In this document: positions 1-64,000 of the stretch, piece by piece
How positions within the stretch are numbered: position 1 is the stretch's first letter
How the letters are laid out: every line of letters begins with the position of its first letter
Origin: Candidatus Heimdallarchaeota archaeon
GTDB taxonomy: Archaea; Asgardarchaeota; Heimdallarchaeia; JABLTI01
Length of the DNA: 64,000 nucleotides
Assembly (NCBI GenBank): GCA_018238155.1
Contig: JABCTZ010000011.1
Coordinates: forward strand, 64,001-128,000
Direction of reading: 5' to 3'
Notes under the pieces: generated by a model
What the model was told of the DNA's origin: nothing
The model's database searches: none
What the model saw: only the letters and a program-made list of their open reading frames with translations
Made by a program: the position numbers and the translations under genes

Positions 1-64
1 GATAGGAAAAGTGATATATACAAAAAACACTTGGTAACTGCCTATCCTCTTTTGGTGAAAAATA

Positions 65-1348
65 ATGCAAAAAATACTCTTTATTGGAATTGACGGGGCA
101 GGGAAAACTGCTCTCTATCAGAAATTCTTTGGAAAAAAACCACCAGCTCAGCTTCTAAATATACCACCTACAAGAGGGATTGCTAAATATAAACACGATT
201 TCCTGCGATCTGATGTAGAGATTATTGATGTCGGTGGAGGAAAGAAATTTAGGCAAGGATATATCGGGAATAAGGAATTAGTGTCAAATCTAAGTGCTAT
301 CGTATATTTTGTTGATGTACAAAACGTTTCAAAATACGAAGAAACAGCTAATTTCCTAATATTATGGACGAAAAGCATTGCTGACCAATTGAGAAACGTG
401 AAAGGATATATTCTGTTCAATAAAATTGACCCAGGACTGGAAGCACAAATAAAAAATGGTTTAGCACAATTAGCTCAACTAATTGCTCCACTAGATGCGC
501 TCATACCAGGTGGTCTTATAAAAAACATTACTAGTATCTATACGGATTCCTCAAATCAAACTATGCAAAGAATACTATTGGATACTTTGCCAAAGAAAAT
601 GTCAAAAACACCTGTAAGTGCATTGCCACAAGTTCAACAAGAACCCGCAACACATTCTCCTCCTGTTCACAAAGTAATACTAAAACCACCAGTTGAAAAA
701 CAAAAAAAATTTCTAACAGAACCAGCTGTATCAAAAACTGTTACTATACCAAAAACAACACCTTCTCCAACTGCTGGACCACCAAAACTAGTTGAATCAT
801 CGATAACCGATGTTGCTCCCCCTAATATGAACATTGTTCAACCAATGAAAAAAGAAGAAGCAAAGCGAATACAAGAGAAAATAGCAGAAAGATTATCAGA
901 TATCATTACAGCCACTTTGGATAATAATACTGAGCTAACTGCAATAGCAGTCTATACAGAAAATGCGGAACGGGTAGTTGGTGCAGTACAAAGAGGAGCC
1001 AACCCAGAGATATTACAATTAATTGAAATTACTCTCTCTAAAATTAACTTGGAAGAATATATGCAAAAAATAGGTAAAATACGAATTGGTGGAGAAGGGC
1101 ACCTGAAGATTGATGTTTATAATATATTCTTTGAAAAAATCTCACCAGAACATGTAAGTACAGTTATTTGCACTTCAATTGAAGAAAGCTCAATAAAGAA
1201 TATTCAGCAATTAAATAAATATCTCAACCAAGCTTTAAGCGTATCTCCAGATAGTGTGAGCGATGACACATTCAAAAGATCTGATCTTATGACTGAATTG
1301 AAAATGAGGCTACACAGAAGAGGAAAAAGTGTAGACGAGCTGCTCTAA
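65..1348 (+). CDS. Small GTPase (Arf/Rag-like) domain + Pro-rich linker + C-terminal roadblock/longin-like domain
   Basis: G1 GIDGAGKT, G2 PPTRG, G3 DVGG, G4 NKID, G5 TSI; Pro/Thr/Lys-rich linker; C-terminal alpha/beta domain typical of Asgard GTPase fusions. Confidence 0.75.
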   Translation: MQKILFIGIDGAGKTALYQKFFGKKPPAQLLNIPPTRGIAKYKHDFLRSDVEIIDVGGGKKFRQGYIGNKELVSNLSAIVYFVDVQNVSKYEETANFLILWTKSIADQLRNVKGYILFNKIDPGLEAQIKNGLAQLAQLIAPLDALIPGGLIKNITSIYTDSSNQTMQRILLDTLPKKMSKTPVSALPQVQQEPATHSPPVHKVILKPPVEKQKKFLTEPAVSKTVTIPKTTPSPTAGPPKLVESSITDVAPPNMNIVQPMKKEEAKRIQEKIAERLSDIITATLDNNTELTAIAVYTENAERVVGAVQRGANPEILQLIEITLSKINLEEYMQKIGKIRIGGEGHLKIDVYNIFFEKISPEHVSTVICTSIEESSIKNIQQLNKYLNQALSVSPDSVSDDTFKRSDLMTELKMRLHRRGKSVDELL

Positions 1349-1382
1349 AATCCACTTTAGCAAAAAGAAAGAGAAAAGAAAG

Positions 1383-1417
1383 TGGTGGACCGGATGGAAT
1401 TTGAATCCATGATCTCC
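1383..1417 (-). repeat. att-like direct repeat 1 (tRNA-Ala 3' half)
   Basis: tggtggaccggatggaatttgaatccatg (1383-1411) is identical to 26387-26415, then atctcc vs gcctcc. Confidence 0.92.
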
Positions 1418-1674
1418 ATTACAAACCATTGACTTTACTACTTGATATACGGGTTTCTGAATTGTAATACTAAAATTAAACTCCTTATCTAATTCAATTA
1501 ATTAGTCAAATCAGAAAGGAATATTTCAAAATCTCTATCTGATTTTAGAAATACAAAAACTTCTTCTTTCAAAATTTCTTCTAACAATGGAAATTTTTCA
1601 AGATCAATAAGTGGTAATGTTTCCAATGTAAATTCATTGTCTTTTTCAAGTGCATAAACAATCGCATTTATTGA

Positions 1675-2115
1675 TCAATACAGGTTCTTCCGGAAGTGGT
1701 TCACCTTCGTCTGTTTTATGTCAAAGACATAGACCGCTCGGAAATAGATCCCTTTTTCGTTGACTTCCTCGCCTGTTCGGTCATCGAGACGTTTCTTCTC
1801 GTATGTGCATGGTGCTAAGATAGCAATTCCTTTCTCACCTTTTCTTACGAATCGGTTGAGCTTTTTCCACTTGTTGATTCTGACATCTTTTTTAGGGGTG
1901 TATCCAGCAACAAGGGAAGCGTTCGATTGCTGACATAGAATTAACAGAATATTGTTGTAGGAGTATTTGTGGAACTTGGACATCAATTGGAGATGCTTTT
2001 ACATTTCCTCTGAGATGCGAGCTTTTTCAGTTTGGTTGGCAAGTTCGTCGATAGCGTCTGTTATTTGCTCTTTTAGATCAGCTTGTTTTTGCTTCCAATC
2101 TTTTTTTGCCGTTAT
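1675..2115 (-). pseudogene. ArdC-like (DUF1738) ssDNA-binding/antirestriction protein, disrupted
   Basis: Motifs FHKYSYNNILLI, WKKLNRFVRKGEKGIAILAP, VFDIKQT; in-frame TAA at 1999-2001 separates an upstream frame (KKDWKQKQADLKEQITDAIDEL); a missing base turns the expected QTEGEPLP into QTKVNHF. Confidence 0.8.
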
Positions 2116-2375
2116 CGGATAGACCTCTTTAGGTTTTGGTTTATTAAGTCAATAATTAATAGAGATGAAGATAGAACTGATCCTGTTAAGCTAAAGAGAT
2201 TCTTCGAACTCTAGGTATTAAAAATGAGCAAAAATGATTTTGTCCTATTAGTCCATATTTTAATAGCAACAACTGCCACACGATAAAATTGAAAAGAAGG
2301 AAAGAACGAGGGGGAAAAGAGGATTTGTTAATTGAATTATTTTAAAATGATTACTAAAATAGTGCTTAAATTAAT

Positions 2376-4943
2376 CTAATACCCCAAATATTCTTTTTCA
2401 ATAAAGTCTTTTATCTCTGTAATAAAACTACTTTCTGAGTCTTTTTGTGTATAGATAATTATCTGTTCTTTAGCTCGAGTTAAAGCAACATAAAATAATC
2501 TTCTTTCTTCTTGTTCACGTAATCCATCATTCTCTTTAATAGCTGTCTCAAAGACATCTGGATTTTCAAGTTCACAAGGAAATCCATATAATCCCTTATC
2601 TACATTTAATAAAATTACAACTTTCGATTCTAATCCCTTGCTTTTATGAACAGAGAATATACGAACACAATTTGGTTTATCAGGTTCTTCAGAAATAGGG
2701 ATACCATACATATTCTTCATGCCAAAATGATTTCTTAATTTAGGATTTTTTGCAATTCTTAAAAGAATCATAAAATCATCGTATTTGAAGCCTTTTTTAA
2801 CAAGTTCGTTTATTTTCTTTAGAGCGTGAGACGCAATTTGTTCATAATATTTACCAAAATATTCTTTTTTGTGTTTCGAGGAATAAACCAAAATTTTCGT
2901 TTCTTTATTTTTGTTAGCAATAGTCTGTTTTTTAATTTGATTAATGTTATTTTTTATTACGGTTGCTCCAACATTTACGATTGTTTTTATACTTCTATAA
3001 TTTCTTATCAAATCTGTTCTAGCTGGATGATCAAAATATCTATCAAAGTGAATAAAATAGTCAAGATTCGATCCCGCAAACCCCATGATACTCTGCCAAT
3101 CATCACCTACACAAAATAGTTTACACTTTGGATTTTTTTCCATTAAAGCCTTAATTAAATAATATCTTTGAGTACTAATATCCTGAAATTCATCAATGAG
3201 AATATGGTCATAAGTATCTAGATAGAAATCTTTGTTTTTATTTAGAAGCTTTGAAGCGTGATTGATCATATCACAAAAATCCATAGAATAATTTTTCTCT
3301 AGTTCTTTTTCGTATTCCTGATAGATTCTCAAAGCTATTTTAGTAAAAGCAAACTGTTTGGGTGACCAATTCATTTTATCTAATCGTTCTTCAATATCTG
3401 ATACAGTTAAACCATAGGTTTTTGCAATAGTAATATACCTTGAAATATTCATTGGTAACCCTTTAACAAATTCTTTACATTCTTCCCAAACTTTTTCTAC
3501 TAGTTCACTATATGATAGTAACGATTGTTTAAACTCTTCTTGAGGAAATTTCTTATAAAGTGCTGTCAGAAATTTTTCTTCCAATGTTTTGTCAATTGGT
3601 TTGGTCTTAAATTCTGCTTCTGTAGTTTCGATTAGAAATTTATTATTCTCTTTAAATTTACTTCTTTTTTTGCTCATACCTTTTCTATAATTTTCTGTTG
3701 GATTTTCACCGGAAAACCATCTGGGTACATTCCCATCCTCATCAATTGCCCAATGTTCCAAATAGATATCAAAATCAGGAAAATAGAAATCTGGATTTGG
3801 TATATGCTCTATTCCCTCTTCATCTACATAGGTCATCCATTCTGCTGGTTCTTCATATAAAATGTTAATTTTGTTTCCATTAATTTTGTTCCTTATGAAA
3901 AAATTGGCTATTAATCTTTCAGATTCACTTTTTACTTTTGTCCCATCTAAGGTTGTATAAGTCATGTTTCTTTGGTATTCATAAAATTCTTCTTTTTCTT
4001 CAAAATCAGCTTCCTCTTTAATGATTTTTTCATCAGAATAATGCTTCATAAATGAGATAATTTGATTTTGAAATGTTTCATCATTATTTCTTATATTCTC
4101 AAAAATTTCTTGAATATATTTTTGATATTTGTAATCATTGTTACAACGTTGATTTAGCTTTTTTGGATCAATAAATTTTTTTATGGCATCATCTTCGATT
4201 ACTTTTTTTCCAAATGAATGAAAAGTTCTGATTTCGATATCAATTTCATATCTCTTTTTCAATCGGTTCTTAATTTCTTCTTGAGCTTTATTTTGAAAAG
4301 CCAAAGCTAAAATTCGTTTTGGGTTAATTCTATTAGATTTCCTTTTAACAAGATATGCTATTCTTGTAGTCAAGACTTCTGTCTTACCAGATCCTGCTCC
4401 AGCGACAATTAAATTATGTTTATCATCAATTATAATTGCTCTTTGTTGTTCATCATCTAAGATTAAATTCTCTCTTTTAAAGAGATTCGCATATTCAATT
4501 TTTTTTCTTTGAATAAATTGTTCATTATAATGATTGATTTTATCTAATAGTGTAATGACTTCATCTTCTATTTGCTCACTTAGAATAATAATTTTCTCAG
4601 GTAAAAAATTTGAATAACTTTGAATATATCCCAACTTTCTAATGAAGTCTCTAATTTGAGAAAGGTATTTTTCTTTTTCAGAATAAATAAGGTAGGTATC
4701 ATTAATTACAATTTCTTGATATCTCTCCTGAAGAGTTAAGAGATTATCTTTAATAACAATAACAAGTTCCTGTAAGGTTTTTTCCTTCTCATCATACAGA
4801 TAAGATAATCTGATTTTTATCTTACTCAAAATATAAAAACCAATAAAAAAAGGAATGGTTAAATAACCAATAAATCTAAGATTCTTGAATTTCTTTATTT
4901 CCAATAGAAGTTCTTTAAGACGTATAAAATCATACTCTCTCAT
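2376..4943 (-). CDS. UvrD-family helicase (helicase IV/HelD-like) with inserted PD-(D/E)XK-like domain and N-terminal hydrophobic segment
   Basis: AGAGSGKT, IDEFQD, VGDDWQSI, NYRS, VHKSKGLE, EERRLFYVALTRAK; insert VKSESERLIANF..PDFY..YLEHW. Confidence 0.9.
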   Translation of the reverse strand: MREYDFIRLKELLLEIKKFKNLRFIGYLTIPFFIGFYILSKIKIRLSYLYDEKEKTLQELVIVIKDNLLTLQERYQEIVINDTYLIYSEKEKYLSQIRDFIRKLGYIQSYSNFLPEKIIILSEQIEDEVITLLDKINHYNEQFIQRKKIEYANLFKRENLILDDEQQRAIIIDDKHNLIVAGAGSGKTEVLTTRIAYLVKRKSNRINPKRILALAFQNKAQEEIKNRLKKRYEIDIEIRTFHSFGKKVIEDDAIKKFIDPKKLNQRCNNDYKYQKYIQEIFENIRNNDETFQNQIISFMKHYSDEKIIKEEADFEEKEEFYEYQRNMTYTTLDGTKVKSESERLIANFFIRNKINGNKINILYEEPAEWMTYVDEEGIEHIPNPDFYFPDFDIYLEHWAIDEDGNVPRWFSGENPTENYRKGMSKKRSKFKENNKFLIETTEAEFKTKPIDKTLEEKFLTALYKKFPQEEFKQSLLSYSELVEKVWEECKEFVKGLPMNISRYITIAKTYGLTVSDIEERLDKMNWSPKQFAFTKIALRIYQEYEKELEKNYSMDFCDMINHASKLLNKNKDFYLDTYDHILIDEFQDISTQRYYLIKALMEKNPKCKLFCVGDDWQSIMGFAGSNLDYFIHFDRYFDHPARTDLIRNYRSIKTIVNVGATVIKNNINQIKKQTIANKNKETKILVYSSKHKKEYFGKYYEQIASHALKKINELVKKGFKYDDFMILLRIAKNPKLRNHFGMKNMYGIPISEEPDKPNCVRIFSVHKSKGLESKVVILLNVDKGLYGFPCELENPDVFETAIKENDGLREQEERRLFYVALTRAKEQIIIYTQKDSESSFITEIKDFIEKEYLGY

Positions 4944-5154
4944 AGAATTGTATTAACAATAAATAGTTTATAATTATTTTTAATGAAGACAAAACAAGTG
5001 AACTAAGAAAAATAGCTAAAACCGTATTAGATAAATCACGAGTACTCATCTGTTTTATTTATCCACCAATTCATATATTAGTCAACAATATTTGGTTGTC
5101 CTTCGCTATCCAAAATAATACCTTCTATTACCTTTAAAGAATAATAAGAGAAAA

Positions 5155-5330
5155 TTCTTTATAAAATACTAAATGAAAGCCAAAAATTAGTGAATTGTAA
5201 TATCAGATAAAGAAAGGGAAAGAATATTTCTCATTTAAATATCAAATGACTCTTTACTCCCTTTTCCTTTTATTTCAACAATTTTGTTTCTTTTTTCCCC
5301 TTCTACTTAATATAGAAATAAAAACAAAAA
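5155..5330 (+). repeat. 176-bp non-coding direct repeat, copy 1
   Basis: Matches 9361-9536 with two visible substitutions. Confidence 0.9.
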
Positions 5331-5365
5331 GAAGGATTATAAAAGACGGAAATTAGAAAAGAAAG

Positions 5366-5399
5366 TGGTGGACCGAGTGGAATTTGAATCCACGTCCTC
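5366..5399 (-). repeat. att-like direct repeat 2 (variant tRNA 3' half)
   Basis: tggtggaccgagtggaatttgaatccacgtcctc. Confidence 0.85.
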
Positions 5400-5422
5400 T
5401 TTTTTGAAATGGAAAACTGAAA

Positions 5423-6991
5423 TCATTTGCGTTTTATGTAAAGAACAATAACTGCAAGCAGTACAACAGTCATTATACCTAGGAACCCATACAAAAATGT
5501 TGGTTGTACAGGTTCGAGTGGCTCAATAAATTTCGTCACAAAACATTCACTCTTGGCACTTTCACGGTCAACCGCATTTATCATTGGAAAATCATCTGAA
5601 TATGTTATGCCCACAATATAACAATAGCCATTATTAGTTACAGCAATATCCCGACCTTCATCTCCCGAGCTCCCTCCAAGATAGGTGCTCCAAAGTAAAA
5701 CACCATCTAATGAGAATTTTGATGCAAAGACATCATAGCCATCGTTTTTAGTAAAATCATAAGCGTTTTTAGTCGGAAAATTCGTTGATGCGGTATAACC
5801 TGTAATATAGCAACTATCATCTTTTGATGTGGTAATTGCGCAACCTCTGTCAGGACCATTTCCACCAAGAAATGTGCTCCATAGCAAACCTCCACTTGCA
5901 GAAAATTTGGCAACAAACGCATCTCCCCAATCATCGTACGTCTCATTAAAGGCATTTTGTACTGGAAATTCACTAGAAACTGTATAGCCCGTCACATAAC
6001 AACTTCCATCACTTGCAGCAGTAATACTATGACCTACATCCCACCACACCCCACCAAGAAAGGTACTCCACAAAAGTGAACCCTCAGTGGAAAATTTAGA
6101 TATATAAGTATCCGAATCACCATTATATGAGTCATCAAATGCATTCTTCACTGGAAAATCAACTGAGTCAGTTTCACCAGTCACATAACAACTCCCATCA
6201 TTTGACACAACAATATCTCCTACACGCTCCGAATAACTCCCTCCTAAATATGTGCTCCAAAGTAACCCCCCTTCTGTATCAAACTTGGAAACAAAAACGT
6301 CATACCCGCCATTATACGTATCACTATAGGCTTCTTTTGTTGGAAAATTAACAGATGAGGTTCTACCTGTGATATAGCAACTCCCATCTTTAGCAACAGA
6401 GATTCCTTGTGCTCTATCAAAATCATTGCCACCAAAGTAGGTGCTCCAAAGTAAAACACCATCTGATGAGAACTTTGAAACAAAAACATCTTCATAACCA
6501 CTAAAAGTACTGTTAAACGCATTTTTGGTTGGAAAATTGCTTGAATTAGTGTTTCCCAAAACATAGCAGCTTCCATCATCTCCCGCAGCAATAGCAAAAG
6601 CTCGATCCCGACTACTCCCTCCAAGATAAGAACTAAAGAGCAGGGAACCATCAAAAGCAAATTTAGTGATAAATGCATCGAGATTACCACCGAGAGTTTC
6701 ATCAAAAGCATTTTTTAAGGGAAAATCATTGGATCCTGTCAGCCCGGTGACATAACACTCTCCCTTGTCGGTTATTGTAGCACTATAGCCATGATCTTTA
6801 TCCTTCCCCCCTAGAAAAGTACTGAAATCAATAGTAAGATTAGCAGACAAAATAGCATTTACATATGGATTTATTTTCACGCTGTTTTTTGTAAAACTAT
6901 ATTGCTGCAGAATTGGTATTAGATTCCCAAAAATTAGTACAAAACCTATGCAACAGACCAGAATTAAATGACTTTTTTTTCTCAACTTCAA
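5423..6991 (-). CDS. SBBP-repeat beta-propeller surface protein
   Basis: Seven repeats of WSTxLGG..D....I....DGSCYVTGxTxSxxFP; N-terminal signal/TM and C-terminal TM with KRK tail. Confidence 0.9.
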   Translation of the reverse strand: MKLRKKSHLILVCCIGFVLIFGNLIPILQQYSFTKNSVKINPYVNAILSANLTIDFSTFLGGKDKDHGYSATITDKGECYVTGLTGSNDFPLKNAFDETLGGNLDAFITKFAFDGSLLFSSYLGGSSRDRAFAIAAGDDGSCYVLGNTNSSNFPTKNAFNSTFSGYEDVFVSKFSSDGVLLWSTYFGGNDFDRAQGISVAKDGSCYITGRTSSVNFPTKEAYSDTYNGGYDVFVSKFDTEGGLLWSTYLGGSYSERVGDIVVSNDGSCYVTGETDSVDFPVKNAFDDSYNGDSDTYISKFSTEGSLLWSTFLGGVWWDVGHSITAASDGSCYVTGYTVSSEFPVQNAFNETYDDWGDAFVAKFSASGGLLWSTFLGGNGPDRGCAITTSKDDSCYITGYTASTNFPTKNAYDFTKNDGYDVFASKFSLDGVLLWSTYLGGSSGDEGRDIAVTNNGYCYIVGITYSDDFPMINAVDRESAKSECFVTKFIEPLEPVQPTFLYGFLGIMTVVLLAVIVLYIKRK

Positions 6992-7190
6992 ATCCCCAAA
7001 TGTTAATTAAGTAATTTACTAAAAAAAGTTATTTTCATAAAATTTCCGTCGTAATCACTAATGAACAATGTTGCTATCTATCATTTTTTTTAATGCTAGA
7101 CTTTTATTAATTGATGTTTTTTTTGACTTTTCACTTATTTTATTCTCTTCTAAAAAAGAAAAGGAATCCCAAAAGATTCCCTTATCTATG

Positions 7191-8105
7191 TTAATCAAAC
7201 CAAGTGTAGCTTGAATAGTCTCTTTTTTGTGAATTCTGATCAGAGCACTCATCTTCTGCATCTTCCCATGCTTCTACCGCAGTATCTTCTACTTCAACAG
7301 CATCAAAGAAGTAATATGAGAATTCTCCTTCTTGATTTGGATATCCTGTACGGAAGTCTGCTTCATGAGAAGTATCTGTAGAAGACATTGCTAAATAGGG
7401 ACTTGCAGTAAAATCTGTTGCCCAAGTACCGGAATAACAGGAATCAACAAGCAGACATTTTCGAGCCGAATCCCAATTATCCATATAGGATTTAAATGTG
7501 TCTGAGTAAACTTGTGAATTTTCATTTGATTTGAAATAGGTGTAAGATTTTCCTTCAGAACTATCGTATTCTCCATGACCAATAATATAGCAGAAAAGAG
7601 TATCGGCAGGACGTTCATAGTCATCAACTGTATCACAATCATCACTAACATCATCACTATTAGCAAATTTGAAATATTTTGTATATCCCTCATCATCTAG
7701 TATCTCTTCGTATATATCTATCGTATCCTCATTGCATGCATCATAGGCATAGAAAAAGACAGCAATTTTCTCAGTGATCGCATCAAGTTCGAAATCATTT
7801 GTACCTCCAGAATAGACTATTTTTGTATCAGTATCCCAACGGTAATTCTTCACTACAGATAAATAATAAGGTGAGTTGCCGCTTAATGTCACAGAAAGAC
7901 TATATTCACCTTGACCGTTTGTTGTTGTTGAACCAAGGATATTGAAATAACTATCGGCTAGAACAATTGATGCGCCACTCAATGGATCGCCATATTCACT
8001 TTCAACTGTTCCAGTAAAGTTCGTTGCTCCACGCACATTAATATTTGTGCTCATCATACCAACAAATAGAAAAACTAACATCATAATTCCTAATTTCTTT
8101 TTCAA
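7191..8105 (-). CDS. Secreted clan CD (caspase/legumain-fold) peptidase with N-terminal carboxypeptidase-regulatory-like domain
   Basis: Signal peptide; GTV..GDPLSGASI..TTTNGQGEYS; catalytic dyad IIGHG and LVDSCYSG. Confidence 0.75.
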   Translation of the reverse strand: MKKKLGIMMLVFLFVGMMSTNINVRGATNFTGTVESEYGDPLSGASIVLADSYFNILGSTTTNGQGEYSLSVTLSGNSPYYLSVVKNYRWDTDTKIVYSGGTNDFELDAITEKIAVFFYAYDACNEDTIDIYEEILDDEGYTKYFKFANSDDVSDDCDTVDDYERPADTLFCYIIGHGEYDSSEGKSYTYFKSNENSQVYSDTFKSYMDNWDSARKCLLVDSCYSGTWATDFTASPYLAMSSTDTSHEADFRTGYPNQEGEFSYYFFDAVEVEDTAVEAWEDAEDECSDQNSQKRDYSSYTWFD

Positions 8106-8430
8106 TTTTAATTCCTCCCCTCTTTCTTAATCAAAAGAGTTCAATGTACAATAACAAGGTAATTATATTTAAGACTTCTTGATATCTATGCTTAGATTGT
8201 ACTTACTGAATAACTATTTAGATTTTGTCAGACAAGTAATAATAAAACCGTTATTATCAGTAATGCAAGTCGAAATCAGCAATGGTTTCATATCATGAAT
8301 TTACTTAAGATTCTTCAATTCCATTGTATGAAAATAACACTAAACAATAAAAGATTTTTGTGAGTCGAGTAAGATGGGTTCAGATGCTACCTCAATAATG
8401 ATTTATTGAATTCGCGGTTTTAGTGAAATC

Positions 8431-9330
8431 CTATTCTTGTAATTGATGTTTTGCTCTGAAATCTTCCAAACCATGAAATTCCATTATCTCATCGATAATC
8501 ATTTTTGCTCCTTCATTATTGTTATAGAGAAAGTCTAATTTCTCTAGAAGAAATCTGGAAGCATGTGGTATTTCTTGAATATAGGAGGAAAATGTTCGAG
8601 CAACAGCTGTAATATATTCATCAATTTGATAATCAAGCGTCATGAATTCTAATAATGGATTAGCAATGAGTTCAAATTGATCGGGAAAATTGGAAAGACT
8701 GTCAATAGCTGATTCTTTGATATCAATGATCCAATATTCGGAATATTCTGGATCAAATGTATCATTAGTAGATATTATTGATGTTCCACCATCATGTCCA
8801 GCAAAGTAGGGGTCCTCAAAATAATGTTCGTCTAGGGCAAGGATTTGAAGAAAAATGGGGATAAGTGATGGGTTTTTGTCAGTATGTGAAAGACGATTTA
8901 AAATCTCAGTAGATTCATAACGCATATCCATATGATTCTCTTTGTTAAGAATAATTCGACGAGAAATTTCAATACTTCTAGCTTGAAATTCTTTCATATG
9001 ATAAAGAACATAAGCTAACCGATATAAAATATAAGGACATTCAGTATCATCCTTCAAGAGATTAGTAACAAAAGAGGGTATGACTTGAGCTATTTCTATG
9101 ATTTTTGCAATAATAAAAACTAAACATTTTCTATTGGTAACATCAACTTCCTGTTCAAGCTGGGCTAACAGGAACTCAAAAATACTGGAAATAAAATCCG
9201 GCTTTATATTAATGGTTGAATTTTCAAAATATTGGAAATCAATCGCTAAAACATCTATTCCTATTGCTTCACAAAGCTGCTCAATAATTGCATCACCTTT
9301 ATCATCAAATTGTAAAACTTCATCAATCAT
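8431..9330 (-). CDS. Hypothetical acidic alpha-helical (HEAT-like) protein
   Basis: 299-aa ORF with upstream GAGG; helical pattern only. Confidence 0.55.
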   Translation of the reverse strand: MIDEVLQFDDKGDAIIEQLCEAIGIDVLAIDFQYFENSTINIKPDFISSIFEFLLAQLEQEVDVTNRKCLVFIIAKIIEIAQVIPSFVTNLLKDDTECPYILYRLAYVLYHMKEFQARSIEISRRIILNKENHMDMRYESTEILNRLSHTDKNPSLIPIFLQILALDEHYFEDPYFAGHDGGTSIISTNDTFDPEYSEYWIIDIKESAIDSLSNFPDQFELIANPLLEFMTLDYQIDEYITAVARTFSSYIQEIPHASRFLLEKLDFLYNNNEGAKMIIDEIMEFHGLEDFRAKHQLQE

Positions 9331-9360
9331 TAGAAATCCTCACTCTTTCCTAGTGTTATC

Positions 9361-9536
9361 TTCTTTATAAAATACTAAATGAAAGCCAAAAATTAGTGAA
9401 TTGTAATATCAGACAAAGAAAGGGAAAGAATATTTCTCATTTAAATATCAAATGACTCTTTACTCCCTTTTTCTTTTATTTCAACAATTTTGTTTCTTTT
9501 TTCCCCTTCTACTTAATATAGAAATAAAAACAAAAA
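9361..9536 (+). repeat. 176-bp non-coding direct repeat, copy 2
   Basis: Matches 5155-5330. Confidence 0.9.
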
Positions 9537-9661
9537 TATTCCAGAGCTAAGTGTTACAAACATCTTAATTACACAATCTTAAAAAATATGGGAAACGATA
9601 AAAACATGCGGTGTAGGCACAAATTTTAATAATTTCTAAGCAATCAATATTTAGTATTTAA

Positions 9662-12598
9662 ATGAGAAGGAAGTGGCTAATGATAAAGGAAATTGAAAGT
9701 AAACTTGAAGAATTTCTATCTTTTGCAAAAAAATTGTCTGGTAGAGAAAAACAAGAAGCCCAAACTTTCTTGAACCATTTATTCGAAGCATTTGGACATG
9801 AAGGGGTTATTGAGTGTGGAGCTTCTTTTGAAACCTCAATAAAAATCGAGAACAAAACCTATTATGCAGATTTGTTTTGACCTGAAAAAGTATTAATAGA
9901 AATGAAATCAAGAGGGGAAGATTTAAACAAACATATAAGTCAAGCTAAATTCTACTGGATAAATATCTATAAAATGCGACCTTCTTATGTCATTTTGTGT
10001 AATTTTGATGAATTTTGGATATTTGATTGGAACAAACAACCCGATCCAATTGATAAAATACATATAGATAATTTAGTAATTAGATGGAGAGCTTTATCAT
10101 TTCTTTACACTGGTGGAGATATAAAACCTATATTCAATAATGATAGAGTTGCTGTTACAGAAGTAGCAGCACAAAAAATAGCAAAATTATATTTGAGTCT
10201 AATAAAGAGAGGTGTAAGTCATGAAAAAGCTCAAATGTTTACACTTCAATGTTTAGTTTGTTTTTTTGCTGAAGATACTGGTTTATTTCCAGTCCGAGGT
10301 TTTTTCACAGAATTAATCCAAGATTGTATAAATGGAGCTAATAGTTACGATCTTTTTAAATTACTTTTTACTAAGATGAATTCAACAAAAAAAGAAACAG
10401 GAGGTAGATTTAAAGAAGTTTCATATTTCGATGGTGGTATTTTTGAAATCATACAACCTATTGAATTAAACAAGAGTGAATTGGAAAATTTACTCGCAGT
10501 AGCTCTTCATGATTGGTCTAAAATCCAACCTGCTATTTTTGGCAATATATTTGAATCAAGTCTAAGAAAAGATGAACGTCATAAATATGGTGCTCATTAT
10601 ACAAGAGAATCAGACATTATGAAAATAATTGAGCCAACTATTCTGCGACCGATTAGATTAAAAATTAATGAGGTAAAATCACTAAAAGATTTGGAGAAGA
10701 TTTGGATTTCTTTAAGTAAAATGAGAATTCTAGATCCTGCTTGTGGAAGTGGTAATTTTCTCTATATAGCGTTTAGGGAACTAAAATATTTAGAACTTGA
10801 TTTAATACGAAAAATGATAACTGATTATCCATCACTTGAGAAGAAAAAATTCTCTTTACAATCAAAAATTAAATCAACACAATTTTTCGGAATTGATACT
10901 AATCCTTTTGCAATAGAACTTGCCAAAATAACATTATCATTCGCAAAGAAAGATGCAATAGATACTTTTAATGAATTCAATAATCAGCGTTTGTTGCATT
11001 ATGATGGTGAGAGTCCTTTGCCTTTTGATAATCTAGATACAAATTTCATCATTGATGATGCCCTATTTATTGAATGGCCGGTTGCAGATATAATCATTGG
11101 TAATCCTCCATTTCAGTCTAAAAATAAGATGATTGAAGAATTTGGACCAGAATATGTGGAGAAGTTAAGAAAACAATTTCCAGATGTAAATGGTAGAGTA
11201 GATTACTGTGTTTATTGGTTCCGCAAAGCTCATAACAAGTTAAAAGAAGGTGGTAAAGCAGGGCTTGTTGGTACAAATACAATCAGACAAACTTATTCAA
11301 AAAAAGATGGGTTAGAGTATATTATTGAAAATAATGGGACTATTATAGAAGCTGTTTCCACTATGCCATGGAGTGGGGAAGCTCAAGTTCACGTTTCCAT
11401 TGTAAATTGGATTAAGGGAGAGATAGATGAATCTAAGAATAAGAAATTACTATTCTATGATGAGAAAAACCCCAATAATTTACTTGAGGAATATGATCTA
11501 GAATGGATACCTTCTTCTCTATCACAAAAAATAGATGTCATCTCAGCTAAAGAATTGATTACAAATAAGAATTCAGGAACTTGTTACCAAGGTCAAACTC
11601 ATGGACACAGCGGGTTTATTTTATCTCGACAACAAGCTAAAGATATTTTCAAAAGGGAACCTGAAGCAAGAGAAATAATTTTTCCTTACTTAATAGCGAA
11701 CGCAATGCTGGGTAATATAAAATCTCGTCCAGACCGATTAGTGATAGATTTTCAATCGATGTCTTTATTTGATGCACAGAGATTTAAAACCCCATTTAAA
11801 ATAGTAAAACAAAAAGTTCTACCAACAATTGAACAAAAAGCTGATGAAGAAAAGAAGTTATTTGAAAAACTAAAGAAAAAAGATACCGTTCGTCAAAATC
11901 ATTTAAAGAAATGGTGGTTATTTTGGAGAACTAGAAAGGATTTAATAAATCAAATTCAGACTATTCCAAGATACATTGCTTGTAGTCAGGTTGCAAAAAG
12001 ATCAATATTTGATTTTGTCTCATCAAATATTAGACTAAATGCTGCACTAATAGCATTTCCTTTAAGTGATGATTATTCATTTGGTATTTTACAGAGTTTA
12101 TTTCATTGGGAATGGATAAAAGCACGCTGTTCAACTTTGAAAGGAGATTATAGATATACAATAACAACAATCTATAATACATTTCCCTGGCCTCAATTTG
12201 GTATTATAAACGATATTGATATTCAAGATAACTTGGATGAAAAAATTGAACTTTGTATTGATGTAGCAAATAAAGCTAGAGAATTAAGAGTAACGCGGAA
12301 CAAACTAAGAGACGAAAAACATTTGTCATTAAGAGATATGTATAGAACACTAGAATTGCCTGGAGATAATATTCTAAGAAAATTACATGAAGAACTAGAT
12401 AACGCTGTAAGAAAAGCTTATTCCTATGGATTAATAGATACAGAAAAAACTTTTGATCCATTAAAACTACTTCTTCAATTGAATAACGCTTGTAAACATT
12501 TTGAAGAAGAAAATAAAAACCTTATAAAACCTGGGTTGCCATTTTTCTGTAAGAAAAAAGAATTCTATTCAGATGATTGTATAAGTTATCAAATATAA
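9662..12598 (+). pseudogene. MmeI-family (type IIL) restriction-modification enzyme with in-frame TGA in the nuclease domain; MTase/TRD part (9902-12598) open
   Basis: EKQEAQTF..YADLF*PEKVLIEMKSRG is one frame; GAHYT, LDPACGSGNFL, IIGNPPF, YRYT..YNTFPWP, H..LD.AV..AY. Confidence 0.88.
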
Positions 12599-12689
12599 AC
12601 CTAAATATTTCTAGACACTCTTTAGAATTAAATCATTTGTCTACTTATTCTAAAAAAAGAGTCTACAAGAAGGAAAAGAGAAAAGAATG

Positions 12690-12722
12690 TGGCGGACACA
12701 GTAGAATATGAATCCAAGCTCT
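12690..12722 (-). repeat. att-like direct repeat 3 (degenerate tRNA 3' half)
   Basis: tggcggacacagtagaatatgaatccaagctct, preceded by gagaaaagaa as at 1371-1380. Confidence 0.65.
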
Positions 12723-12726
12723 TTTG

Positions 12727-13596
12727 TTAAATATTAAATAGATCTTTATTTTCCTTCCCTTTTTTAGTAACATATTCCCTTTTTTCTTCATTATAATAAA
12801 TAGTATCAATAGGTAGTATATCTTTAGGTATTGGAGTATTTGCTACTGGATTAATATAGAGAGTTGCTTTCTTATCAGTCAATGTAAACGCATTTAAATT
12901 TGTAGTAATTAAGATAGCACTCACATCACGATTTCTGTAAAAAAAAGTGTTATTTTTTTCATCATATTTTCCAATTTGACCTTCAATAATTAATTGTATC
13001 TCAGATTCTTCAATTGACATAACAAATCCATAAATAGCATCCTTAATTGTTTCATTATCAATTGGTAATCCATTAGTACAGATATTCAAAGCTAAAATGT
13101 ATGGTTTATTTTGTAAAGAATATTTTGCTGGGTGTTTTTTATTTATTGCAACTCTCAATATTTCAATTGGTCTTGTTTCGTGTATCGTTAAGGAACCAAC
13201 TCTTCCTTCTTTTGTTTCCTGTTGTGATTTTTTTTTACTTACTTTTGCTTCAAGATAGAATTTAGTTTGTTTCCGTTTGGCATAAAAATCTGGAGTATTT
13301 TCCTCATTTTCTATATCCGGATGAATTTTAATATCATAACCACTTAAAAATAACATCTCATGTAAATAGAGTTCAAATAGTGCTCCTCTATGAACTCCAA
13401 TTTCATTTGCGATAAATCTTCGGTAAACCTCACAATTTATATTTTCGGGAAATCTATTAAACCATTTTTGTAATCTAAATTTGACCTTAGTAATTTCTGA
13501 ACTATCTGATTCAAGTAAACAACAATACTCAGAATCATTCTTTTTCTTCTCATTACAATTTTCTTTTCGTTCTGAATTAAATAATTTAAGGTTCAC
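12727..13596 (-). CDS. PD-(D/E)XK nuclease-fold protein
   Basis: ALFEL..TPDFYA..FYLEAK motif order. Confidence 0.65.
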   Translation of the reverse strand: MNLKLFNSERKENCNEKKKNDSEYCCLLESDSSEITKVKFRLQKWFNRFPENINCEVYRRFIANEIGVHRGALFELYLHEMLFLSGYDIKIHPDIENEENTPDFYAKRKQTKFYLEAKVSKKKSQQETKEGRVGSLTIHETRPIEILRVAINKKHPAKYSLQNKPYILALNICTNGLPIDNETIKDAIYGFVMSIEESEIQLIIEGQIGKYDEKNNTFFYRNRDVSAILITTNLNAFTLTDKKATLYINPVANTPIPKDILPIDTIYYNEEKREYVTKKGKENKDLFNI

Positions 13597-13604
13597 TGTT
13601 TTTC

Positions 13605-13775
13605 CTAATCCTTTGGATATGATATTTCAACTTCTTTAGTTATAAATATTAAACCGTTGTCGTCTTGTAAGAAGATTAAATCATCTCCTTTACAAAGATC
13701 TAATTTATCTCTTACTGTTTTTGGTAATGTAATCTGACTTTTAGTTGCTAATTTAGCACTTCCGAGAAATTTCAT
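13605..13775 (-). CDS. AbrB/MazE/SpoVT-family DNA-binding protein (56 aa, not in ORF track)
   Basis: MKFLGSAKLATKSQITLPKTVRDKLDLCKGDDLIFLQDDNGLIFITKEVEISYPKD; GGTG upstream. Confidence 0.9.
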   Translation of the reverse strand: MKFLGSAKLATKSQITLPKTVRDKLDLCKGDDLIFLQDDNGLIFITKEVEISYPKD

Positions 13776-13918
13776 TAATTGCACCTATATAATTATTTGA
13801 TTCAAGTAAAATAAACCTTTCCTTAAAATCAATTAAAAATAACAATATTGGTAAAACCCAATAATTTGGGAACCCCTTAAATAAAACCTTCTCCTATATA
13901 TCTATAGGTGATAAGAAA

Positions 13919-16054
13919 ATGGCTCTAGTAATAAAAAACAAGATTTCTTCATACACAAAAGAAAACAGAGTACTCATTTATCAAAAAGAGAAAAAAATTA
14001 GAGGTTCTCATTATAGTATTTATTCGGATGGAACAATAGAGATTAGAGGAAAGCTATTGAGTAGTACTAAATTTACTATACCAAAAGATTTGTTCCAATG
14101 GTTTGAAATCTCCAATCCATCAAGGATATTTTATGTGGAAATCAAATTGTTTCCAATAAACACCTATAGTGCTGATATTAAAGCACGGTTTTTATGCGAA
14201 AAATATGGAACCTTCATTCAATTTTTGGAACAGCTAGATCTAAAGATTGGAGAACAAGTTTTATTTAAACTTGATTTTAGAAATTCGAATATCAAACCCA
14301 CTCCTAAATTCCATAAAACACTAGCTTTGTTAGAATTACATTCCTTACCCTCTATTGAAACTCTAACTTATCTTTTTACTGGCGGTAAAGGGAATCGCGA
14401 GTTCTCTCTCTATAAAGATAACAGAAATGTTCTTTTTGTAAAGGCTAATGGGACGCTAAGAGATGGTGGTTCAGTCTCTCTGTCACAAGAATTGGGATAT
14501 TATATTGAGGATTGGTTTGAAAAAGATCATTTAGTTTACGCTTCCAAGGATAAAGAAGAAGCAAAAATAATAGAATCTAGAATAATTCGAAAAAATACTA
14601 CAAGACATCTTGAAAAATGCATCTATTTTCCTTATCAAGGGAAAAGTAAACCAATTTCATTTGTGATCTCTTCCCATGAATTTCAGTTAACAAGAGATGC
14701 AATTCAAGACTTTGATATCAAACAATCTTTAACAGAAAAAGGAATATCAATAAGTCGTTTTAAATCACATTCTCTTTTAATTGGAAATCATTGTGATTAT
14801 AAATTTGAGGCTAAAATTAGAAAAATTGCTCATCAATTCTCTTCGAATTATGATTGGTTCAATTCTCCTGAGGTTTACTTAGAATTTAATAATCAAAATT
14901 ATACCATTCAAGGAAATTTCAAAACAGTTGACAATATCATTACAGAAAGAAACCTACTAAAAATACTACTAATGGAAATAAAGACATCTGATAAAAATTT
15001 AGGAAGTGAATTAGAATATGCTATTGCGAGTATATTACACACTAAAAGCATGTTTAATCGAGACTACGTTTTTCCTATTCTTTTTATCAACCAAGATACT
15101 AAACGATTGAATGGTAGTTTAATCATAACTGAAAATTTCGGTTTCTCTTGCGGAATTATACTTATTGGTCCCGAAAAGGCATCTTCCCTTCAAGAATCTC
15201 CTCAAAAATTATTGAGTATTTTGAATGATTACACTGAAAAAATGAATATTCTTTCCAAAGAACGGTCAAAACTAATTCATCCCATTTCAGGCAATATAAC
15301 AACAAATATACTTCTGCAGAAAGAGGCATATCAACTTTTAGCTAATTCAAAACTTTCTGAAAACAAGATAATTCCTATTTATTGTTTATTAATGGGAATT
15401 ACTCTTACTGATTTTTGGTTATTATATAGATATTTTAGAGAATCAATTAATAATTGTCAAATGCAAAACCAGAGTGATTTTGGTATTCTTCAAGATGTTG
15501 AAAAGAAATCACCAAATTTAGCAATTTTTGATTATTTACATAATCTTTTAGTGGAAAAGGGCTATTTTGCTCTTTTAGCGCTAAAATCAAAGTTACCTCA
15601 AAATGAAGACTTGCACATTCTTTTACAAAATCAAGATCTCATACTTGAAAGATTCCCAGCTTGTATAAAAATTCGTGACATCTGGAAACGAAAGAGAGGT
15701 AAGGGAACTGCTTATGAACATGAAATAAGAAAGAAATTAATTAAGAATGGATATCAAGTAGCTTCCAATGTTATGCTTTCAAATCTTAGTAAACCATTTG
15801 AAGTTGACCACTTAGCTTTTAAGAATAACGCAATTACTCTTGTAAGCTGTAAAGATAGACGAAATATATCTTATGAACCAGATCTTCCACATTTGATAAG
15901 AGAAGCAGCAAACGTTCTTGAGTTTCGCAAAAACCTTCTTAATATTGATACTGCAATTCTTTATGTAAAAGTCAACCCCAACTTCTTTCACAATCAACAA
16001 TTACTGTTTGGACAGAAACCTTGGGTCAAAAATGTTGAAATAATAATTGAATGA
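13919..16054 (+). CDS. Multidomain protein with C-terminal restriction-endonuclease-like domain and a possible second central PD-(D/E)XK domain
   Basis: C-term GTAYEHEI..GYQV..FEVDHLA..LVSCKD; central FEAKIR..TVDNII..LMEIKT. Confidence 0.6.
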   Translation: MALVIKNKISSYTKENRVLIYQKEKKIRGSHYSIYSDGTIEIRGKLLSSTKFTIPKDLFQWFEISNPSRIFYVEIKLFPINTYSADIKARFLCEKYGTFIQFLEQLDLKIGEQVLFKLDFRNSNIKPTPKFHKTLALLELHSLPSIETLTYLFTGGKGNREFSLYKDNRNVLFVKANGTLRDGGSVSLSQELGYYIEDWFEKDHLVYASKDKEEAKIIESRIIRKNTTRHLEKCIYFPYQGKSKPISFVISSHEFQLTRDAIQDFDIKQSLTEKGISISRFKSHSLLIGNHCDYKFEAKIRKIAHQFSSNYDWFNSPEVYLEFNNQNYTIQGNFKTVDNIITERNLLKILLMEIKTSDKNLGSELEYAIASILHTKSMFNRDYVFPILFINQDTKRLNGSLIITENFGFSCGIILIGPEKASSLQESPQKLLSILNDYTEKMNILSKERSKLIHPISGNITTNILLQKEAYQLLANSKLSENKIIPIYCLLMGITLTDFWLLYRYFRESINNCQMQNQSDFGILQDVEKKSPNLAIFDYLHNLLVEKGYFALLALKSKLPQNEDLHILLQNQDLILERFPACIKIRDIWKRKRGKGTAYEHEIRKKLIKNGYQVASNVMLSNLSKPFEVDHLAFKNNAITLVSCKDRRNISYEPDLPHLIREAANVLEFRKNLLNIDTAILYVKVNPNFFHNQQLLFGQKPWVKNVEIIIE

Positions 16055-16503
16055 GAGTTAACTATATGAAACAAGATGTTCCTTTACTTGAAAGTTTATT
16101 CGGAACAAGTGATTTACCAACAATTGAAAAATATCTAACAGATGTAGAAGAAGAAACTAGAGCCAAAGCAATATGGGCATTAACGAAATTTTCTGTGGGG
16201 ATAACTTTTGAACAAGTTAGAGAAGAATTAATATCTGCAAAAAAAGACCGAACAAGGATTTTTCTAGCGGGAGCTTTATACCTTCTAAATTCTTCTTATC
16301 AATCACGAGAAATGATTTTCCTTTCCAAATATTATTTACAACATTATTTTGATGTAGAAAAAGAAGAGTTAAAAGTTGATTTTACAGGAGATTATGGACG
16401 TTCAGCAATAGTCATAGGACTTATTCTCTGGGATGTGGGATATGAAATATTTGCAACAAATACCTTGGACTTTTACGGTTTAAATTGGCTAATTGAAAAA
16501 TAA
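16051..16503 (+). CDS. Hypothetical protein (HEAT-like)
   Basis: ATGA overlap with upstream gene; YLTDVEEETRAKAIWAL. Confidence 0.55.
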   Translation: MRVNYMKQDVPLLESLFGTSDLPTIEKYLTDVEEETRAKAIWALTKFSVGITFEQVREELISAKKDRTRIFLAGALYLLNSSYQSREMIFLSKYYLQHYFDVEKEELKVDFTGDYGRSAIVIGLILWDVGYEIFATNTLDFYGLNWLIEK

Positions 16504-16555
16504 ACAGTTTTTCTTTTTCAATATCTGTTTTTGAAGTGGAGAATATAACACTAGA

Positions 16556-18190
16556 TTGGAAGTACATTTTGAAATGAACCAACAAAACTTTCTCACCTGG
16601 AAAACTGATCCATTTCTTATAGATCCAATACCCACAAGGAAAAATGATTGGTTAACTGCGAATAAGCTATTAGAACAAAAAGAGCAGTCAAAAATTTTCC
16701 TCAAAAATGATATCCTCAACCTTTATTCCATAATGGTTCGCAAAAACGATTTTCTTGCCGGAGAACGCCTTATTCAACGATTGCCTTATGTCTCTTTACC
16801 ACCTGATTTAGCTTCTAGTTTGCGTAAACCGTCACTAAAATTAGCTGAGAGATGCCATTACTATTTTCAAGATACTGCTATCAATTATTCTATCAAGAAG
16901 TGGCAGCAAAAGATTATTGATTATACGGAGAAGCAGCATCGACTACCATTTCCTTTATTTAGGATGAGTGATTTCTGGCAAGACTTTCTAATGCAAAAGT
17001 ACGTTCCCTTCCAATCTGCACGAGGAGAAACCTTCCATTTACCAACTATTCTCTCTAAAGATTTAGCTTATTTCTTAGGAGTAGTTATTGGCGATGGTCA
17101 TTTGAACTATTATAATATCGAATTAGTGGACTTTTCCCAAGAGCACACGATTATGTTACAAAAATTAGCCATGAAATTATTTGGTATTGAGGGTGCAATT
17201 TCTGGTGAGAAAAAAGTGTGGTTGTTACATTTGAATAATAAATGGCTTGTACGGTTAGCTAATTTCCTAACGGATCAACCAATTACCGGGAAAAAATACC
17301 ATGCTTTACGCGAACCACTTATTTTTACGTCGGATGAGAATCTTCGATGGGAATTCTGGAATGGAGTATTAGATGCAGATGGCAGCTATAAATCACAGAT
17401 CAATTTCTGTTCTTCATCAAAAAAATTCATAGAAGCATTTGGCTCATTTCTAGATTCATACAATTTTGACTATAAAATACGAGAATTAACCTCTGACTTG
17501 GGGAATGGTTATTCTTTAAATATTAAAGCGAAACATAAACATTTTTTTAGCCAATTCATACAACCAAGACATCCAATAAAGCAAGAAGATTTTTCACAGC
17601 ACTTAAATCGTCAATCAAACAAAAATCTCAATAATCCTACATTCAAGCGTATGTATATTAAAGATATTAATCCTCAGACACTAGTTACTATTAATGATAC
17701 TGCTTTTTTTAATTTCGAACTCATACCTATGCTCAATGTCACAAATTGCACCAGCTATTTACGAAAGTCTCGTGAAACTAACCAATGGACACAGCAAGAT
17801 TTAGCTAATTTTCTAGAAATTCAAAAAGGACGATTAGCAGCATATGAATACACCGGAAATCTCCCTATTGCTTATCTTGTCAAACTTCTTCCAATTATCC
17901 CTAAGAGTACTCCTCATTTAATGCTATTTCTAAAACGGAACAAACATAATTATTTTCGTTCACGAAAAACAATTGCTAAGTTAGATCTAGAACCAACTAG
18001 TAGTTTGCTTTCTTTAATGAAATCATTAGTGTTCTGTAAGGATTATATTACGATTAAAAATAAAAGACCAATTATTACTGAATTGAAAGACCAATTTGAA
18101 ATAGAAATTGTGAAAAAGAATCTAATTAAAAATTCGGTTTTGCATCGATTTATTAAAACATTTTTTTTGCTGAGTACAGAACGAGAATAA
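16556..18190 (+). CDS. Free-standing double-motif LAGLIDADG endonuclease-like protein with C-terminal XRE-HTH
   Basis: LAYFLGVVIGDG and FWNGVLDADGS; LRKSRETNQWTQQDLANFL..LAAYE. Confidence 0.8.
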   Translation: MEVHFEMNQQNFLTWKTDPFLIDPIPTRKNDWLTANKLLEQKEQSKIFLKNDILNLYSIMVRKNDFLAGERLIQRLPYVSLPPDLASSLRKPSLKLAERCHYYFQDTAINYSIKKWQQKIIDYTEKQHRLPFPLFRMSDFWQDFLMQKYVPFQSARGETFHLPTILSKDLAYFLGVVIGDGHLNYYNIELVDFSQEHTIMLQKLAMKLFGIEGAISGEKKVWLLHLNNKWLVRLANFLTDQPITGKKYHALREPLIFTSDENLRWEFWNGVLDADGSYKSQINFCSSSKKFIEAFGSFLDSYNFDYKIRELTSDLGNGYSLNIKAKHKHFFSQFIQPRHPIKQEDFSQHLNRQSNKNLNNPTFKRMYIKDINPQTLVTINDTAFFNFELIPMLNVTNCTSYLRKSRETNQWTQQDLANFLEIQKGRLAAYEYTGNLPIAYLVKLLPIIPKSTPHLMLFLKRNKHNYFRSRKTIAKLDLEPTSSLLSLMKSLVFCKDYITIKNKRPIITELKDQFEIEIVKKNLIKNSVLHRFIKTFFLLSTERE

Positions 18191-18636
18191 TGTTTAGAGA
18201 TGGTTAAGAGTTCCTCTGTCATTTTGAAAAATTGAAGTATTTTGGAAATGCTCTCACAGCTCAGAAGTGAGAGTGAATGTTCTTGACCAAAACTCTATCG
18301 CTGAACGCTCCACTCGTGCGACCTAAAAGCCCACGCTTCGGTGGTCTTTTTTAACGGTCGTCTTCGACACGAAAACCAGAGAGAAATCAAAGAGATGATT
18401 TTGTCGTGAAAAAATACCCAAGAAAGAACATGAAAATAGGAAAAAAAGCAGAAAAAGAGATTCTAAAGGGACTTAGAATAACCTTCCGCTATACAAAAAG
18501 AAGCCTTCTCCTGCCTTATTTTCAGGCTGATTTTTCGAGACTTTTTGTTTTTTGACGAATTCTTAACATACAGTAAATTCTTGTTTCTGTTTTTTGGCGA
18601 ATTTTGTGCTTTTTAAACAAAATTTGATAGAATTAG

Positions 18637-19275
18637 GTGAGAATAATGACTTTGGAATCATCTGTGACGCAAGAACAGCATATTCATAAGGATTTATCTA
18701 GTGCTAAAGTTAAAGTGACAAACACAGTTCAAACTTTCTGTAAATACTTAATTGACAGCGCATTGAATCATGGCAGATATTATTATCCTTCATTGAATAC
18801 TTTCAAATTTGATGAGAAATTGACATTAGTCTCAAGAACAATAGATCGCTTAGTGAGATTTTTAGTTCAAGTTAATATTCTAACTAAATTAACACGATCG
18901 AAAACACAAGCTTATCAAGTCAATGTCAATAATCCATTATTCCACCTTATTTTGAGAATATATCATCCTGTTCATCCAATTACCATTTGTACAAAACAAG
19001 ACATCATTTCAATAAAAAGAATTGAAGAACTACAAAGCGGTGTAGAGCACTTGAAACATGTTTTTAGTCTATTAGAATCAAAAGAGGATCATAGATTAGA
19101 ACTTCATAGAGATTTGTTGGATGAAATAACTGAATATACTACAGTCTCAGATATTTCAACAGAAGATCTAAAAGAGAAATTAAGGTCAATCATCTTAGGC
19201 TCTAGCACAAGTGCAGAGATTAACAACTTTTCCATATTAAATGAATTTTTGCTAGAGTATAACAAGGGGGATTAA
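18637..19275 (+). CDS. Winged-helix protein
   Basis: VSRTIDRLVRFLVQVNILTKLTRSKTQAYQVNVNNP wHTH wing pattern. Confidence 0.6.
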   Translation: MRIMTLESSVTQEQHIHKDLSSAKVKVTNTVQTFCKYLIDSALNHGRYYYPSLNTFKFDEKLTLVSRTIDRLVRFLVQVNILTKLTRSKTQAYQVNVNNPLFHLILRIYHPVHPITICTKQDIISIKRIEELQSGVEHLKHVFSLLESKEDHRLELHRDLLDEITEYTTVSDISTEDLKEKLRSIILGSSTSAEINNFSILNEFLLEYNKGD

Positions 19276-19276
19276 T

Positions 19277-21350
19277 TTGGGATTCATAAACACTCTACCT
19301 AAAGCCATCACTACCGTTCTTCGAGATTATTCTTTTCCTTCTGGTGTTGATAAAGACACCATTCGCAAAGCTGTTAGGTGTGATGAAGACCTGCTTTTTG
19401 TTACACCAGATCTAGATGAGCAATTGCAGGTTGCAGTTACTTTAGCTCTTCTAAATGCTCGATTTGCCGACTCATCATCTATGATTATTGTGCGAACTTC
19501 TGATGATGCAAGAAAAATATACAGTATACTCAACCCACAACATCAGGTTAACGTTTCTAGTGATAGTGTAACAAATGAAACTATTTCTCCACCAATAGAT
19601 AAATATGCCATTCGTGTTGCTTCCACTTTTTCCAAATTTAAGGGAAATAGCTTCTCTTCAGCTAATGATTGTATAATAATTACAAGCTATGATTGCTTGC
19701 TTCGAAATTTACTCTATCGAAAAAGTTCCGAAGTGGATTTAAAGAACAGAATTACTTTACCACATACAAATGCCTATATTTTCGTTGACCCATTTGGCGA
19801 AAATAGATCTCTACGAAGAGCTTTAGAGAGCTTCATAACTTTTGATATAGATAGCATATTGTTTTTCAAGAGAAGAACAAATAACCTTAACATCAGAATG
19901 CATTATATCTCACCTGGCATAGTTTCTTTAGATGAACAGAAGAATATGCTAAAAGTAACATCAACAGTCAAAATTTCTGGAAATCTTGAGCTTGACTTTA
20001 GTTTTTCAACGGATAGACATGACATTAGAGAAAATCTCCAATCTGTTCTACCATATTTAATGTTATTAAGACTTTATTCTGGGCATCCAACTAAAAAACA
20101 ATTAACACGTCGAGTGCAAAATTCGGTTAATTATCGTTTACTTCAAAACACTCACGAATCAAAAACTAATCCTGAATTTCTTCAGGAAGTTTTAATTGAG
20201 ACATTGTTTCAATCAACTGATTCTACTGAATGCTTATTTGAATCGTATCAGCAAAGTCTTGGAAAATTCGCTCTTGCATTAAGAGCTAATGGAAATTCAG
20301 GAAAATATATCCTCACACCATTTGGCAAGAAGTTTCTCATAGCCTCAACATATTTTAAAGAAATACAAGATGATCCCATTAGTGTTATATTGGATATTAA
20401 AAACAGAACACAGAATGATATTCTAGATTGGAACAGCATCTCAGAAATATTCCATAATTTTACTAATGGAAAATTAGCTTACGATGATCTGCAAATACTG
20501 CTAGGGATATTAAAAACAGAAGCGAATGTTGAAGATGAGACAATTGCTAACATTCTATCCAGAACACAAGATAGTTATTCTGTTTTTAAAGTCTGTAGAT
20601 TACTTGCAAGCTTTCAGGATCATATGACACCTGAAGCAAAAAAGAGCTTCAATATCATTAGCAAGGCATTAGGGCAAAATCTTGACACAGTAAATGAACC
20701 GTTAGTAGGAAAGAAAGATAGATTAGCAATCGAGCAAGCGATAAAAGAAGAACTAGAATTTGCTACAGATCCAATGACAAAAGCACAAATTGCTCTAAAT
20801 CTCTCATTATTGAGTTCTGATGTAAAACAAGCAATTGGTTAATATTAAAAAAAATAGTTCGTTACCACTAAAAACTGTTACAGGAAAACCACCAATAGGG
20901 AGAAATGTTACGTACTATTCTACAAAAGAAATCCCAGAGCATTTCTATAAAAAATGCGGTGACTGTTACTATTTTAGCAAAAATTATTGCATTTTCTGGC
21001 GACGAGTGAAAGAGACTGCAGAGCGAAAAGTCCCAAAAGACAAAATGGGCTATATTTCAACCTCAATTCTTAGAAAAAATACTGTTGCCTGTGAAGCATT
21101 TCTAGAAGTAGAAACAATGGTGATACATTTCACTATTGATGAATTCAATAAAACAGTAACAAAAAGATTTGATGGCTATACTGAAGATGGGGAGGAAAAA
21201 TTTACTCATTTTTGCCCAATCTGTAGTAAGCAAGGAGAAATGGTACCGCTAAAGGCATTAGGCAATGCTGCGTTTCCTCAGCAGGGATCAACTCCGACAA
21301 GATGTCCAAGATGTGGTTCATCATTTAAGCTTTATCAGGAAAGAAATTGA
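19277..21350 (+). CDS. Degenerate SF2 helicase-like / wHTH / Zn-finger protein, split by a probable 1-nt frameshift at 20837-20838
   Basis: ORFs 19277-20842 and 20835-21350 join into a continuous wHTH (PMTKAQIALNLSLLSSDVKQAI-VNIKK..GRNVTYYS); Cys motifs CGDC, CPIC, CPRC; N-terminal RecA-like strand order without Walker motifs; YILTPFGK. Confidence 0.55.
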
Positions 21351-21366
21351 AACATTTAGTAGTTAA

Positions 21367-22872
21367 GTGATAAAAATGACTGAAAAAAATACTGGAAAAC
21401 AACAAATAAAATGTGTGAAAGATAGCAGTCATATACTTTATGACCGGATATACAATTTAACAGGTTTGGCAGCTGAAGAGATAGAAGAAGCAAGAACTAA
21501 TTTAGGAACTCCTATTTATCAAGGCTATGATGTACGATTGATCGATGATGATCTGTTTATTGGAGATGTAAGGTATAAACTAAAGGATATTAAATTCATC
21601 TTTGATTATGCAGGCATTCAAGAAGAGATTAAACAACGATTGCTTGATTATGGCTGTTATTATGAACGGAAAACTAATTTGAGTGGATGGTTTAATGTCG
21701 AAAGAATCGAGCCAAAAAGAGCTGTTTATGTTGATGCTATTAGATTAAGCAATGGGTTCAACAATCTCTATCTAAAATCAGTGATCAAGAGTGACCTTAG
21801 CATTATCTTCGCACTGCAAGGAATGATACCCGATCAAAGAGTGCTAAAGAAGTATGTAGATAAAATTGGTGATGCATATCTCTATGGCTATCACAGTCAT
21901 GCAAATAAGCTATGCAATTCAGCAGAAGGTTTAGCAGCAGATGTTCTCTGGGAATTCACTAACAAGCTGATAGAACCTTACAACTTTAAAATAAGTAATC
22001 GAATTTCTGACCGACTCTGCCAATTGAGACGCATGGTTGGAAATTATAGCAGTATGGCAAAAACAGCTACAGATGCCTTATTTAACACCACATACCAACT
22101 CTTTGAGGAAGAAATATGGAAGATTCTTGAAGAGAAAAAAATTAATTATTTGGGAGTTGGCGGTTTTTCACATTTCAGTTATTATTCAGACCTTTCTTGG
22201 ATGGGATTGCCATTAGATCTTGGTGATGCATTAAAGAAAGGAGGGCACTATACATTAGTCGATACTATATTAGCTGAAGAAATAACTCATGAAGATATTA
22301 AGCGGCTAACTGCATTCAAAGGAGAGGATAATTATACTGTTACGAAATATGGGTGTGACATCCTCTATGAGAAGAAGGAAGAACTTTTCGAAAGCTCATG
22401 CTTTTATCGTGGGAAACAATATTCATCTTTTAGAGAAGCTTGCAGGGAAGAAATTGACAAATTTGATCGCCTATTATCGAATATCGGTGATAGATTAGAA
22501 GAGGAGCATCTGTCTATTAAAAGCCCTGATCTAGGGAATAATTTAGCCGTTAAACTCTGGCGATTAACGTTAGACTGGGAATATTTGCCAGCAAAATTGA
22601 GGGAGAACCTGGGAGAAAGTGTTTTTCAAATATGTCAAGAAGAGATCCAAAAGCTTGACTTTCAGCCATTAGTATGGATGCGATCGAAACACATAGAACA
22701 AAGAGTGAATCAGGAAATTGCTAATTTTGAGGAACTTGCATTCTTATTTACTGATAGGGAAGAAAAGCACCACCAAAAACATGGCAGAAAAATCGGTCAA
22801 TTATCACCAATCACTAAAGAATTCAGTGAAACATTATTGGAGTTACCTGTATCATGGATAAACTTGGAGTAA
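21367..22872 (+). CDS. cas1: Highly diverged Cas1 homolog (not linked to a visible CRISPR array)
   Basis: AEGLAADVLW (E187), TDALFNTTYQLFEEEI, GGFSH (H269), LPLDLGDALK (D284/D287), followed by YTVTKYG..FYRGKQYSSFR; the motif order matches Cas1/casposase. Confidence 0.75.
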   Translation: MIKMTEKNTGKQQIKCVKDSSHILYDRIYNLTGLAAEEIEEARTNLGTPIYQGYDVRLIDDDLFIGDVRYKLKDIKFIFDYAGIQEEIKQRLLDYGCYYERKTNLSGWFNVERIEPKRAVYVDAIRLSNGFNNLYLKSVIKSDLSIIFALQGMIPDQRVLKKYVDKIGDAYLYGYHSHANKLCNSAEGLAADVLWEFTNKLIEPYNFKISNRISDRLCQLRRMVGNYSSMAKTATDALFNTTYQLFEEEIWKILEEKKINYLGVGGFSHFSYYSDLSWMGLPLDLGDALKKGGHYTLVDTILAEEITHEDIKRLTAFKGEDNYTVTKYGCDILYEKKEELFESSCFYRGKQYSSFREACREEIDKFDRLLSNIGDRLEEEHLSIKSPDLGNNLAVKLWRLTLDWEYLPAKLRENLGESVFQICQEEIQKLDFQPLVWMRSKHIEQRVNQEIANFEELAFLFTDREEKHHQKHGRKIGQLSPITKEFSETLLELPVSWINLE

Positions 22873-23093
22873 TGCTCTTTTTGCTAAAGGAGTACAATGA
22901 ATTTGGCACTATTCATCCAAAGAGCGCAAAAGAGATCTCTATAGAGGTGGAATTGGCTCCCAGTGAAACATATCTTACTCTTGAGACATTACAGCAAGAT
23001 GGATTGATCTGGCGAGTGGGTAGGAAAAATCTTTACAGGTATGGTATTAAGGAAGAATCTTTAGCTCATCTAAACAAGCTATTCTCTGCTTAA
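22872..23093 (+). CDS. Small winged-helix protein
   Basis: TAATG coupling to the Cas1-like gene; SAKEISIEVELAPSETYLTLETLQQDGLIWR..YRY. Confidence 0.7.
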   Translation: MLFLLKEYNEFGTIHPKSAKEISIEVELAPSETYLTLETLQQDGLIWRVGRKNLYRYGIKEESLAHLNKLFSA

Positions 23094-23107
23094 TTAATGG
23101 TAAACAA

Positions 23108-23404
23108 TTGCCGTCTGAGATGTTAATTGATTATCAGAAGCTTGATGAAGTAGCAGAAAATTATGAGAAGAAGTTTGAGATAGAGAAACAAGAAGGGCTC
23201 CTTGTGAAGGAGATCAAGGCATTGCTTAGTCAACTGGTCTTTATTGAATATAATAACCGATTCGACATGATTGATTCAGCTGTTGATGATATTGTTGAGG
23301 CTTGTTCTCCTGAAAATTTAGATGAAAAATTCGAGCAATTTTTAGAGGATAAGCTTGAATCAATTTGGGAATATATTATCAGTGCAAGATTGGTGGAGGG
23401 ATAA
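23108..23404 (+). CDS. Small acidic helical hypothetical protein
   Basis: 98-aa ORF tightly packed in the operon. Confidence 0.6.
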   Translation: MPSEMLIDYQKLDEVAENYEKKFEIEKQEGLLVKEIKALLSQLVFIEYNNRFDMIDSAVDDIVEACSPENLDEKFEQFLEDKLESIWEYIISARLVEG

Positions 23405-23407
23405 GGA

Positions 23408-25735
23408 ATGTCTCGAGGAATTCTTGTAAAATCGGTTTTTGATTTGCCACCATCAGTGTGTAAAGTATCTGATTGCTATGTAGGCGATGACGAAGTTGGA
23501 TTAGAGAATATAGGAAAAAGTATCCAAGAGCTATTCTCACACAAGCTCTACTCTTATCAATTAGAAGCAATTAGAACTGTACTCAAAGGAAATGATTGTT
23601 TCCTTGCTGTTGGAACAGGTTCTGGAAAATCTGAAGCATTTTTATTCCCAATTTTGGAGGATATCGTTGCCGGAAAAATTAATTGTGCGATTATAATTTA
23701 TCCAACAAAACAACTAGCAGAGGATCAAGAACAACGCATTGCAAAATACTGCAATAAGATTCATGAAACGACCGGCAAAAGAATTACTTACAGTAGGTAC
23801 AATGGTGATTTAACTCGAAAGGAAATTGACTTTGTAGAAAAAAGTAAACCAAATATTATTCTTGCAACTATTGACAAATTATTTTATCGTTTCTTTAAGG
23901 AAGGCAATGAAGACTTTCTTGATTGGCTGCTCAATGCTGGTGCTTTCGTTGTTGATGAGATTCATGCCGGCTCAGGAGGATATTTAGATCATGTTCGAGA
24001 AATAATTTCAATCTTGAAAAAGATTAATCCAACTTTAAGAGTTATTCTTGCTTCCGCTACTGTAAAGGAAGTGGAAACTTTTCGCGATAAATTTCTCCCA
24101 TCAGCTCAAATAATTACAGGAAATGCTACAAGAGGTTCTGTTAGAGTGATGATTCTTCAGCCAGAGTCAATAGAAGATCTGCTTTTGGAAAAGATAGACC
24201 CCTATTTGTGCAAAGTAAAAGGAGTTTGCGTAATTTTTGTTGATGATATTCGAAAGGTAGGTGAGTTGGTTGCAAAATGTAATGAACTGTATAAGAAAAA
24301 AACAAACATACCTGATGAAATCCTAAGAATACATTCACCATTTGCTTGCATTAATAGTCAGTTAAATAGTCAAGAGAAAACATACGTTGTAAAAGGAGTT
24401 CATAATGGTACAATTAGGTTTGTGTTTACAACGTCCTTATTGGAACTGGGGATGGACATACCAAATATCGTTCATATAATAAATATTTCTTGGCCCATTA
24501 CGGGAGTTAATGGTCTATTGCAACGATTGGGGAGATTGCGATTTGTAGACCTTTCCGAGAAAAAGAATTTCTCATTAGTGCTAAATCCAGAAAGAACAAT
24601 TGATGAATATTACTTGAGCCATCCTGAAAAAATAGAAGAAATCATGATGAAAAACAAGACTGAACGAATATTATTTGACTCAAAATCATTGCAAAGAGCA
24701 CAAGCATTCGTTCTCTTAAGACTTGTTCTTGGTGTAACTAAAATTAAAGATATCTTATCCCTATGCACAGATGAGCTAGATAACGGAATTACACGAACCG
24801 CAATATCATTACTTTTCGCCAAAGGTTTGTTATCAACTGAAAATCATCACTTGCCGTTTCTGGAAAGAACCTTAATTATAGCAGAAAGAAATGAAGTTAA
24901 TGCTTTTATTCGAAAGCATCGTATTCGCTCAACTGAATACCAATGGGAAATAATACTGAAGAATTCCAAAAATCAAGAAGAAAAAATCGCTTCAATAGAT
25001 GAACGACGAATAATCTTTTCAGCTTTGCAAAGGAATTTGTTACATCTAGGAAGCAAAGGGAATGTTTTTCGAGTAAAAAGTTTGACTAATGAAAAAGTGT
25101 TCGTTGAAAAGCTAAATATCATCAAAACAAATATTGAACGAAACAAAGTAAAGCCACCAATTTTTATTATCGATGGTCAATCTAGAACGCAGCAATTTGA
25201 ACAGCTAAATATTAGATTTGGAAGGATGATCATTCGCTGGGAAACAAGTGAAATAAAGGAATATTCTCGAGATGGACAATTACTTGAAAACCAAATGAAA
25301 AAGTCAACTCAAGGAAATGACACATTAGTAGTTACTGATAATGAAAAGCGTCAAAATCACATTTGGGATGAAAAAACAAGTGGAGTGCTCATAGAATTTG
25401 TGAACATCTCAAAAGCTCTTACCAACAAACAAAAGAAACAATCACTAAGGCTATTTAGAGAATTACTGGTGAAAAGTATTGAGCTAGAGCTTCACATCTC
25501 AGAATCATCATTTCGCACATATTTGAATAATTTTGAAAACAAAATTGCTCTTTATGATCGAGGTGGGGAGCTGGGAAATGCTGAAGCAGTTTTCACACAA
25601 ATAAAACGAGTGCTAAAGCACATGCTCAGCTTATTGCTTGAGAATACAAACGACTCTATACTCCCTCTAGTTGGCAATATCTCGGAAAAATCAATAGAAA
25701 TAACCAAAAAAATGTTAGAGGAGATGGTAAAGTAA
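23408..25735 (+). CDS. DEAD/DEAH SF2 helicase, Hrq1/YprA-like, with a degenerate DUF1998-like tail
   Basis: LYSYQ, GTGSGKS, YPTKQLAEDQ, VDEIH, SAT, TSLLELGMDI, QRLGR; tail IALYDRGGELG without terminal cysteines. Confidence 0.85.
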   Translation: MSRGILVKSVFDLPPSVCKVSDCYVGDDEVGLENIGKSIQELFSHKLYSYQLEAIRTVLKGNDCFLAVGTGSGKSEAFLFPILEDIVAGKINCAIIIYPTKQLAEDQEQRIAKYCNKIHETTGKRITYSRYNGDLTRKEIDFVEKSKPNIILATIDKLFYRFFKEGNEDFLDWLLNAGAFVVDEIHAGSGGYLDHVREIISILKKINPTLRVILASATVKEVETFRDKFLPSAQIITGNATRGSVRVMILQPESIEDLLLEKIDPYLCKVKGVCVIFVDDIRKVGELVAKCNELYKKKTNIPDEILRIHSPFACINSQLNSQEKTYVVKGVHNGTIRFVFTTSLLELGMDIPNIVHIINISWPITGVNGLLQRLGRLRFVDLSEKKNFSLVLNPERTIDEYYLSHPEKIEEIMMKNKTERILFDSKSLQRAQAFVLLRLVLGVTKIKDILSLCTDELDNGITRTAISLLFAKGLLSTENHHLPFLERTLIIAERNEVNAFIRKHRIRSTEYQWEIILKNSKNQEEKIASIDERRIIFSALQRNLLHLGSKGNVFRVKSLTNEKVFVEKLNIIKTNIERNKVKPPIFIIDGQSRTQQFEQLNIRFGRMIIRWETSEIKEYSRDGQLLENQMKKSTQGNDTLVVTDNEKRQNHIWDEKTSGVLIEFVNISKALTNKQKKQSLRLFRELLVKSIELELHISESSFRTYLNNFENKIALYDRGGELGNAEAVFTQIKRVLKHMLSLLLENTNDSILPLVGNISEKSIEITKKMLEEMVK

Positions 25736-25736
25736 A

Positions 25737-26408
25737 ATGCCTGATACAGTAATAATTGGTGATGTTCATCTTGGAGCAGATGGTTGTTTAAAGGAGGAAT
25801 TCAAAGAAGCACTGCTGAGCGTTGCAGAAGAAGTGGATCTAATTCTATTCAATGGTGACTTTATCGATAATTATGGAGAGAAGGGAAAAAAAGCTCTTGA
25901 ACAATTCTTAGAATGGATAGACAATAAAAGTTGGAAAGAAAAAATAGTCTTCATAACTGGTGGTATGGGTCACGAGGGAAATATTCTATTTGATTGTCCT
26001 ACAATTCAAATTTTGCCTTGGGCAATTTTAAACACAAAAGAAGGGCGAATTATTGTCTGTCATGGACATAATATTGGTCTGGTGAAAAAAGATGATGAGA
26101 CGTGGGTAGAAGCATCCTGTCGACTTAAGCAGCGCTTAGTGCGCAATGGTTCTGAGTTCTTGCCAGAGATTTTATCGACAGACAAGATTATTATCAGCCA
26201 CACTCATGTACCATTTTACAAAATGGATAATGGTATGTTTGCAACAGGGGGATGGCGAATAAAAGAGGACTGGTCTGAGGACTATATCAGAAGGAATGTT
26301 GGAGTGTTTATCATAATAGATGATGAAGATAGAGATGACCCAATAAAAATGAAAAGATGGTTAAATGATAAAAAGGGAAGAAAAATTGGTGGACCGGATG
26401 GAATTTGA
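25737..26408 (+). CDS. Calcineurin-like metallophosphoesterase
   Basis: GDVH, GDFID, GHE, HGH, SHTH; last codons overlap the tRNA 3' end antisense. Confidence 0.85.
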   Translation: MPDTVIIGDVHLGADGCLKEEFKEALLSVAEEVDLILFNGDFIDNYGEKGKKALEQFLEWIDNKSWKEKIVFITGGMGHEGNILFDCPTIQILPWAILNTKEGRIIVCHGHNIGLVKKDDETWVEASCRLKQRLVRNGSEFLPEILSTDKIIISHTHVPFYKMDNGMFATGGWRIKEDWSEDYIRRNVGVFIIIDDEDRDDPIKMKRWLNDKKGRKIGGPDGI

Positions 26409-26494
26409 ATCCATGGCCTCCTCAATTTTTTTCTTATAGGACGCATCCTTTAAGATTGCAAATGAGGCGATCTACCAGTCTGATCTACCGGCCC
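26387..26494 (-). tRNA. tRNA-Ala(TGC) with ~31-nt intron (about 26426-26456), CCA encoded
   Basis: GGGCCGG/CCGGTCC acceptor stem with G3:U70, D arm, CCTCA-TTTGCA..TGAGG anticodon arm, TTCAAAT T loop; self-complementary intron. Confidence 0.93.
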
Positions 26495-26571
26495 TGTTAG
26501 TTATTTTTTTTGAGTATGTTTCTCTTTTTGAATCTTTGTATTAGGAAATTCTTTCTTCTTTTTCTTTCTTT

Positions 26572-27444
26572 TTACTTTGCATAAGTTACTATTATTAATA
26601 CATTTAGCAGTACATGTCCTACTGATACGCCAAAGATATTTTCTGTTTCCATTACTGTTATTCCTGTTAGCACTCCTGATACTATAATGAATATTATTGA
26701 ATTGCCCACTCCAATATAATTTTGCAACCAGAAGAATTCTTGTATATGTCCACCTAGCCAGGCAATATTTTGTAGAATGAATCCTAATATTTTCCCGCTT
26801 TTTATCTCCAGAGCTCCTTTAAACAGTTTCAGTGAACCTTTTGCTTGGCTAAATTGTATTTGTATGAATGCTTTTGAATAGAATTCGAAAACAAGGACAT
26901 TTATTGCAAAGAACGCTATTAGAGTCACCCACTCCCCTGGTCCAAAAAGAAAATAACTTATCTGATTTACATTTGTCAAATATTTTTGTGAAAGTAGTAT
27001 CCAAGGGTAAAATAGTCCTGCGTGCATTACACACCCTTGTATTAAGCTGCTTATGACTTTCTTTGTAGACATTCCTTTTTTCGTTGCCAAAAAGAAATAT
27101 TTTGCTTTGCCCGTTTTTATTTGAAAAACAGTTAAATAAATTATTGGGACCACTACAAAACAAATTAATGCTAAAAAAACATGAAAATAATATTCGCTTC
27201 CAAACATCTCAAAATGTCCAAGATATTCTACTGGAAAATAAATGGCTAAAGCAATTATTCCAACAATAATATTAGCGATCACTGCGTCTTTCAAGCTTAA
27301 CTCATTCGTTTTATCTCCCTCAAAATAAAATTCCATCACTCGAGTAGATTTTATTTGATGTGCAGTAACAGAAGTGTCTGTTTTTTTTTCCGACATTTGG
27401 TCTGTTCCTTTTTGACCCTTAGATATTTCTTCTGCTTTTGTCAT
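26572..27444 (-). CDS. CPBP (CAAX protease-like) intramembrane protein
   Basis: Multiple TMs; FEFYSKAF, GGH, GHVLLN. Confidence 0.65.
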   Translation of the reverse strand: MTKAEEISKGQKGTDQMSEKKTDTSVTAHQIKSTRVMEFYFEGDKTNELSLKDAVIANIIVGIIALAIYFPVEYLGHFEMFGSEYYFHVFLALICFVVVPIIYLTVFQIKTGKAKYFFLATKKGMSTKKVISSLIQGCVMHAGLFYPWILLSQKYLTNVNQISYFLFGPGEWVTLIAFFAINVLVFEFYSKAFIQIQFSQAKGSLKLFKGALEIKSGKILGFILQNIAWLGGHIQEFFWLQNYIGVGNSIIFIIVSGVLTGITVMETENIFGVSVGHVLLNVLIIVTYAK

Positions 27445-27829
27445 AGAACAATTAACTACAATATGATTTAATTAAGCTTCCTTTTTCGAGTCATAATTCT
27501 CTATTGGCAAGAAGTGTTATTAAAAGCGAATATTGACTAATGTGTTTAATTTCTCTTTTTTCTTGCAATTGAAATAAATCTTGAAGGAATAATATATCCA
27601 AAAAACAAAATACTGGTAGGAAGAGAAATAGGTTTTGTTCCAGACGTGATGACATAATAACCAAAAAAATATAAGTACCATTGGAAATATTTCAATGTTG
27701 TTAAGTGATGTAGAAACACTCAGTACTACAATAAATGTTGATGTTTCTTTCACTGACATGAAACAGCTGACTTGGAGAGGATAATTGCCTTAAAGAAGAG
27801 CTGGTTTGAAGCAAAGGTTGAGAAGTTAA

Positions 27830-29212
27830 ATGTCTAACGAAAACTCATTTGATAGCACCCGCGGGATTATCTGCGATTTACATTGTCATTCTTCGTATGC
27901 TGGTGGCACTGGTAGTTTAGATTTACGTACTGCAGTAGAAAACATGCCAATGAAAGGCGTGCAATTAGTTGGTACAGGTGATTGTCTTTTTCAGCCATGG
28001 TTGAAAACTCTGAAAGAACAATTACATGATCCTGCTGAAACTGGTATTTTCGAATTGAAAGATGCTTCAGAGCAAGACAGAGCTACTAAATTTGTTCTCC
28101 AAACTGAATTAGCTTTTACTGCTCCTATCGGAGTAAATAGGAAAGTAGTTCATTGTGTTTTTCTCTGGCCAAGTTTTGATGTAGTTGATGAAGCAATTCA
28201 AGTGATAGAAAAAATGGGCGTAAAGAATTCTATGGGTCGTCCTTTTGTTACCAATAATTCTATCGAGGAAGTTGGCTCGAAAATTAATACCATGTTGGAC
28301 ATCGATCCGTTAGTAGAATTTTTCCCAGCACATATTTTAGTTCCTTTAGGGATTTATGGTCCAAAACCTTCCATAACACGTATGTCCGATTATTTTGGTG
28401 ATGCTGCAGAGCGAATCCATGCTTTTGAAACCGGATTAAGCGCCGATCCAACAATTACTGCTCTGATACCCGAATTAGATAAGCTTACTTTACTTTCAAA
28501 TAGTGATGCGCACTCTGCAGCTCTAAATCGCCTTGGAAGAGAATTAACGAGTTTAGATATGAAAAAAATGACTTTTGCAGAATTAATTGATACTATTAGA
28601 AACAATCGAGTTTGTTATACAGCTGAATTTCATCCTTCTGAAGGACGTTATTTCCTAACAGGACATAGAGCGGGTGTAAACAACCACAAGGCTGACGAGT
28701 ACTGTGTATTTTCTCCTGATACTGCACCCAAGGATATGATATGCCCGATTTGTGATTTAAGTTTGAAACCAGGCGTTCTTCAGAGAGCAATGGAATTAGC
28801 AAAAGCACAAGGCAGTGAAAGGGTCTATGGTACGATGTATGGTCCAAAAAGAAACTTTTACCGAATGGTTCCACTTGTAGAAATTATTGCAAATGGTATT
28901 GGAATCAAGAGCCCAAACACAAAAAGTGTAAGAAAAATTTACGAATTAATAATTGGAGCTATAGGCAATGAATGCAAATTATGGACCACTCCTCTTGCTG
29001 AACTAGAAGAGCTTCTCCAAAAATTAGTTGCTGAAAAAATAGCTAATGCAATCATTCAAGTGCGTCAAGGGAATTTTTGCTTCGCCCCACCAGGATTCGA
29101 TGGCAGCTATGGAGAACTAACTGTTGGAGCAACATCAGATTATTATGGAATTAAGATCATCAAAGGAGAAATAAAAAACAAAAAACAAAGAATCTTAGAT
29201 GATTTTAGCTAG
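27830..29212 (+). CDS. Endonuclease Q-family PHP-domain protein
   Basis: DLHCHS, GTGD, PAH, ETGLSAD, SNSDAHS, LGRE, GRY..GHR, CPIC, PGFDGSYG. Confidence 0.85.
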   Translation: MSNENSFDSTRGIICDLHCHSSYAGGTGSLDLRTAVENMPMKGVQLVGTGDCLFQPWLKTLKEQLHDPAETGIFELKDASEQDRATKFVLQTELAFTAPIGVNRKVVHCVFLWPSFDVVDEAIQVIEKMGVKNSMGRPFVTNNSIEEVGSKINTMLDIDPLVEFFPAHILVPLGIYGPKPSITRMSDYFGDAAERIHAFETGLSADPTITALIPELDKLTLLSNSDAHSAALNRLGRELTSLDMKKMTFAELIDTIRNNRVCYTAEFHPSEGRYFLTGHRAGVNNHKADEYCVFSPDTAPKDMICPICDLSLKPGVLQRAMELAKAQGSERVYGTMYGPKRNFYRMVPLVEIIANGIGIKSPNTKSVRKIYELIIGAIGNECKLWTTPLAELEELLQKLVAEKIANAIIQVRQGNFCFAPPGFDGSYGELTVGATSDYYGIKIIKGEIKNKKQRILDDFS

Positions 29213-30579
29213 TGAATATTTTTACTTATCTTAGCTAAAATATTTGGTAATCGTAATAGATATCTCTCTGCTGCTGAGTTAGTTGAATCTAGTGCTACAA
29301 AAAGAACTGACTTTTCTTTAATCTTCAATATAAGAATTTCTTTTCCACCCATCGCTAATTTCACAAATTCATTTGGTTTTTTTGTTGCAGTAAGGTTTAG
29401 TAATTTATTTATCTGTAGTCCTAAAACAGATTGCATCCAATCATTGATATCTGAAGTTCTCCTGCTTACAAAGAATTTACTTTCCGGACAAATTACTCCA
29501 ACTAAGAAAATCTCTTTGTAAATATCCATCAAAGTATAGAGTTGATCTTCTTCTTTCTTCCATTTATTATCGTCATCACCAAATGATATTTTAGATGTTT
29601 GACGTTCTAGTTCACTTTTCTCGGATTCATTTTCTCCTTTAATTTCCCTCATTTCCATTGAAAGTTGACCAAGAATCTCATGTTCAGATGTGGTCTCCAA
29701 ATTTTGAAGAATCTTTATTCCAGAAGTATCCCGTCGTAAACCTTCACATCTATTCATCAATTTTGTAATAGTATTGGTTAACTTCTTTTCATTCGCTAGT
29801 CCTTTGATTACTTCAAAAACACAATAATAGTTGTCACTTTCACGGATAATAAAACGATAACTTTGAGTACTAACTTCTTCCAGAGTGCCTGGATCAAGAT
29901 TTTTCATCGATTTCTTAATGCCAATAATAAAATTAGAAAGTGTTTGGATATTGAAAATTGACTCTCCTCGATAAAATTCCGAATGAATCATTTGGTCGCT
30001 CTCTTTTGAAATGATAAATAACCCATCCACTCCTGCAAGTTTATCGACAATGTATTTGATATCTCTACTCTTTTTAATATCTGATTCGAGTTTCTTATGA
30101 GCGTCAATATATCGTGCTTCTTTGGTGCGGAGCTTTACTAATCTACGACCAAATTTCTCATATTCAGGTGTTTCAGTTAAATTTGAAATTAATAATGCGT
30201 TATCAATATCTGAATTACTTGCTCCCTCAAACCGAGAGATAATTTTCATAATAAAGGAATCGTAATTTTCTGTACTATTCTTTGTTTTTTCTATCCAAAT
30301 AACATAAAAGAATTTTTCACGTAATTCAAAAATAAAGCTGGAATTTGAAGTGACAATTGTTTTAATTTTCTCTGCACTAATAATTTCTGAGAGTGCTTGT
30401 AGACTTGAGAGAAGACCTGCTAGAAGGATTACATCTATTTTTTCTTCGGTTAAAAATTCGACATATTTTGGCAGCCCTGATTCTTCAATAACAACAAAAC
30501 CTCTAACAGAATTATAAAATTCCTCTGCTAATTGTGTATCTTCTGTTTCTTGAGAAGTCAAGATAACTTTTACCCCCAA
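29209..30579 (-). CDS. Tandem longin/roadblock-like domain protein
   Basis: Internal repeat (LLAGLLSSL..SRFEG..NLTETPEYE / TLSNFIIGI..NRCEG..NLETTSEHE) plus a third similar module. Confidence 0.6.
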   Translation of the reverse strand: MGVKVILTSQETEDTQLAEEFYNSVRGFVVIEESGLPKYVEFLTEEKIDVILLAGLLSSLQALSEIISAEKIKTIVTSNSSFIFELREKFFYVIWIEKTKNSTENYDSFIMKIISRFEGASNSDIDNALLISNLTETPEYEKFGRRLVKLRTKEARYIDAHKKLESDIKKSRDIKYIVDKLAGVDGLFIISKESDQMIHSEFYRGESIFNIQTLSNFIIGIKKSMKNLDPGTLEEVSTQSYRFIIRESDNYYCVFEVIKGLANEKKLTNTITKLMNRCEGLRRDTSGIKILQNLETTSEHEILGQLSMEMREIKGENESEKSELERQTSKISFGDDDNKWKKEEDQLYTLMDIYKEIFLVGVICPESKFFVSRRTSDINDWMQSVLGLQINKLLNLTATKKPNEFVKLAMGGKEILILKIKEKSVLFVALDSTNSAAERYLLRLPNILAKISKNIH

Positions 30580-30790
30580 ATGATTCGTTGTAAATATTGA
30601 GTTGTAAAGACTTTTCTAACCAATACACCTTCAGTAGTCGATATTAAAAACTCAACCTTTGAGGCAAAAACTAGTGAAATGTTAGATTTAATTTTGATTA
30701 ATTTTCAATCAAAAAGAAAAAGCTTCATCATATTTATTAATTGAAATCTATTTCAATGTTACATGAACGGTATAAAGGACTATTTTTAAA

Positions 30791-31927
30791 ATGACCGGTA
30801 AAATTGACATCACCGAATTGCTGAAAAAGTGTGTCCAATGTGGTTCATGCATATTAATCTGCCCAATTTATAGAGCAACTGGCCAAGAGGTTTTTTCACC
30901 TCGAGGAAAGCTATACTATTTGAAATTAAAAGATGCCTTACCAGAGAAATTCGATGATGGAGAGTTAGCCAAGGATTATGCTTCCACTATTTTCACCTGT
31001 GCTTTTTGCGGACGCTGTGTTGAAACTTGTTCCTCCGAAGTAAAGTTAACAGATATCTTTAGGGAACAAAGAAAGGATACTGTAAAGCTCTTTCCTAAAT
31101 TAATGCAAATTGAAGAAAATATTAACGATGAAATGAATGTTTATGGGCTAGACAATGAAATGAGGTCAGAATCTTGGACTATGGAGCTCGAAGATGATTT
31201 CCCTGATATAGAGGATAAAATCTATAGTAAAGGTAAAACATCTGATATAGTCTTTTTCGTTGGTTGTTTAATGTCATTTAGAAGTAGACATACAAACGTA
31301 TTGAAATCCATTTTCAAAGTAATGAAGTATATAGATGAAGATTATCTTGTTCTTGGAGGAGAAGAATTCTGTTGTGGGCATCCACTTGATCTTCTTGGAA
31401 AAGTAGAGGAAGCAGATGAATTGAGGGCACACAACACAGAGGTCTTCAACAAAATAAAAGCAAAAACGATTGTTACAGATTGTCCTGGTTGTTTAGAAGC
31501 TTTAAGAGATCATCATAAAATCGATTCTTCTGTGAGAATTTTACATTTAACGGAATATTTTGATGAGAAAATCGATTCAGTTCCCAAGAAATTGAACATC
31601 AAACTCAAATATCATGATCCATGTGAATTATTTAGAAATAACAAAGTAATTCAAGCGCCTAGGAATTTAATGAAAAAGATAGGCATTGAAGTAATTGAAA
31701 TGGAACCATCTTGTTGTGGAGGTGGAGGAATGTTACGTGTTACAAATAATGAAATAGCACAAGATATTATTGATCAAAGGATAGTCAAAGAGAAACTCAA
31801 AGAGGAAGATATTTGTGTTGTGACTTGTTGTCCTTCCTGCCTCGAGCAATTTGAACAAAGTGGCATAACAACGTGGGACATCGTAGAACATCTTGCCCAA
31901 GCGATTTCAACTGAGGAGGAGAAATAA
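30791..31927 (+). CDS. Fe-S oxidoreductase (GlcF/HdrD-like, 2x 4Fe-4S + CCG domains)
   Basis: CVQCGSCILIC, CAFCGRCVETC, CCG, YHDPC, CCGGGG. Confidence 0.9.
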   Translation: MTGKIDITELLKKCVQCGSCILICPIYRATGQEVFSPRGKLYYLKLKDALPEKFDDGELAKDYASTIFTCAFCGRCVETCSSEVKLTDIFREQRKDTVKLFPKLMQIEENINDEMNVYGLDNEMRSESWTMELEDDFPDIEDKIYSKGKTSDIVFFVGCLMSFRSRHTNVLKSIFKVMKYIDEDYLVLGGEEFCCGHPLDLLGKVEEADELRAHNTEVFNKIKAKTIVTDCPGCLEALRDHHKIDSSVRILHLTEYFDEKIDSVPKKLNIKLKYHDPCELFRNNKVIQAPRNLMKKIGIEVIEMEPSCCGGGGMLRVTNNEIAQDIIDQRIVKEKLKEEDICVVTCCPSCLEQFEQSGITTWDIVEHLAQAISTEEEK

Positions 31928-31928
31928 A

Positions 31929-33326
31929 ATGGAAAAATTACGTCGAATAATTATCGGTTCAAATGCATCTATTTTTCAGAAGATTGATCCCGATTCAAAC
32001 ATAGCAGTCTTTTCACCAACAAATGAATCTGAAATAAATGAGGCAATCACTTTTGCTCGAGAGAACAATTTACCTATTACAACTAAAGGTGGTGGTTCAG
32101 GTTTAAGTGGTGCTTGTACAGGTGCTTCGAGGAAGAAAGTAGTTATTAGTGCTATGCGATTGAAAAAAGTGCTTGAACTGAATTTTGAGGATGGATATGC
32201 AGTTGTTGAGCCCGGAATCACTCCAGATGAATTAAATGAGATAATTCAAAAACAAAAAGCAAATTGGAAATTTTTCATTGCTCCCTCGAGTAGAGACATC
32301 GCCACTTTAGGAGGAATTCTAAGCACAGATGGTGGGGGAAATGATGCTTGGTTAGCGGGAACAATGATTGATAATGTTCTTGCTGTTGAGTTAATCGATT
32401 ACAATAACAACAAAATCATCATAGATCAGCTTGAGGGTCAAAAAGACAAGCTCAAAGTAAAAATATCTTCTGAAAATAAAGAACTAGAGAAGAAATTACA
32501 AGAAACACATTTTTCACTGATGGATATTGCGGGATCTCACGGAGTGCTTGGTTTTATTTCTAAAATCAAAGTTGAAATTAAGGCATTACCCGATACTGGA
32601 AAACCAAGTTATGCTTTTGTTCATTGTGATAACCTAGATGCATTCGGAAAAGTGATTTATGATTTAATTGAAAATGATATTCCATTAACATATGGTGAAA
32701 GTATCATACAAGCAGAACATCCTGATATCGCTACTAAAACAAATCCTCCAATGTTTATCTTTGAATATCCTCAAAAATACAATGATAAAATGATTGAGAT
32801 AATTAAAAACATCTCCTCCTCCACTTTTTCTGAAGTAGATTTGAAAGAATTTGAAATGATAAAGGATGTACGAATAAAAATGGCTAAAAGAAATCCTCCC
32901 GAAGGATATCAAATCGCTCTATTCGAAGGATATGGGATATATGGTGAAAATCTCTTAAGATTTGAAGAAATGATTAAGGAAATCAATAAAACATTAGGAA
33001 AATACCATTTCTTACCCTTTATTAAATTCGGTCATGCACCATCTTTATGGCATGTTGGAAATGAAAAAATAAAAGGAATTATTATGCATTCACGTGAAAT
33101 TCGTCCGACGAATTTTACTCGAGATTTAGTTTTTGATGGTATTGTAGATTTAGTGAAAACGTGTGAAAGACTCGGAATAACACCAAAACCAGAACATAAA
33201 TGGCCATTCTCAAAAACAACCGTAAAGCATAAAAGACTCTCAGAATTAACAAAAGTTCTGGGAACCAATTTCAATCCATTTTTGTTGGATTGTACATTAA
33301 AAGAACTATCAGGAATGGTATTCTAA
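31929..33326 (+). CDS. FAD-binding oxidoreductase (GlcD/lactate dehydrogenase-like)
   Basis: KGGGSGLSG, VEPGI, PSS..ATLGG, GSHGVLG, EH; ATG at 31929 follows the upstream stop. Confidence 0.85.
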   Translation: MEKLRRIIIGSNASIFQKIDPDSNIAVFSPTNESEINEAITFARENNLPITTKGGGSGLSGACTGASRKKVVISAMRLKKVLELNFEDGYAVVEPGITPDELNEIIQKQKANWKFFIAPSSRDIATLGGILSTDGGGNDAWLAGTMIDNVLAVELIDYNNNKIIIDQLEGQKDKLKVKISSENKELEKKLQETHFSLMDIAGSHGVLGFISKIKVEIKALPDTGKPSYAFVHCDNLDAFGKVIYDLIENDIPLTYGESIIQAEHPDIATKTNPPMFIFEYPQKYNDKMIEIIKNISSSTFSEVDLKEFEMIKDVRIKMAKRNPPEGYQIALFEGYGIYGENLLRFEEMIKEINKTLGKYHFLPFIKFGHAPSLWHVGNEKIKGIIMHSREIRPTNFTRDLVFDGIVDLVKTCERLGITPKPEHKWPFSKTTVKHKRLSELTKVLGTNFNPFLLDCTLKELSGMVF

Positions 33327-33643
33327 GTTTGAATTTACCGAATAAGCCCTAACTACAAATTCGGTATTTCTTCTGACTTAATTTTTCTTTAGGTATTTTT
33401 AAAATAATGTTTTTAGAATTAAATTTGAAATAGTTATTATTGATATGTATCAAAACCTGAGGAGGTCTATTTTTAGTTTTAGGTATCATATACCAATGCT
33501 CGAAAATGTTTTTGGACCTATGCTTGCTTTGATATTAATTAAAAGACAAGTTTAGTTCATTACTCAAATGCTTTGATCATAATTTCATCTACAAATTTGT
33601 TAAAAAAATGCTTTAGTAAAAATAAGATTTTTTTTAAAAACTA

Positions 33644-34090
33644 TTATTTTTTGAAAAAATCCAAAACGATATTTACTGCTTCAACAACAAATTTAGGGCA
33701 ATTCTCTTTATACCTTCCTTCTTCTGAAGCTCTTTGTTTTGCATCAGGATCATTTGGATCTATACCTATTAATCCATAACAAGTGCTATGCCTGAATTTC
33801 TCTTGGAAGATTTTATAAAATTCAATTGTATCATCTCTAGTCTTCATTTTTACATCGATGATATCATCAAAAAGCTGCCCGTTCAAAACTCCGATTGCCA
33901 TAATTGCACCTGAAACAACTCCACATATCTCTCCTCTTCCAACTATACCCCCACCATAAGAGGCTGTAACAAAAGGCGCTTGATCAAAATAGGCTCCTTT
34001 TTCTTCCAAAATAGTTCTCAGAACAGCTTGAGAGCAATTATAGTCTCCCTTAAAATATTTCAATGCTTTTTCTTCTATTTCATTATACAA
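33644..34090 (-). CDS. C_GCAxxG_C_C family redox protein
   Basis: YNCSQAV, GEICGVVSG, STCYGL, CPKFV. Confidence 0.9.
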   Translation of the reverse strand: MYNEIEEKALKYFKGDYNCSQAVLRTILEEKGAYFDQAPFVTASYGGGIVGRGEICGVVSGAIMAIGVLNGQLFDDIIDVKMKTRDDTIEFYKIFQEKFRHSTCYGLIGIDPNDPDAKQRASEEGRYKENCPKFVVEAVNIVLDFFKK

Positions 34091-34314
34091 AATAACTTCC
34101 TCACTTAAAGATTAATTTGAAATCAATTATCTTGTATATTTCCTAAATAAAAAACTACTGAATACTAGAACAATAGTTCATATTGGTATATTTATTTTTA
34201 GTGTTTTCTTCACCGAATGAAATAGTTCTAATTATCGGGTTAGATCGTTTACTAGATTTAAACCCGAATCTTTGTTTTGTCGAAAATGTAATATTGCTTC
34301 AATACTAAAATAGT

Positions 34315-35460
34315 GTGGAGCTTCCTATGTGGTTTCTACATCGTCCTGATGCTGCGAATGTTTGGAAAAATGACGCCGTATGTAATCGTTACTCGAGATA
34401 CAAAGGCATACTAGATGGCACTAAAATACCTCGCTATCTTATAGCGAAAAAATTAGTCGTTAATATTTCATTTGAAGAACCATTGGAAAAATTATGGCTT
34501 GCTCATGAACAAGCTTCAAAAGAATTCATAGAGCTCCTTAGGAAAATCGATTCTGAAGAAATTTTACTAAATGAACTATCATCTCCTGAAAAATCATTTC
34601 TTGATTTGAAAGAAAAGATAGCTTGTAAAATATTAGAATCTTGTCATTTTTGTGAACGGCGTTGCGGGGTAAATAGAGCACAAGGAAAAATTGGATTCTG
34701 TAGATTGGGAAAGGATAGCTATATTTCTTCTGCTTTTGCTCACACAGGTGAAGAGTCAGTGTTAGTTCCAAGTGGAACGATATTCTTCACTGGTTGTACA
34801 TTCACTTGTGTTTTTTGTCAAAATTCTGATATTTCTCAAGAATGGGGTGATGTTATAGACAACAAAGTTTCAGAAGGTGTAAAAGTGACCTCTAAACAAG
34901 TTGCTTTAATGGCTGAAAAATTATGGAAAGATGGAGTGAGAAATATTAATTTCGTTGGTGGAGACCCTACACCTAATTTGCATACAATTATTTCCGCTCT
35001 GAAACAATTTGAAAGAAATATTACTATTCTTTGGAATTCCAATATGTATCAATCTTTAGAAGCAACGAAATTATTACTTGAATTAATGGATTTTTGGTTA
35101 CCTGATTTCAAATTCTGGGAAAATGATTTTGCTAAACAAATGTCAGGAGTAAATAATTATCGAGAAATTATTACTAGAAATATCAAGTTAGCTTATGCTG
35201 AGGGTTCTGGAGAAATTCTTATTCGGCATCTAATTATGCCTGGGAGAGTAGAACAAGATACATTTCCGATTTTAGATTGGTGTGCAAAAGATATTCCAAA
35301 AGCAATGATTAATCTAATGGATCAATATCGTCCCGAATATCTTGTCAGAAGAACACCGAATATCTATCGTTCAATAAACCAAAGAATTTCCACTATTGAA
35401 TGGCAAAAAGCAACTGAAAAAGCAGATGCATTGGATCTACTTTGGAAACCTGTTTCATGA
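34315..35460 (+). CDS. PflX-like radical SAM protein
   Basis: CHFCERRC, HTGEE, CTFTCVFCQN, VGGDP, RHLIMPG, MDQYRP. Confidence 0.9.
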   Translation: MELPMWFLHRPDAANVWKNDAVCNRYSRYKGILDGTKIPRYLIAKKLVVNISFEEPLEKLWLAHEQASKEFIELLRKIDSEEILLNELSSPEKSFLDLKEKIACKILESCHFCERRCGVNRAQGKIGFCRLGKDSYISSAFAHTGEESVLVPSGTIFFTGCTFTCVFCQNSDISQEWGDVIDNKVSEGVKVTSKQVALMAEKLWKDGVRNINFVGGDPTPNLHTIISALKQFERNITILWNSNMYQSLEATKLLLELMDFWLPDFKFWENDFAKQMSGVNNYREIITRNIKLAYAEGSGEILIRHLIMPGRVEQDTFPILDWCAKDIPKAMINLMDQYRPEYLVRRTPNIYRSINQRISTIEWQKATEKADALDLLWKPVS

Positions 35461-35505
35461 AAAATTACTTGCTTTGCAAATAAAAAAATTGATTAGCAAG
35501 CAGAA

Positions 35506-36036
35506 TTAATCTCTGCTAGCTTTTGTTCCATAAACTCTTGATTGTCTTGTATTATACCAGAAGGCAATGAATATTATTAGTACTAATCCCACTATTTGAC
35601 AAAGTGCATATTGCTCTACCGGATTTAGTATAGTGAAAAGGTCAACACCATTTAGAATAGCAAACGTAATGTAATAACACAGATAATAAACAATAGTTAT
35701 TGCTGTTGCGGATATGAACGGTGCTCTATAATCTTTGATATCATAGCTTCTTAATCGCACAAGAAGAGCTTCATATAAAATGATTTCTGCGTTAGCAATA
35801 ATGAATACTGCTGCAATAGTAATGGTAATATATGCTGCCAGATATTCACTTTCTATTACATTGAGAATCTCTCGTGCGTGATAAATAATCGGCATTTGTG
35901 TTAATAAAGCGAACCCTGCTAGTATAGCTAAGACACCTAAGGGTTTTCCAAGTTTCCATTGAATATTAAGATTTGACATTCTACAGACCTTTCGTATATG
36001 TTGTTCAAAGTTTGAAGTATCAAATATTCGATACAT
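35506..36036 (-). CDS. Hypothetical membrane protein (4 TM); start probably internal (MSNL)
   Basis: Hydrophobic segments. Confidence 0.6.
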   Translation of the reverse strand: MYRIFDTSNFEQHIRKVCRMSNLNIQWKLGKPLGVLAILAGFALLTQMPIIYHAREILNVIESEYLAAYITITIAAVFIIANAEIILYEALLVRLRSYDIKDYRAPFISATAITIVYYLCYYITFAILNGVDLFTILNPVEQYALCQIVGLVLIIFIAFWYNTRQSRVYGTKASRD

Positions 36037-36114
36037 AATGAATTATACTTTCGGTTTTTCTTCTACACATTAAAAATTGTTTCGGAAAAACTCAAATTTT
36101 CCCTTTAAATTATC

Positions 36115-36738
36115 CTATTTTGAAAGTTTAATATATCGTTCAAACTCTTCTACTCCGCCATCACGAAGCCTTTGACGAATTAAATCTCTCAGAGAATCTA
36201 AATTGGTCCCTCGTTTTGCACTAACAAAGAGAAATGATTCTTGGAGTTGCTTGGATAATCGGTTGAAATTTACCGAGTCCTTAAAATATTCCATTGCTTG
36301 ATCTGCTTCGTGCTTATAGATTTTGTCAATTTTATTCAAGACAACAATAGGCTTAATTTTGTTCGATAGTAAGAATTGATATAATTCTTGATCAATAGGA
36401 ATGATCCCCTTTTTTGAAAGGCGTTTAGAAACATCAATCAAACTTTTAGCATCAATTACTAGAACACAAGCCGGTATTCGAAAACTATTCTCTTCAAAAT
36501 AATCAACGATTTCTTGTTTTACTCTTTCTTCAAATTCTTTAGTTCTACTATGAACTTTACCCCAACCTGGGACATCAACAACTTTGAATTTCTTAGAGAG
36601 ATTATATTCATTTATACGTCTGGTAGAACCGGGCTTCTTTCCAATAGTAGGATTGACTGCAGTTAATTTTCCAATTAACGAACTCTTACCAGCATTTGGT
36701 CTTCCTACGAAAATAAGTAACCAAGCAAAAGCTTCCAT
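36115..36738 (-). CDS. engB: GTP-binding protein EngB/YihA
   Basis: GRPNAGKSS, KPGST, DVPGWG, IPID.E, NKID, SAK. Confidence 0.88.
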   Translation of the reverse strand: MEAFAWLLIFVGRPNAGKSSLIGKLTAVNPTIGKKPGSTRRINEYNLSKKFKVVDVPGWGKVHSRTKEFEERVKQEIVDYFEENSFRIPACVLVIDAKSLIDVSKRLSKKGIIPIDQELYQFLLSNKIKPIVVLNKIDKIYKHEADQAMEYFKDSVNFNRLSKQLQESFLFVSAKRGTNLDSLRDLIRQRLRDGGVEEFERYIKLSK

Positions 36739-36783
36739 ATAGTAACAGAGAAACTACGATAGATATGTCTTTTCTCTCGAGTG

Positions 36784-39648
36784 TTAATCACCCCAGAAAG
36801 GACGTGTACGTGAATATTCTTTTTCCGCATCAATTATTTCAGAATAGAACTCATAATCTTCCTTAGAGTAACTTTTCTGAAGAACTTTACTTGCACTTCT
36901 TGGACCTATACCTCGAGCAGAGAGGGCAATAATAGCTTTCTTTCCTGAAGCAATAACTAAATCAGCGCTTTTGAATCCTCTTTTGAGGATCTTTTCTTCA
37001 TCTGGGTCCAATTTTTCTCTTCGAAGGTGTTTTCTAATTATTGGATGAAGATCTTCATTATATGTTGATACCGCAGCAAGATAGCGAGCACCACACTTTG
37101 GACATTCAGGTTTATCATCAAGATTACCTACAGTGGAAATGACATTATATTTTCCACACCACATACAAATTAAGCGTATCTTTTTCTTGTCAAGTCTTTC
37201 CTGTACTTTCTTAGCTAGTTGCCGGTCTGGTTTTGAAGGGATAATAAATCCCGTAAATCTCAATTGATTCAGTGCCGAACGAGCAAGAGGAGAAATGTCT
37301 TCTAAAGATTTCTTTTCAATTAGAGCAAATTCAATCTCCCGTTTGTTTATTTTTTCAAGAACTTTCTTGGTTTGTTCAATATCTAATTTATCATGGAGAA
37401 GTTCTTGAAATGTAGAATCGGCAATTAGTGTTCCTTCATAAGCTCTAGCTATTCGTTTTGGAGATATTTTTCTTCCTTCCCAGTGTCCTCTAATTGCTCC
37501 GAAACGCTTTGCAATGTGAATAAACCGCCAATCATACATTGATGTTTGTGGGATAGTTCTTCGAAGAAGCTCTTCAACGAAATTTCCTCGCAATTCGCGG
37601 AAAGCACCTTCTATATGCTGAGGTTTGAGATAATATGGAAAACTAAGAATAATTCTATAGGAATCAGCTCGGATACTAATTGCACAAGCAAATCTAGCCA
37701 TTAACAAAGAACCAACAAGTTGCCCTAATGTTTGATTCACATTCGTACCAAAATCAGTATGGATAATACCAAAATTACCCAACGTCTCAATAACAATTCT
37801 TTTGTTGGTGGGCATTGGATTATCTTTCGAGTAATGATTAAATAGGTATTTAATAATTTCATCTTTGGAATCTTCGTCAATAGGATAATCGGTAAGCGCT
37901 TCTTTTGCATCATTCAAATCGTCAGATCCATTGAATTTCTCCCAAATCTTCCCACGTATTTCACCTACCTCTTGAGCTACTGAAAAGGGGACAGGAATTA
38001 GTTCGCCACCCCAAGCAGGAATAGCGCCAATAGGATTATGAACTGGTGCTACTTCAATTCTTTCTTCATGAATTGCAAGGATTTTCCAAGGAACACCTTT
38101 AACAATAAAAACAGTTCCAACAGCGCCTGAAATTTGAACAAACTCCTCATCAAGAGAACCTACAATGCGGTTCGTAGCAACATCATAGATTTGACATCGT
38201 TTCACATCTCTAATTGGACTAAGATTCCCAAAGTAATAATGTAGTGTATACTTTCTTCGAGTAACTTTACCATCGTCCTCTACCCAGAGAGTACCTAATT
38301 CCTTCATTAATCGAAGCAGTTCCCATAATTTCTCTTTGGTAATATCTTTGAAAGGATAAGCACGACTAATAATAGTAAATAGTTCATCAACCGTTCGAGG
38401 TGCATTCTCCATCAAAATACCTGCAATTTGATGGGCCAATACTTCCCACGGGGCGAAGTGTGGTTTTGGTGGCTCAAGTTCTTTGTTGAGAGCTTTGCGA
38501 CCAATTACTGCTGCTTCTAGAATATCTTCTGCATCAATAGTAATGAGTATACCATTACTAGTCTTGTCAATTTTATGACCACTTCTACCTATCCTTTGAA
38601 GGAGTGGAGCAATTTCTCGGCTGGACATCATTTGGATTACAGTATCTACAGAACCAATATCAATACCTAATTCAAGACTAGACGTGCAAATTATGGCTTT
38701 CAAATCACCACTTTTAAAACGGTCTTCAGCTTCTTTTCGAATATCTTTGGAAAGAGATCCATGATGAACACCAAAGGGAAAATCGGTGCCTATCAAACGC
38801 ATTCTGTTACCAAGTATTTCAGTAAATTGGCGAGTATTAGTAAAAACAAGAGTGTGAGCGTTCTCACGAATTATATCAATAACCTTTCTAGCTCGAGCAG
38901 CGGCTTCAGGACTCGAAAAAATCTTCTCTGCGAGCTCTTCATCTTCTTTAGAAATTTGAGGGTAAATAATTGATAGATTGATTGATTTAATTGTTGGCTC
39001 TTCAAGGATAGCACATTCTCTATCTTTTCCTACCAGGAGATTGGCGACTAAATGAGAATCACCAACTGTTGCTGAAAGACCTATCCTTTGGAAACTGTTT
39101 TTACAAAATTGTTCAAGACGTTCTAAAGAAAGAAATAATTGTGTCCCTCTCTTCGAATCAACAAGCTCATGAATTTCATCAATTATTACCCATGAAACGT
39201 TACGAAGATGCTGACCAAGACGTTTAGCAGTAAGAATAATACCCAACGTTTCAGGAGTAGTAACTAAAAGGTGAGGTGGGTCAAGTGTTTGTTTTCTGCG
39301 TTCATGTTGTGTTGTATCAGAATGACGGATACTAGTTTTAATATCCAACTGTTCACCAATATCGATAACTCGCTTGAAAATATCTCGATTAAGGGCTCGG
39401 AGAGGAGTGATATATAAAATATTGATACCTGGTTTAAGACCGGTAGATTCACGATCTCGAATAAGCTGATCAAAAACAGGGAAAACAGCTGCCTCAGTTT
39501 TTCCAGAACCTGTGGCACTAATAATAAGTGCATTTGTATTTTTTTGAAGTACCGGAAAGGCTAACTCCTGAATAGGGGTGAATTTTTCAAAACCAAGAGA
39601 AGTAATTACTTCTCGTAAGGCTGGACTAAAATTGCTGAAATCAAGCAT
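36784..39648 (-). CDS. lhr: ATP-dependent helicase Lhr (archaeal type)
   Basis: TGSGKT, PLRALNRD, TTPE, DEIH, LSAT, HHGSLS, SSLELGID, QRIGRSGH, C-terminal Zn ribbon and RGIGP; start set at ATG 39648. Confidence 0.92.
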   Translation of the reverse strand: MLDFSNFSPALREVITSLGFEKFTPIQELAFPVLQKNTNALIISATGSGKTEAAVFPVFDQLIRDRESTGLKPGINILYITPLRALNRDIFKRVIDIGEQLDIKTSIRHSDTTQHERRKQTLDPPHLLVTTPETLGIILTAKRLGQHLRNVSWVIIDEIHELVDSKRGTQLFLSLERLEQFCKNSFQRIGLSATVGDSHLVANLLVGKDRECAILEEPTIKSINLSIIYPQISKEDEELAEKIFSSPEAAARARKVIDIIRENAHTLVFTNTRQFTEILGNRMRLIGTDFPFGVHHGSLSKDIRKEAEDRFKSGDLKAIICTSSLELGIDIGSVDTVIQMMSSREIAPLLQRIGRSGHKIDKTSNGILITIDAEDILEAAVIGRKALNKELEPPKPHFAPWEVLAHQIAGILMENAPRTVDELFTIISRAYPFKDITKEKLWELLRLMKELGTLWVEDDGKVTRRKYTLHYYFGNLSPIRDVKRCQIYDVATNRIVGSLDEEFVQISGAVGTVFIVKGVPWKILAIHEERIEVAPVHNPIGAIPAWGGELIPVPFSVAQEVGEIRGKIWEKFNGSDDLNDAKEALTDYPIDEDSKDEIIKYLFNHYSKDNPMPTNKRIVIETLGNFGIIHTDFGTNVNQTLGQLVGSLLMARFACAISIRADSYRIILSFPYYLKPQHIEGAFRELRGNFVEELLRRTIPQTSMYDWRFIHIAKRFGAIRGHWEGRKISPKRIARAYEGTLIADSTFQELLHDKLDIEQTKKVLEKINKREIEFALIEKKSLEDISPLARSALNQLRFTGFIIPSKPDRQLAKKVQERLDKKKIRLICMWCGKYNVISTVGNLDDKPECPKCGARYLAAVSTYNEDLHPIIRKHLRREKLDPDEEKILKRGFKSADLVIASGKKAIIALSARGIGPRSASKVLQKSYSKEDYEFYSEIIDAEKEYSRTRPFWGD

Positions 39649-39873
39649 AAAAGTACCCTTGTTTTCATACGCTTTGCTTCTTCTTTTAAAATAAAAGATA
39701 ACTTCGAGAAATTTCTTGTAATGGAGATAAGTAATTATTGATATTTGTCTCTTTTCAATTTTCATTAAAACAAGAATAAGAAAAAAGAACGTGTTTGTAT
39801 AACTACTCTTTGTTATTTTAAGTGCATTTGTAAGAGAATGCTAGTATAACAGTAAAAAATGGGAGCAGCGAAT

Positions 39874-39978
39874 TTACTCTTCTTCTTCACCGCTGACAAG
39901 ATGATAACCCAGTGCTAAGAAACCACCGAGAATTAAAACCAGGTAAACAATGTAAAGGATAGTATTTGAGTCAATCAT
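39874..39978 (-). CDS. 34-aa single-TM protein, OST4-like (not in ORF track)
   Basis: MIDSNTILYIVYLVLILGGFLALGYHLVSGEEEE; alternative start at 39984. Confidence 0.6.
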   Translation of the reverse strand: MIDSNTILYIVYLVLILGGFLALGYHLVSGEEEE

Positions 39979-40117
39979 AATCATTCATCTCTTTCGACTT
40001 TTTTTTATAAGCGTATAAGTTCCTAATTTCTTCCCTTAAAAACTCTTTCAACCTTTTTATTATTTATTTAAATTAATTATAAAAACAAATGATTCAAAAA
40101 TATTAAGTGAGAATATT

Positions 40118-40264
40118 ATGGTTGAAGAAAAATCATTCTATAATGAAGATGATTTTGGTGATGATCCAAGTAAATTAACTGAAAATGATATCCCTAAATT
40201 ACTTTGGATGGTTGAAAAAAGAATGCAAAGATCGAATATGCTTTATATTGATAATATGCATTAG
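40118..40264 (+). CDS. Small hypothetical protein (48 aa, not in ORF track)
   Basis: MVEEKSFYNEDDFGDDPSKLTENDIPKLLWMVEKRMQRSNMLYIDNMH; GTGAG upstream. Confidence 0.4.
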   Translation: MVEEKSFYNEDDFGDDPSKLTENDIPKLLWMVEKRMQRSNMLYIDNMH

Positions 40265-40375
40265 GTCGAGAACAATCTTAATAGTCTTAATTTTGATTCA
40301 ATTAGTTCCAATTATTCTGTCTTGCATTAGTTTATTTATCTAGAAAAGAGAAAAACAACCATTTTTAATTAATAG

Positions 40376-40696
40376 TTATTTTTCAATAGCTAATCTTACA
40401 TGAATAATTTTTTTAGAATGTTTATGAGTTTCAACTTTTGTTGCAATAATATTATAGAAAAATAATTTGTCAATCACTGAAACGGGTAAAAATAATATGT
40501 TATCTTTTTCATGTATACCTTGAACAGTTGTTGTGATAAATATTGCTTTATAATTAAAATTAAAATTCTTAATAAGTAAATCAAGAATTTTTTGAACGTA
40601 TACAGGTGGGATGAGTTTCTGAATCCCATTGGACATATGGATACAAACATCCTTCTTTACCAAAAGAATTTTTCTTTCTCCTATAATGGTGCTCAC
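40376..40696 (-). CDS. Hypothetical protein
   Basis: 106-aa ORF only. Confidence 0.4.
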   Translation of the reverse strand: MSTIIGERKILLVKKDVCIHMSNGIQKLIPPVYVQKILDLLIKNFNFNYKAIFITTTVQGIHEKDNILFLPVSVIDKLFFYNIIATKVETHKHSKKIIHVRLAIEK

Positions 40697-40949
40697 TATT
40701 AATCTCTCTTATAACAACATTCGAAATACATCATATAAACACCGTTTTTATCATTTTTAGCGAAAGAAATTTGTTTGAATCATCTTCTAGTATTATATGA
40801 GGAAAATGGAAAAGTGAAGTTTGATTACCGATCAGAGAAGTATTTTGGTCGTTTATCTTACAAGAGGATAGAATAGTTTCGTTTATCTCCCAAGATAACC
40901 GTTAATATTATTATTTTGAATTGATAGAATATCTTCTATCTAACTAATT

Positions 40950-42125
40950 GTGGTCGCAATCGTGGCATTTTTACAAAAATCACAGAATCAAGCAAAGGTT
41001 CCAAAAAAAGAACGAAATTTTCTTTTTCATGTAGATTTAGATTGTTTTTTTGCTGCTGTTGAAATTAGGGAACAACCATCATTGAAAGGGTTACCCATTA
41101 TCGTTGGAGGTGATAAAGAATCAAAAAGGGGAGTTGTTACTACATGTACTTATGAAGCAAGACGATTTGGAGTACATTCTGGGATGTCTATCGTTGATGC
41201 ACTGAAATTGTGCCCTGAATCTATTTGTTTGCCAAGAGGAAATTATCTTCTATATAGGGAAGTTTCTGATAGTGTTATGTCTATATTATCAACATATACA
41301 GACGAATTTCGGTGTGCATCTATTGATGAAGCTTATTTGAATTTAACAAAAATAATCAATAAAGAATTTAATGGAAATCCCATTCCAATAGCTGAGGAAA
41401 TTAAAAAAGAAATTTTTGAAATAGAGGGAATAACATGTTCTATTGGTATTGGATCAAATACAACTATCGCTAAAATGGCCACATCTCAAAATAAACCGAA
41501 TGGAATAACATATATTCCTAAAGAGCACATCAAAGAATTTCTAAAACCTTTACCTGTAAGGAGAATTAGTGGCATAGGTCCTAAATCAGCAGAACGTCTC
41601 CAGAAAAACCATGGCGTTGAAACAATCGGTCAAATTATGAAATTAGAAACAGAATATGAAATGATAAGAAAATATGGAAGCTTGGGGAAATTTTTCTATC
41701 GGATTATATCTGGTGAAGGAAGAACCAAGTTGAAAACTAATGATTATTATGGCGCGCAATCAATCAGTAAAGGTAGAACGTTCTATGGATATCTTGAAGA
41801 TGGAGAGCCAATTACTGCAGAGAAACTGTTACCAAAACTCATAGATCAAGTTCATGAGCGCTTAACTAAAAAATCTTTCAGATTTAAGACAGTAACACTC
41901 GAGATAAAATTACAAAATAGTTTCAAAAATATCAATAAAAGCAGATCTTTCTTAGCTGCAAATGATGATAAAGAGAGAATAAATTCAACTGTTTTTGAAC
42001 TTCTAGAAGAATTTAGGAATACGCACAAAGATGAACCCATAAGAAAAGTCGCTGTACGAGTATCTAATTTTGGAAAAAAGGATTCAAATCAGAAATCCAT
42101 CACAGATTTCTTTAGTGAAAAATAA
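40950..42125 (+). CDS. dinB: DNA polymerase IV (Y family)
   Basis: HVDLDCFFAAVE, TYEARRFG, SIDEAY, KPNG, GIGPKS, C-terminal PIP box QKSITDFF. Confidence 0.95.
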   Translation: MVAIVAFLQKSQNQAKVPKKERNFLFHVDLDCFFAAVEIREQPSLKGLPIIVGGDKESKRGVVTTCTYEARRFGVHSGMSIVDALKLCPESICLPRGNYLLYREVSDSVMSILSTYTDEFRCASIDEAYLNLTKIINKEFNGNPIPIAEEIKKEIFEIEGITCSIGIGSNTTIAKMATSQNKPNGITYIPKEHIKEFLKPLPVRRISGIGPKSAERLQKNHGVETIGQIMKLETEYEMIRKYGSLGKFFYRIISGEGRTKLKTNDYYGAQSISKGRTFYGYLEDGEPITAEKLLPKLIDQVHERLTKKSFRFKTVTLEIKLQNSFKNINKSRSFLAANDDKERINSTVFELLEEFRNTHKDEPIRKVAVRVSNFGKKDSNQKSITDFFSEK

Positions 42126-42136
42126 TCATCATTCAA

Positions 42137-42643
42137 TTATTCTTTATTTAATTTCTTTATACCATAACGGACTTTCACTGCTGTTCCACTTTGAAAAGCA
42201 ATCATATATTCAGCAGATAGCTTGGCTCTACCAACAGCTAAGAGTTTGTCCTCTTCTGATACAATAACTACCTCATCTTCAGGTTGAATTTCAGGGTCAA
42301 CACATACAACGTGTTTAGCAAAAACATTTCGTCCATCAGCAATAAATTCAGCAACATCAGTTTTCACTACAACTCTTCTCTTTGGACTTTTTGTTTTCTG
42401 TACTATTCTTTCTGCTCCTGCCAATCCAAGGGAATATGCACCATCAGTTGGTCTCAATGTTGCTAACCTTTGCTCTTTGTAGATGATTTCTCTGACTTTT
42501 TTGGTTCTTTTAGAAAAGCTTACAAAGATACCTTCTGGAGATAATATATCAGCAAATTCGGAACCAAATTGGTATTGGGCAATTATACGCAATTGTCTTA
42601 TTGTCCAATCATCTGGTTTTATACCCTTAGTTTTTGGAGTCAT
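42137..42643 (-). CDS. PUA-domain protein (archaeosine tRNA-guanine transglycosylase C-terminal-like)
   Basis: IAQYQFG, LATLRPTDG, GRNVFAKHV, AVKVR. Confidence 0.85.
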   Translation of the reverse strand: MTPKTKGIKPDDWTIRQLRIIAQYQFGSEFADILSPEGIFVSFSKRTKKVREIIYKEQRLATLRPTDGAYSLGLAGAERIVQKTKSPKRRVVVKTDVAEFIADGRNVFAKHVVCVDPEIQPEDEVVIVSEEDKLLAVGRAKLSAEYMIAFQSGTAVKVRYGIKKLNKE

Positions 42644-42680
42644 TTCTTACACCACATTAATTACTATTCTATTTCATATT

Positions 42681-43550
42681 CTAATTAATCTTCACATCAA
42701 ATACGATATGATTCATACCGGGTGAAATTTTTTTCACTCGTTTAAAGGCAATATCCATATCCGATATAGTTTCTTGTTCAATAATAACTGCTATTTGTTT
42801 AATCATTTTATCTGTTTCTTTTTCTTTTGCCTGAATAATTTCATGGAAATGAACCATCCCTCCCTTCTTACATAATCTTATTGCTAATCTTTTCTGTTGA
42901 TTATCGCCATTAAAATATCCAAAAAGGACTCTATCAGCTTGACCATGATACTCAGATAAGACTGTTCGATTATCACCAAATATGGCAATCATTCTATTCT
43001 CAACTTTATTCAGTTTGATATTTTGTTCAAGGTATCTATATGCTAAAGGGTTTATTTCAACGGCAACAATTTTCTTTGGCTCATTATTAATAGCAAGAGG
43101 TAGTGAGAGGTTTCCAACACAACTGAACATATCAACAATGAATTCATTTTTTTGTACAATATCGATTAACCTTTTTCTTTCTCCGTGATTACCTGGAGAA
43201 AAAGTAAGCTTGGCGGCATCAATTTTAAACTGACCTCCTAATTCTTTATGAATGGTTTCAGAGTTAGTATCTCCGGCTAGAAAAACAAATTCAGGCGTTC
43301 GAATAATATCTCTTGTAGGACCCACTTTGCCAAAAACGGAGCGAGCTTTCCCTTGTTCTACTTGAAGAAATACTTCACCAAGAATGTGTTTAAAATTAAG
43401 GAGTTGCTTTGGGACAGAAACAATGAGAATGTCTCCAATATACCACCAGCTGTGAGGAATATAAGAGGAAAGATTCGATGGGATTTGATCTTCGAGTAAT
43501 TTGTGTATTATGGCTCTTTTACTTTCACGACCACGAATCAACAAAATCAA
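42681..43550 (-). CDS. Trm5/TYW2 (Met-10+) family SAM-dependent tRNA modification enzyme
   Basis: IGDI, TIHKE, FSPGNHGER, VDMFSCVG, EINP, ADRV. Confidence 0.85.
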   Translation of the reverse strand: MILLIRGRESKRAIIHKLLEDQIPSNLSSYIPHSWWYIGDILIVSVPKQLLNFKHILGEVFLQVEQGKARSVFGKVGPTRDIIRTPEFVFLAGDTNSETIHKELGGQFKIDAAKLTFSPGNHGERKRLIDIVQKNEFIVDMFSCVGNLSLPLAINNEPKKIVAVEINPLAYRYLEQNIKLNKVENRMIAIFGDNRTVLSEYHGQADRVLFGYFNGDNQQKRLAIRLCKKGGMVHFHEIIQAKEKETDKMIKQIAVIIEQETISDMDIAFKRVKKISPGMNHIVFDVKIN

Positions 43551-44068
43551 TCCTTTGAATCATGCCTTTCTAAAAGATCAATCAAGTATCTTGAAATGCA
43601 TTCAACGCTATTCTTTACTTCAGTTGACATTTCTTCCATGTATTCAAGAGATTTAGGTTCGATACCAATAAATATTGCAGAAATATCTTTCAAGTAATGT
43701 TTTAGATACTTCATATACATGGTCATTGATACTTGATGTGGAGTGACCATATAAGCATCATCAATATCTTTCTCTGTAAAAACTCTAATTGTACCTGGTT
43801 TCTCATCCATTTTTGCAGCATCAATTACAACAAGAATTTCTGTATGAAAATCTTTAATCACTCCAGTAAAAGCTTCAGGAACAGGACCTGCATTGATAAT
43901 TTTGATGTTTTCTGCGAATTTTTTTCTTTCAAGCTTCTCTATAACTGCCAATCCAGAATAATCATCTGCTCGGTCAAAATTTCCAATACCCATTAAACAG
44001 ATTTTTTTATTCGTTGAAATAATTTTTAGTAGCTTTTCCTTTTTGATTTCATGATTCATAGAATGCAC
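43547..44068 (-). CDS. Hydrogenase maturation protease (HycI-like)
   Basis: GIGN..RADD, VPE, IDAA, TPH. Confidence 0.85.
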   Translation of the reverse strand: MHSMNHEIKKEKLLKIISTNKKICLMGIGNFDRADDYSGLAVIEKLERKKFAENIKIINAGPVPEAFTGVIKDFHTEILVVIDAAKMDEKPGTIRVFTEKDIDDAYMVTPHQVSMTMYMKYLKHYLKDISAIFIGIEPKSLEYMEEMSTEVKNSVECISRYLIDLLERHDSKD

Positions 44069-44092
44069 CTACAATTAAAAGAAAACTAGGTC

Positions 44093-45667
44093 CTATAGAA
44101 AAGTAGGACCTGAGGGAAGTTCATCAATATATTTCAGTAATTTTTCTGGCCATTTATCTGGATTCGTTCCCTTCTGAGCAACGAAGGCAGAGATATATCT
44201 TTCAAAACTACCACCACCACAACCTGACCAAAGTTCTTTTCCTGATTGTGATTTTACCGTGAAATTCTTGGTATATTTATTTCCTAAAATTGATACATTT
44301 TGTGTCTCTAACCAATTACTTTGATTGCGTTTTCCTCGATAAGGCATATAAATTTCCATATCGATTGTACCAATTTGATCGAAGTTTTTCAATTCAATAG
44401 TGCTCTCCTCTTCATCATCACCTTTGCCTTCTTGTGAAGACCACCAAGGAGTTACCCATGCTTCCCTAAATTCTAGATCAAGAACATCGCCAATAATCTT
44501 CCTAAAATTAGCTCGAAGATCTTGGGCTACCTTCTTTATCTGTTCTGGGAAACCAATATACAAAGTTTCAATACGATGAAGTTCATCTACACGCTCAAAA
44601 CCATGTGCTGCACCACTTTCATATCGAAAAGTTGGTCCTGACCAATCATAATAAAATAATGGAAAACTATCATCACTAATAGTTTTGCCTTGTAAGTAGG
44701 TCCAAAATGGTGGGCATTGAGCAAAACTCAATCCACCGATAGGAGGTCGAAGTTTTTCCATAATTTTTTCAGGTTCAATTTCAAGTGTAATCCTAAAGTA
44801 ATCAGCAATTTCCTCCCAATATTCTGGATCAGCTGTTTTTGGCGTACAAACAAAATATGGTTCAAATCCTCCTTGGTAAATACCTGATAAATGACCGCTT
44901 CTTTTCCATACTTCCCAAGGAACAACTTTGGGAAAAACCATATTTTTAAAACCTAGAGGCTTGTAAAGATGTTCGACCATAATTTCCTTTAGTGTTTCAG
45001 TTAAAGCACTAATAGCTGGTGCAAAAATCCATTGATTGCGATAACTAGTTCTTTGTATCCAACCATCTTTAATCATAATATCAGTAGGATTTTCGTTGGT
45101 AACAGGTTTTTTCTGCTCACTGGACCAAACTACAAGATGATGCTCATCTTTTCCTCGAATGATTTGTTCTACAATCTTATTTCTAACCAATTTAACAATT
45201 CTATCAATAGATCCTTTTTCGATAAAATCAATTGGAATGTTTTTTTCAAGGGTTATTTTTGCAGTGTCATTTGTAAATATAATTGTAGAAACGAAAGGTA
45301 ATGTAAATTCCTTTGCTGGTTTATTTGGAATATCGATGTCTATTTTGTATGACTTAATATCAATACCACTTATTCCTAATCGAAATTCTTTGCCAAATTT
45401 CCCACTGAAAAATTTTCTCATTCTTAGTAAGGCATGATGGGCCGGCATTGTCTCTCCACTAACTACCGTTAAGAGCAGCTCATCTTCTTTCTCATTCACT
45501 GATTTTAAAACCCATTTCTTAACTTTAGAAATCTTCTTTAAATCTCTCTCTTGAATACCTTTTTCTAATAACTGCTGAAGTTCAGTAAACCATTCTTTCA
45601 TTCTTTCTTGAGCTTCAACTGGGAATTTTCCTCGTAACTTAAAACTAAACTGCAAATTATACTTCAT
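44093..45667 (-). CDS. serS: Seryl-tRNA synthetase, methanogen (type 2) form
   Basis: AHHALLR N-domain, AQCPPF, RYESG..GFERVDELHRIE, WSGCGG..ER. Confidence 0.9.
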   Translation of the reverse strand: MKYNLQFSFKLRGKFPVEAQERMKEWFTELQQLLEKGIQERDLKKISKVKKWVLKSVNEKEDELLLTVVSGETMPAHHALLRMRKFFSGKFGKEFRLGISGIDIKSYKIDIDIPNKPAKEFTLPFVSTIIFTNDTAKITLEKNIPIDFIEKGSIDRIVKLVRNKIVEQIIRGKDEHHLVVWSSEQKKPVTNENPTDIMIKDGWIQRTSYRNQWIFAPAISALTETLKEIMVEHLYKPLGFKNMVFPKVVPWEVWKRSGHLSGIYQGGFEPYFVCTPKTADPEYWEEIADYFRITLEIEPEKIMEKLRPPIGGLSFAQCPPFWTYLQGKTISDDSFPLFYYDWSGPTFRYESGAAHGFERVDELHRIETLYIGFPEQIKKVAQDLRANFRKIIGDVLDLEFREAWVTPWWSSQEGKGDDEEESTIELKNFDQIGTIDMEIYMPYRGKRNQSNWLETQNVSILGNKYTKNFTVKSQSGKELWSGCGGGSFERYISAFVAQKGTNPDKWPEKLLKYIDELPSGPTFL

Positions 45668-45735
45668 TATACTATCCTCTGGCTACTAAAAAAAATAATC
45701 GAAAGATAAAACTTTCGAGCAATTCCTTTATTTTT

Positions 45736-46695
45736 TCATATGAAGATTGCAATTATGGGATAAATAAAGAACCCTATACCCATTAGGAAAAAGAATAGTG
45801 AGATAATTATTCGGCGAGAACGTTTAATATCAAAGTAAAGAGCGTTTAAGCGCATTTTTGCAACGCGCTCAAAGGAGAACGGAACGAATTTATCTTTGGA
45901 AGCATCTTTGCCTGGATTGAAAATGTTAGTTGTTCCGCCTCTGCTTAGAGGAACATTTTCAATTACTCCCTTCTCTTTTCTACGGGGATCAAAGATAGCT
46001 TTGGCTTTGTCAGCAAAATCTTTGTATACTCGAGGGAAAAAGTGAAAACTACCAATTTTAATTCCCTCTGAATCAAAATTCATTTCCTCAAGTTTGATAT
46101 CTTTGACAACAAACTTTCTTTCTTTAGTTTTTGAAGAAACTATCCACGCTTCTATAACAATAGATGTTGTTTTCTTTTTTGGAGCAAAGTTTTCCATTAT
46201 CTCAGTATAAAAGAGTCCATCTTCTTGGATTTGTAATATTTCTTCGTAGAGAATGTTTTGCTTCAAATCATAAATGGTAAATTCAATTTCATTATCAATA
46301 CAGTCTTCTATGACATATCCACATACAAGCATACCTTTTCCAACAACAGAAGCATCACTTGGACTAACTAAACGAATGGGGATTTTTCTTTGACCGCCCC
46401 AAAAACCACTTGCTCCACCACCAATAATTGCAATTCCACCAAACATCATTAAATAGATAATGACCCATTCTCCAAAAGTAGACGGATGTTCTGCAGCCAA
46501 AGTATTTGTTATTGCACCTAAAGCTACTGCGATTCCTGAAGAAACAACAAGAATTACAAGAAAAATCAATAATAATTTGTTAAGAGGAATTGGTGGTTTT
46601 GTTTCTTTTTCTTCTTTGTGTAATTCAAGCTGTAAATCATCAATTTCTCCCTCTTCAACATCTTCGGAAATATCTTCAACATTATTCTCTGACAT
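45736..46695 (-). CDS. Hypothetical membrane protein
   Basis: Three hydrophobic segments. Confidence 0.6.
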   Translation of the reverse strand: MSENNVEDISEDVEEGEIDDLQLELHKEEKETKPPIPLNKLLLIFLVILVVSSGIAVALGAITNTLAAEHPSTFGEWVIIYLMMFGGIAIIGGGASGFWGGQRKIPIRLVSPSDASVVGKGMLVCGYVIEDCIDNEIEFTIYDLKQNILYEEILQIQEDGLFYTEIMENFAPKKKTTSIVIEAWIVSSKTKERKFVVKDIKLEEMNFDSEGIKIGSFHFFPRVYKDFADKAKAIFDPRRKEKGVIENVPLSRGGTTNIFNPGKDASKDKFVPFSFERVAKMRLNALYFDIKRSRRIIISLFFFLMGIGFFIYPIIAIFI

Positions 46696-46806
46696 ATACG
46701 ACCACCAAATTGTATAGATTAATATTTGAAATGGCTTTTATTTATCTTTACAAATAAGTGAAAATAGAAATTTTATCAAGAAAACATGTCATTGAAATAG
46801 AATAAT

Positions 46807-47064
46807 TCAACTACTAACAACATTTTGTTCTTGACATATTAAACGATAAGCAATACGTGAAAGATTCATTGCTACACTAAAATTTTCTAATTTGATGAAT
46901 ATAACTGCAAGCTTATTCCAAATTCTTGCATTTTCCGGTTCAAAAGATAATGCTCTGAAAAAATAATTCAGTGAACGTAAATAATTACCTGTATCAAAGT
47001 GTTCTTGCGCTAGTTGAATAAGTAGTTCTGAATTTGTATTGTTTAAAATGAGATTTTGTTCCAA
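46807..47064 (-). CDS. Small TPR protein
   Basis: LAQEHFDTGNY..ALSFEPENARIWNKLA. Confidence 0.7.
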   Translation of the reverse strand: MEQNLILNNTNSELLIQLAQEHFDTGNYLRSLNYFFRALSFEPENARIWNKLAVIFIKLENFSVAMNLSRIAYRLICQEQNVVSS

Positions 47065-47260
47065 TTCGATTATTTTTTTGATTTCTAAAAATTGTTAAAT
47101 CGTGTTTAAGATTATTAGTTTTAGCAGTCATCTATCATTGTCTCAGTTTGTTCTTTAATAATATATATTGATTTTTACTTTAAAACATATAAATTAAAAA
47201 TCAGAAGAGCTTTTTATTAGATAAGAACAAGAAAATGTTCTCAAGAGCGTGCCGTAATTA

Positions 47261-48667
47261 ATGCATAAAGAAATCAAACTGACAGTTAGTGGTACAGGTT
47301 TTGTTGGATTAATAACTGCTGGAATATTTGCCGACAGAGGATTTTTAACAACAGCATTAGATACCGATGAAAATAAAATTGTTACTGTAAATAAGGGAGA
47401 AACATTCTTCTTTGAACCATATCTTCCAGAATTAATCAAGCGAGTAGTTTTGGAGAAAAAAACCTTAATAGCGAGTACAGAAAGGATAAAGTCAATCAAA
47501 GAAAGTGATGTTACACTCATTTGTGTAGGTACACCCTCTAAAAGTGATGGAAGCTGTAATCTAAGCTTTATTGAAAGCGCAGCAGAGGATATTGGAAAAG
47601 CACTAGCACAAAAGGAAGGTTATCATCTTGTTGTAGCAAAATCAACTATTGTCCCTGAGACAACTAGAACATTGATCAAAACAATTATTGAAAAACAGTC
47701 CAATAAAAAAGCGGGTGTTGATTTTGGTTTATGTATGAGTCCAGAATTTCTAAGAGAAGGGCAAAGTGTTCATGATACCATTTTTCCAGATAAAATTGTT
47801 ATAGGACAATTTGATGAAAAGTCGGGTGAAAAATTGGAAGCAATTTTCCAACACTTATATAGAGTTGAAGATGATGACTTTTCCAAAACATGGGGAACAA
47901 TTTTTGGTAAGAAAGTTTCTTGTCCAAAAATACTGCGTCGTTCAATTGAAACTGCAGAATGCATTAAATATGCTAATAATTCATTTCTTGCAACAAAAAT
48001 ATCTTTCATCAATGAATTTGCCAATATTTGTGAACGAGTTCCAGGGGTAGATATCAAACACGTTGCAGAAGCAATTGGTTTTGACTTTAGAATAAGTGAT
48101 AAATTTCTGCAAGCAGGAACAGGATTCGGTGGCTCATGCTTCCCAAAAGATGTAAATGCAATGATTACTTTTGCAAAAGATCATAATTATAGCCCGAAAC
48201 TATTGGAAAGCGTAATGGCTGTAAATATCCAACAAGCAAAAAGAATGGTTCAACTAACAGAAAACGCAATTGGAGATCTAAAAGGGAAACAAATTGCAAT
48301 TTTGGGTTTGTCATTTAAACCCGAAACTGATGATATGAGAAATGCTCCATCAATAAAAATTATTGATGAGTTATTGTCAAAGGGAGCCAATGTAATTGCA
48401 TGGGATCCTAAAGCAATCGAAAAAGCAAAAAAAGAAAGTGAGCTTAGTGATAAGATAACTTATGCAAATACTCTCGGAGAAATTTTTGACAATACTGATG
48501 CATGCCTCTTAGTGACTGAATGGAATCAATTTAAGAAATTAGAACCAAAAGATTTCAAAAAGATGGCAAAACCTGTTGTGATAGATGGGCGAAGGATTTA
48601 TGATTATAAGAAATTCAGAGAAGAAGGTATTATCTGCGTTGGAATAGGTTTAGGAGAAATAAAATAA
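47261..48667 (+). CDS. UDP-glucose/GDP-mannose dehydrogenase family
   Basis: GTGFVG, CVGTP, KSTIVP, PEFLREG, GFGGSCFPKD, FKPETDDMR, DGR. Confidence 0.95.
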   Translation: MHKEIKLTVSGTGFVGLITAGIFADRGFLTTALDTDENKIVTVNKGETFFFEPYLPELIKRVVLEKKTLIASTERIKSIKESDVTLICVGTPSKSDGSCNLSFIESAAEDIGKALAQKEGYHLVVAKSTIVPETTRTLIKTIIEKQSNKKAGVDFGLCMSPEFLREGQSVHDTIFPDKIVIGQFDEKSGEKLEAIFQHLYRVEDDDFSKTWGTIFGKKVSCPKILRRSIETAECIKYANNSFLATKISFINEFANICERVPGVDIKHVAEAIGFDFRISDKFLQAGTGFGGSCFPKDVNAMITFAKDHNYSPKLLESVMAVNIQQAKRMVQLTENAIGDLKGKQIAILGLSFKPETDDMRNAPSIKIIDELLSKGANVIAWDPKAIEKAKKESELSDKITYANTLGEIFDNTDACLLVTEWNQFKKLEPKDFKKMAKPVVIDGRRIYDYKKFREEGIICVGIGLGEIK

Positions 48668-48696
48668 ATTAGCCACAAAAATAAGGTGAATAAGTA

Positions 48697-49647
48697 ATGA
48701 ATCATAACATTTCATTGACAAAAGAATCCATGAGATATCTAAAAGATTTGAAAGAAAATGCTGAGAAATATCAAGTAAAAATTTCAACAATAAACGATGC
48801 AACTATTATTGATTGTGGAATAAACTGTGAAGGGAGTATTGCTGCAGGATTACTCTTTACAAAAATAAGCTTGGGTGGTATAGCAAAGGTAAACATTGAT
48901 TTTCCTGCTGTGAAAAGTATTCCAATGATAGCAATGCGTGTGGAAACTTCATATCCCGTATTGGCAACTATTGGATGCCAGGCAGCAAGCTGGAATATTA
49001 ACAAAGGTGATTTCTTTGGTATGGCTTGTGGTCCTGGACGTGCAGTTGCTCATAAACCATCAAAAATTTACAAATTGATCAATTACAAGGATACTGCATC
49101 ACAAGCGATTCTTTGTATTGAATCGGACAAATTACCTACTACTGAAGTAATAGAATATCTTGCAGATAAATGCAAAGTAGAAAAGAAAAATCTAACCTTG
49201 TTAATGATAAAAACAAGTTGCTTGATCGAGTATTTACAAATGGCTGCTAGAGCAATTGAGTTGGGAGTATTCAAACTAGTAGAGCAATTAGGATATCCTC
49301 ATGAGCGAATTCTCCATGCAATAGGTACAGGTATTGTTGCACCATTATCAATTGATGATGACCTTTCCAATGATCGAGTAAATAATGCTTTAATTTATGG
49401 AACACGATTATATCTGATAATCAAATCAGATGTTGAAGATAATCTAGATGAGCTAGTAAAGCAAATACCCTCTACTTCATCCCATTCTTATGGCAGGAAA
49501 TTTCTAGAACTTTTCAAAGAAGCTGATGGCGATTTTTCAAAAATGGATTTAAATCTCTTAGCACCGTCTGAAGTAATATTAAATGATGTCAGAACAGGAA
49601 AGCTATATCAAGCAGGTAAAATAGATATGAGCTTTATCATGGATTGA
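48697..49647 (+). CDS. mch: Methenyltetrahydromethanopterin cyclohydrolase
   Basis: IDCG, GCQAASW, GPGRA, IE..KLP, QMAARAIE, IPSTSS..YGR.F, LAP. Confidence 0.88.
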   Translation: MNHNISLTKESMRYLKDLKENAEKYQVKISTINDATIIDCGINCEGSIAAGLLFTKISLGGIAKVNIDFPAVKSIPMIAMRVETSYPVLATIGCQAASWNINKGDFFGMACGPGRAVAHKPSKIYKLINYKDTASQAILCIESDKLPTTEVIEYLADKCKVEKKNLTLLMIKTSCLIEYLQMAARAIELGVFKLVEQLGYPHERILHAIGTGIVAPLSIDDDLSNDRVNNALIYGTRLYLIIKSDVEDNLDELVKQIPSTSSHSYGRKFLELFKEADGDFSKMDLNLLAPSEVILNDVRTGKLYQAGKIDMSFIMD

Positions 49648-49717
49648 GTTAGAATTCAATCCAACATCATTCTTTTTCTCCTCAAGGAAAACTGGCAATA
49701 AAAGTAGATAATTGATT

Positions 49718-50230
49718 TTACTCGACAATTTCAAGTTGTTCTTCTTCTTCTTCATCTGTTTTTGGACGTGAATCAATAACTTTGTTAATAATCTCAAGCC
49801 CATGCGTAAGTGAATAAGATGACATATCAAAGTGTTTTACACCACTGTCAGTTAGGAAAACCATCGATTTTATTCTTCTAAGGACAGAATTATGATCTTT
49901 CGTTTGGATATCATTTGCTCGTCCAACAGAGATAACGTCTGACCAACTAATGCGTTCCCACAAGAAACGGTCCCGATAGCGAATTTCTTCTGTATTTACA
50001 TAAAGTTTTACTGTGGCAATTCGGAGAATTCTCCAAAGAGTAATGAAAATCATAACTCCACCAGAGAAAATAATTACAAATTGAGCCATCGTGCTATCAT
50101 CCAAAAGAATCAATGCACCTGTAATAATAATGATCCCAATTACACAACCAATAATTGCTCTAATTGAGCCTAATATTCTTTCCTTAAAATAAGGTGAAAG
50201 TTCAATATTGAAGGGTTCATTATTTACCAT
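49718..50230 (-). CDS. 2-TM membrane protein with PH-like cytoplasmic domain
   Basis: Two TMs followed by ..ISWSDVISV. Confidence 0.6.
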   Translation of the reverse strand: MVNNEPFNIELSPYFKERILGSIRAIIGCVIGIIIITGALILLDDSTMAQFVIIFSGGVMIFITLWRILRIATVKLYVNTEEIRYRDRFLWERISWSDVISVGRANDIQTKDHNSVLRRIKSMVFLTDSGVKHFDMSSYSLTHGLEIINKVIDSRPKTDEEEEEQLEIVE

Positions 50231-50575
50231 TATTGTTTATCTCCTAGTAAAAGTAACCATTAAATTACTTGTATGTATTTATTATCCTACTATTGTTTAA
50301 AACTTTTCATTTAATAGACAATAAAAGCCAAAAAAACCATCCAAAACGCAAACAGAACTTGATAAATTATTAAAAAAAAACTCGGTGATAAGATATTGCT
50401 GAAAAATATGATGAATATTGACTACTTCATACCATTTATACTATATCTCTAAAGCAAATGCTGGTCCCAGACAAGTACATTCCTTTTTCTCTCACTATGA
50501 ATGATCAATAGAAGCTTTTGCAAAAATAATCTATTTCTACTTTGTATCATTTTGATGCAATGGTAATGTTTATTA

Positions 50576-50593
50576 AGTTTGGTTAACCTAACT
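50576..50593. promoter_or_regulatory. Palindromic operator resembling a DtxR/IdeR box upstream of feoA
   Basis: AGTTTGGTTAACCTAACT (one mismatched pair) abutting TATA-like TTTATTAA. Confidence 0.6.
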
Positions 50594-50635
50594 CAAAATA
50601 TACTTGTAAATAACATTTTTAACAGGAGCTAAGAT

Positions 50636-50920
50636 TTGAACAATTCTAAAACCAACGGAAAGCGATACCCAATTGGTTCCAATATTAAGGGTCAAAAGAA
50701 AACATTGCTATCTTTAAAAGTTGGAGAAAAAGGCATTGTTGTAAAGATACTTGGTGGACAAGGTGCTTGCAAACGCCTAAATGAGTTGGGATTTGTTCCT
50801 GGAACAGAAGTAAAACTAGTAAACAAAATTTCAAGTGGACCAGTAATGATTCGAGTAAAAGGATCAAAACTTGCACTTGGAAGAGGATTAGCAAATAAGG
50901 TAGAAGTTATTATAAAATAA
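50636..50920 (+). CDS. feoA: Ferrous iron transport protein A
   Basis: RLNELGFVPG, GPVMIRVKGSKLALGRG.A. Confidence 0.92.
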   Translation: MNNSKTNGKRYPIGSNIKGQKKTLLSLKVGEKGIVVKILGGQGACKRLNELGFVPGTEVKLVNKISSGPVMIRVKGSKLALGRGLANKVEVIIK

Positions 50921-50950
50921 CTTCAAGATAGAACTTTTTCTTTAACTAGG

Positions 50951-51634
50951 TTATACATATTTGAAAGTGCCAGGAAGAGGTTCGAAAATATCTCCTTCAC
51001 TTTGCAAGGAACGTAATTCAGGTTCGAGTTCTTTTGTACTTAACCCTAATTCTTTTTTAATACTATCAAAAGTGCATCCATCTTCAAGGTTCTCTTTCTT
51101 CTTCAATAATGTAAGAATATGATCTTTGATTTCATCGCTCTCTGAAAGTTTTGCTTGCTTTTTCATTGCTGTTTCAATACTTTCTGTAGCTTCAGCTGTC
51201 AACCCTTTTTTGCGATAGTATCTTGAAATTTCAAGATCTCTTAGAACTTTTAAAGCTTCATCTTGAACAAGGGCACAAAGTTCACAACTTATGTAGACTT
51301 TACCATCAGATGCTTCTCGGATCAATCCAACAATATCTACTGTAGAACCTTCAACTAACCCTTTCATTTCTAAATATACTTGACCTGCCCATTCATTGCC
51401 CCCACCTTTAACTTTCACAGTTCCAGTTTCATCTTCAACATCAATCAGTATACTTTCATCACTCTCAATATCAACTTTTGAGGTGATTTTACCCATGATT
51501 CTTGCTCTTCGAACAATATCATTTGTTTTAACGTGTAAAGCTTTGGAACCATCTTGTTCTGTTGTAAATTCACCTTCAACAATATCTTTAATTTTCATTT
51601 TTAGTGCTACTGCGCGTCGCCTACCTGACATCAA
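50951..51634 (-). CDS. RPA2/RPA32-like OB-fold + wHTH protein
   Basis: RRRAVALK..I.DI..G, RARIMG, DETG; C-term L.SEGDIFEP.PG. Confidence 0.8.
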   Translation of the reverse strand: MMSGRRRAVALKMKIKDIVEGEFTTEQDGSKALHVKTNDIVRRARIMGKITSKVDIESDESILIDVEDETGTVKVKGGGNEWAGQVYLEMKGLVEGSTVDIVGLIREASDGKVYISCELCALVQDEALKVLRDLEISRYYRKKGLTAEATESIETAMKKQAKLSESDEIKDHILTLLKKKENLEDGCTFDSIKKELGLSTKELEPELRSLQSEGDIFEPLPGTFKYV

Positions 51635-51757
51635 AAATCCTCAAATTAGTTTTACTTTATTATAAATAATTCACTCGTTAATAAAAAATTCCCAAACTCG
51701 AACTAAAAAGATACCGAAAGAAAAAGGAGAGAAATCTCTCCAAGGAATAAATAGCGC

Positions 51758-52534
51758 CTATTTTATCATCGGTTTGAAAGGTTCTACAGTCTTTAATTTC
51801 TGACAAAAATCAAATGCTTTCTTTACTACTTCTTTATCACCAATGAGAAGCAAAGTAACAGCTCCTTCTGCGCCACCAACTCCACCACTTGCAATATGAA
51901 GAACCTCATCTAATTCAAAGAGCGTTTCTAAAGCTTCAATTTCTGTGAATGTTTCACCAAATATCGGGAAGAGACCAGATTTATATCCATCCACAAAATC
52001 AATTTCCTCAATGCCCATATCCTGGGATGTATAGAGAACGGAATGAGTAACTAGTTTCTCTAAACCAATTGGAATTAAGAGCTCAAAACCTTTAGCTTTC
52101 AAAGAACCCCAGAAAGCACCAACAGTACCTCCTTGAGGATGAGCAATAAGCACACCCGCAACACCATCAGGATCAAGAGCATTAGCTCCTTTAACGATAA
52201 TATCACCTTTGGTCATTTCTTCTAATGCTTGTTGTATAGGCATCTCTTTTGATTTACCATTAACGAAAAGAATTTCTGGCAAACGCTTGTCACTTGGACA
52301 AGCAGTTAACCGCTCACCTTCGGGGATGATTTGTCCTGCGACATAACACTTTTTATCAAAAGAAGAGATGGCTAGCATTTCTTGTAAAACATAAGCGTTT
52401 GTTGTTCCTCTTGTAATAAAGATTCTCCCTTTTTTCATTTTCTCTTTGATATAATCATTGCTTGTAATTCCAACAGCAATCAATTTTTTAGATTCACTGG
52501 GTAATAAAGTAATTAATGCTTTAGCAGTAGTCAT
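51758..52534 (-). CDS. Conserved hypothetical protein
   Basis: PSESKKLIA, GTTNAY, KGANALD, GGT.G, GLEK, GGVGGAEG. Confidence 0.7.
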   Translation of the reverse strand: MTTAKALITLLPSESKKLIAVGITSNDYIKEKMKKGRIFITRGTTNAYVLQEMLAISSFDKKCYVAGQIIPEGERLTACPSDKRLPEILFVNGKSKEMPIQQALEEMTKGDIIVKGANALDPDGVAGVLIAHPQGGTVGAFWGSLKAKGFELLIPIGLEKLVTHSVLYTSQDMGIEEIDFVDGYKSGLFPIFGETFTEIEALETLFELDEVLHIASGGVGGAEGAVTLLLIGDKEVVKKAFDFCQKLKTVEPFKPMIK

Positions 52535-52641
52535 TTCAATAACATCCTTAAAGTTAGGTTTTTCCTATCTTATTTCTTAGATACTAATAAGACACTTTTT
52601 AATTTATTTGATTATTTAATTAAAGTAGAATTAAAATCTAG

Positions 52642-53097
52642 GTGAAAATTATGAGTGAAACTGAACATAAATACCATGTAATAATGGATATGATTGCTGA
52701 TAGAGAAGGAAATTTTATTCTTGATGATAAGGATAAACCAGTTATCCGAGTAGTAACCCCTCCAGAATTTAAAGGAGGAAAACCAGGAAAACACTCTCCT
52801 GAGGATCTCTTTGTTGGTGCAGTAGCTGCTTGTAAAATGACCACCTTTTGCGCGATGGCTGAAAAATTGGATATCGGTTTACAATCATTAAAAGTAGATG
52901 CAACAGGATATCTTGGACAAGCTGAAACAAGAGGAATGGCTTTTACTAAAATTGAAACTCATTTAATAATTGCTATTGATGATGAAGAAAATAGAAAGTC
53001 GGCTGAGAAATGTGTTGATTTGACCAAAAAATACTGTCTTATTACTAATTCAATAAAATCAGAAACCACACTTACATTTGATATATCAGTAGTTTAA
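52642..53097 (+). CDS. OsmC/Ohr family protein
   Basis: PPEFKG, SPEDLF..AAC, KKYCLITNS. Confidence 0.9.
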   Translation: MKIMSETEHKYHVIMDMIADREGNFILDDKDKPVIRVVTPPEFKGGKPGKHSPEDLFVGAVAACKMTTFCAMAEKLDIGLQSLKVDATGYLGQAETRGMAFTKIETHLIIAIDDEENRKSAEKCVDLTKKYCLITNSIKSETTLTFDISVV

Positions 53098-53136
53098 AGG
53101 AAAAAAGAGAAAATCTAGAATGTAAAGATACGTGAT

Positions 53137-53718
53137 CTAAACATTCTTTCTTTTTTTAGTTATTAAGGTTCTAGCAAAAAGAATCACTGAAAAAGTGATT
53201 ACCAATTCTCCAAGACCAAATGAAAGAGGTGCGGATTTTGTAGAAGTATTTGTAGTACCTTTTGTCATATTAATTGAGAAATAGAATGTATCTGCAATGG
53301 GTTCAAAGATATTATCGTATCCAAGATAATCAATTGAGTCAGGTGCAATTAGAGCACTACCATTTGTTAAAGAAATTAATAATTCGTACCCTATCAAACC
53401 AGTTTCTTCGACAACAGTAAAATTACCATTCCAAACATTCTCAGTTTCTGTAGTCATAGCAATTTTTGGGAAATGACAAATGAAATCAGGTACCAAAGCA
53501 CAATATTGTATTTGTATTCCAGAAACATTCGTATCGTCATTAAAAGTAATTTCAACAGTAACTTTGATATCCTTTGAAATATCAGTTGGACTATGAGATA
53601 CTGATACTACTGCTATTTCAGCTGAAGCAACCTTCAAGGATGAACTAGTAAGGAATAATGTTGCAATGATCGCTATTGCGAAAATTGCTATCCATTTTGT
53701 ATGTTGTTGTTTTTTCAT
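53137..53718 (-). CDS. Secreted Ig-like protein with C-terminal anchor
   Basis: Signal peptide, HSP, two Cys (CALVPDFIC), TM + KKRK. Confidence 0.65.
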   Translation of the reverse strand: MKKQQHTKWIAIFAIAIIATLFLTSSSLKVASAEIAVVSVSHSPTDISKDIKVTVEITFNDDTNVSGIQIQYCALVPDFICHFPKIAMTTETENVWNGNFTVVEETGLIGYELLISLTNGSALIAPDSIDYLGYDNIFEPIADTFYFSINMTKGTTNTSTKSAPLSFGLGELVITFSVILFARTLITKKRKNV

Positions 53719-53756
53719 CTATTTTTACCTCACTTTCTTATTTTGTTATGCTATAT

Positions 53757-55211
53757 CTAACTTACACGGAAGTGGTTCCAGAAGAAATATCCAATGAGGA
53801 ATCCACCTGCAAGAATAAGGAGAGCTCCACTCAATATTTTTACAAACTTTGTCGAAGCTTGTAATCTATTAATTAATGTTTCTTTTGAAAGACCAACTAG
53901 TATAGTAATAATTATCATTGGTAATCCCATTGCTAATGAATAAATCGCAAAGATGAGTATTGCTTTAGCAAAAGCACCGGATTCTATCGCACTGAATGAC
54001 ATCGCAAGCAAAATCGGTAAATTACAACCAATTGATGCAAGTGCATACGTAACTCCATAGAAGAATAATTGGACAAATTGTGGCGTTTCAGAAGATGTTT
54101 TATTTTGAAATTCATTAGTAATTCCATCTTCTCCTTCTGCCATATCATTAGCTTGTAATTCTAGTTTCTCGACTTCTTTCCTTCTCTTTCTTCGAGTTGC
54201 AAGATTATTAATGGCATTAATTGCTTTACTCATATCAAGTGAAACTGGTGTTAAAGAAATAATTCCTAAAATAACAAGTAAAATTCCTATTGCAAGGGAA
54301 ATGTATTCAGTAGCATTAGCAAGACGATCTAACCCTTCTCCTACACCTTCACTTACGGAAGCAACAATGATACCAATTATCATATAGAATAATACAATAC
54401 CTAAAGCAGCAGCTGTCCCCCAGCTAAGTGATTTCCAGATGCGTCTTTTTATTGCAGCTTTCTTTTCTTCTTTATCCTTCTTTCCATTTTTCTCTTCTTG
54501 CTCATGTTGTTCGTCCCTCATTAACAAATCTAAATTATACGCCATATATCCTGGCAATAATGGAAATGCACATGGAGAGAAGAAAGACAATACTCCCGCA
54601 AAAACTGCAGTTAGCATAGAAAATTCGATACCTGAAGAGATTGGATCTGCAGTACCAGCAATTGTTTCGCTGATCTTTTCAGTTAAACCACTACCAGCAG
54701 TAAAACCTGTTTCAGCAAGGGTAATATATCCATTAGCATCAATTACTACTGTTTTTGGAATATCCAATACAGAATACTTTTCAAAAAGATTGTCTGAATC
54801 TAATGCAAAATCCCAAGTAGCATTGAAGTTATTTTTAAAAGTAAGCAATTGTGATTCAGTATCAGTTGGATCAACATCAATTGACAGTATTACTAAATCA
54901 TCAGTAAATTCTTCTGAAATTGATACTAATTCAGGCATAAGTTGCTTACAAGGAGCACATGTTACGCTCATAAAATCTAAAAGAACAACCTTTCCTCTAT
55001 AATCTGATAAGGTGAAATTCGCTCCTGCAAGGGTAGTTACTGAGAAATCTTGTGCGGGTTCTGAATTTCCAGTATTTGTAATGAAATAGAATCCTCCGTA
55101 CCCAAGTCCACCAAGTACAACAATTATAGCAAGTGATATACCGATAATTTTCAACCATTTTCTGTTTTTTGATGGGGCAATATTTTCATCACTCATTTGA
55201 AACACGCTCAT
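53757..55211 (-). CDS. TlpA-like redoxin fused to CcdA/DsbD-type TM domain
   Basis: CAPC; FFSPCAFPLLPGY; SIGCNLP. Confidence 0.88.
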   Translation of the reverse strand: MSVFQMSDENIAPSKNRKWLKIIGISLAIIVVLGGLGYGGFYFITNTGNSEPAQDFSVTTLAGANFTLSDYRGKVVLLDFMSVTCAPCKQLMPELVSISEEFTDDLVILSIDVDPTDTESQLLTFKNNFNATWDFALDSDNLFEKYSVLDIPKTVVIDANGYITLAETGFTAGSGLTEKISETIAGTADPISSGIEFSMLTAVFAGVLSFFSPCAFPLLPGYMAYNLDLLMRDEQHEQEEKNGKKDKEEKKAAIKRRIWKSLSWGTAAALGIVLFYMIIGIIVASVSEGVGEGLDRLANATEYISLAIGILLVILGIISLTPVSLDMSKAINAINNLATRRKRRKEVEKLELQANDMAEGEDGITNEFQNKTSSETPQFVQLFFYGVTYALASIGCNLPILLAMSFSAIESGAFAKAILIFAIYSLAMGLPMIIITILVGLSKETLINRLQASTKFVKILSGALLILAGGFLIGYFFWNHFRVS

Positions 55212-55300
55212 TATTTTGTTTTACAATAAAAGCTTAGTGAGATGATTGAGAAAAAAATAAGCAACTGTCCGTGATTAGAGGACAGTATCTTTAAATTCTT

Positions 55301-56590
55301 TTATTTTTTCTTGGCAAGCCTTTGAAGAGGCACAGCTATAATTCCACTAAGAACAAATAATGCTATAATGGTAGGGAGAGCAAAACCTGCAGCACCACTT
55401 GTAACAGTGTAATTGAACTCAACAGTAATGTTTTTACCTGAGACATCATTAGCATTAACTTTGATGACTAATTCCTCAGCTGGACCAACTTTTAAACTAT
55501 ATAACTTAGCATTATAAGTGTCCCCAACATTGGTCATCACTTGACTCGCGTTTAACTTACCGTTTGTCCAAATTTCTAATGTTGCACCAAGAACCATAGT
55601 ATCGTCCGTAATGGTCACATTGATATCGAAAGTCTGTCCATAATCTCCATCTATTTCAACAACAGAATCTAAAGTAATTACTGGTGGCGTAGTATCTGGT
55701 AATTTAGCAACGTCAACCGTCAATGTATCTGTTGTCTGATTACCTCTGAAATCTTGAACCACTATCTCTATTGTTGCTGAGGTGATGCTATTTTGTGTTT
55801 CATTCCAAATAACAATAGGATCAAGCACAAATTCACATTCGTTCTTGCCTGAATCTGGTGACCAGAATTTTCGTCCTTCAGTATAACTTCCCAATGTTAA
55901 TTCATATTCAACGAAACGTAGTGCATCATCGGTGATATCTACAGAAGCAGTGAAAGTGCTGTCTAAAATTGATATAGGTTCTACATCTGATTCAAAATTT
56001 GACAGAATAGGAGCTGTCTTATCATCCATTGCTAAAAGCTCATCAATAATCCCCTTAAGTGCTTCTTCTCCACCAAATCCTTCCTCAACGTAGTAAACAT
56101 ATTGGTACTGATTAAATATCATTAATGTAGGAATAGCAGATATCTCATAGTAGTTACTAATTGAAGCTGTATCTCTAAAGATAAACCAGTTCATGTTATA
56201 TGTTCCAGCAAACGTTTCAATCGCTGCCTCTTGTTCACTGATGTCAGTATCAACACTCATCATTACAAAATCTGGTTCAGCTGCATAATAATCATTGATA
56301 TTTCTTAGATATGGCATAGCAGCTTTGCAAGGACCACACCACATAGCAAAAAAGTCTATCAAAACAACTTTTCCTGCGAAACTGGAAAAGGTTTTGCTTG
56401 TATCGCTCATAATTTCTTCCATTGTCCAATCAATGGCTTCTTCTCCAGCATTAACCAAATTTGGTGTTAAGTCATTTCCTGTTTCAGGATTAGTACTAAC
56501 ACTGTGGATATTTGTTATTTTAAATAAAACTGAAGAAAGCACCAATAGAGTGAGTAAAATAAAGCTTACTTTTTTCATTCTCATAATCAA
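55301..56590 (-). CDS. Secreted, membrane-anchored TlpA-like thioredoxin with Ig-like domains
   Basis: DFFAMWCGPC, IPT; DTTPP repeats; C-terminal TM. Confidence 0.8.
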   Translation of the reverse strand: MIMRMKKVSFILLTLLVLSSVLFKITNIHSVSTNPETGNDLTPNLVNAGEEAIDWTMEEIMSDTSKTFSSFAGKVVLIDFFAMWCGPCKAAMPYLRNINDYYAAEPDFVMMSVDTDISEQEAAIETFAGTYNMNWFIFRDTASISNYYEISAIPTLMIFNQYQYVYYVEEGFGGEEALKGIIDELLAMDDKTAPILSNFESDVEPISILDSTFTASVDITDDALRFVEYELTLGSYTEGRKFWSPDSGKNECEFVLDPIVIWNETQNSITSATIEIVVQDFRGNQTTDTLTVDVAKLPDTTPPVITLDSVVEIDGDYGQTFDINVTITDDTMVLGATLEIWTNGKLNASQVMTNVGDTYNAKLYSLKVGPAEELVIKVNANDVSGKNITVEFNYTVTSGAAGFALPTIIALFVLSGIIAVPLQRLAKKK

Positions 56591-56680
56591 TCACATACTC
56601 TCTCAACATCAAGAGATTTTATAGCTTTCTATTTTTAACAGTAAAGCTCAATTAAACTGTCTGATTTAGTTCTTAATAAT

Positions 56681-58042
56681 CTAATCATTTGTTTCAATAT
56701 CACCAGCTTCTCCCTTAGCAATAGTCTTTTCTTCTACATCTTGTTTTGAATTAAAAGCTAAGACAAAAGGGATGAGTGTCACTATCAATCCAATACTTGC
56801 CAATGAAATGCCAGTATAGAATTCTGCTGTTCTTCTGATGGTTAGCGTTGAAATCATTTGAGTTTGTACTTGAAAGTCAATAGAACTATTCCAATCTACA
56901 AGAATGAAGACTGAATAGAGTGTAGCTTTTTGAGATAAAACGAAGGAGATTTCTTGAGTGCTATTTGCTACAACATTATGATGTTTAAGAGAAGAAGCTA
57001 AAAAATGATTGACCGTCGTTTGATAGTTAGTAATTAACCAACTATATGATAGCGAAAGAGATTCATTGTTATATTGATTAAAAATAACCTCTAAACTACC
57101 TGCTAAGGTAGAAAATTGCTCACCAGTAGCGATAGCTGCACCAATTGTACAGTAGGAATTATTTTCCGCAAAATCAGCAGCAAGATTTAAAGAATCTCTC
57201 TTATCTAGCTCGAAACTTTGTACAAGACCATAATTTGTTTGTTCTTCAGAGAAAAAGAGTGTTGAAGTAAATTCCCTGTCTTCAACTCGCTCGAGACGAA
57301 GAGCAGGACCTAGTATGATGCCAAATGATAGCAATATTAATCCGAATGCTAATAATGGATTTCTAAATTTCTTAATGCTAGTATAGAGTTTCATTGGTTT
57401 TTGATATTTTTTAGTCCAATCAATAATTGCCATCATTGGGAAGAAAATAAACCAAGCAACGAAAATCAGTGCATGTAAGGGAAAATCAGTAATGTAGATA
57501 TAGATGAATTCTGCACCAAAATACTGAATTCTATCTTCAGGTGAAAGATTTAGAAAATAAGTACTAATTCCCTCTTTCAAAGAAATGCTTGTCCACTCGA
57601 AATTGAATCCTTTGAAAAGCAAAGGAAAATCAAGGTCCCAAATCATATAAGCGTTAAGATTATACAATCGATTATCAAAAGGATAGAATAATAGAACGGG
57701 TCCAGTTGTTAAATCTAGAATGCAATGTAGGAGTATGAATACACCAATAATAATAAGACTTCTAGCAAATAAATCAGCTTTTTCTCCTAACGTCTTCTTT
57801 TGAATATATTTTGTAACAATAAGCCAGATAATTGTACCAAGGATTAAACCAATAGGCCAAACAATCGAATGAAGGTACGTTCTGTGTAAAAAAATGAAAA
57901 TATCAATATCCGGGAAAAGAGCAAAGAGTGATAAAAGAGCAAAGAGCCCTCTTTTATCACTGAAAATCTCACGATTCTTCTTTCCTATACCGACCCAAAC
58001 GAGAAAAGCTTCTAATGCAACATGAGTTGGACCCCAAGTCAA
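56681..58042 (-). CDS. YdjM-like membrane metal-dependent hydrolase with C-terminal extension
   Basis: TH, PDID, HRTYLHS, H.ILD, YPF. Confidence 0.75.
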   Translation of the reverse strand: MTWGPTHVALEAFLVWVGIGKKNREIFSDKRGLFALLSLFALFPDIDIFIFLHRTYLHSIVWPIGLILGTIIWLIVTKYIQKKTLGEKADLFARSLIIIGVFILLHCILDLTTGPVLLFYPFDNRLYNLNAYMIWDLDFPLLFKGFNFEWTSISLKEGISTYFLNLSPEDRIQYFGAEFIYIYITDFPLHALIFVAWFIFFPMMAIIDWTKKYQKPMKLYTSIKKFRNPLLAFGLILLSFGIILGPALRLERVEDREFTSTLFFSEEQTNYGLVQSFELDKRDSLNLAADFAENNSYCTIGAAIATGEQFSTLAGSLEVIFNQYNNESLSLSYSWLITNYQTTVNHFLASSLKHHNVVANSTQEISFVLSQKATLYSVFILVDWNSSIDFQVQTQMISTLTIRRTAEFYTGISLASIGLIVTLIPFVLAFNSKQDVEEKTIAKGEAGDIETND

Positions 58043-58190
58043 AGTGTATCAATCCTACAAATAATCTACTATAAGAATAAGTATTACTTATCTTTCAATT
58101 ATTCGACGAGTTCTTTTCAAACTTGATAGAAAAAATATATATGGCTCCCATGAACGAGGAATAATTAATTAAAAGGATAGATGAAATCTC

Positions 58191-58916
58191 ATGTTCGATG
58201 CGGTATTATTTGATGCAGATAGAACCATTTTCAATAATGATGGATTACATGAACTTGTAACGTTAAAAATAATTGAGAAAGTAGGATTAGATGAAGCCTT
58301 GGCTGACCATGTACACAAAGCATGGGATAAAAAATATTTCGAAGAACAAACGAGATTGATGGAAAATGAAGGGTTCTGTGTAGATAGAGAAACATCTGCA
58401 AAATCACTTGTAATCGCTCTAAAGGAATTTGGAAAAGAAATTTCCTATGAAGACGCATATAAGATGTACCAAATAATGGTTGATGAATTCACAGAAAGAT
58501 CAAAACCATATCCTGACATGTTAACGTTAATGGATTTCTTGATAGAAAAAGGAATAAAAATGGCTATAGTATCAAATGGAGATAATGAAGTAATTATGAA
58601 CCGCTTGAAAAAAGCCAATATAGAAAATCATTTCGAGTTTGTAATTGCTCCATGCGAACAATATCCACTCACAAAACCAGATGTTAAAATCTTTGAGGAG
58701 TCATTAGCAAAGATCAGAACTACTGCCAAAAGAACCATTTTTGTAGGAGATAATCCTTACGCAGATGTCAAAGGAGCAAATAACGCAGGGATGTTCTCAG
58801 TGCTTATTGATAGATGGGAAGCATATAATCAACTTGAAGGATTAGAAGTTCCTGATTTACAAATAACCAATTTTGATGAATTGAAAGCGTATATCTGTGA
58901 AAGAATAACCAGTTAA
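58191..58916 (+). CDS. HAD-family hydrolase
   Basis: FDADRT, SNG, KP, VGD..ADV.GA. Confidence 0.9.
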   Translation: MFDAVLFDADRTIFNNDGLHELVTLKIIEKVGLDEALADHVHKAWDKKYFEEQTRLMENEGFCVDRETSAKSLVIALKEFGKEISYEDAYKMYQIMVDEFTERSKPYPDMLTLMDFLIEKGIKMAIVSNGDNEVIMNRLKKANIENHFEFVIAPCEQYPLTKPDVKIFEESLAKIRTTAKRTIFVGDNPYADVKGANNAGMFSVLIDRWEAYNQLEGLEVPDLQITNFDELKAYICERITS

Positions 58917-58944
58917 ATTATTAATTACAAAAAGCAAATATTAA

Positions 58945-59805
58945 TTGGAGCTGTTTTCGATAAAAATAACAATCTTCTATTTTAGTGGCACAGGTAATAC
59001 TTGGTGGGCAACAGAACAATTACAACAAATGCTTAAAGAAAAAAAATTTGAGGTAGAATATTTCTCAGCAGAATCGAAAGTTGTTCAAGATGGAAATAAA
59101 GTAAATGAACTAATCAACCAATCCGATTTAGTTGGTTTTGGTTATCCAATATATGGATCGGATATTCCATTAGTTTTTATGGATTTCATTAAGAATCTTG
59201 CACCATTAAAAAACAAGAATGCTTTTGTGTATACTACAATGATGCTTTTTAGTGGAGACGGCGCATTAGTAGCGAGAAGACAACTAAGAAAGAAAGGATT
59301 CAAAGTAAAACAAGCAACCAATATACGAATGCCAAATAATATTAGACTGCCATATCCAATCTTCAAACATTTTCCAATAAATAATGGCGCAGAAAATGAT
59401 TGGGTAAAGAAGAAAAAAGCATTGCCAAAAATCGCTAAATTAGTAGACCGCATAGTAAATAATAAGCGATGGATACAAGGGTGGGATCCGGCAAATGTTG
59501 CATTAGGGTTAATGCAAAGGATGGAAATGAGATTTGGTAAAGTGTATAAATATGCTCGAAATTATTCCGTAGATGAAGAAACATGCACACAATGTATGCA
59601 ATGTGTTGACAACTGCCCAACAGAGAATATTACTTTTGAAGATGAAATTTTCTCCTGGGGAAAAAATTGCCTATTCTGTTTAAGATGTTATCACTTCTGC
59701 CCAGAAGATGCAGTACTATTCAAAAAACCAACTCTAGATAGAAAACAATATCCAAGGTACAAAGGACCAGGAGATGGCTTTACTCTAGATAAATTAAAGA
59801 AATAA
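58945..59805 (+). CDS. EFR1-family flavodoxin/ferredoxin fusion
   Basis: YFSGTGNT, MPNN, CTQCMQCVDNCP, CLFCLRCYHFCP. Confidence 0.9.
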   Translation: MELFSIKITIFYFSGTGNTWWATEQLQQMLKEKKFEVEYFSAESKVVQDGNKVNELINQSDLVGFGYPIYGSDIPLVFMDFIKNLAPLKNKNAFVYTTMMLFSGDGALVARRQLRKKGFKVKQATNIRMPNNIRLPYPIFKHFPINNGAENDWVKKKKALPKIAKLVDRIVNNKRWIQGWDPANVALGLMQRMEMRFGKVYKYARNYSVDEETCTQCMQCVDNCPTENITFEDEIFSWGKNCLFCLRCYHFCPEDAVLFKKPTLDRKQYPRYKGPGDGFTLDKLKK

Positions 59806-59851
59806 GCTGAACATTCGATATTCAAATTATTTCAGCTTTGTTTGTCTCTGC

Positions 59852-60391
59852 TTAATAGGAGAAATGAGGATTATCTTTATCCTCAAGTCTCATCTGATAG
59901 ACTTTACTATTTTTCAAATCAATATTTTGTAAATGAAAACGTTTGTGAACGGACTCAAATTTAATAATTCTCAATGGCACCACTTTGACCAAAACCATCT
60001 CCTTGACACACGAAAAAGAATCATACCATTTGGGCGAAAATTTAGCTCGAAATAAATCACCAATAACATTGAATTTTTTGTCACCCGCCCAACCAAGCAC
60101 CTCAGCTTCACCCTCAATTTGAAGCTTACGCAAATTAAAAGCTACATTCTTATTCCCTCTCAATTGAATGATTTTCTTGTTGTGCTCCCAAGAAAAGAAA
60201 TAGATTGTGAAATCTTCATTGACAAAGGAAACAATTCTGGCAGAAACTCTATTGTCAAGGGAAGTAGCAAGAACCATATCTTTATTGTCTGCAAACAAAG
60301 TTAGAATTTCACTTCTAACATTGTTAAAATCAGGTTCTTCTCTCATTTTTACTATTGTTTCATAACTGTCAAGATCCTCAAAGTTCAACAT
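59852..60391 (-). CDS. Pyridoxamine 5'-phosphate oxidase-like FMN-binding protein
   Basis: MVLATS..VSARIV, K..QL..NKNVA, QIEG.A. Confidence 0.8.
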   Translation of the reverse strand: MLNFEDLDSYETIVKMREEPDFNNVRSEILTLFADNKDMVLATSLDNRVSARIVSFVNEDFTIYFFSWEHNKKIIQLRGNKNVAFNLRKLQIEGEAEVLGWAGDKKFNVIGDLFRAKFSPKWYDSFSCVKEMVLVKVVPLRIIKFESVHKRFHLQNIDLKNSKVYQMRLEDKDNPHFSY

Positions 60392-60539
60392 TTAATTCTC
60401 CAAAAACTACCTTACCAAAGGTAATTGTACTAAATAAATAGAATATCAAATTATAAAATTATTGTGTAGAGAAAAATCTTACTCACAGAGAGAGACTCTT
60501 GAAATTATCAATACAAAAAAAGTAAATGGTTGATTATTC

Positions 60540-61345
60540 GCATCCATCCCACCAGATCAATAATGAGAACGAAAGGGCTGCTCTTGGAAAAGCAGCGGTT
60601 CTCGTAAAGCATGATATTTCTTTCCACCAATAGGTTGACTGGTAAGAAAAGAGAAGAAACGGACAACCCAGAGATTGGTAATAATAAGTGTGGGACTATT
60701 TTCGGTTTGCAGCTGAATTCTGCCGATTTGATCAAACAATCGCTGAAACTGTTCCTTTAGTTGACGAATATTCTCTATGGAATAATCAACAATGAGGAGA
60801 ACATATTTCTTAAGACTACCATCACCATTGACCATGCCGGAGAGATAAGCGATTTCATCTGTTAAGTGTAAAGGCAGAGTAAACGCTTCACCTCGAGCAG
60901 ATTCAAAAGAACGATTGTGAAAATCAATTTTTAATTCCTCAGGGAAACAGCGGAGAAAAGGAAGCGGAACAAACCCTCGTTCAAGGTCTTTCTGCAAAAT
61001 ATCTCGCCACTCTAAAATTCGTCTATTGTCCGATTTATAGAAATAATCACGTAATTTCTCAGCAATGAGTAACTCTTGGCTAGTAATGATCTCTTTTTCT
61101 TCTTCAGTCAATTGCACATAGGGAAAGCGTGCAAGGATACGATCTGCTGATTTTTCACGAATAAAATCACTACGACGAACCATCAACGGATACAAGTTGA
61201 GGGTTTTTTTATCTTCCAGAAAAATATCGTTTATCCTGTTGTTTGTTACTAGTTCATTTGCATTAAGCCATTCGCTAACAGGTCTAGCTTCTGAATCAAA
61301 ATAAATTGGATCCTCTTGCCAATTAAGGTGTAATTCAGCAGTCAT
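60540..61345 (-). pseudogene. Truncated LAGLIDADG-family paralog of 16556-18190
   Basis: FESARGEAFTLP, IAYLSGMVNGDG, QPIGGKKYHALREPL; TGA at 60557-60559 then SGGMDA, after which homology is lost. Confidence 0.8.
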
Positions 61346-61526
61346 TGTTCTTGCAAACCATTTGTTCTATACTTCTGTAACAATTCTAGTTCTTAAATAC
61401 CTCTTTGAAAAGATGTACGGTATTCTATTTTAATAACCATTTAATTAAGTTAATAATTATTAGTTTCGGTAATCTCTTTAAATAATAGCTATATATCGAG
61501 CTATCTATAATACTATATGTTGCAAA

Positions 61527-62798
61527 ATGTCTGACAAAAAAATCATTTACCGAACTTATAAGTATCGGCTCTATCCAACCAAAAAACAAGAAGCAGTCTT
61601 TAATGAATGGTTAGAAACATGCAGACGACTTTACAATTACTTTGTCCAACAACGATTTGAGCATTGGGAAATCGAAAAACATTTACCAAAAGAATATCGA
61701 GTGTACAAGTCTTATTTTGACCAATGTAAACAACTACCAGAACTAAAAAAAGATAATCACTATCTAAAACGAGCATATGCAGCAGTTTTAGTTAATGTTG
61801 CAAAAAGAGTCGATAAGACTTTTTCGGATTTTATCCGAGAAATAAGTGAAGGAAACTCAAAATACGGAAAACCAAAATTCAAGTATAGATTTTATTACAA
61901 TTCATTCACATATCCCCAACCAGGTATTAAAAATCAAAAATTCAGAATAGAGGGTAACAGATTATATCTTGGAAAAATAGGGCATGTTAAGATTATTCTA
62001 GATAGGAAATTACCACAAGAAGCAGTTATCAAAAATTGCTCAATAAAACGTGAAGTGAATCATTGGTATGCTCATATAAGTTTCAAGCAAATTGCAACAA
62101 TTCCCGAACTTCAAGTTAATGAGAATAAAGCAGTTGGAATTGACTTAGGAATCAAGACTTATGGAGTTCTTAGTGATGGAGAAGAGATTAAAAATCCAAA
62201 ATGGTTACAAGTGATGGAAAAGAAATTGGTAAGAGAACAGAGAAATCTATCACGAAAAAAGAAAGGATCTAAAAATTGGAGAAAGCAATTAATTAAACTT
62301 TCAAAAATTTATAGAAAAGTTAGATTTCAAAGAAATGATTTTCTCCATAAAGAAACTACTAAATTAACTAACGATTATGATTTAGTTGTTCTTGAAGATT
62401 TACAAATTAATAACTTGGTACGAAACAACAGGTTAGCTAAAAACATTAGTGAAGTATCTTGGGGTTTTTTTCAAAAATTTCTCTCATACAAAGTTAATGA
62501 AAAAGGGAAAAAACTTCTTGTAGTAAATCCTCGAAATACCAGCCAAATTTGTAGTAATTGTGGAGAGATGGTTAGAAAGAGTTTGAAGGTTAGAATACAT
62601 GAATGTCCTAACTGCAATATTGTTCTTGATAGAGATTTGAACGCAGCAAAGAACATTCTTCAAAGAGGATTAGAGGAATTACGGTCATCTATTGACAACA
62701 CCGTTGGGTTAACGGGAAGTGCTTGTGGAGAAGTTTCAAAGGAAACTCAAGGAAGCAAGAAATTTGTTAAAACAACAAATAAACCAAAGCTTGGATAG
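61527..62798 (+). CDS. tnpB: IS200/IS605-family RNA-guided endonuclease TnpB
   Basis: YKYRLYPT HTH; RuvC GIDLG, LEDL, DRDLNAA; Zn ribbon CSNC..CPNC. Confidence 0.95.
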   Translation: MSDKKIIYRTYKYRLYPTKKQEAVFNEWLETCRRLYNYFVQQRFEHWEIEKHLPKEYRVYKSYFDQCKQLPELKKDNHYLKRAYAAVLVNVAKRVDKTFSDFIREISEGNSKYGKPKFKYRFYYNSFTYPQPGIKNQKFRIEGNRLYLGKIGHVKIILDRKLPQEAVIKNCSIKREVNHWYAHISFKQIATIPELQVNENKAVGIDLGIKTYGVLSDGEEIKNPKWLQVMEKKLVREQRNLSRKKKGSKNWRKQLIKLSKIYRKVRFQRNDFLHKETTKLTNDYDLVVLEDLQINNLVRNNRLAKNISEVSWGFFQKFLSYKVNEKGKKLLVVNPRNTSQICSNCGEMVRKSLKVRIHECPNCNIVLDRDLNAAKNILQRGLEELRSSIDNTVGLTGSACGEVSKETQGSKKFVKTTNKPKLG

Positions 62799-62810
62799 TG
62801 TGTCTCATTT
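62695..62810 (+). ncRNA. Probable omegaRNA/reRNA scaffold overlapping the tnpB 3' end
   Basis: accgttggg..acgggaagtgcttgtggag..gaagcaag pattern; gcttg/caag and gtttc/gaaac, atttgtt/aacaaat pairings. Confidence 0.6.
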
Positions 62811-62889
62811 GCACTATCTCTATTTCATTTTTTCAATTAAAACCTATAGTTTTATAAATTCCAAATTTTGAATTAGAAACCAGATATTC

Positions 62890-62967
62890 GGGTGTGTAGT
62901 ATAGTACGGATAGTGCGTCTGCTTGCGGAGTAGAAGGTCGGCGGTTCAAATCCGCTCACACCCGCCA
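62890..62967 (+). tRNA. tRNA-Arg(GCG), CCA encoded
   Basis: GGGTGTG/CACACCC acceptor; TCTGC-TTGCGGA-GTAGA anticodon arm; GGTTCAAATCC. Confidence 0.93.
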
Positions 62968-63350
62968 ATTTATTTTATATAGATTTGAACATTTGACTTA
63001 GTAATAAAATGGTGGAATCTTTCTGAAATTTTATCCTTCATAGTGACGGTTATTACGATAAAAAAGAGAAAATTGTAAAACTACTTAACAGAATTAAGAG
63101 ATATTACCGAAAATTATAATCTCTATATAATAAGACGAGAATAATTAAAGATGAAATGTCTGCAAAAAATATCTGAGTAAATTAGTTTCCCAATAGAAAT
63201 TCACATGGAGCGTTGTGAATCACTGTAAGTGATGAACAGTGACTGCGTGACTCTGCTCCGAGCATGGATATTGAGGTTTTACTTAACAGCAACTTATGAC
63301 TAAATTACAGAAACTAGACTAATAGTGTAAATTAAATTATAAGAAAAAAA

Positions 63351-64000
63351 TCATTCGAGATAAAATGCCTTAACGTCATCCCAGTATTTGGTTTCCCACG
63401 ACAGTTTGGGAACAGAAGCACGAACATCTTTCTTAAGTTGTTCTAAAAGAGATTCATTTTTAGCAAAAAAATCTTCCACAAGGGGGAGCGTTTCTTCGAA
63501 TTGAAAATGGCACAAAGTTAAGAGAGCAAAGTACAGAAGTTTGTGCATCTTGGGTAGTGAAAGAGATTCATCTTGCAGCTGTTGAATTAATGATATAATA
63601 TAATCTGAGACAACAGGATGCGTTGCTAAATTTACTAAGGAAGAAACGCCATTGAGGAAAAGGATACGTTCCGGTGAAATTGCTCCTGAAGACAATTGCT
63701 GAGAAAGATAGGAAAGATAATCCACATTCAATAACGAATTATGATATTGACGAAGAAGGATACGATTGTGGTCAAATTTTTCAAATCTTTTATCTATCCC
63801 TTCTCGAATAGAAGGAACATTAAAGGGATGAGAATTATAAGCGAAGTATAAGAAACCAGTTTTTGAAACATTGAGGTTACCAAAGAATAGAAAAGCATCT
63901 TCAGCTGTGAAGAACACCTCACCAGGGATTTTAGCGACATCAACAGTGCCAAACCTCCTGTTATCAAGTCGTTTACTACCCTTTTCCATACGAGCAAAAT
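63351..64000 (-). CDS. Hypothetical protein, probably truncated at the window edge
   Basis: Open frame of at least 212 aa reaching the window end. Confidence 0.55.
   Translation of the reverse strand, partial: FARMEKGSKRLDNRRFGTVDVAKIPGEVFFTAEDAFLFFGNLNVSKTGFLYFAYNSHPFNVPSIREGIDKRFEKFDHNRILLRQYHNSLLNVDYLSYLSQQLSSGAISPERILFLNGVSSLVNLATHPVVSDYIISLIQQLQDESLSLPKMHKLLYFALLTLCHFQFEETLPLVEDFFAKNESLLEQLKKDVRASVPKLSWETKYWDDVKAFYLE

Follow-up and report, generated by a model that had tools for sequence, protein, structure and literature searches.

Here we describe a window of 64,000 nucleotides (positions 64,001 to 128,000 of contig JABCTZ010000011.1, assembly GCA_018238155.1, Candidatus Heimdallarchaeota archaeon) in which a Cas1-like gene sits in a 13.6-kb block, 12725-26371, flanked on one side by the live tRNA-Ala(TGC) and on the other by a decayed repeat of its 3' end. 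A first-pass annotation had drawn the unit as 18637-26408; that span is only the right-hand 57% of the element, and its gene list left out p289, p711, p150 and a LAGLIDADG protein (p544), which also lie inside. The features of the locus are as follows.

1368..1417, no strand: outermost copy of the tRNA-Ala 3' end with ~15 nt of flank, 20 nt past the stop of a GTPase gene
5351..5400, no strand: second tRNA-fragment repeat, at the border of islands A and B
12675..12724, no strand: decayed tRNA-fragment repeat, left border of the Cas1-like element, 66% identical to the right-hand repeat
12727..13596, minus strand: p289, matching phrog_8571 (E 1.5e-9), with a homolog at the same position in the related locus L002
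13919..16054, plus strand: p711, with a weak NERD-like C-terminus, kept in type-1 and type-3 elements
16051..16503, plus strand: p150, which invariably follows p711
16556..18190, plus strand: p544, LAGLIDADG-type endonuclease carrying two motifs and, as its tail, an XRE-type HTH (Pfam LAGLIDADG_3; Atlas score 0.92)
18288..18392, plus strand: structured non-coding element of two invariant helices and a covarying hairpin, found once per type-1 element
18637..19275, plus strand: p212, first gene of the right-hand operon
19277..21350, plus strand: ~690-aa gene, broken in the window by a 1-nt insertion at 20833/20834; its homologs are intact (680-690 aa)
21367..22872, plus strand: Cas1-family protein of 501 aa, with the predicted catalytic set E187, H269 and D284/D287 intact
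22854..23404, plus strand: ~185-aa gene with a TrmB-like wHTH N-terminus, broken in the window, one base being absent after 23082
23408..25735, plus strand: YprA/MrfA-Lhr-group helicase (SF2, DEAD/DExH) that retains motifs I, II, III and VI intact
25737..26408, plus strand: calcineurin-like metallophosphoesterase (Pfam Metallophos, E 1.6e-8)
26372..26421, no strand: right-hand repeat, comprising the live tRNA 3' exon and 15 nt of flank
26387-26494, minus strand: tRNA-Ala(TGC), the integration target, with a 31-nt intron (26426-26456), a G3:U70 pair and an encoded CCA

Gene content of the element

The left half of the element carries a module in the order p711-p150-p544. Searches of Pfam and PDB with p289 gave no match, and a PD..E.K-like motif in this protein was spotted by eye only; an Atlas look-up of p711 returned nothing usable. 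Two LAGLIDADG motifs are present in p544, both catalytic Asp motifs are kept in 26 paralogs, and the protein is predicted from its sequence to be an apparently active endonuclease. The non-coding element that follows matched no Rfam family.

The eight ORFs of the right-hand operon have the coordinates first given to them and sit close together, neighbours overlapping or being separated by 1-19 nt. Four of these ORFs form two pairs (521 and 171 aa; 79 and 98 aa), and each pair is one gene split by a single-base indel. The ~690-aa product starts with an alpha/beta region, continues with a winged helix and ends in CxxC zinc ribbons; at 20833, where the window copy is frameshifted, the contigs of three studies are one base shorter. 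An AF2 model of an intact 680-aa partner, encoded upstream of the Cas1-like gene, reached pLDDT 46 and pTM 0.25, too low for use; the first-pass label of a degenerate helicase for this protein is putative. The operon had been credited with two wHTH proteins; only the 79-aa ORF gives weak wHTH matches, and p212 gives none. The ~185-aa wHTH gene occupies the position expected for cas2.

The calls of a YprA-like helicase and a calcineurin-like phosphoesterase both stand: the closest solved relative of the helicase is YprA/MrfA (E 8.5e-16), and the second protein gives the Metallophos match listed above. The helicase scores 89.9 bits against an NCBIfam cut-off of 850, and its C-terminal 400 aa have no domain assignment. 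[quoted passage not shown] This tRNA scores 52.7 bits in Rfam and is detected by ARAGORN only when introns are permitted; its intron is missing from one public contig.

The Cas1-like protein

Searches of Pfam, PADLOC, PHROGs and PDB sequences with the 501-aa protein, both as a single sequence and as a profile, gave no match, and the curated Cas1 models (Pfam PF01867, NCBIfam, PADLOC) left it unmatched at E up to 0.1; the same curated model detects the canonical Cas1 of this genome, on contig C15, at E 1e-74. Structure prediction, which the first-pass annotation had proposed as a check, recovered a Cas1/casposase fold. The AF2 model, built from an alignment of 23 homologs, has a pLDDT of 78.8 and a pTM of 0.73; when it was compared by VIA-align with 48,161 representative chains, the best 12 matches were all Cas1 or casposase chains (Z 19.7 to 9.8), led by 4n06_B (Z 19.7, rmsd 3.3 across 255 residues) and including casposase 6opm_A (Z 18.9), while the first chain unrelated to Cas1 scored Z 5.2. 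Foldseek likewise placed casposase 6opm_A at the top (E 3.9e-9). The sole NCBIfam match of the protein, a faint one to HisZ (E 2.6e-4), was dropped given the clear Cas1 fold.

In E. coli Cas1, the catalytic residues are E141, H208, D218 and D221. An hhalign comparison of the Cas1-like family with 20 canonical Asgard Cas1 proteins (E 1.7e-5, 277 columns) pairs E187, N240, H269 and D284/D287 with the Cas1 motifs EGxAA, N, H and LDxxE/DxxR/K, so that E187, H269 and D284/D287 fall on the catalytic Glu, His and Asp/Glu positions; E187, H269 and D284 are unchanged throughout the family (23 homologs). Identity to casposases and CRISPR Cas1 is only 12-16%. Predicted fold and profile-aligned catalytic residues agree with the original identification of this ORF, and on both counts the 501-aa protein is a true but extremely diverged Cas1 relative. 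A complex prediction for the Cas1-like protein and the 188-aa protein encoded downstream, using the L002 versions, scored 0.00 and counts neither way.

Insertion at tRNA genes

The block that holds the Cas1-like gene is the innermost of three islands that separate the GTPase gene from tRNA-Ala by 25 kb in the window; at the empty sites of three related genomes (G063, G066 and G071) the same two genes are 8-24 nt apart. Island A carries a UvrD helicase, and island B an MmeI-like restriction-modification enzyme and others. The repeat at 1368..1417 is 94% identical to the live tRNA across its 35-nt tRNA part and is the original tRNA end, displaced; in the repeat at 5351..5400 the T-stem differs from that of the live tRNA-Ala by one compensated pair. 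Together, the empty sites in three relatives and the repeats of the tRNA 3' fragment show that the block was inserted into the 3' part of tRNA-Ala(TGC), and that the 3' end it displaced survives as a copy on its far side—this DNA is an integrated element.

Locus L002 has the same layout as the window element, and in genome G069 a different variant occupies the same tRNA-Ala site: identity is 83-92% in the flanks but only 44% in the Cas1-like protein. The junction flanks are low-complexity and A/G-rich, and strains exchange islands; the repeats at the junctions may be either a target-site duplication or an att copy borne by the element. Alignment of four public runs gave neither a circle junction nor a precise empty-site joint; public sequence matches to the window are at the contig level and reach a word share of 0.25 at most, and the matches listed include no RNA. 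The present copy carries two frameshifts (20833/20834 and after 23082) and a left repeat that retains only 66% identity; it is old and probably inactive.

The element belongs to a multi-copy family. This genome holds eight Cas1-like genes or modules, 11 genomes of the genus hold 0-14 copies each, and none of 20 genomes outside the genus has any; only six matches were found in 1.84 billion representative proteins. As far as searched, the family is confined to one Heimdallarchaeial genus. Only the Cas1-like gene and the LAGLIDADG endonuclease are constant, p544 adjoining the Cas1-like gene at nearly all loci. A wHTH/zinc-ribbon module usually accompanies the Cas1-fold protein, either encoded directly upstream or, in other subtypes, with the ~690-aa module fused to the Cas1-like domain. 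The cargo beside this core varies and consists of DNA-processing genes: in the window it is the YprA-like helicase and the metallophosphoesterase, which are fused in type-2 elements (~1060 aa), and in type-3 relatives the Cas1-like gene is paired with a PD-(D/E)XK nuclease whose Pfam family also takes in Cas4. Genes typical of mobile elements, for Orc1/Cdc6, MazE and a RadA paralog, also occur among the elements as cargo, and at L001 a TnpB gene lies ~5 kb upstream of the Cas1-like gene.

Related elements are repeatedly anchored at tRNA 3' ends, and none of the modules has a tyrosine or serine recombinase, PolB, Cas2 or a CRISPR array. Half of the modules in this genome (four of eight) lie at most 0.7 kb from a tRNA 3' end, against a chance expectation of 1.5% per module (P about 3e-6). 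[quoted passage not shown] In the type-4 pair L044/L045, homology ends with neither repeats nor a tRNA. The bounding repeats measure 56-71 nt at 93% identity on contig C43, 42 nt on C6, 50 nt in the window and 33-39 nt around toxin-antitoxin cassettes; the repeat on C13 includes only 10 nt of the tRNA, and longer repeats occur where element ends are duplicated. The tRNA-Lys array on contig C19 consists of five integrase-less toxin-antitoxin cassettes, each bounded by a tRNA fragment, and the arrangement has the form leader-repeat-insert-repeat.

Neither a polymerase (PolB included) nor a recombinase came up when all ORFs of the window element, and those ORFs of type-3 elements that lacked annotation, were searched with Pfam. 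The whole genome holds no SSV-type integrase and no serine recombinase; there are only two tyrosine recombinases, neither near a Cas1-like module, and among ~34 Cas1-like loci in five genomes none shares a contig with a tyrosine recombinase. No gene of the operon matched a Cas2 family (Pfam, PADLOC, NCBIfam), and neither a CRISPR repeat family nor array-like repeats turned up in the window. On these points the first-pass description (no array, Cas2, PolB or other integrase) is supported. In the four bounded elements, the best inverted match between the ends was no better than that of shuffled sequence.

Routes of integration and relation to known systems

We give a probability of about one half to the reading that 12725-26371 belongs to a family of integrative elements targeting tRNA 3' ends, of which it is an old and probably inactive member; the joining enzyme, we infer, is the Cas1 relative. 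The islands contain no ordinary integrase, so the Cas1 relative may insert them. In this scheme the Cas1 relative would work like a family-2 casposase and join element DNA to the tRNA 3' end; recognition or cleavage of the site would fall to the LAGLIDADG protein and the wHTH/zinc-ribbon module, and the processing of DNA ends to the helicase and nuclease. Small integrase-less cassettes could possibly be served in trans by the same machinery. The earlier idea of a PolB-less, Cas1-mobilised, tRNA-targeting element thus keeps its insertion, its multi-copy and patchy family, its anchoring and its lack of a recombinase; that Cas1 does the mobilising is the part we infer. Counting against this reading are the lack of terminal inverted repeats in the four bounded elements, the type-4 pair with neither repeats nor a tRNA where its homology ends, the decay of the present copy, and the LAGLIDADG protein, which is equally universal and, from its motifs, looks catalytically active. 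The repeat lengths are variable (33-71 nt, some longer) and hence a poor fit to a casposon-like ruler; att-type or homology-based integration fits them better than a Cas1 ruler does. A motif found beside two different tRNA-Ala genes points to an att copy borne by the element itself.

These points lead into a different account, which we consider possible but clearly less probable: the LAGLIDADG enzyme cuts the tRNA gene, and a circular element with its own tRNA 3' copy enters by Campbell-type homologous recombination or homing, leaving the Cas1-like protein, helicase and nucleases as accessory recombination or branch-processing factors. Such a route would accommodate the universality of p544 with its catalytic Asp motifs, the variable repeats, the conserved element-side motif adjoining the tRNA end, and the RadA and Orc1/Cdc6 genes, which suggest circular replicons. 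Among type-1 elements, moreover, the tRNA-Ala site follows the p544 tree and not the Cas1-like tree; however, the three tRNA-Ala elements are one orthologous locus and so non-independent. Two distant p544 lineages occupy tRNA-Leu(TAG), and sister p544s sit at tRNA-Ala(GGC) and tRNA-Val, which means that the p544 tree, too, fails to predict the target. This account also leaves the invariance of the intact Cas1 active site unexplained.

A shade less likely again is a non-mobile defence or DNA-repair module, whose position at the tRNA follows from a general hot spot for integration and whose Cas1-like protein serves as a nuclease or sensor. The neighbouring islands at the same tRNA do hold the MmeI-like restriction-modification enzyme, the UvrD helicase and toxin-antitoxin pairs; the window helicase weakly matches the PADLOC models BrxH, Cas3 and DruE; neither excision nor a circle junction was seen in the four public runs; and a passage of PMC8730458 gives, from Makarova et al. 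2020, the prediction that some Asgard Cas1 systems are non-programmable defence. Yet the module matched no PADLOC defence system, no integrase was found that could passively carry the modules, and 8-14 diverged copies per genome, at different tRNA 3' ends with their own bounding repeats and constant orientation, behave as mobile elements. That a conventional integrase elsewhere in the genome moves islands and small cassettes in trans, with the Cas1-like gene as cargo, we regard as improbable. Trans action does occur, as the integrase-less toxin-antitoxin cassettes bounded by tRNA fragments show, and one gene of the tRNA-Lys array has a paralog, 71% identical, that lies ~2 kb from a 525-aa tyrosine recombinase at C19:71490; but G069 has eight Cas1-like elements to one tyrosine recombinase, G063 has a tyrosine recombinase yet no Cas1-like gene and an empty tRNA-Ala site, and the only constant content of the elements is the Cas1-like/LAGLIDADG pair.

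The two known roles of Cas1 are the acquisition of CRISPR spacers and the transposition of casposons; the hallmarks of casposons are a family-B DNA polymerase, terminal inverted repeats and a fixed-length target-site duplication of 14-15 bp. Like the family-2 casposons of Aciduliprofundum boonei and Methanosarcina mazei, the elements described here have the full Cas1 catalytic set, lack both Cas2 and a CRISPR array, target tRNA 3' ends and insert in tandem, and casposase 6opm is the best Foldseek match. Unlike casposons, the element lacks PolB and terminal inverted repeats, its repeats are variable at 33-71 nt, and its Cas1-like protein escapes the Pfam Cas1 model and is accompanied by a LAGLIDADG enzyme and a wHTH/zinc-ribbon module. 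Casposases recognise the T-loop region when they integrate at tRNA 3' ends (PMC9939771).

With CRISPR adaptation (Cas1-Cas2, with or without Cas4) the family shares the Cas1 fold and catalytic residues, a PD-(D/E)XK nuclease of the Cas4-containing Pfam family in type-3 relatives, and arrays of 33-50-nt repeats beside a fixed 'leader-like' sequence, the tRNA 5' part. In contrast, it has no Cas2 and no CRISPR array, its inserts are 0.7-14 kb of genes and not ~30-nt spacers, and the canonical Cas1 of this genome sits elsewhere, on contig C15. These likenesses allow a bolder reading, speculative and on the whole unlikely: a Cas1-family integrase, with the LAGLIDADG protein and the wHTH/zinc-ribbon module, would insert cassettes of 0.7-14 kb beside the tRNA 5' part, each duplicating a 33-50-nt tRNA 3' segment, and would act in trans on integrase-less cassettes as well, yielding arrays such as the one at tRNA-Lys on C19—a living intermediate between casposons and CRISPR adaptation, with integron-like gene capture by Cas1.

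Diverged Cas1 homologs in Asgard archaea have reportedly been described, in general terms, by Makarova et al. 2020 (CRISPR J). The present family resembles these homologs and the aCas1-TnpB transposons in being an extremely diverged Asgard Cas1 predicted in unknown mobile elements or non-programmable defence. In aCas1-TnpB transposons, a TnpB gene is adjacent to aCas1 (Altae-Tran et al. 2023, PMC10691335); the window element differs in having no TnpB. In the literature covered on Cas1 and LAGLIDADG in Asgard archaea or Heimdallarchaeota, which did not extend to Makarova et al. 2020, we found no tRNA anchoring, LAGLIDADG core or empty sites. Archaeal tRNA-integrating plasmids and viruses of the SSV and pNOB8 types also target tRNA genes, create direct repeats from the 3' part of the tRNA, and can build up in tandem with decayed remnants, but no tyrosine integrase, whole or split, lies in or near any of our elements. 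The order of an SF2 DExH helicase directly followed by a calcineurin-like phosphoesterase recalls the YprA/MrfA and Lhr-type helicases that bacterial DNA repair pairs with a nuclease or a metallophosphoesterase; the context here is a mobile island and not a repair operon.

A third kind of element with a Cas1 relative would broaden the known activities of Cas1: it would do without a polymerase, inverted repeats or Cas2, would have a LAGLIDADG partner and, in some subtypes, a nuclease of the Pfam family to which Cas4 belongs, and would target tRNA 3' ends. The hypothesis of a casposon origin for CRISPR needs a step in which a repeat is duplicated beside a fixed leader, and such elements would offer a concrete system for how a Cas1 integrase came to do this. 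The proteins are small enough for expression, the tRNA target is defined, and natural empty and filled sites can serve as substrates. The family makes up a sizeable share of the accessory genome and of the tRNA-linked islands in this Heimdallarchaeial genus.

The Cas1-like protein

Assignment of 21367-22872 to Cas1, made in the first-pass annotation, is borne out by the AlphaFold2 fold, Foldseek, profile-profile alignment and invariant catalytic residues. The 501-aa product has no match in Pfam, PADLOC, PHROGs or PDB sequences, and NCBIfam gives only a faint HisZ match. Homologs are rare (6 matches in 1.84 billion representative proteins), and those of the ~20 full-length homologs that carry an organism name are all from Heimdallarchaeota.

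Among 48,161 representative PDB chains compared with the AlphaFold2 model (23-sequence alignment; pLDDT 78.8, pTM 0.73), the best 12 are all Cas1 or casposase. A. fulgidus Cas1 (4n06_B) aligns with Z 19.7 and an rmsd of 3.3 Å over 255 residues, and a casposase (6opm_A) with Z 18.9; the first unrelated chain reaches only Z 5.2. The top Foldseek match is casposase 6opm (E 3.9e-9). A profile of the family aligns with one of 20 canonical Asgard Cas1 proteins over 277 columns (E 1.7e-5), placing E187, N240, H269 and D284/D287 on the Cas1 EGxAA, N, H and LDxxE/DxxR/K motifs—E187, H269 and D284 are invariant throughout the family. The predicted fold is clearly that of Cas1.

Three islands at tRNA-Ala(TGC)

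The eight ORFs originally called around this gene are present and tightly packed (1-19 nt gaps or overlaps). The proposed operon at 18637-26408 is real, but it is only part of a larger bounded insertion; the adjacent tRNA is also real, and was missed by plain ARAGORN because of its intron.

Features at the tRNA-Ala(TGC) site (window coordinates; strand where assigned)
65-1348: GTPase gene
1368, 5351 and 12675: further copies of the last 35 nt of tRNA-Ala plus ~15 nt of flank
Island A: UvrD helicase
Island B: MmeI-like restriction-modification enzyme and other genes
Island C, 12725-26371: Cas1-like element; also p289, p711, p150 and the LAGLIDADG-type p544 (genes named by length in aa)
18288-18392 (+): ~95-nt conserved non-coding element between p544 and p212
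26387-26494 (-): tRNA-Ala(TGC), 31-nt intron

Three relatives, one from another genus (G063, G066; G071), have an empty site, in which the GTPase ortholog stops 8-24 nt from the tRNA-Ala 3' end and the same downstream genes follow. These empty sites, the 25 kb separating the GTPase gene from tRNA-Ala here and the tRNA-fragment repeats together indicate that three islands were inserted into tRNA-Ala. Another assembly (locus L002) has the same 13.8-kb layout with tRNA-fragment repeats at tRNA-Ala. The intron itself (26426-26456) is polymorphic: it is missing in one public contig and in the orthologous tRNAs of G063, G066, G071, G065 and L002, whereas G069 and G070 have it with a length of 34-36 nt.

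Proteins flanking the site are 83-92% identical in the closest relative, G069, where the site itself holds another variant of the element (Cas1-like protein 44%, helicase 49%, p711 47%). The type IIL MmeI-like enzyme of island B (9902-12598) is 92% identical to its same-position counterpart there, whereas the adjoining Cas1-like elements are only 25-66% identical; islands at this tRNA turn over, by exchange or replacement, independently of each other. Two different islands share a 176-nt direct repeat (5155-5330 and 9361-9536, 99% identical), upstream of the UvrD-like gene and of a 299-aa gene, respectively, perhaps a small mobile sequence or a promoter region common to both. Island A also has a 37-nt stretch (2164-2200) with 73% identity to the 3' end of the phosphoesterase coding sequence (26322-26358), which an earlier type-1 element may have left behind.

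Two single-base differences separate the window from public contigs: at 20833 a base is missing in contigs of three independent studies, and after 23082 an additional A is found in contigs of three runs. These changes would join ORFs of 521+171 aa and 79+98 aa into 690-aa and 185-aa proteins, which are unbroken in all relatives. Since two indels split genes and the left repeat is only 66% identical to the right, the window copy looks old and, barring assembly errors at the indels, is probably inactive. A 43-kb contig of public run X5, 90-95% similar, links window position 14379 to 26253; it is a derivative with an internal deletion of 11.9 kb, in which nothing but the ends of a related element remains.

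A family of tRNA-anchored elements

A family profile search of the 4.08-Mb source genome returned eight Cas1-like genes, most with an N-terminal zinc-ribbon/wHTH fusion (628-1395 aa) and each adjoined by a p544 paralog. Copy number ranges from 0 to 14 across 11 genomes of the genus, and 20 genomes sampled elsewhere in the family and class yielded no Cas1-like gene. The division below rests on about 30 loci.

Subtypes of the element
Type 1 (the window's): p711, p150, p544, p212, 690-aa wHTH-Zn protein, Cas1-like gene, 185-aa protein, helicase, phosphoesterase
Type 2: long Cas1-like fusion and a fused helicase-phosphoesterase
Type 3: PD-(D/E)XK nuclease (Cas4-containing Pfam family), wHTH protein, 627-aa Zn-ribbon-Cas1-like protein, ~190-aa protein
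Type 4: p544 and a ~700-aa protein

Among the cargo genes are those for Orc1/Cdc6, a RadA paralog and MazE. The Orc1/Cdc6-like initiator (contig C6; L054:7066-8244) and the RadA/Rad51 paralog (contig C13; L055:10368-11477) each lie inside a repeat-bounded type-3 element, and suggest plasmid-like replication and recombination functions. The non-coding element at 18288-18392 occurs once per type-1 element (10 matches in 6 of the 11 genomes) and matches no Rfam family. Its two helices do not vary, and five sequence variants show compensatory changes in its hairpin; an RNA leader, a small RNA and a DNA site are all possible roles. Another conserved block follows at about 18480-18560.

Anchoring to tRNA genes is general for types 1-3. 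Of the eight modules in the source genome, four stop no more than 0.7 kb from a tRNA 3' end (Ala-TGC, Ala-GGC, Val-GAC, Leu-TAG); such proximity to one of the 43 tRNAs holds for just 1.5% of the genome, giving P ~3e-6. Another two modules are further downstream of a tRNA gene, at 3.5 kb (tRNA-Asp) and 12 kb (tRNA-Ala(CGC)). Anchors elsewhere are Ala-TGC (twice), Pro-TGG, Glu-TTC, Leu-TAG and, in locus L003, a two-intron tRNA-Lys called by eye and by folding. Orientation is constant, with the tRNA 3' end always facing the element. Bounding repeats occur on C43 (56-71 nt, 93%), C6 (42 nt, 88%) and C13, and repeat length varies across sites (33-39 nt in the toxin-antitoxin array described below, 42, 50, 56-71 nt); longer "repeats" of 107 nt in L003 and 489 nt in C13 are duplicated element ends.

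The L003 gene, probably tRNA-Lys(CTT) (15043-15178, minus strand), has two introns, one following the anticodon and the other within the T-loop region; neither ARAGORN nor Rfam at its gathering threshold detected the gene, and the phosphoesterase stop codon is 4 nt from its 3' end. On contig C19 of the source genome (8809-14158; L056:2810-8159), tRNA-Lys(CTT) is abutted by a phosphoesterase C-terminal remnant, and its 3' 33-39 nt recur five more times beyond it, ~0.9 kb apart. The mutually unrelated inserts each carry a toxin-antitoxin pair (MNT-HepT, MazE-PIN, HEPN-MNT, RHH-PIN) and contain no integrase—in form the array resembles an integron or a CRISPR array. Positions 1-1183 of L002 have a similar layout.

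Candidates for the joining enzyme

As first proposed, PolB, Cas2 and a CRISPR array are absent from the Cas1-like element; the canonical Cas1 of the source genome is on a different contig. Lacking PolB, terminal inverted repeats and a short fixed duplication, the element differs from casposons in their defining features. Diverged Asgard Cas1 homologs (Makarova et al. 2020, as quoted in PMC8730458) and aCas1-TnpB transposons (Altae-Tran et al. 2023, PMC10691335) have been described; we found nothing in the literature consulted joining Cas1, LAGLIDADG and tRNA anchoring in Asgard archaea, the comparison with Makarova et al. resting on that quotation.

Family-2 casposases integrate at tRNA 3' ends (PMC9939771). 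Because of this habit, the invariant active site and the lack of any alternative found, we infer that the Cas1 relative would be the joining enzyme. Several results oppose a simple casposon-like mechanism, and for that reason we hold Cas1 as the integrase at a probability of about 0.5: no terminal inverted repeats were found in four bounded elements, repeat lengths vary, and p544 keeps both catalytic aspartates in 26 paralogs. Cleavage by this LAGLIDADG protein followed by homologous recombination is a much less likely alternative driver of integration. Further results also count against a simple casposon-like mechanism. Type 1 trees of the Cas1-like protein and p544 conflict with strong support (the window's Cas1-like protein clusters with the tRNA-Pro element, its p544 with the other tRNA-Ala elements), so the two element halves recombine. 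Sister elements occupy different tRNAs, and two different tRNA-Ala genes have a common motif directly after the tRNA end, which suggests an att copy carried by the element.

That the Cas1-like module is passive defence cargo seems slightly less probable still, and an integrase acting in trans is the least likely mover. The source genome does have two tyrosine recombinases, neither close to a module; it has no SSV-type integrase or serine recombinase, and G069 has eight Cas1-like elements to one tyrosine recombinase. Across five genomes of the genus, tyrosine recombinases are absent from every contig that carries one of the ~34 Cas1-like loci, and no recombinase or transposase match was found in any ORF of the window element or in otherwise unannotated ORFs of type-3 elements.

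Insertion of the DNA at tRNA 3' ends is established: there are many copies, they have diverged, and the genes for the Cas1-like and LAGLIDADG proteins alone are constant among them. We class the element as a mobile element encoding Cas1.

Follow-up and report, generated by a model that had tools for sequence, protein, structure and literature searches.

A Conserved 34-Residue Membrane Microprotein of Heimdall-Group Asgard Archaea as a Candidate OST4-Type Subunit of Oligosaccharyltransferase

Introduction

Do Heimdall-group Asgard archaea possess a counterpart of OST4, which is the smallest of the subunits in the eukaryotic oligosaccharyltransferase (OST)? This question is raised by a short open reading frame (ORF) on contig JABCTZ010000011.1 of a Candidatus Heimdallarchaeota archaeon. 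The whole stretch of DNA that was analyzed, i.e., the window, comprises 64,000 nucleotides of this contig. In the original prediction, made from the sequence alone, an unannotated 34-aa ORF with one transmembrane (TM) helix was reported at 39874-39978 and compared to human and yeast OST4. This ORF is indeed present, on the minus strand, with the end coordinate including the TAA stop codon.

The Micro-Gene and its Conservation

Translation of the ORF yields a protein that starts with MIDSN and ends with GYHLVSGEEEE. Its hydrophobic helix spans approximately residues 6-28, with Y25-H26 at the C-terminal end, and is followed by the acidic tail GEEEE. The coding sequence and the signals around it have the following positions in the window.

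39874-39978, minus strand: coding sequence of the 34-aa single-pass membrane microprotein, with the ATG at 39978-39976 and the TAA stop at 39876-39874, as read from the sequence
40035-40049, minus strand: BRE/TATA-like element GAAAGAG TTTTTAAG, approximately 57-70 nt upstream of the ATG, a putative promoter
39999-40010, minus strand: second TATA-like run, TTATAAAAAAAA, 21-32 nt upstream of the ATG, found in the three closest genomes only
39854-39859, minus strand: oligo-T run (T6) resembling an archaeal terminator, 15-20 nt past the stop, a putative terminator

An alternative in-frame ATG is located at 39984, two codons upstream. As this codon is not conserved in the relatives, the product is likely to be the 34-aa form. 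The description of the ORF as unannotated holds: a collection of approximately 15 billion predicted proteins does not contain the exact sequence, and where relatives have been called, which is the case for few of them, they bear the label 'hypothetical protein' or no name at all. The length of the ORF by itself is meaningless here, because 82 ORFs of at least 20 aa occur within 6 kb in this region of the window.

The evidence for a real gene comes from codon-level conservation. When 41 related genomes were searched in six frames, full-length orthologues turned up in seven genomes besides that of the window, all belonging to its genus or family, with 79-97% amino-acid identity to the 34-aa protein. 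In the codon alignment of the ORF and its orthologues, the first, second and third codon positions are variable in 15, 4 and 32 of the 34 codons, respectively. The dN/dS ratio is 0.06-0.13 where dS is finite, the synonymous sites being saturated, and synonymous switches are present both for serine (AGC/TCT) and for leucine (CTN/TTA). Purifying selection is thus strong, and it acts over the entire length of the microprotein. An ORF without conservation in related Asgard archaea had been named beforehand as evidence against the proposal; the seven orthologues and their low dN/dS values point the other way. Since this conservation is far above chance, the observation is confirmed and it is practically certain that the ORF is a real gene.

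The flanks of the orthologues cannot be aligned, except for the TTTTTAAG box and the T-run after the stop. When the upstream regions are placed side by side, GAAAGAG-TTTTTAAG is the sole upstream motif that is retained in all eight genomes of the genus or family, while a run of T4-T7 follows approximately 10-30 nt beyond the stop in all eight orthologous loci. In other families, relatives of the micro-gene have similar A/T-rich boxes 25-45 nt upstream. The TTATAAAAAAAA run is probably not a conserved promoter, as it is restricted to the three closest genomes. Box and T-run together fit a micro-gene that forms an independent archaeal transcription unit.

The Wider Microprotein Family

To describe the family, three profiles or alignments were used: A1, built from the orthologues of the window protein; A2, consisting of A1 supplemented with matches from a second and a third family; and A3, an alignment of 23 members. 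The A1 matches in the second and third families are weak but full-length and correspond to small ORFs; the third family uses a GTG start. When 400 genomes of the phylum were searched with A2, ORFs of 34-38 aa were matched, with the following numbers of genomes per family.

Family f1: match in 7 of 11 genomes
Family f2: match in 30 of 31 genomes
Family f4: match in 8 of 12 genomes
Family f6: match in 3 of 3 genomes
Family f17, outside the class: match in 14 of 19 genomes

The microprotein family is widespread in the class, occurring in most of its families and additionally in one family outside it. The A3 members have in common an N-terminal MID or MDF, one helix, L23, [YF]25-H26 and an acidic tail. 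Residue 25 is a tyrosine, replaced by phenylalanine in two members, and H26 is found in all 23. Clear orthologues are also present in f3/g4 (L124, L126, L128, and L123), recognizable by an INFSY-like start and an NEEEE tail. They are longer, approximately 43-46 aa, and their Y-H is replaced by A-Y-L-L-F-[YH], with leucine in place of histidine, which implies that the histidine is not universal in the family. The original prediction regarded a variable Tyr-His pair as an argument against a relationship with OST4. On this point the outcome is mixed: [YF]-H is the best-conserved motif across most lineages, but its histidine is lost in f3/g4.

No distant bridge from the microprotein family to eukaryotes was found by searching 1.84 billion representatives exhaustively with A1; only two near-identical clusters of the same family were returned. 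A further match from this search, P0004, was rejected as a spurious repeat protein. A locus search with A1 returned close relatives alone.

Sequence Comparison with Eukaryotic OST4

The human and yeast OST4 sequences that were quoted in the original prediction are exact matches to the PDB entries 2LAT/6S7O and 1RKL/6EZN, respectively, and the ungapped identities pointed out there (M1, I2, L21, Y25, H26, and V28) hold. The microprotein resembles eukaryotic OST4 (PF10215; PDB 1RKL, 2LAT, 6EZN, 6C26, 6S7O, and 6S7T) in several respects. Both have a length of 34-37 aa and a single TM helix. Both have an acidic residue near the N-terminus, within MID in the microprotein and MI[ST]D in OST4. In the same ungapped register, both have [YF]-H at positions 25-26, where the helix ends on the cytoplasmic side. 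This is the most conserved motif in the microprotein family as well as in OST4, and insect OST4s likewise alternate between Y and F. There are also differences. Q6-L7 and G15 of OST4 have no equivalent in the microprotein, which has G18-G19 instead; its tail (GEEEE) is strongly acidic, whereas the tails of human and yeast OST4 carry lysine; it stays below all Pfam and HMMER thresholds; and the histidine has been lost in one Asgard family.

The check with the Pfam Ost4 profile (PF10215, gathering threshold 25 bits), which had been proposed together with the OST4 reading, turned out negative. With hmmscan, reported at E-values up to 10, the window protein matches neither Ost4 nor any other Pfam family, and in a six-frame scan of the window genome with the Ost4 profile, the 34-aa ORF is not among the matches. 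Scores above 25 bits are absent from all 301 Asgard genomes searched. When the A3 members are scanned singly, 1 of 23 matches Ost4, with an E-value of 0.044, which is at noise level; unrelated families of small TM proteins score equally well or better, such as FeoB_associated (E-value 0.0024). Similarly, the A1 and A3 profiles retrieved no OST4 chain from the PDB at E-values up to 10. Membership of the Pfam Ost4 family by sequence is therefore not established, and the microprotein is to be described as OST4-like by prediction. A failed HMM search discriminates poorly, however, because just 14.6-16.7 bits are reached between human and yeast OST4, whose orthology is beyond doubt.

In a profile-profile comparison using hhalign, A3 aligns with OST4 in exact register (13-34 with 13-34), with a probability of 35%, a P-value of 3.9e-4 and a score of 18.3. 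The result is identical whether the OST4 side consists of human and yeast sequences or of 14 metazoan sequences and yeast only. The search for metazoan OST4 was seeded with a 40-aa Drosophila-like sequence that served only for this purpose; all later sequences were derived from databases. When shuffling is confined to each of the three segments (N-terminal, TM, C-terminal), the mean score is 10.8 (sd 2.4) and 2 of 300 shuffles reach 18.3; of 300 full shuffles, none reaches the real score. The sequence similarity to OST4 is suggestive, without being proof of common descent.

The best sub-threshold Ost4 matches in the Asgard genomes were rejected as noise, driven by I/V-Y-H in long or start-less frames. 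One of them, in G017, encodes just 22 aa from its single possible GTG start. Other sub-threshold matches, L043 (G114:C15:5427-5480) and L031/L042 (in G176 and G140), are different small ORFs with a single helix and a basic tail (...VLIYHLISIPKRIRERRKST). These may be further OST4-like candidates in different Asgard lineages.

Predicted Complex with STT3

A possible association with the catalytic subunit was addressed by complex prediction, with the single STT3 of the genome (G000:C15, 696 aa; A5, 37 homologues) and the microprotein (A3) as input. Among named proteins, the closest relatives of this STT3 (P0005) are those of Candidatus Heimdallarchaeota archaeon. Three runs resulted in ipSAE values of 0.78, 0.77, and 0.79, with at least 93% agreement in contacts from run to run and a pLDDT of at least 79 for the microprotein. 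The best of three controls, including replacement of STT3, had an ipSAE of 0.01; the replacement partners had a pLDDT of 33-41 and are probably not TM helices. Of 80 solved complexes, 58 attain this ipSAE mark, as do 2 of 110 mismatched pairs; these counts hold only roughly here because user-built alignments were supplied.

In the predicted interface, residues 14-30 of the microprotein contact STT3 residues 3-29, 129-142, 410-422, and 443-470, which by hydropathy correspond to TM1, TM4, the end of TM12 and the last helix, TM13. The contacts with the lowest predicted error involve microprotein residues 14-25. The N-terminus of STT3 is cytoplasmic. The microprotein is predicted to run antiparallel to TM1, as residue 25 contacts STT3 residues 10-11 and residue 11 contacts residues 18-21, so the predicted topology is N-out/C-in. 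In yeast and human structures, Ost4 sits between TMH1 and TMH13 of Stt3, and its residues 18-24 are critical (reviewed in PMC7226087). The predicted packing between TM1 and TM13, with the predicted N-out/C-in orientation, would thus be a further likeness to OST4. A multimer prediction with the STT3 of this genome had been put forward as a check on the OST4 reading; it places the modeled interface at the OST4 site, TM1/TM13, with an ipSAE of 0.78 versus 0.01. This outcome may reflect the memory of the model for solved STT3-OST4 complexes. Given one strong but memory-prone prediction and the genomic plausibility, binding of the microprotein to STT3 at the OST4 site is considered rather probable.

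Other OST Subunits and Genomic Context

Besides STT3, the genome encodes homologues of other OST subunits. A ribophorin I homologue scores 56.8 bits, above the Pfam cut-off. A homologue of Ost5/TMEM258 of 67-74 aa (L119, G000:C1:51874-52074) scores 30.5-31.2 bits, with a cut-off of 27.4. An OST48/WBP1-like gene (OST48_N; L120, G000:C11:28177-28929) scores 40.6 bits, again above the cut-off, and is located on the contig of the window, approximately 75 kb from the micro-gene. Matches to OST3_OST6 (21.6-22.6 bits) and DAD (21.6 bits) are also present and fall under the Pfam cut-offs; an Ost3/6-like protein is encoded at G000:C41:300491-300817. Because homologues of ribophorin I, Ost5 and OST48 are encoded, a multi-subunit OST of the eukaryote type is plausible in this archaeon.

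In all eight genomes with long contigs that were checked (families f2, f3, and f4), STT3 is located 4-90 kb from the micro-gene, at the following distances.

G016 (C1:1944818-1951097) and G026 (C1:2186968-2193244): 4-5 kb
G030: 23 kb
G022: 37 kb
G012: 51 kb
G214, G262, and G025: 85-88 kb

In G000 and G152, the micro-gene and STT3 are on separate contigs. As the genomes are related and the counts therefore not independent, the linkage is just a hint of an ancestral one.

The immediate neighbors of the micro-gene in the window encode an Lhr helicase, a Y-family polymerase (DinB) and a PUA protein. No functional link emerged from the immediate gene contexts, in which Lhr, DinB, RPA, a prolyl oligopeptidase and a TetR-family protein were encountered. 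Among the immediate neighbors examined in the window genome and in other families, no glycosylation gene was found. Elsewhere, the micro-gene lies beside a convergent lhr in f17, beside RPA in f2 and beside different genes in f4. The longest reading frame of Lhr in the window extends over 36784-39765 on the minus strand, which places the ORF 108 nt upstream on the same strand.

Two details of the gene annotation in this region can be added. The first approximately 39 residues of the longest Lhr frame (36784-39765, minus strand) look non-genic; the real start is probably an internal methionine before LDFSNFSPALREV, which leaves a gap of approximately 225 nt between the micro-gene and lhr. Between the micro-gene and dinB, at 40118-40264 on the plus strand, there is an acidic ORF of 48 aa (MVEEKSFYNEDDFGDD...), without a match in Pfam.

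Interpretation

The best explanation for the microprotein is probably that it serves as an accessory subunit of the OST4 type in the oligosaccharyltransferase of this Heimdall-group Asgard archaeon. Yeast Ost4 stabilizes Stt3, and the stability of the Stt3-Ost4-Ost3/6 subcomplex requires Ost4. In this explanation, the micro-gene would be transcribed independently and translated into a single-pass membrane protein of 34 residues. The helix (approximately residues 6-28) would insert such that its N-terminus is outside and its acidic tail cytoplasmic, and would pack antiparallel to TM1 in a groove of STT3/AglB to which TM1, TM13, TM4 and the end of TM12 contribute. Once bound, the microprotein would stabilize STT3 as Ost4 does in yeast, and it may help to recruit an Ost3/6-like subunit. 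The EEEE tail could pair with basic cytoplasmic segments of STT3, i.e., the N-terminal KR and the RRKRR between TM12 and TM13. The original OST4 reading is thereby retained in part: the conserved gene, the [YF]-H motif and the predicted TM1/TM13 site speak for it, while the missing Pfam match, the hhalign probability of 35% and the loss of the histidine in f3/g4 do not. Whether the microprotein and eukaryotic OST4 share descent is a separate matter, for which the shared register, the motif and the modest profile-profile score suggest an even chance. In a bolder and somewhat more doubtful version, Heimdall-group Asgard archaea would assemble a true STT3-OST4-(OST3/6) subcomplex II, so that the smallest OST subunit would be pre-eukaryotic; its acidic cytoplasmic tail would pair with basic STT3 segments, a pairing that eukaryotes would later have altered, and the family would be nearly absent from annotations because the ORF is too short.

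The main alternative holds that the membrane microprotein is genuine and specific to Asgard archaea, is unrelated to OST4 and belongs to another complex or serves another function, its likeness being due to convergence or chance. This is possible, though it is held to be rather unlikely. The resemblance to OST4 was spotted post hoc, there is no significant match to Pfam Ost4 or to the OST4 chains in the PDB, and unrelated small-TM families match equally weakly. Moreover, the histidine is not universal, the tail is acidic rather than basic, and the immediate neighbors are genes for DNA repair and replication. However, true OST4 orthologues are barely detectable themselves, as illustrated by the human and yeast proteins, and the in-register hhalign score is reached by so few segment shuffles. 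The complex prediction is strong and reproducible and lies at the OST4 site, whereas the control with STT3 replaced collapses to 0.01. The other eukaryote-type OST subunits in the genome and the loose linkage to STT3 in several families argue against an unrelated protein as well. Single-helix proteins of the same size class are known from other bacterial and archaeal systems: KdpF, AcrZ, and CydX, for instance, are subunits that stabilize large membrane enzymes. The microprotein differs from these in that it has no significant Pfam match to them (AcrZ is matched with an E-value of 0.31, in 1 of 23 members) and its gene is not located beside their partner genes.

It is far less probable that the ORF is a regulatory uORF or leader peptide of the downstream Lhr helicase gene. 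Such a role would agree with the position of the ORF, which on the same strand precedes the longest Lhr frame by 108 nt, and with the adjacency of lhr and the micro-gene in family f17 too. In f17, however, lhr is convergent instead of downstream, and the neighbors are RPA in f2 and other genes in f4. In addition, the amino-acid sequence itself is under strong purifying selection throughout, and the terminator-like T-run of the ORF precedes lhr. This reading is already disfavored. That the ORF is an untranslated chance product of AT-rich intergenic DNA, where the 82 ORFs of at least 20 aa in 6 kb illustrate how plentiful short frames are, is refuted in practice by variation at 32 of 34 third versus 4 of 34 second codon positions, a dN/dS of approximately 0.1, the serine and leucine codon switches and homologous ORFs in at least five families.

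Earlier Reports and Significance

The idea of an OST4-type subunit in Asgard archaea is already in print. According to Eme et al. (2023, Nature 618:992, PMC10307638), Ost4 has homologues in most classes of Asgard archaea, and the original statement that no Asgard OST4 was known to have been reported is outdated in this respect. The proteins of that study and the microprotein come from the same phylum and have the same claimed function, and the microprotein family is probably among them. A difference is that the window ORF and most of its relatives are uncalled in public protein sets. The present analysis thus confirms the idea and describes it more sharply, and is not a discovery. In a 2024 study on the translocon of MK-D1, just OST1, OST3/6 and STT3 are listed (PMC11417166).

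If the microprotein is a true STT3-bound counterpart of OST4, the catalytic OST subcomplex would already have been multi-subunit in the archaeal ancestors of eukaryotes. In that case, the family would offer a very small, concrete target for co-purification, structure determination and complementation in yeast. Microproteins of this kind are systematically missed by gene callers, and tables on the presence and absence of eukaryotic signature proteins therefore under-count them.

A minor observation on public records concerns DATKZI010000022.1 (L135, G010:C22), which is titled 'Candidatus Bathyarchaeia archaeon'. This contig carries a micro-gene of the Heimdall type with 82% identity and groups with the genus of the window genome, so the label of the record is probably wrong.
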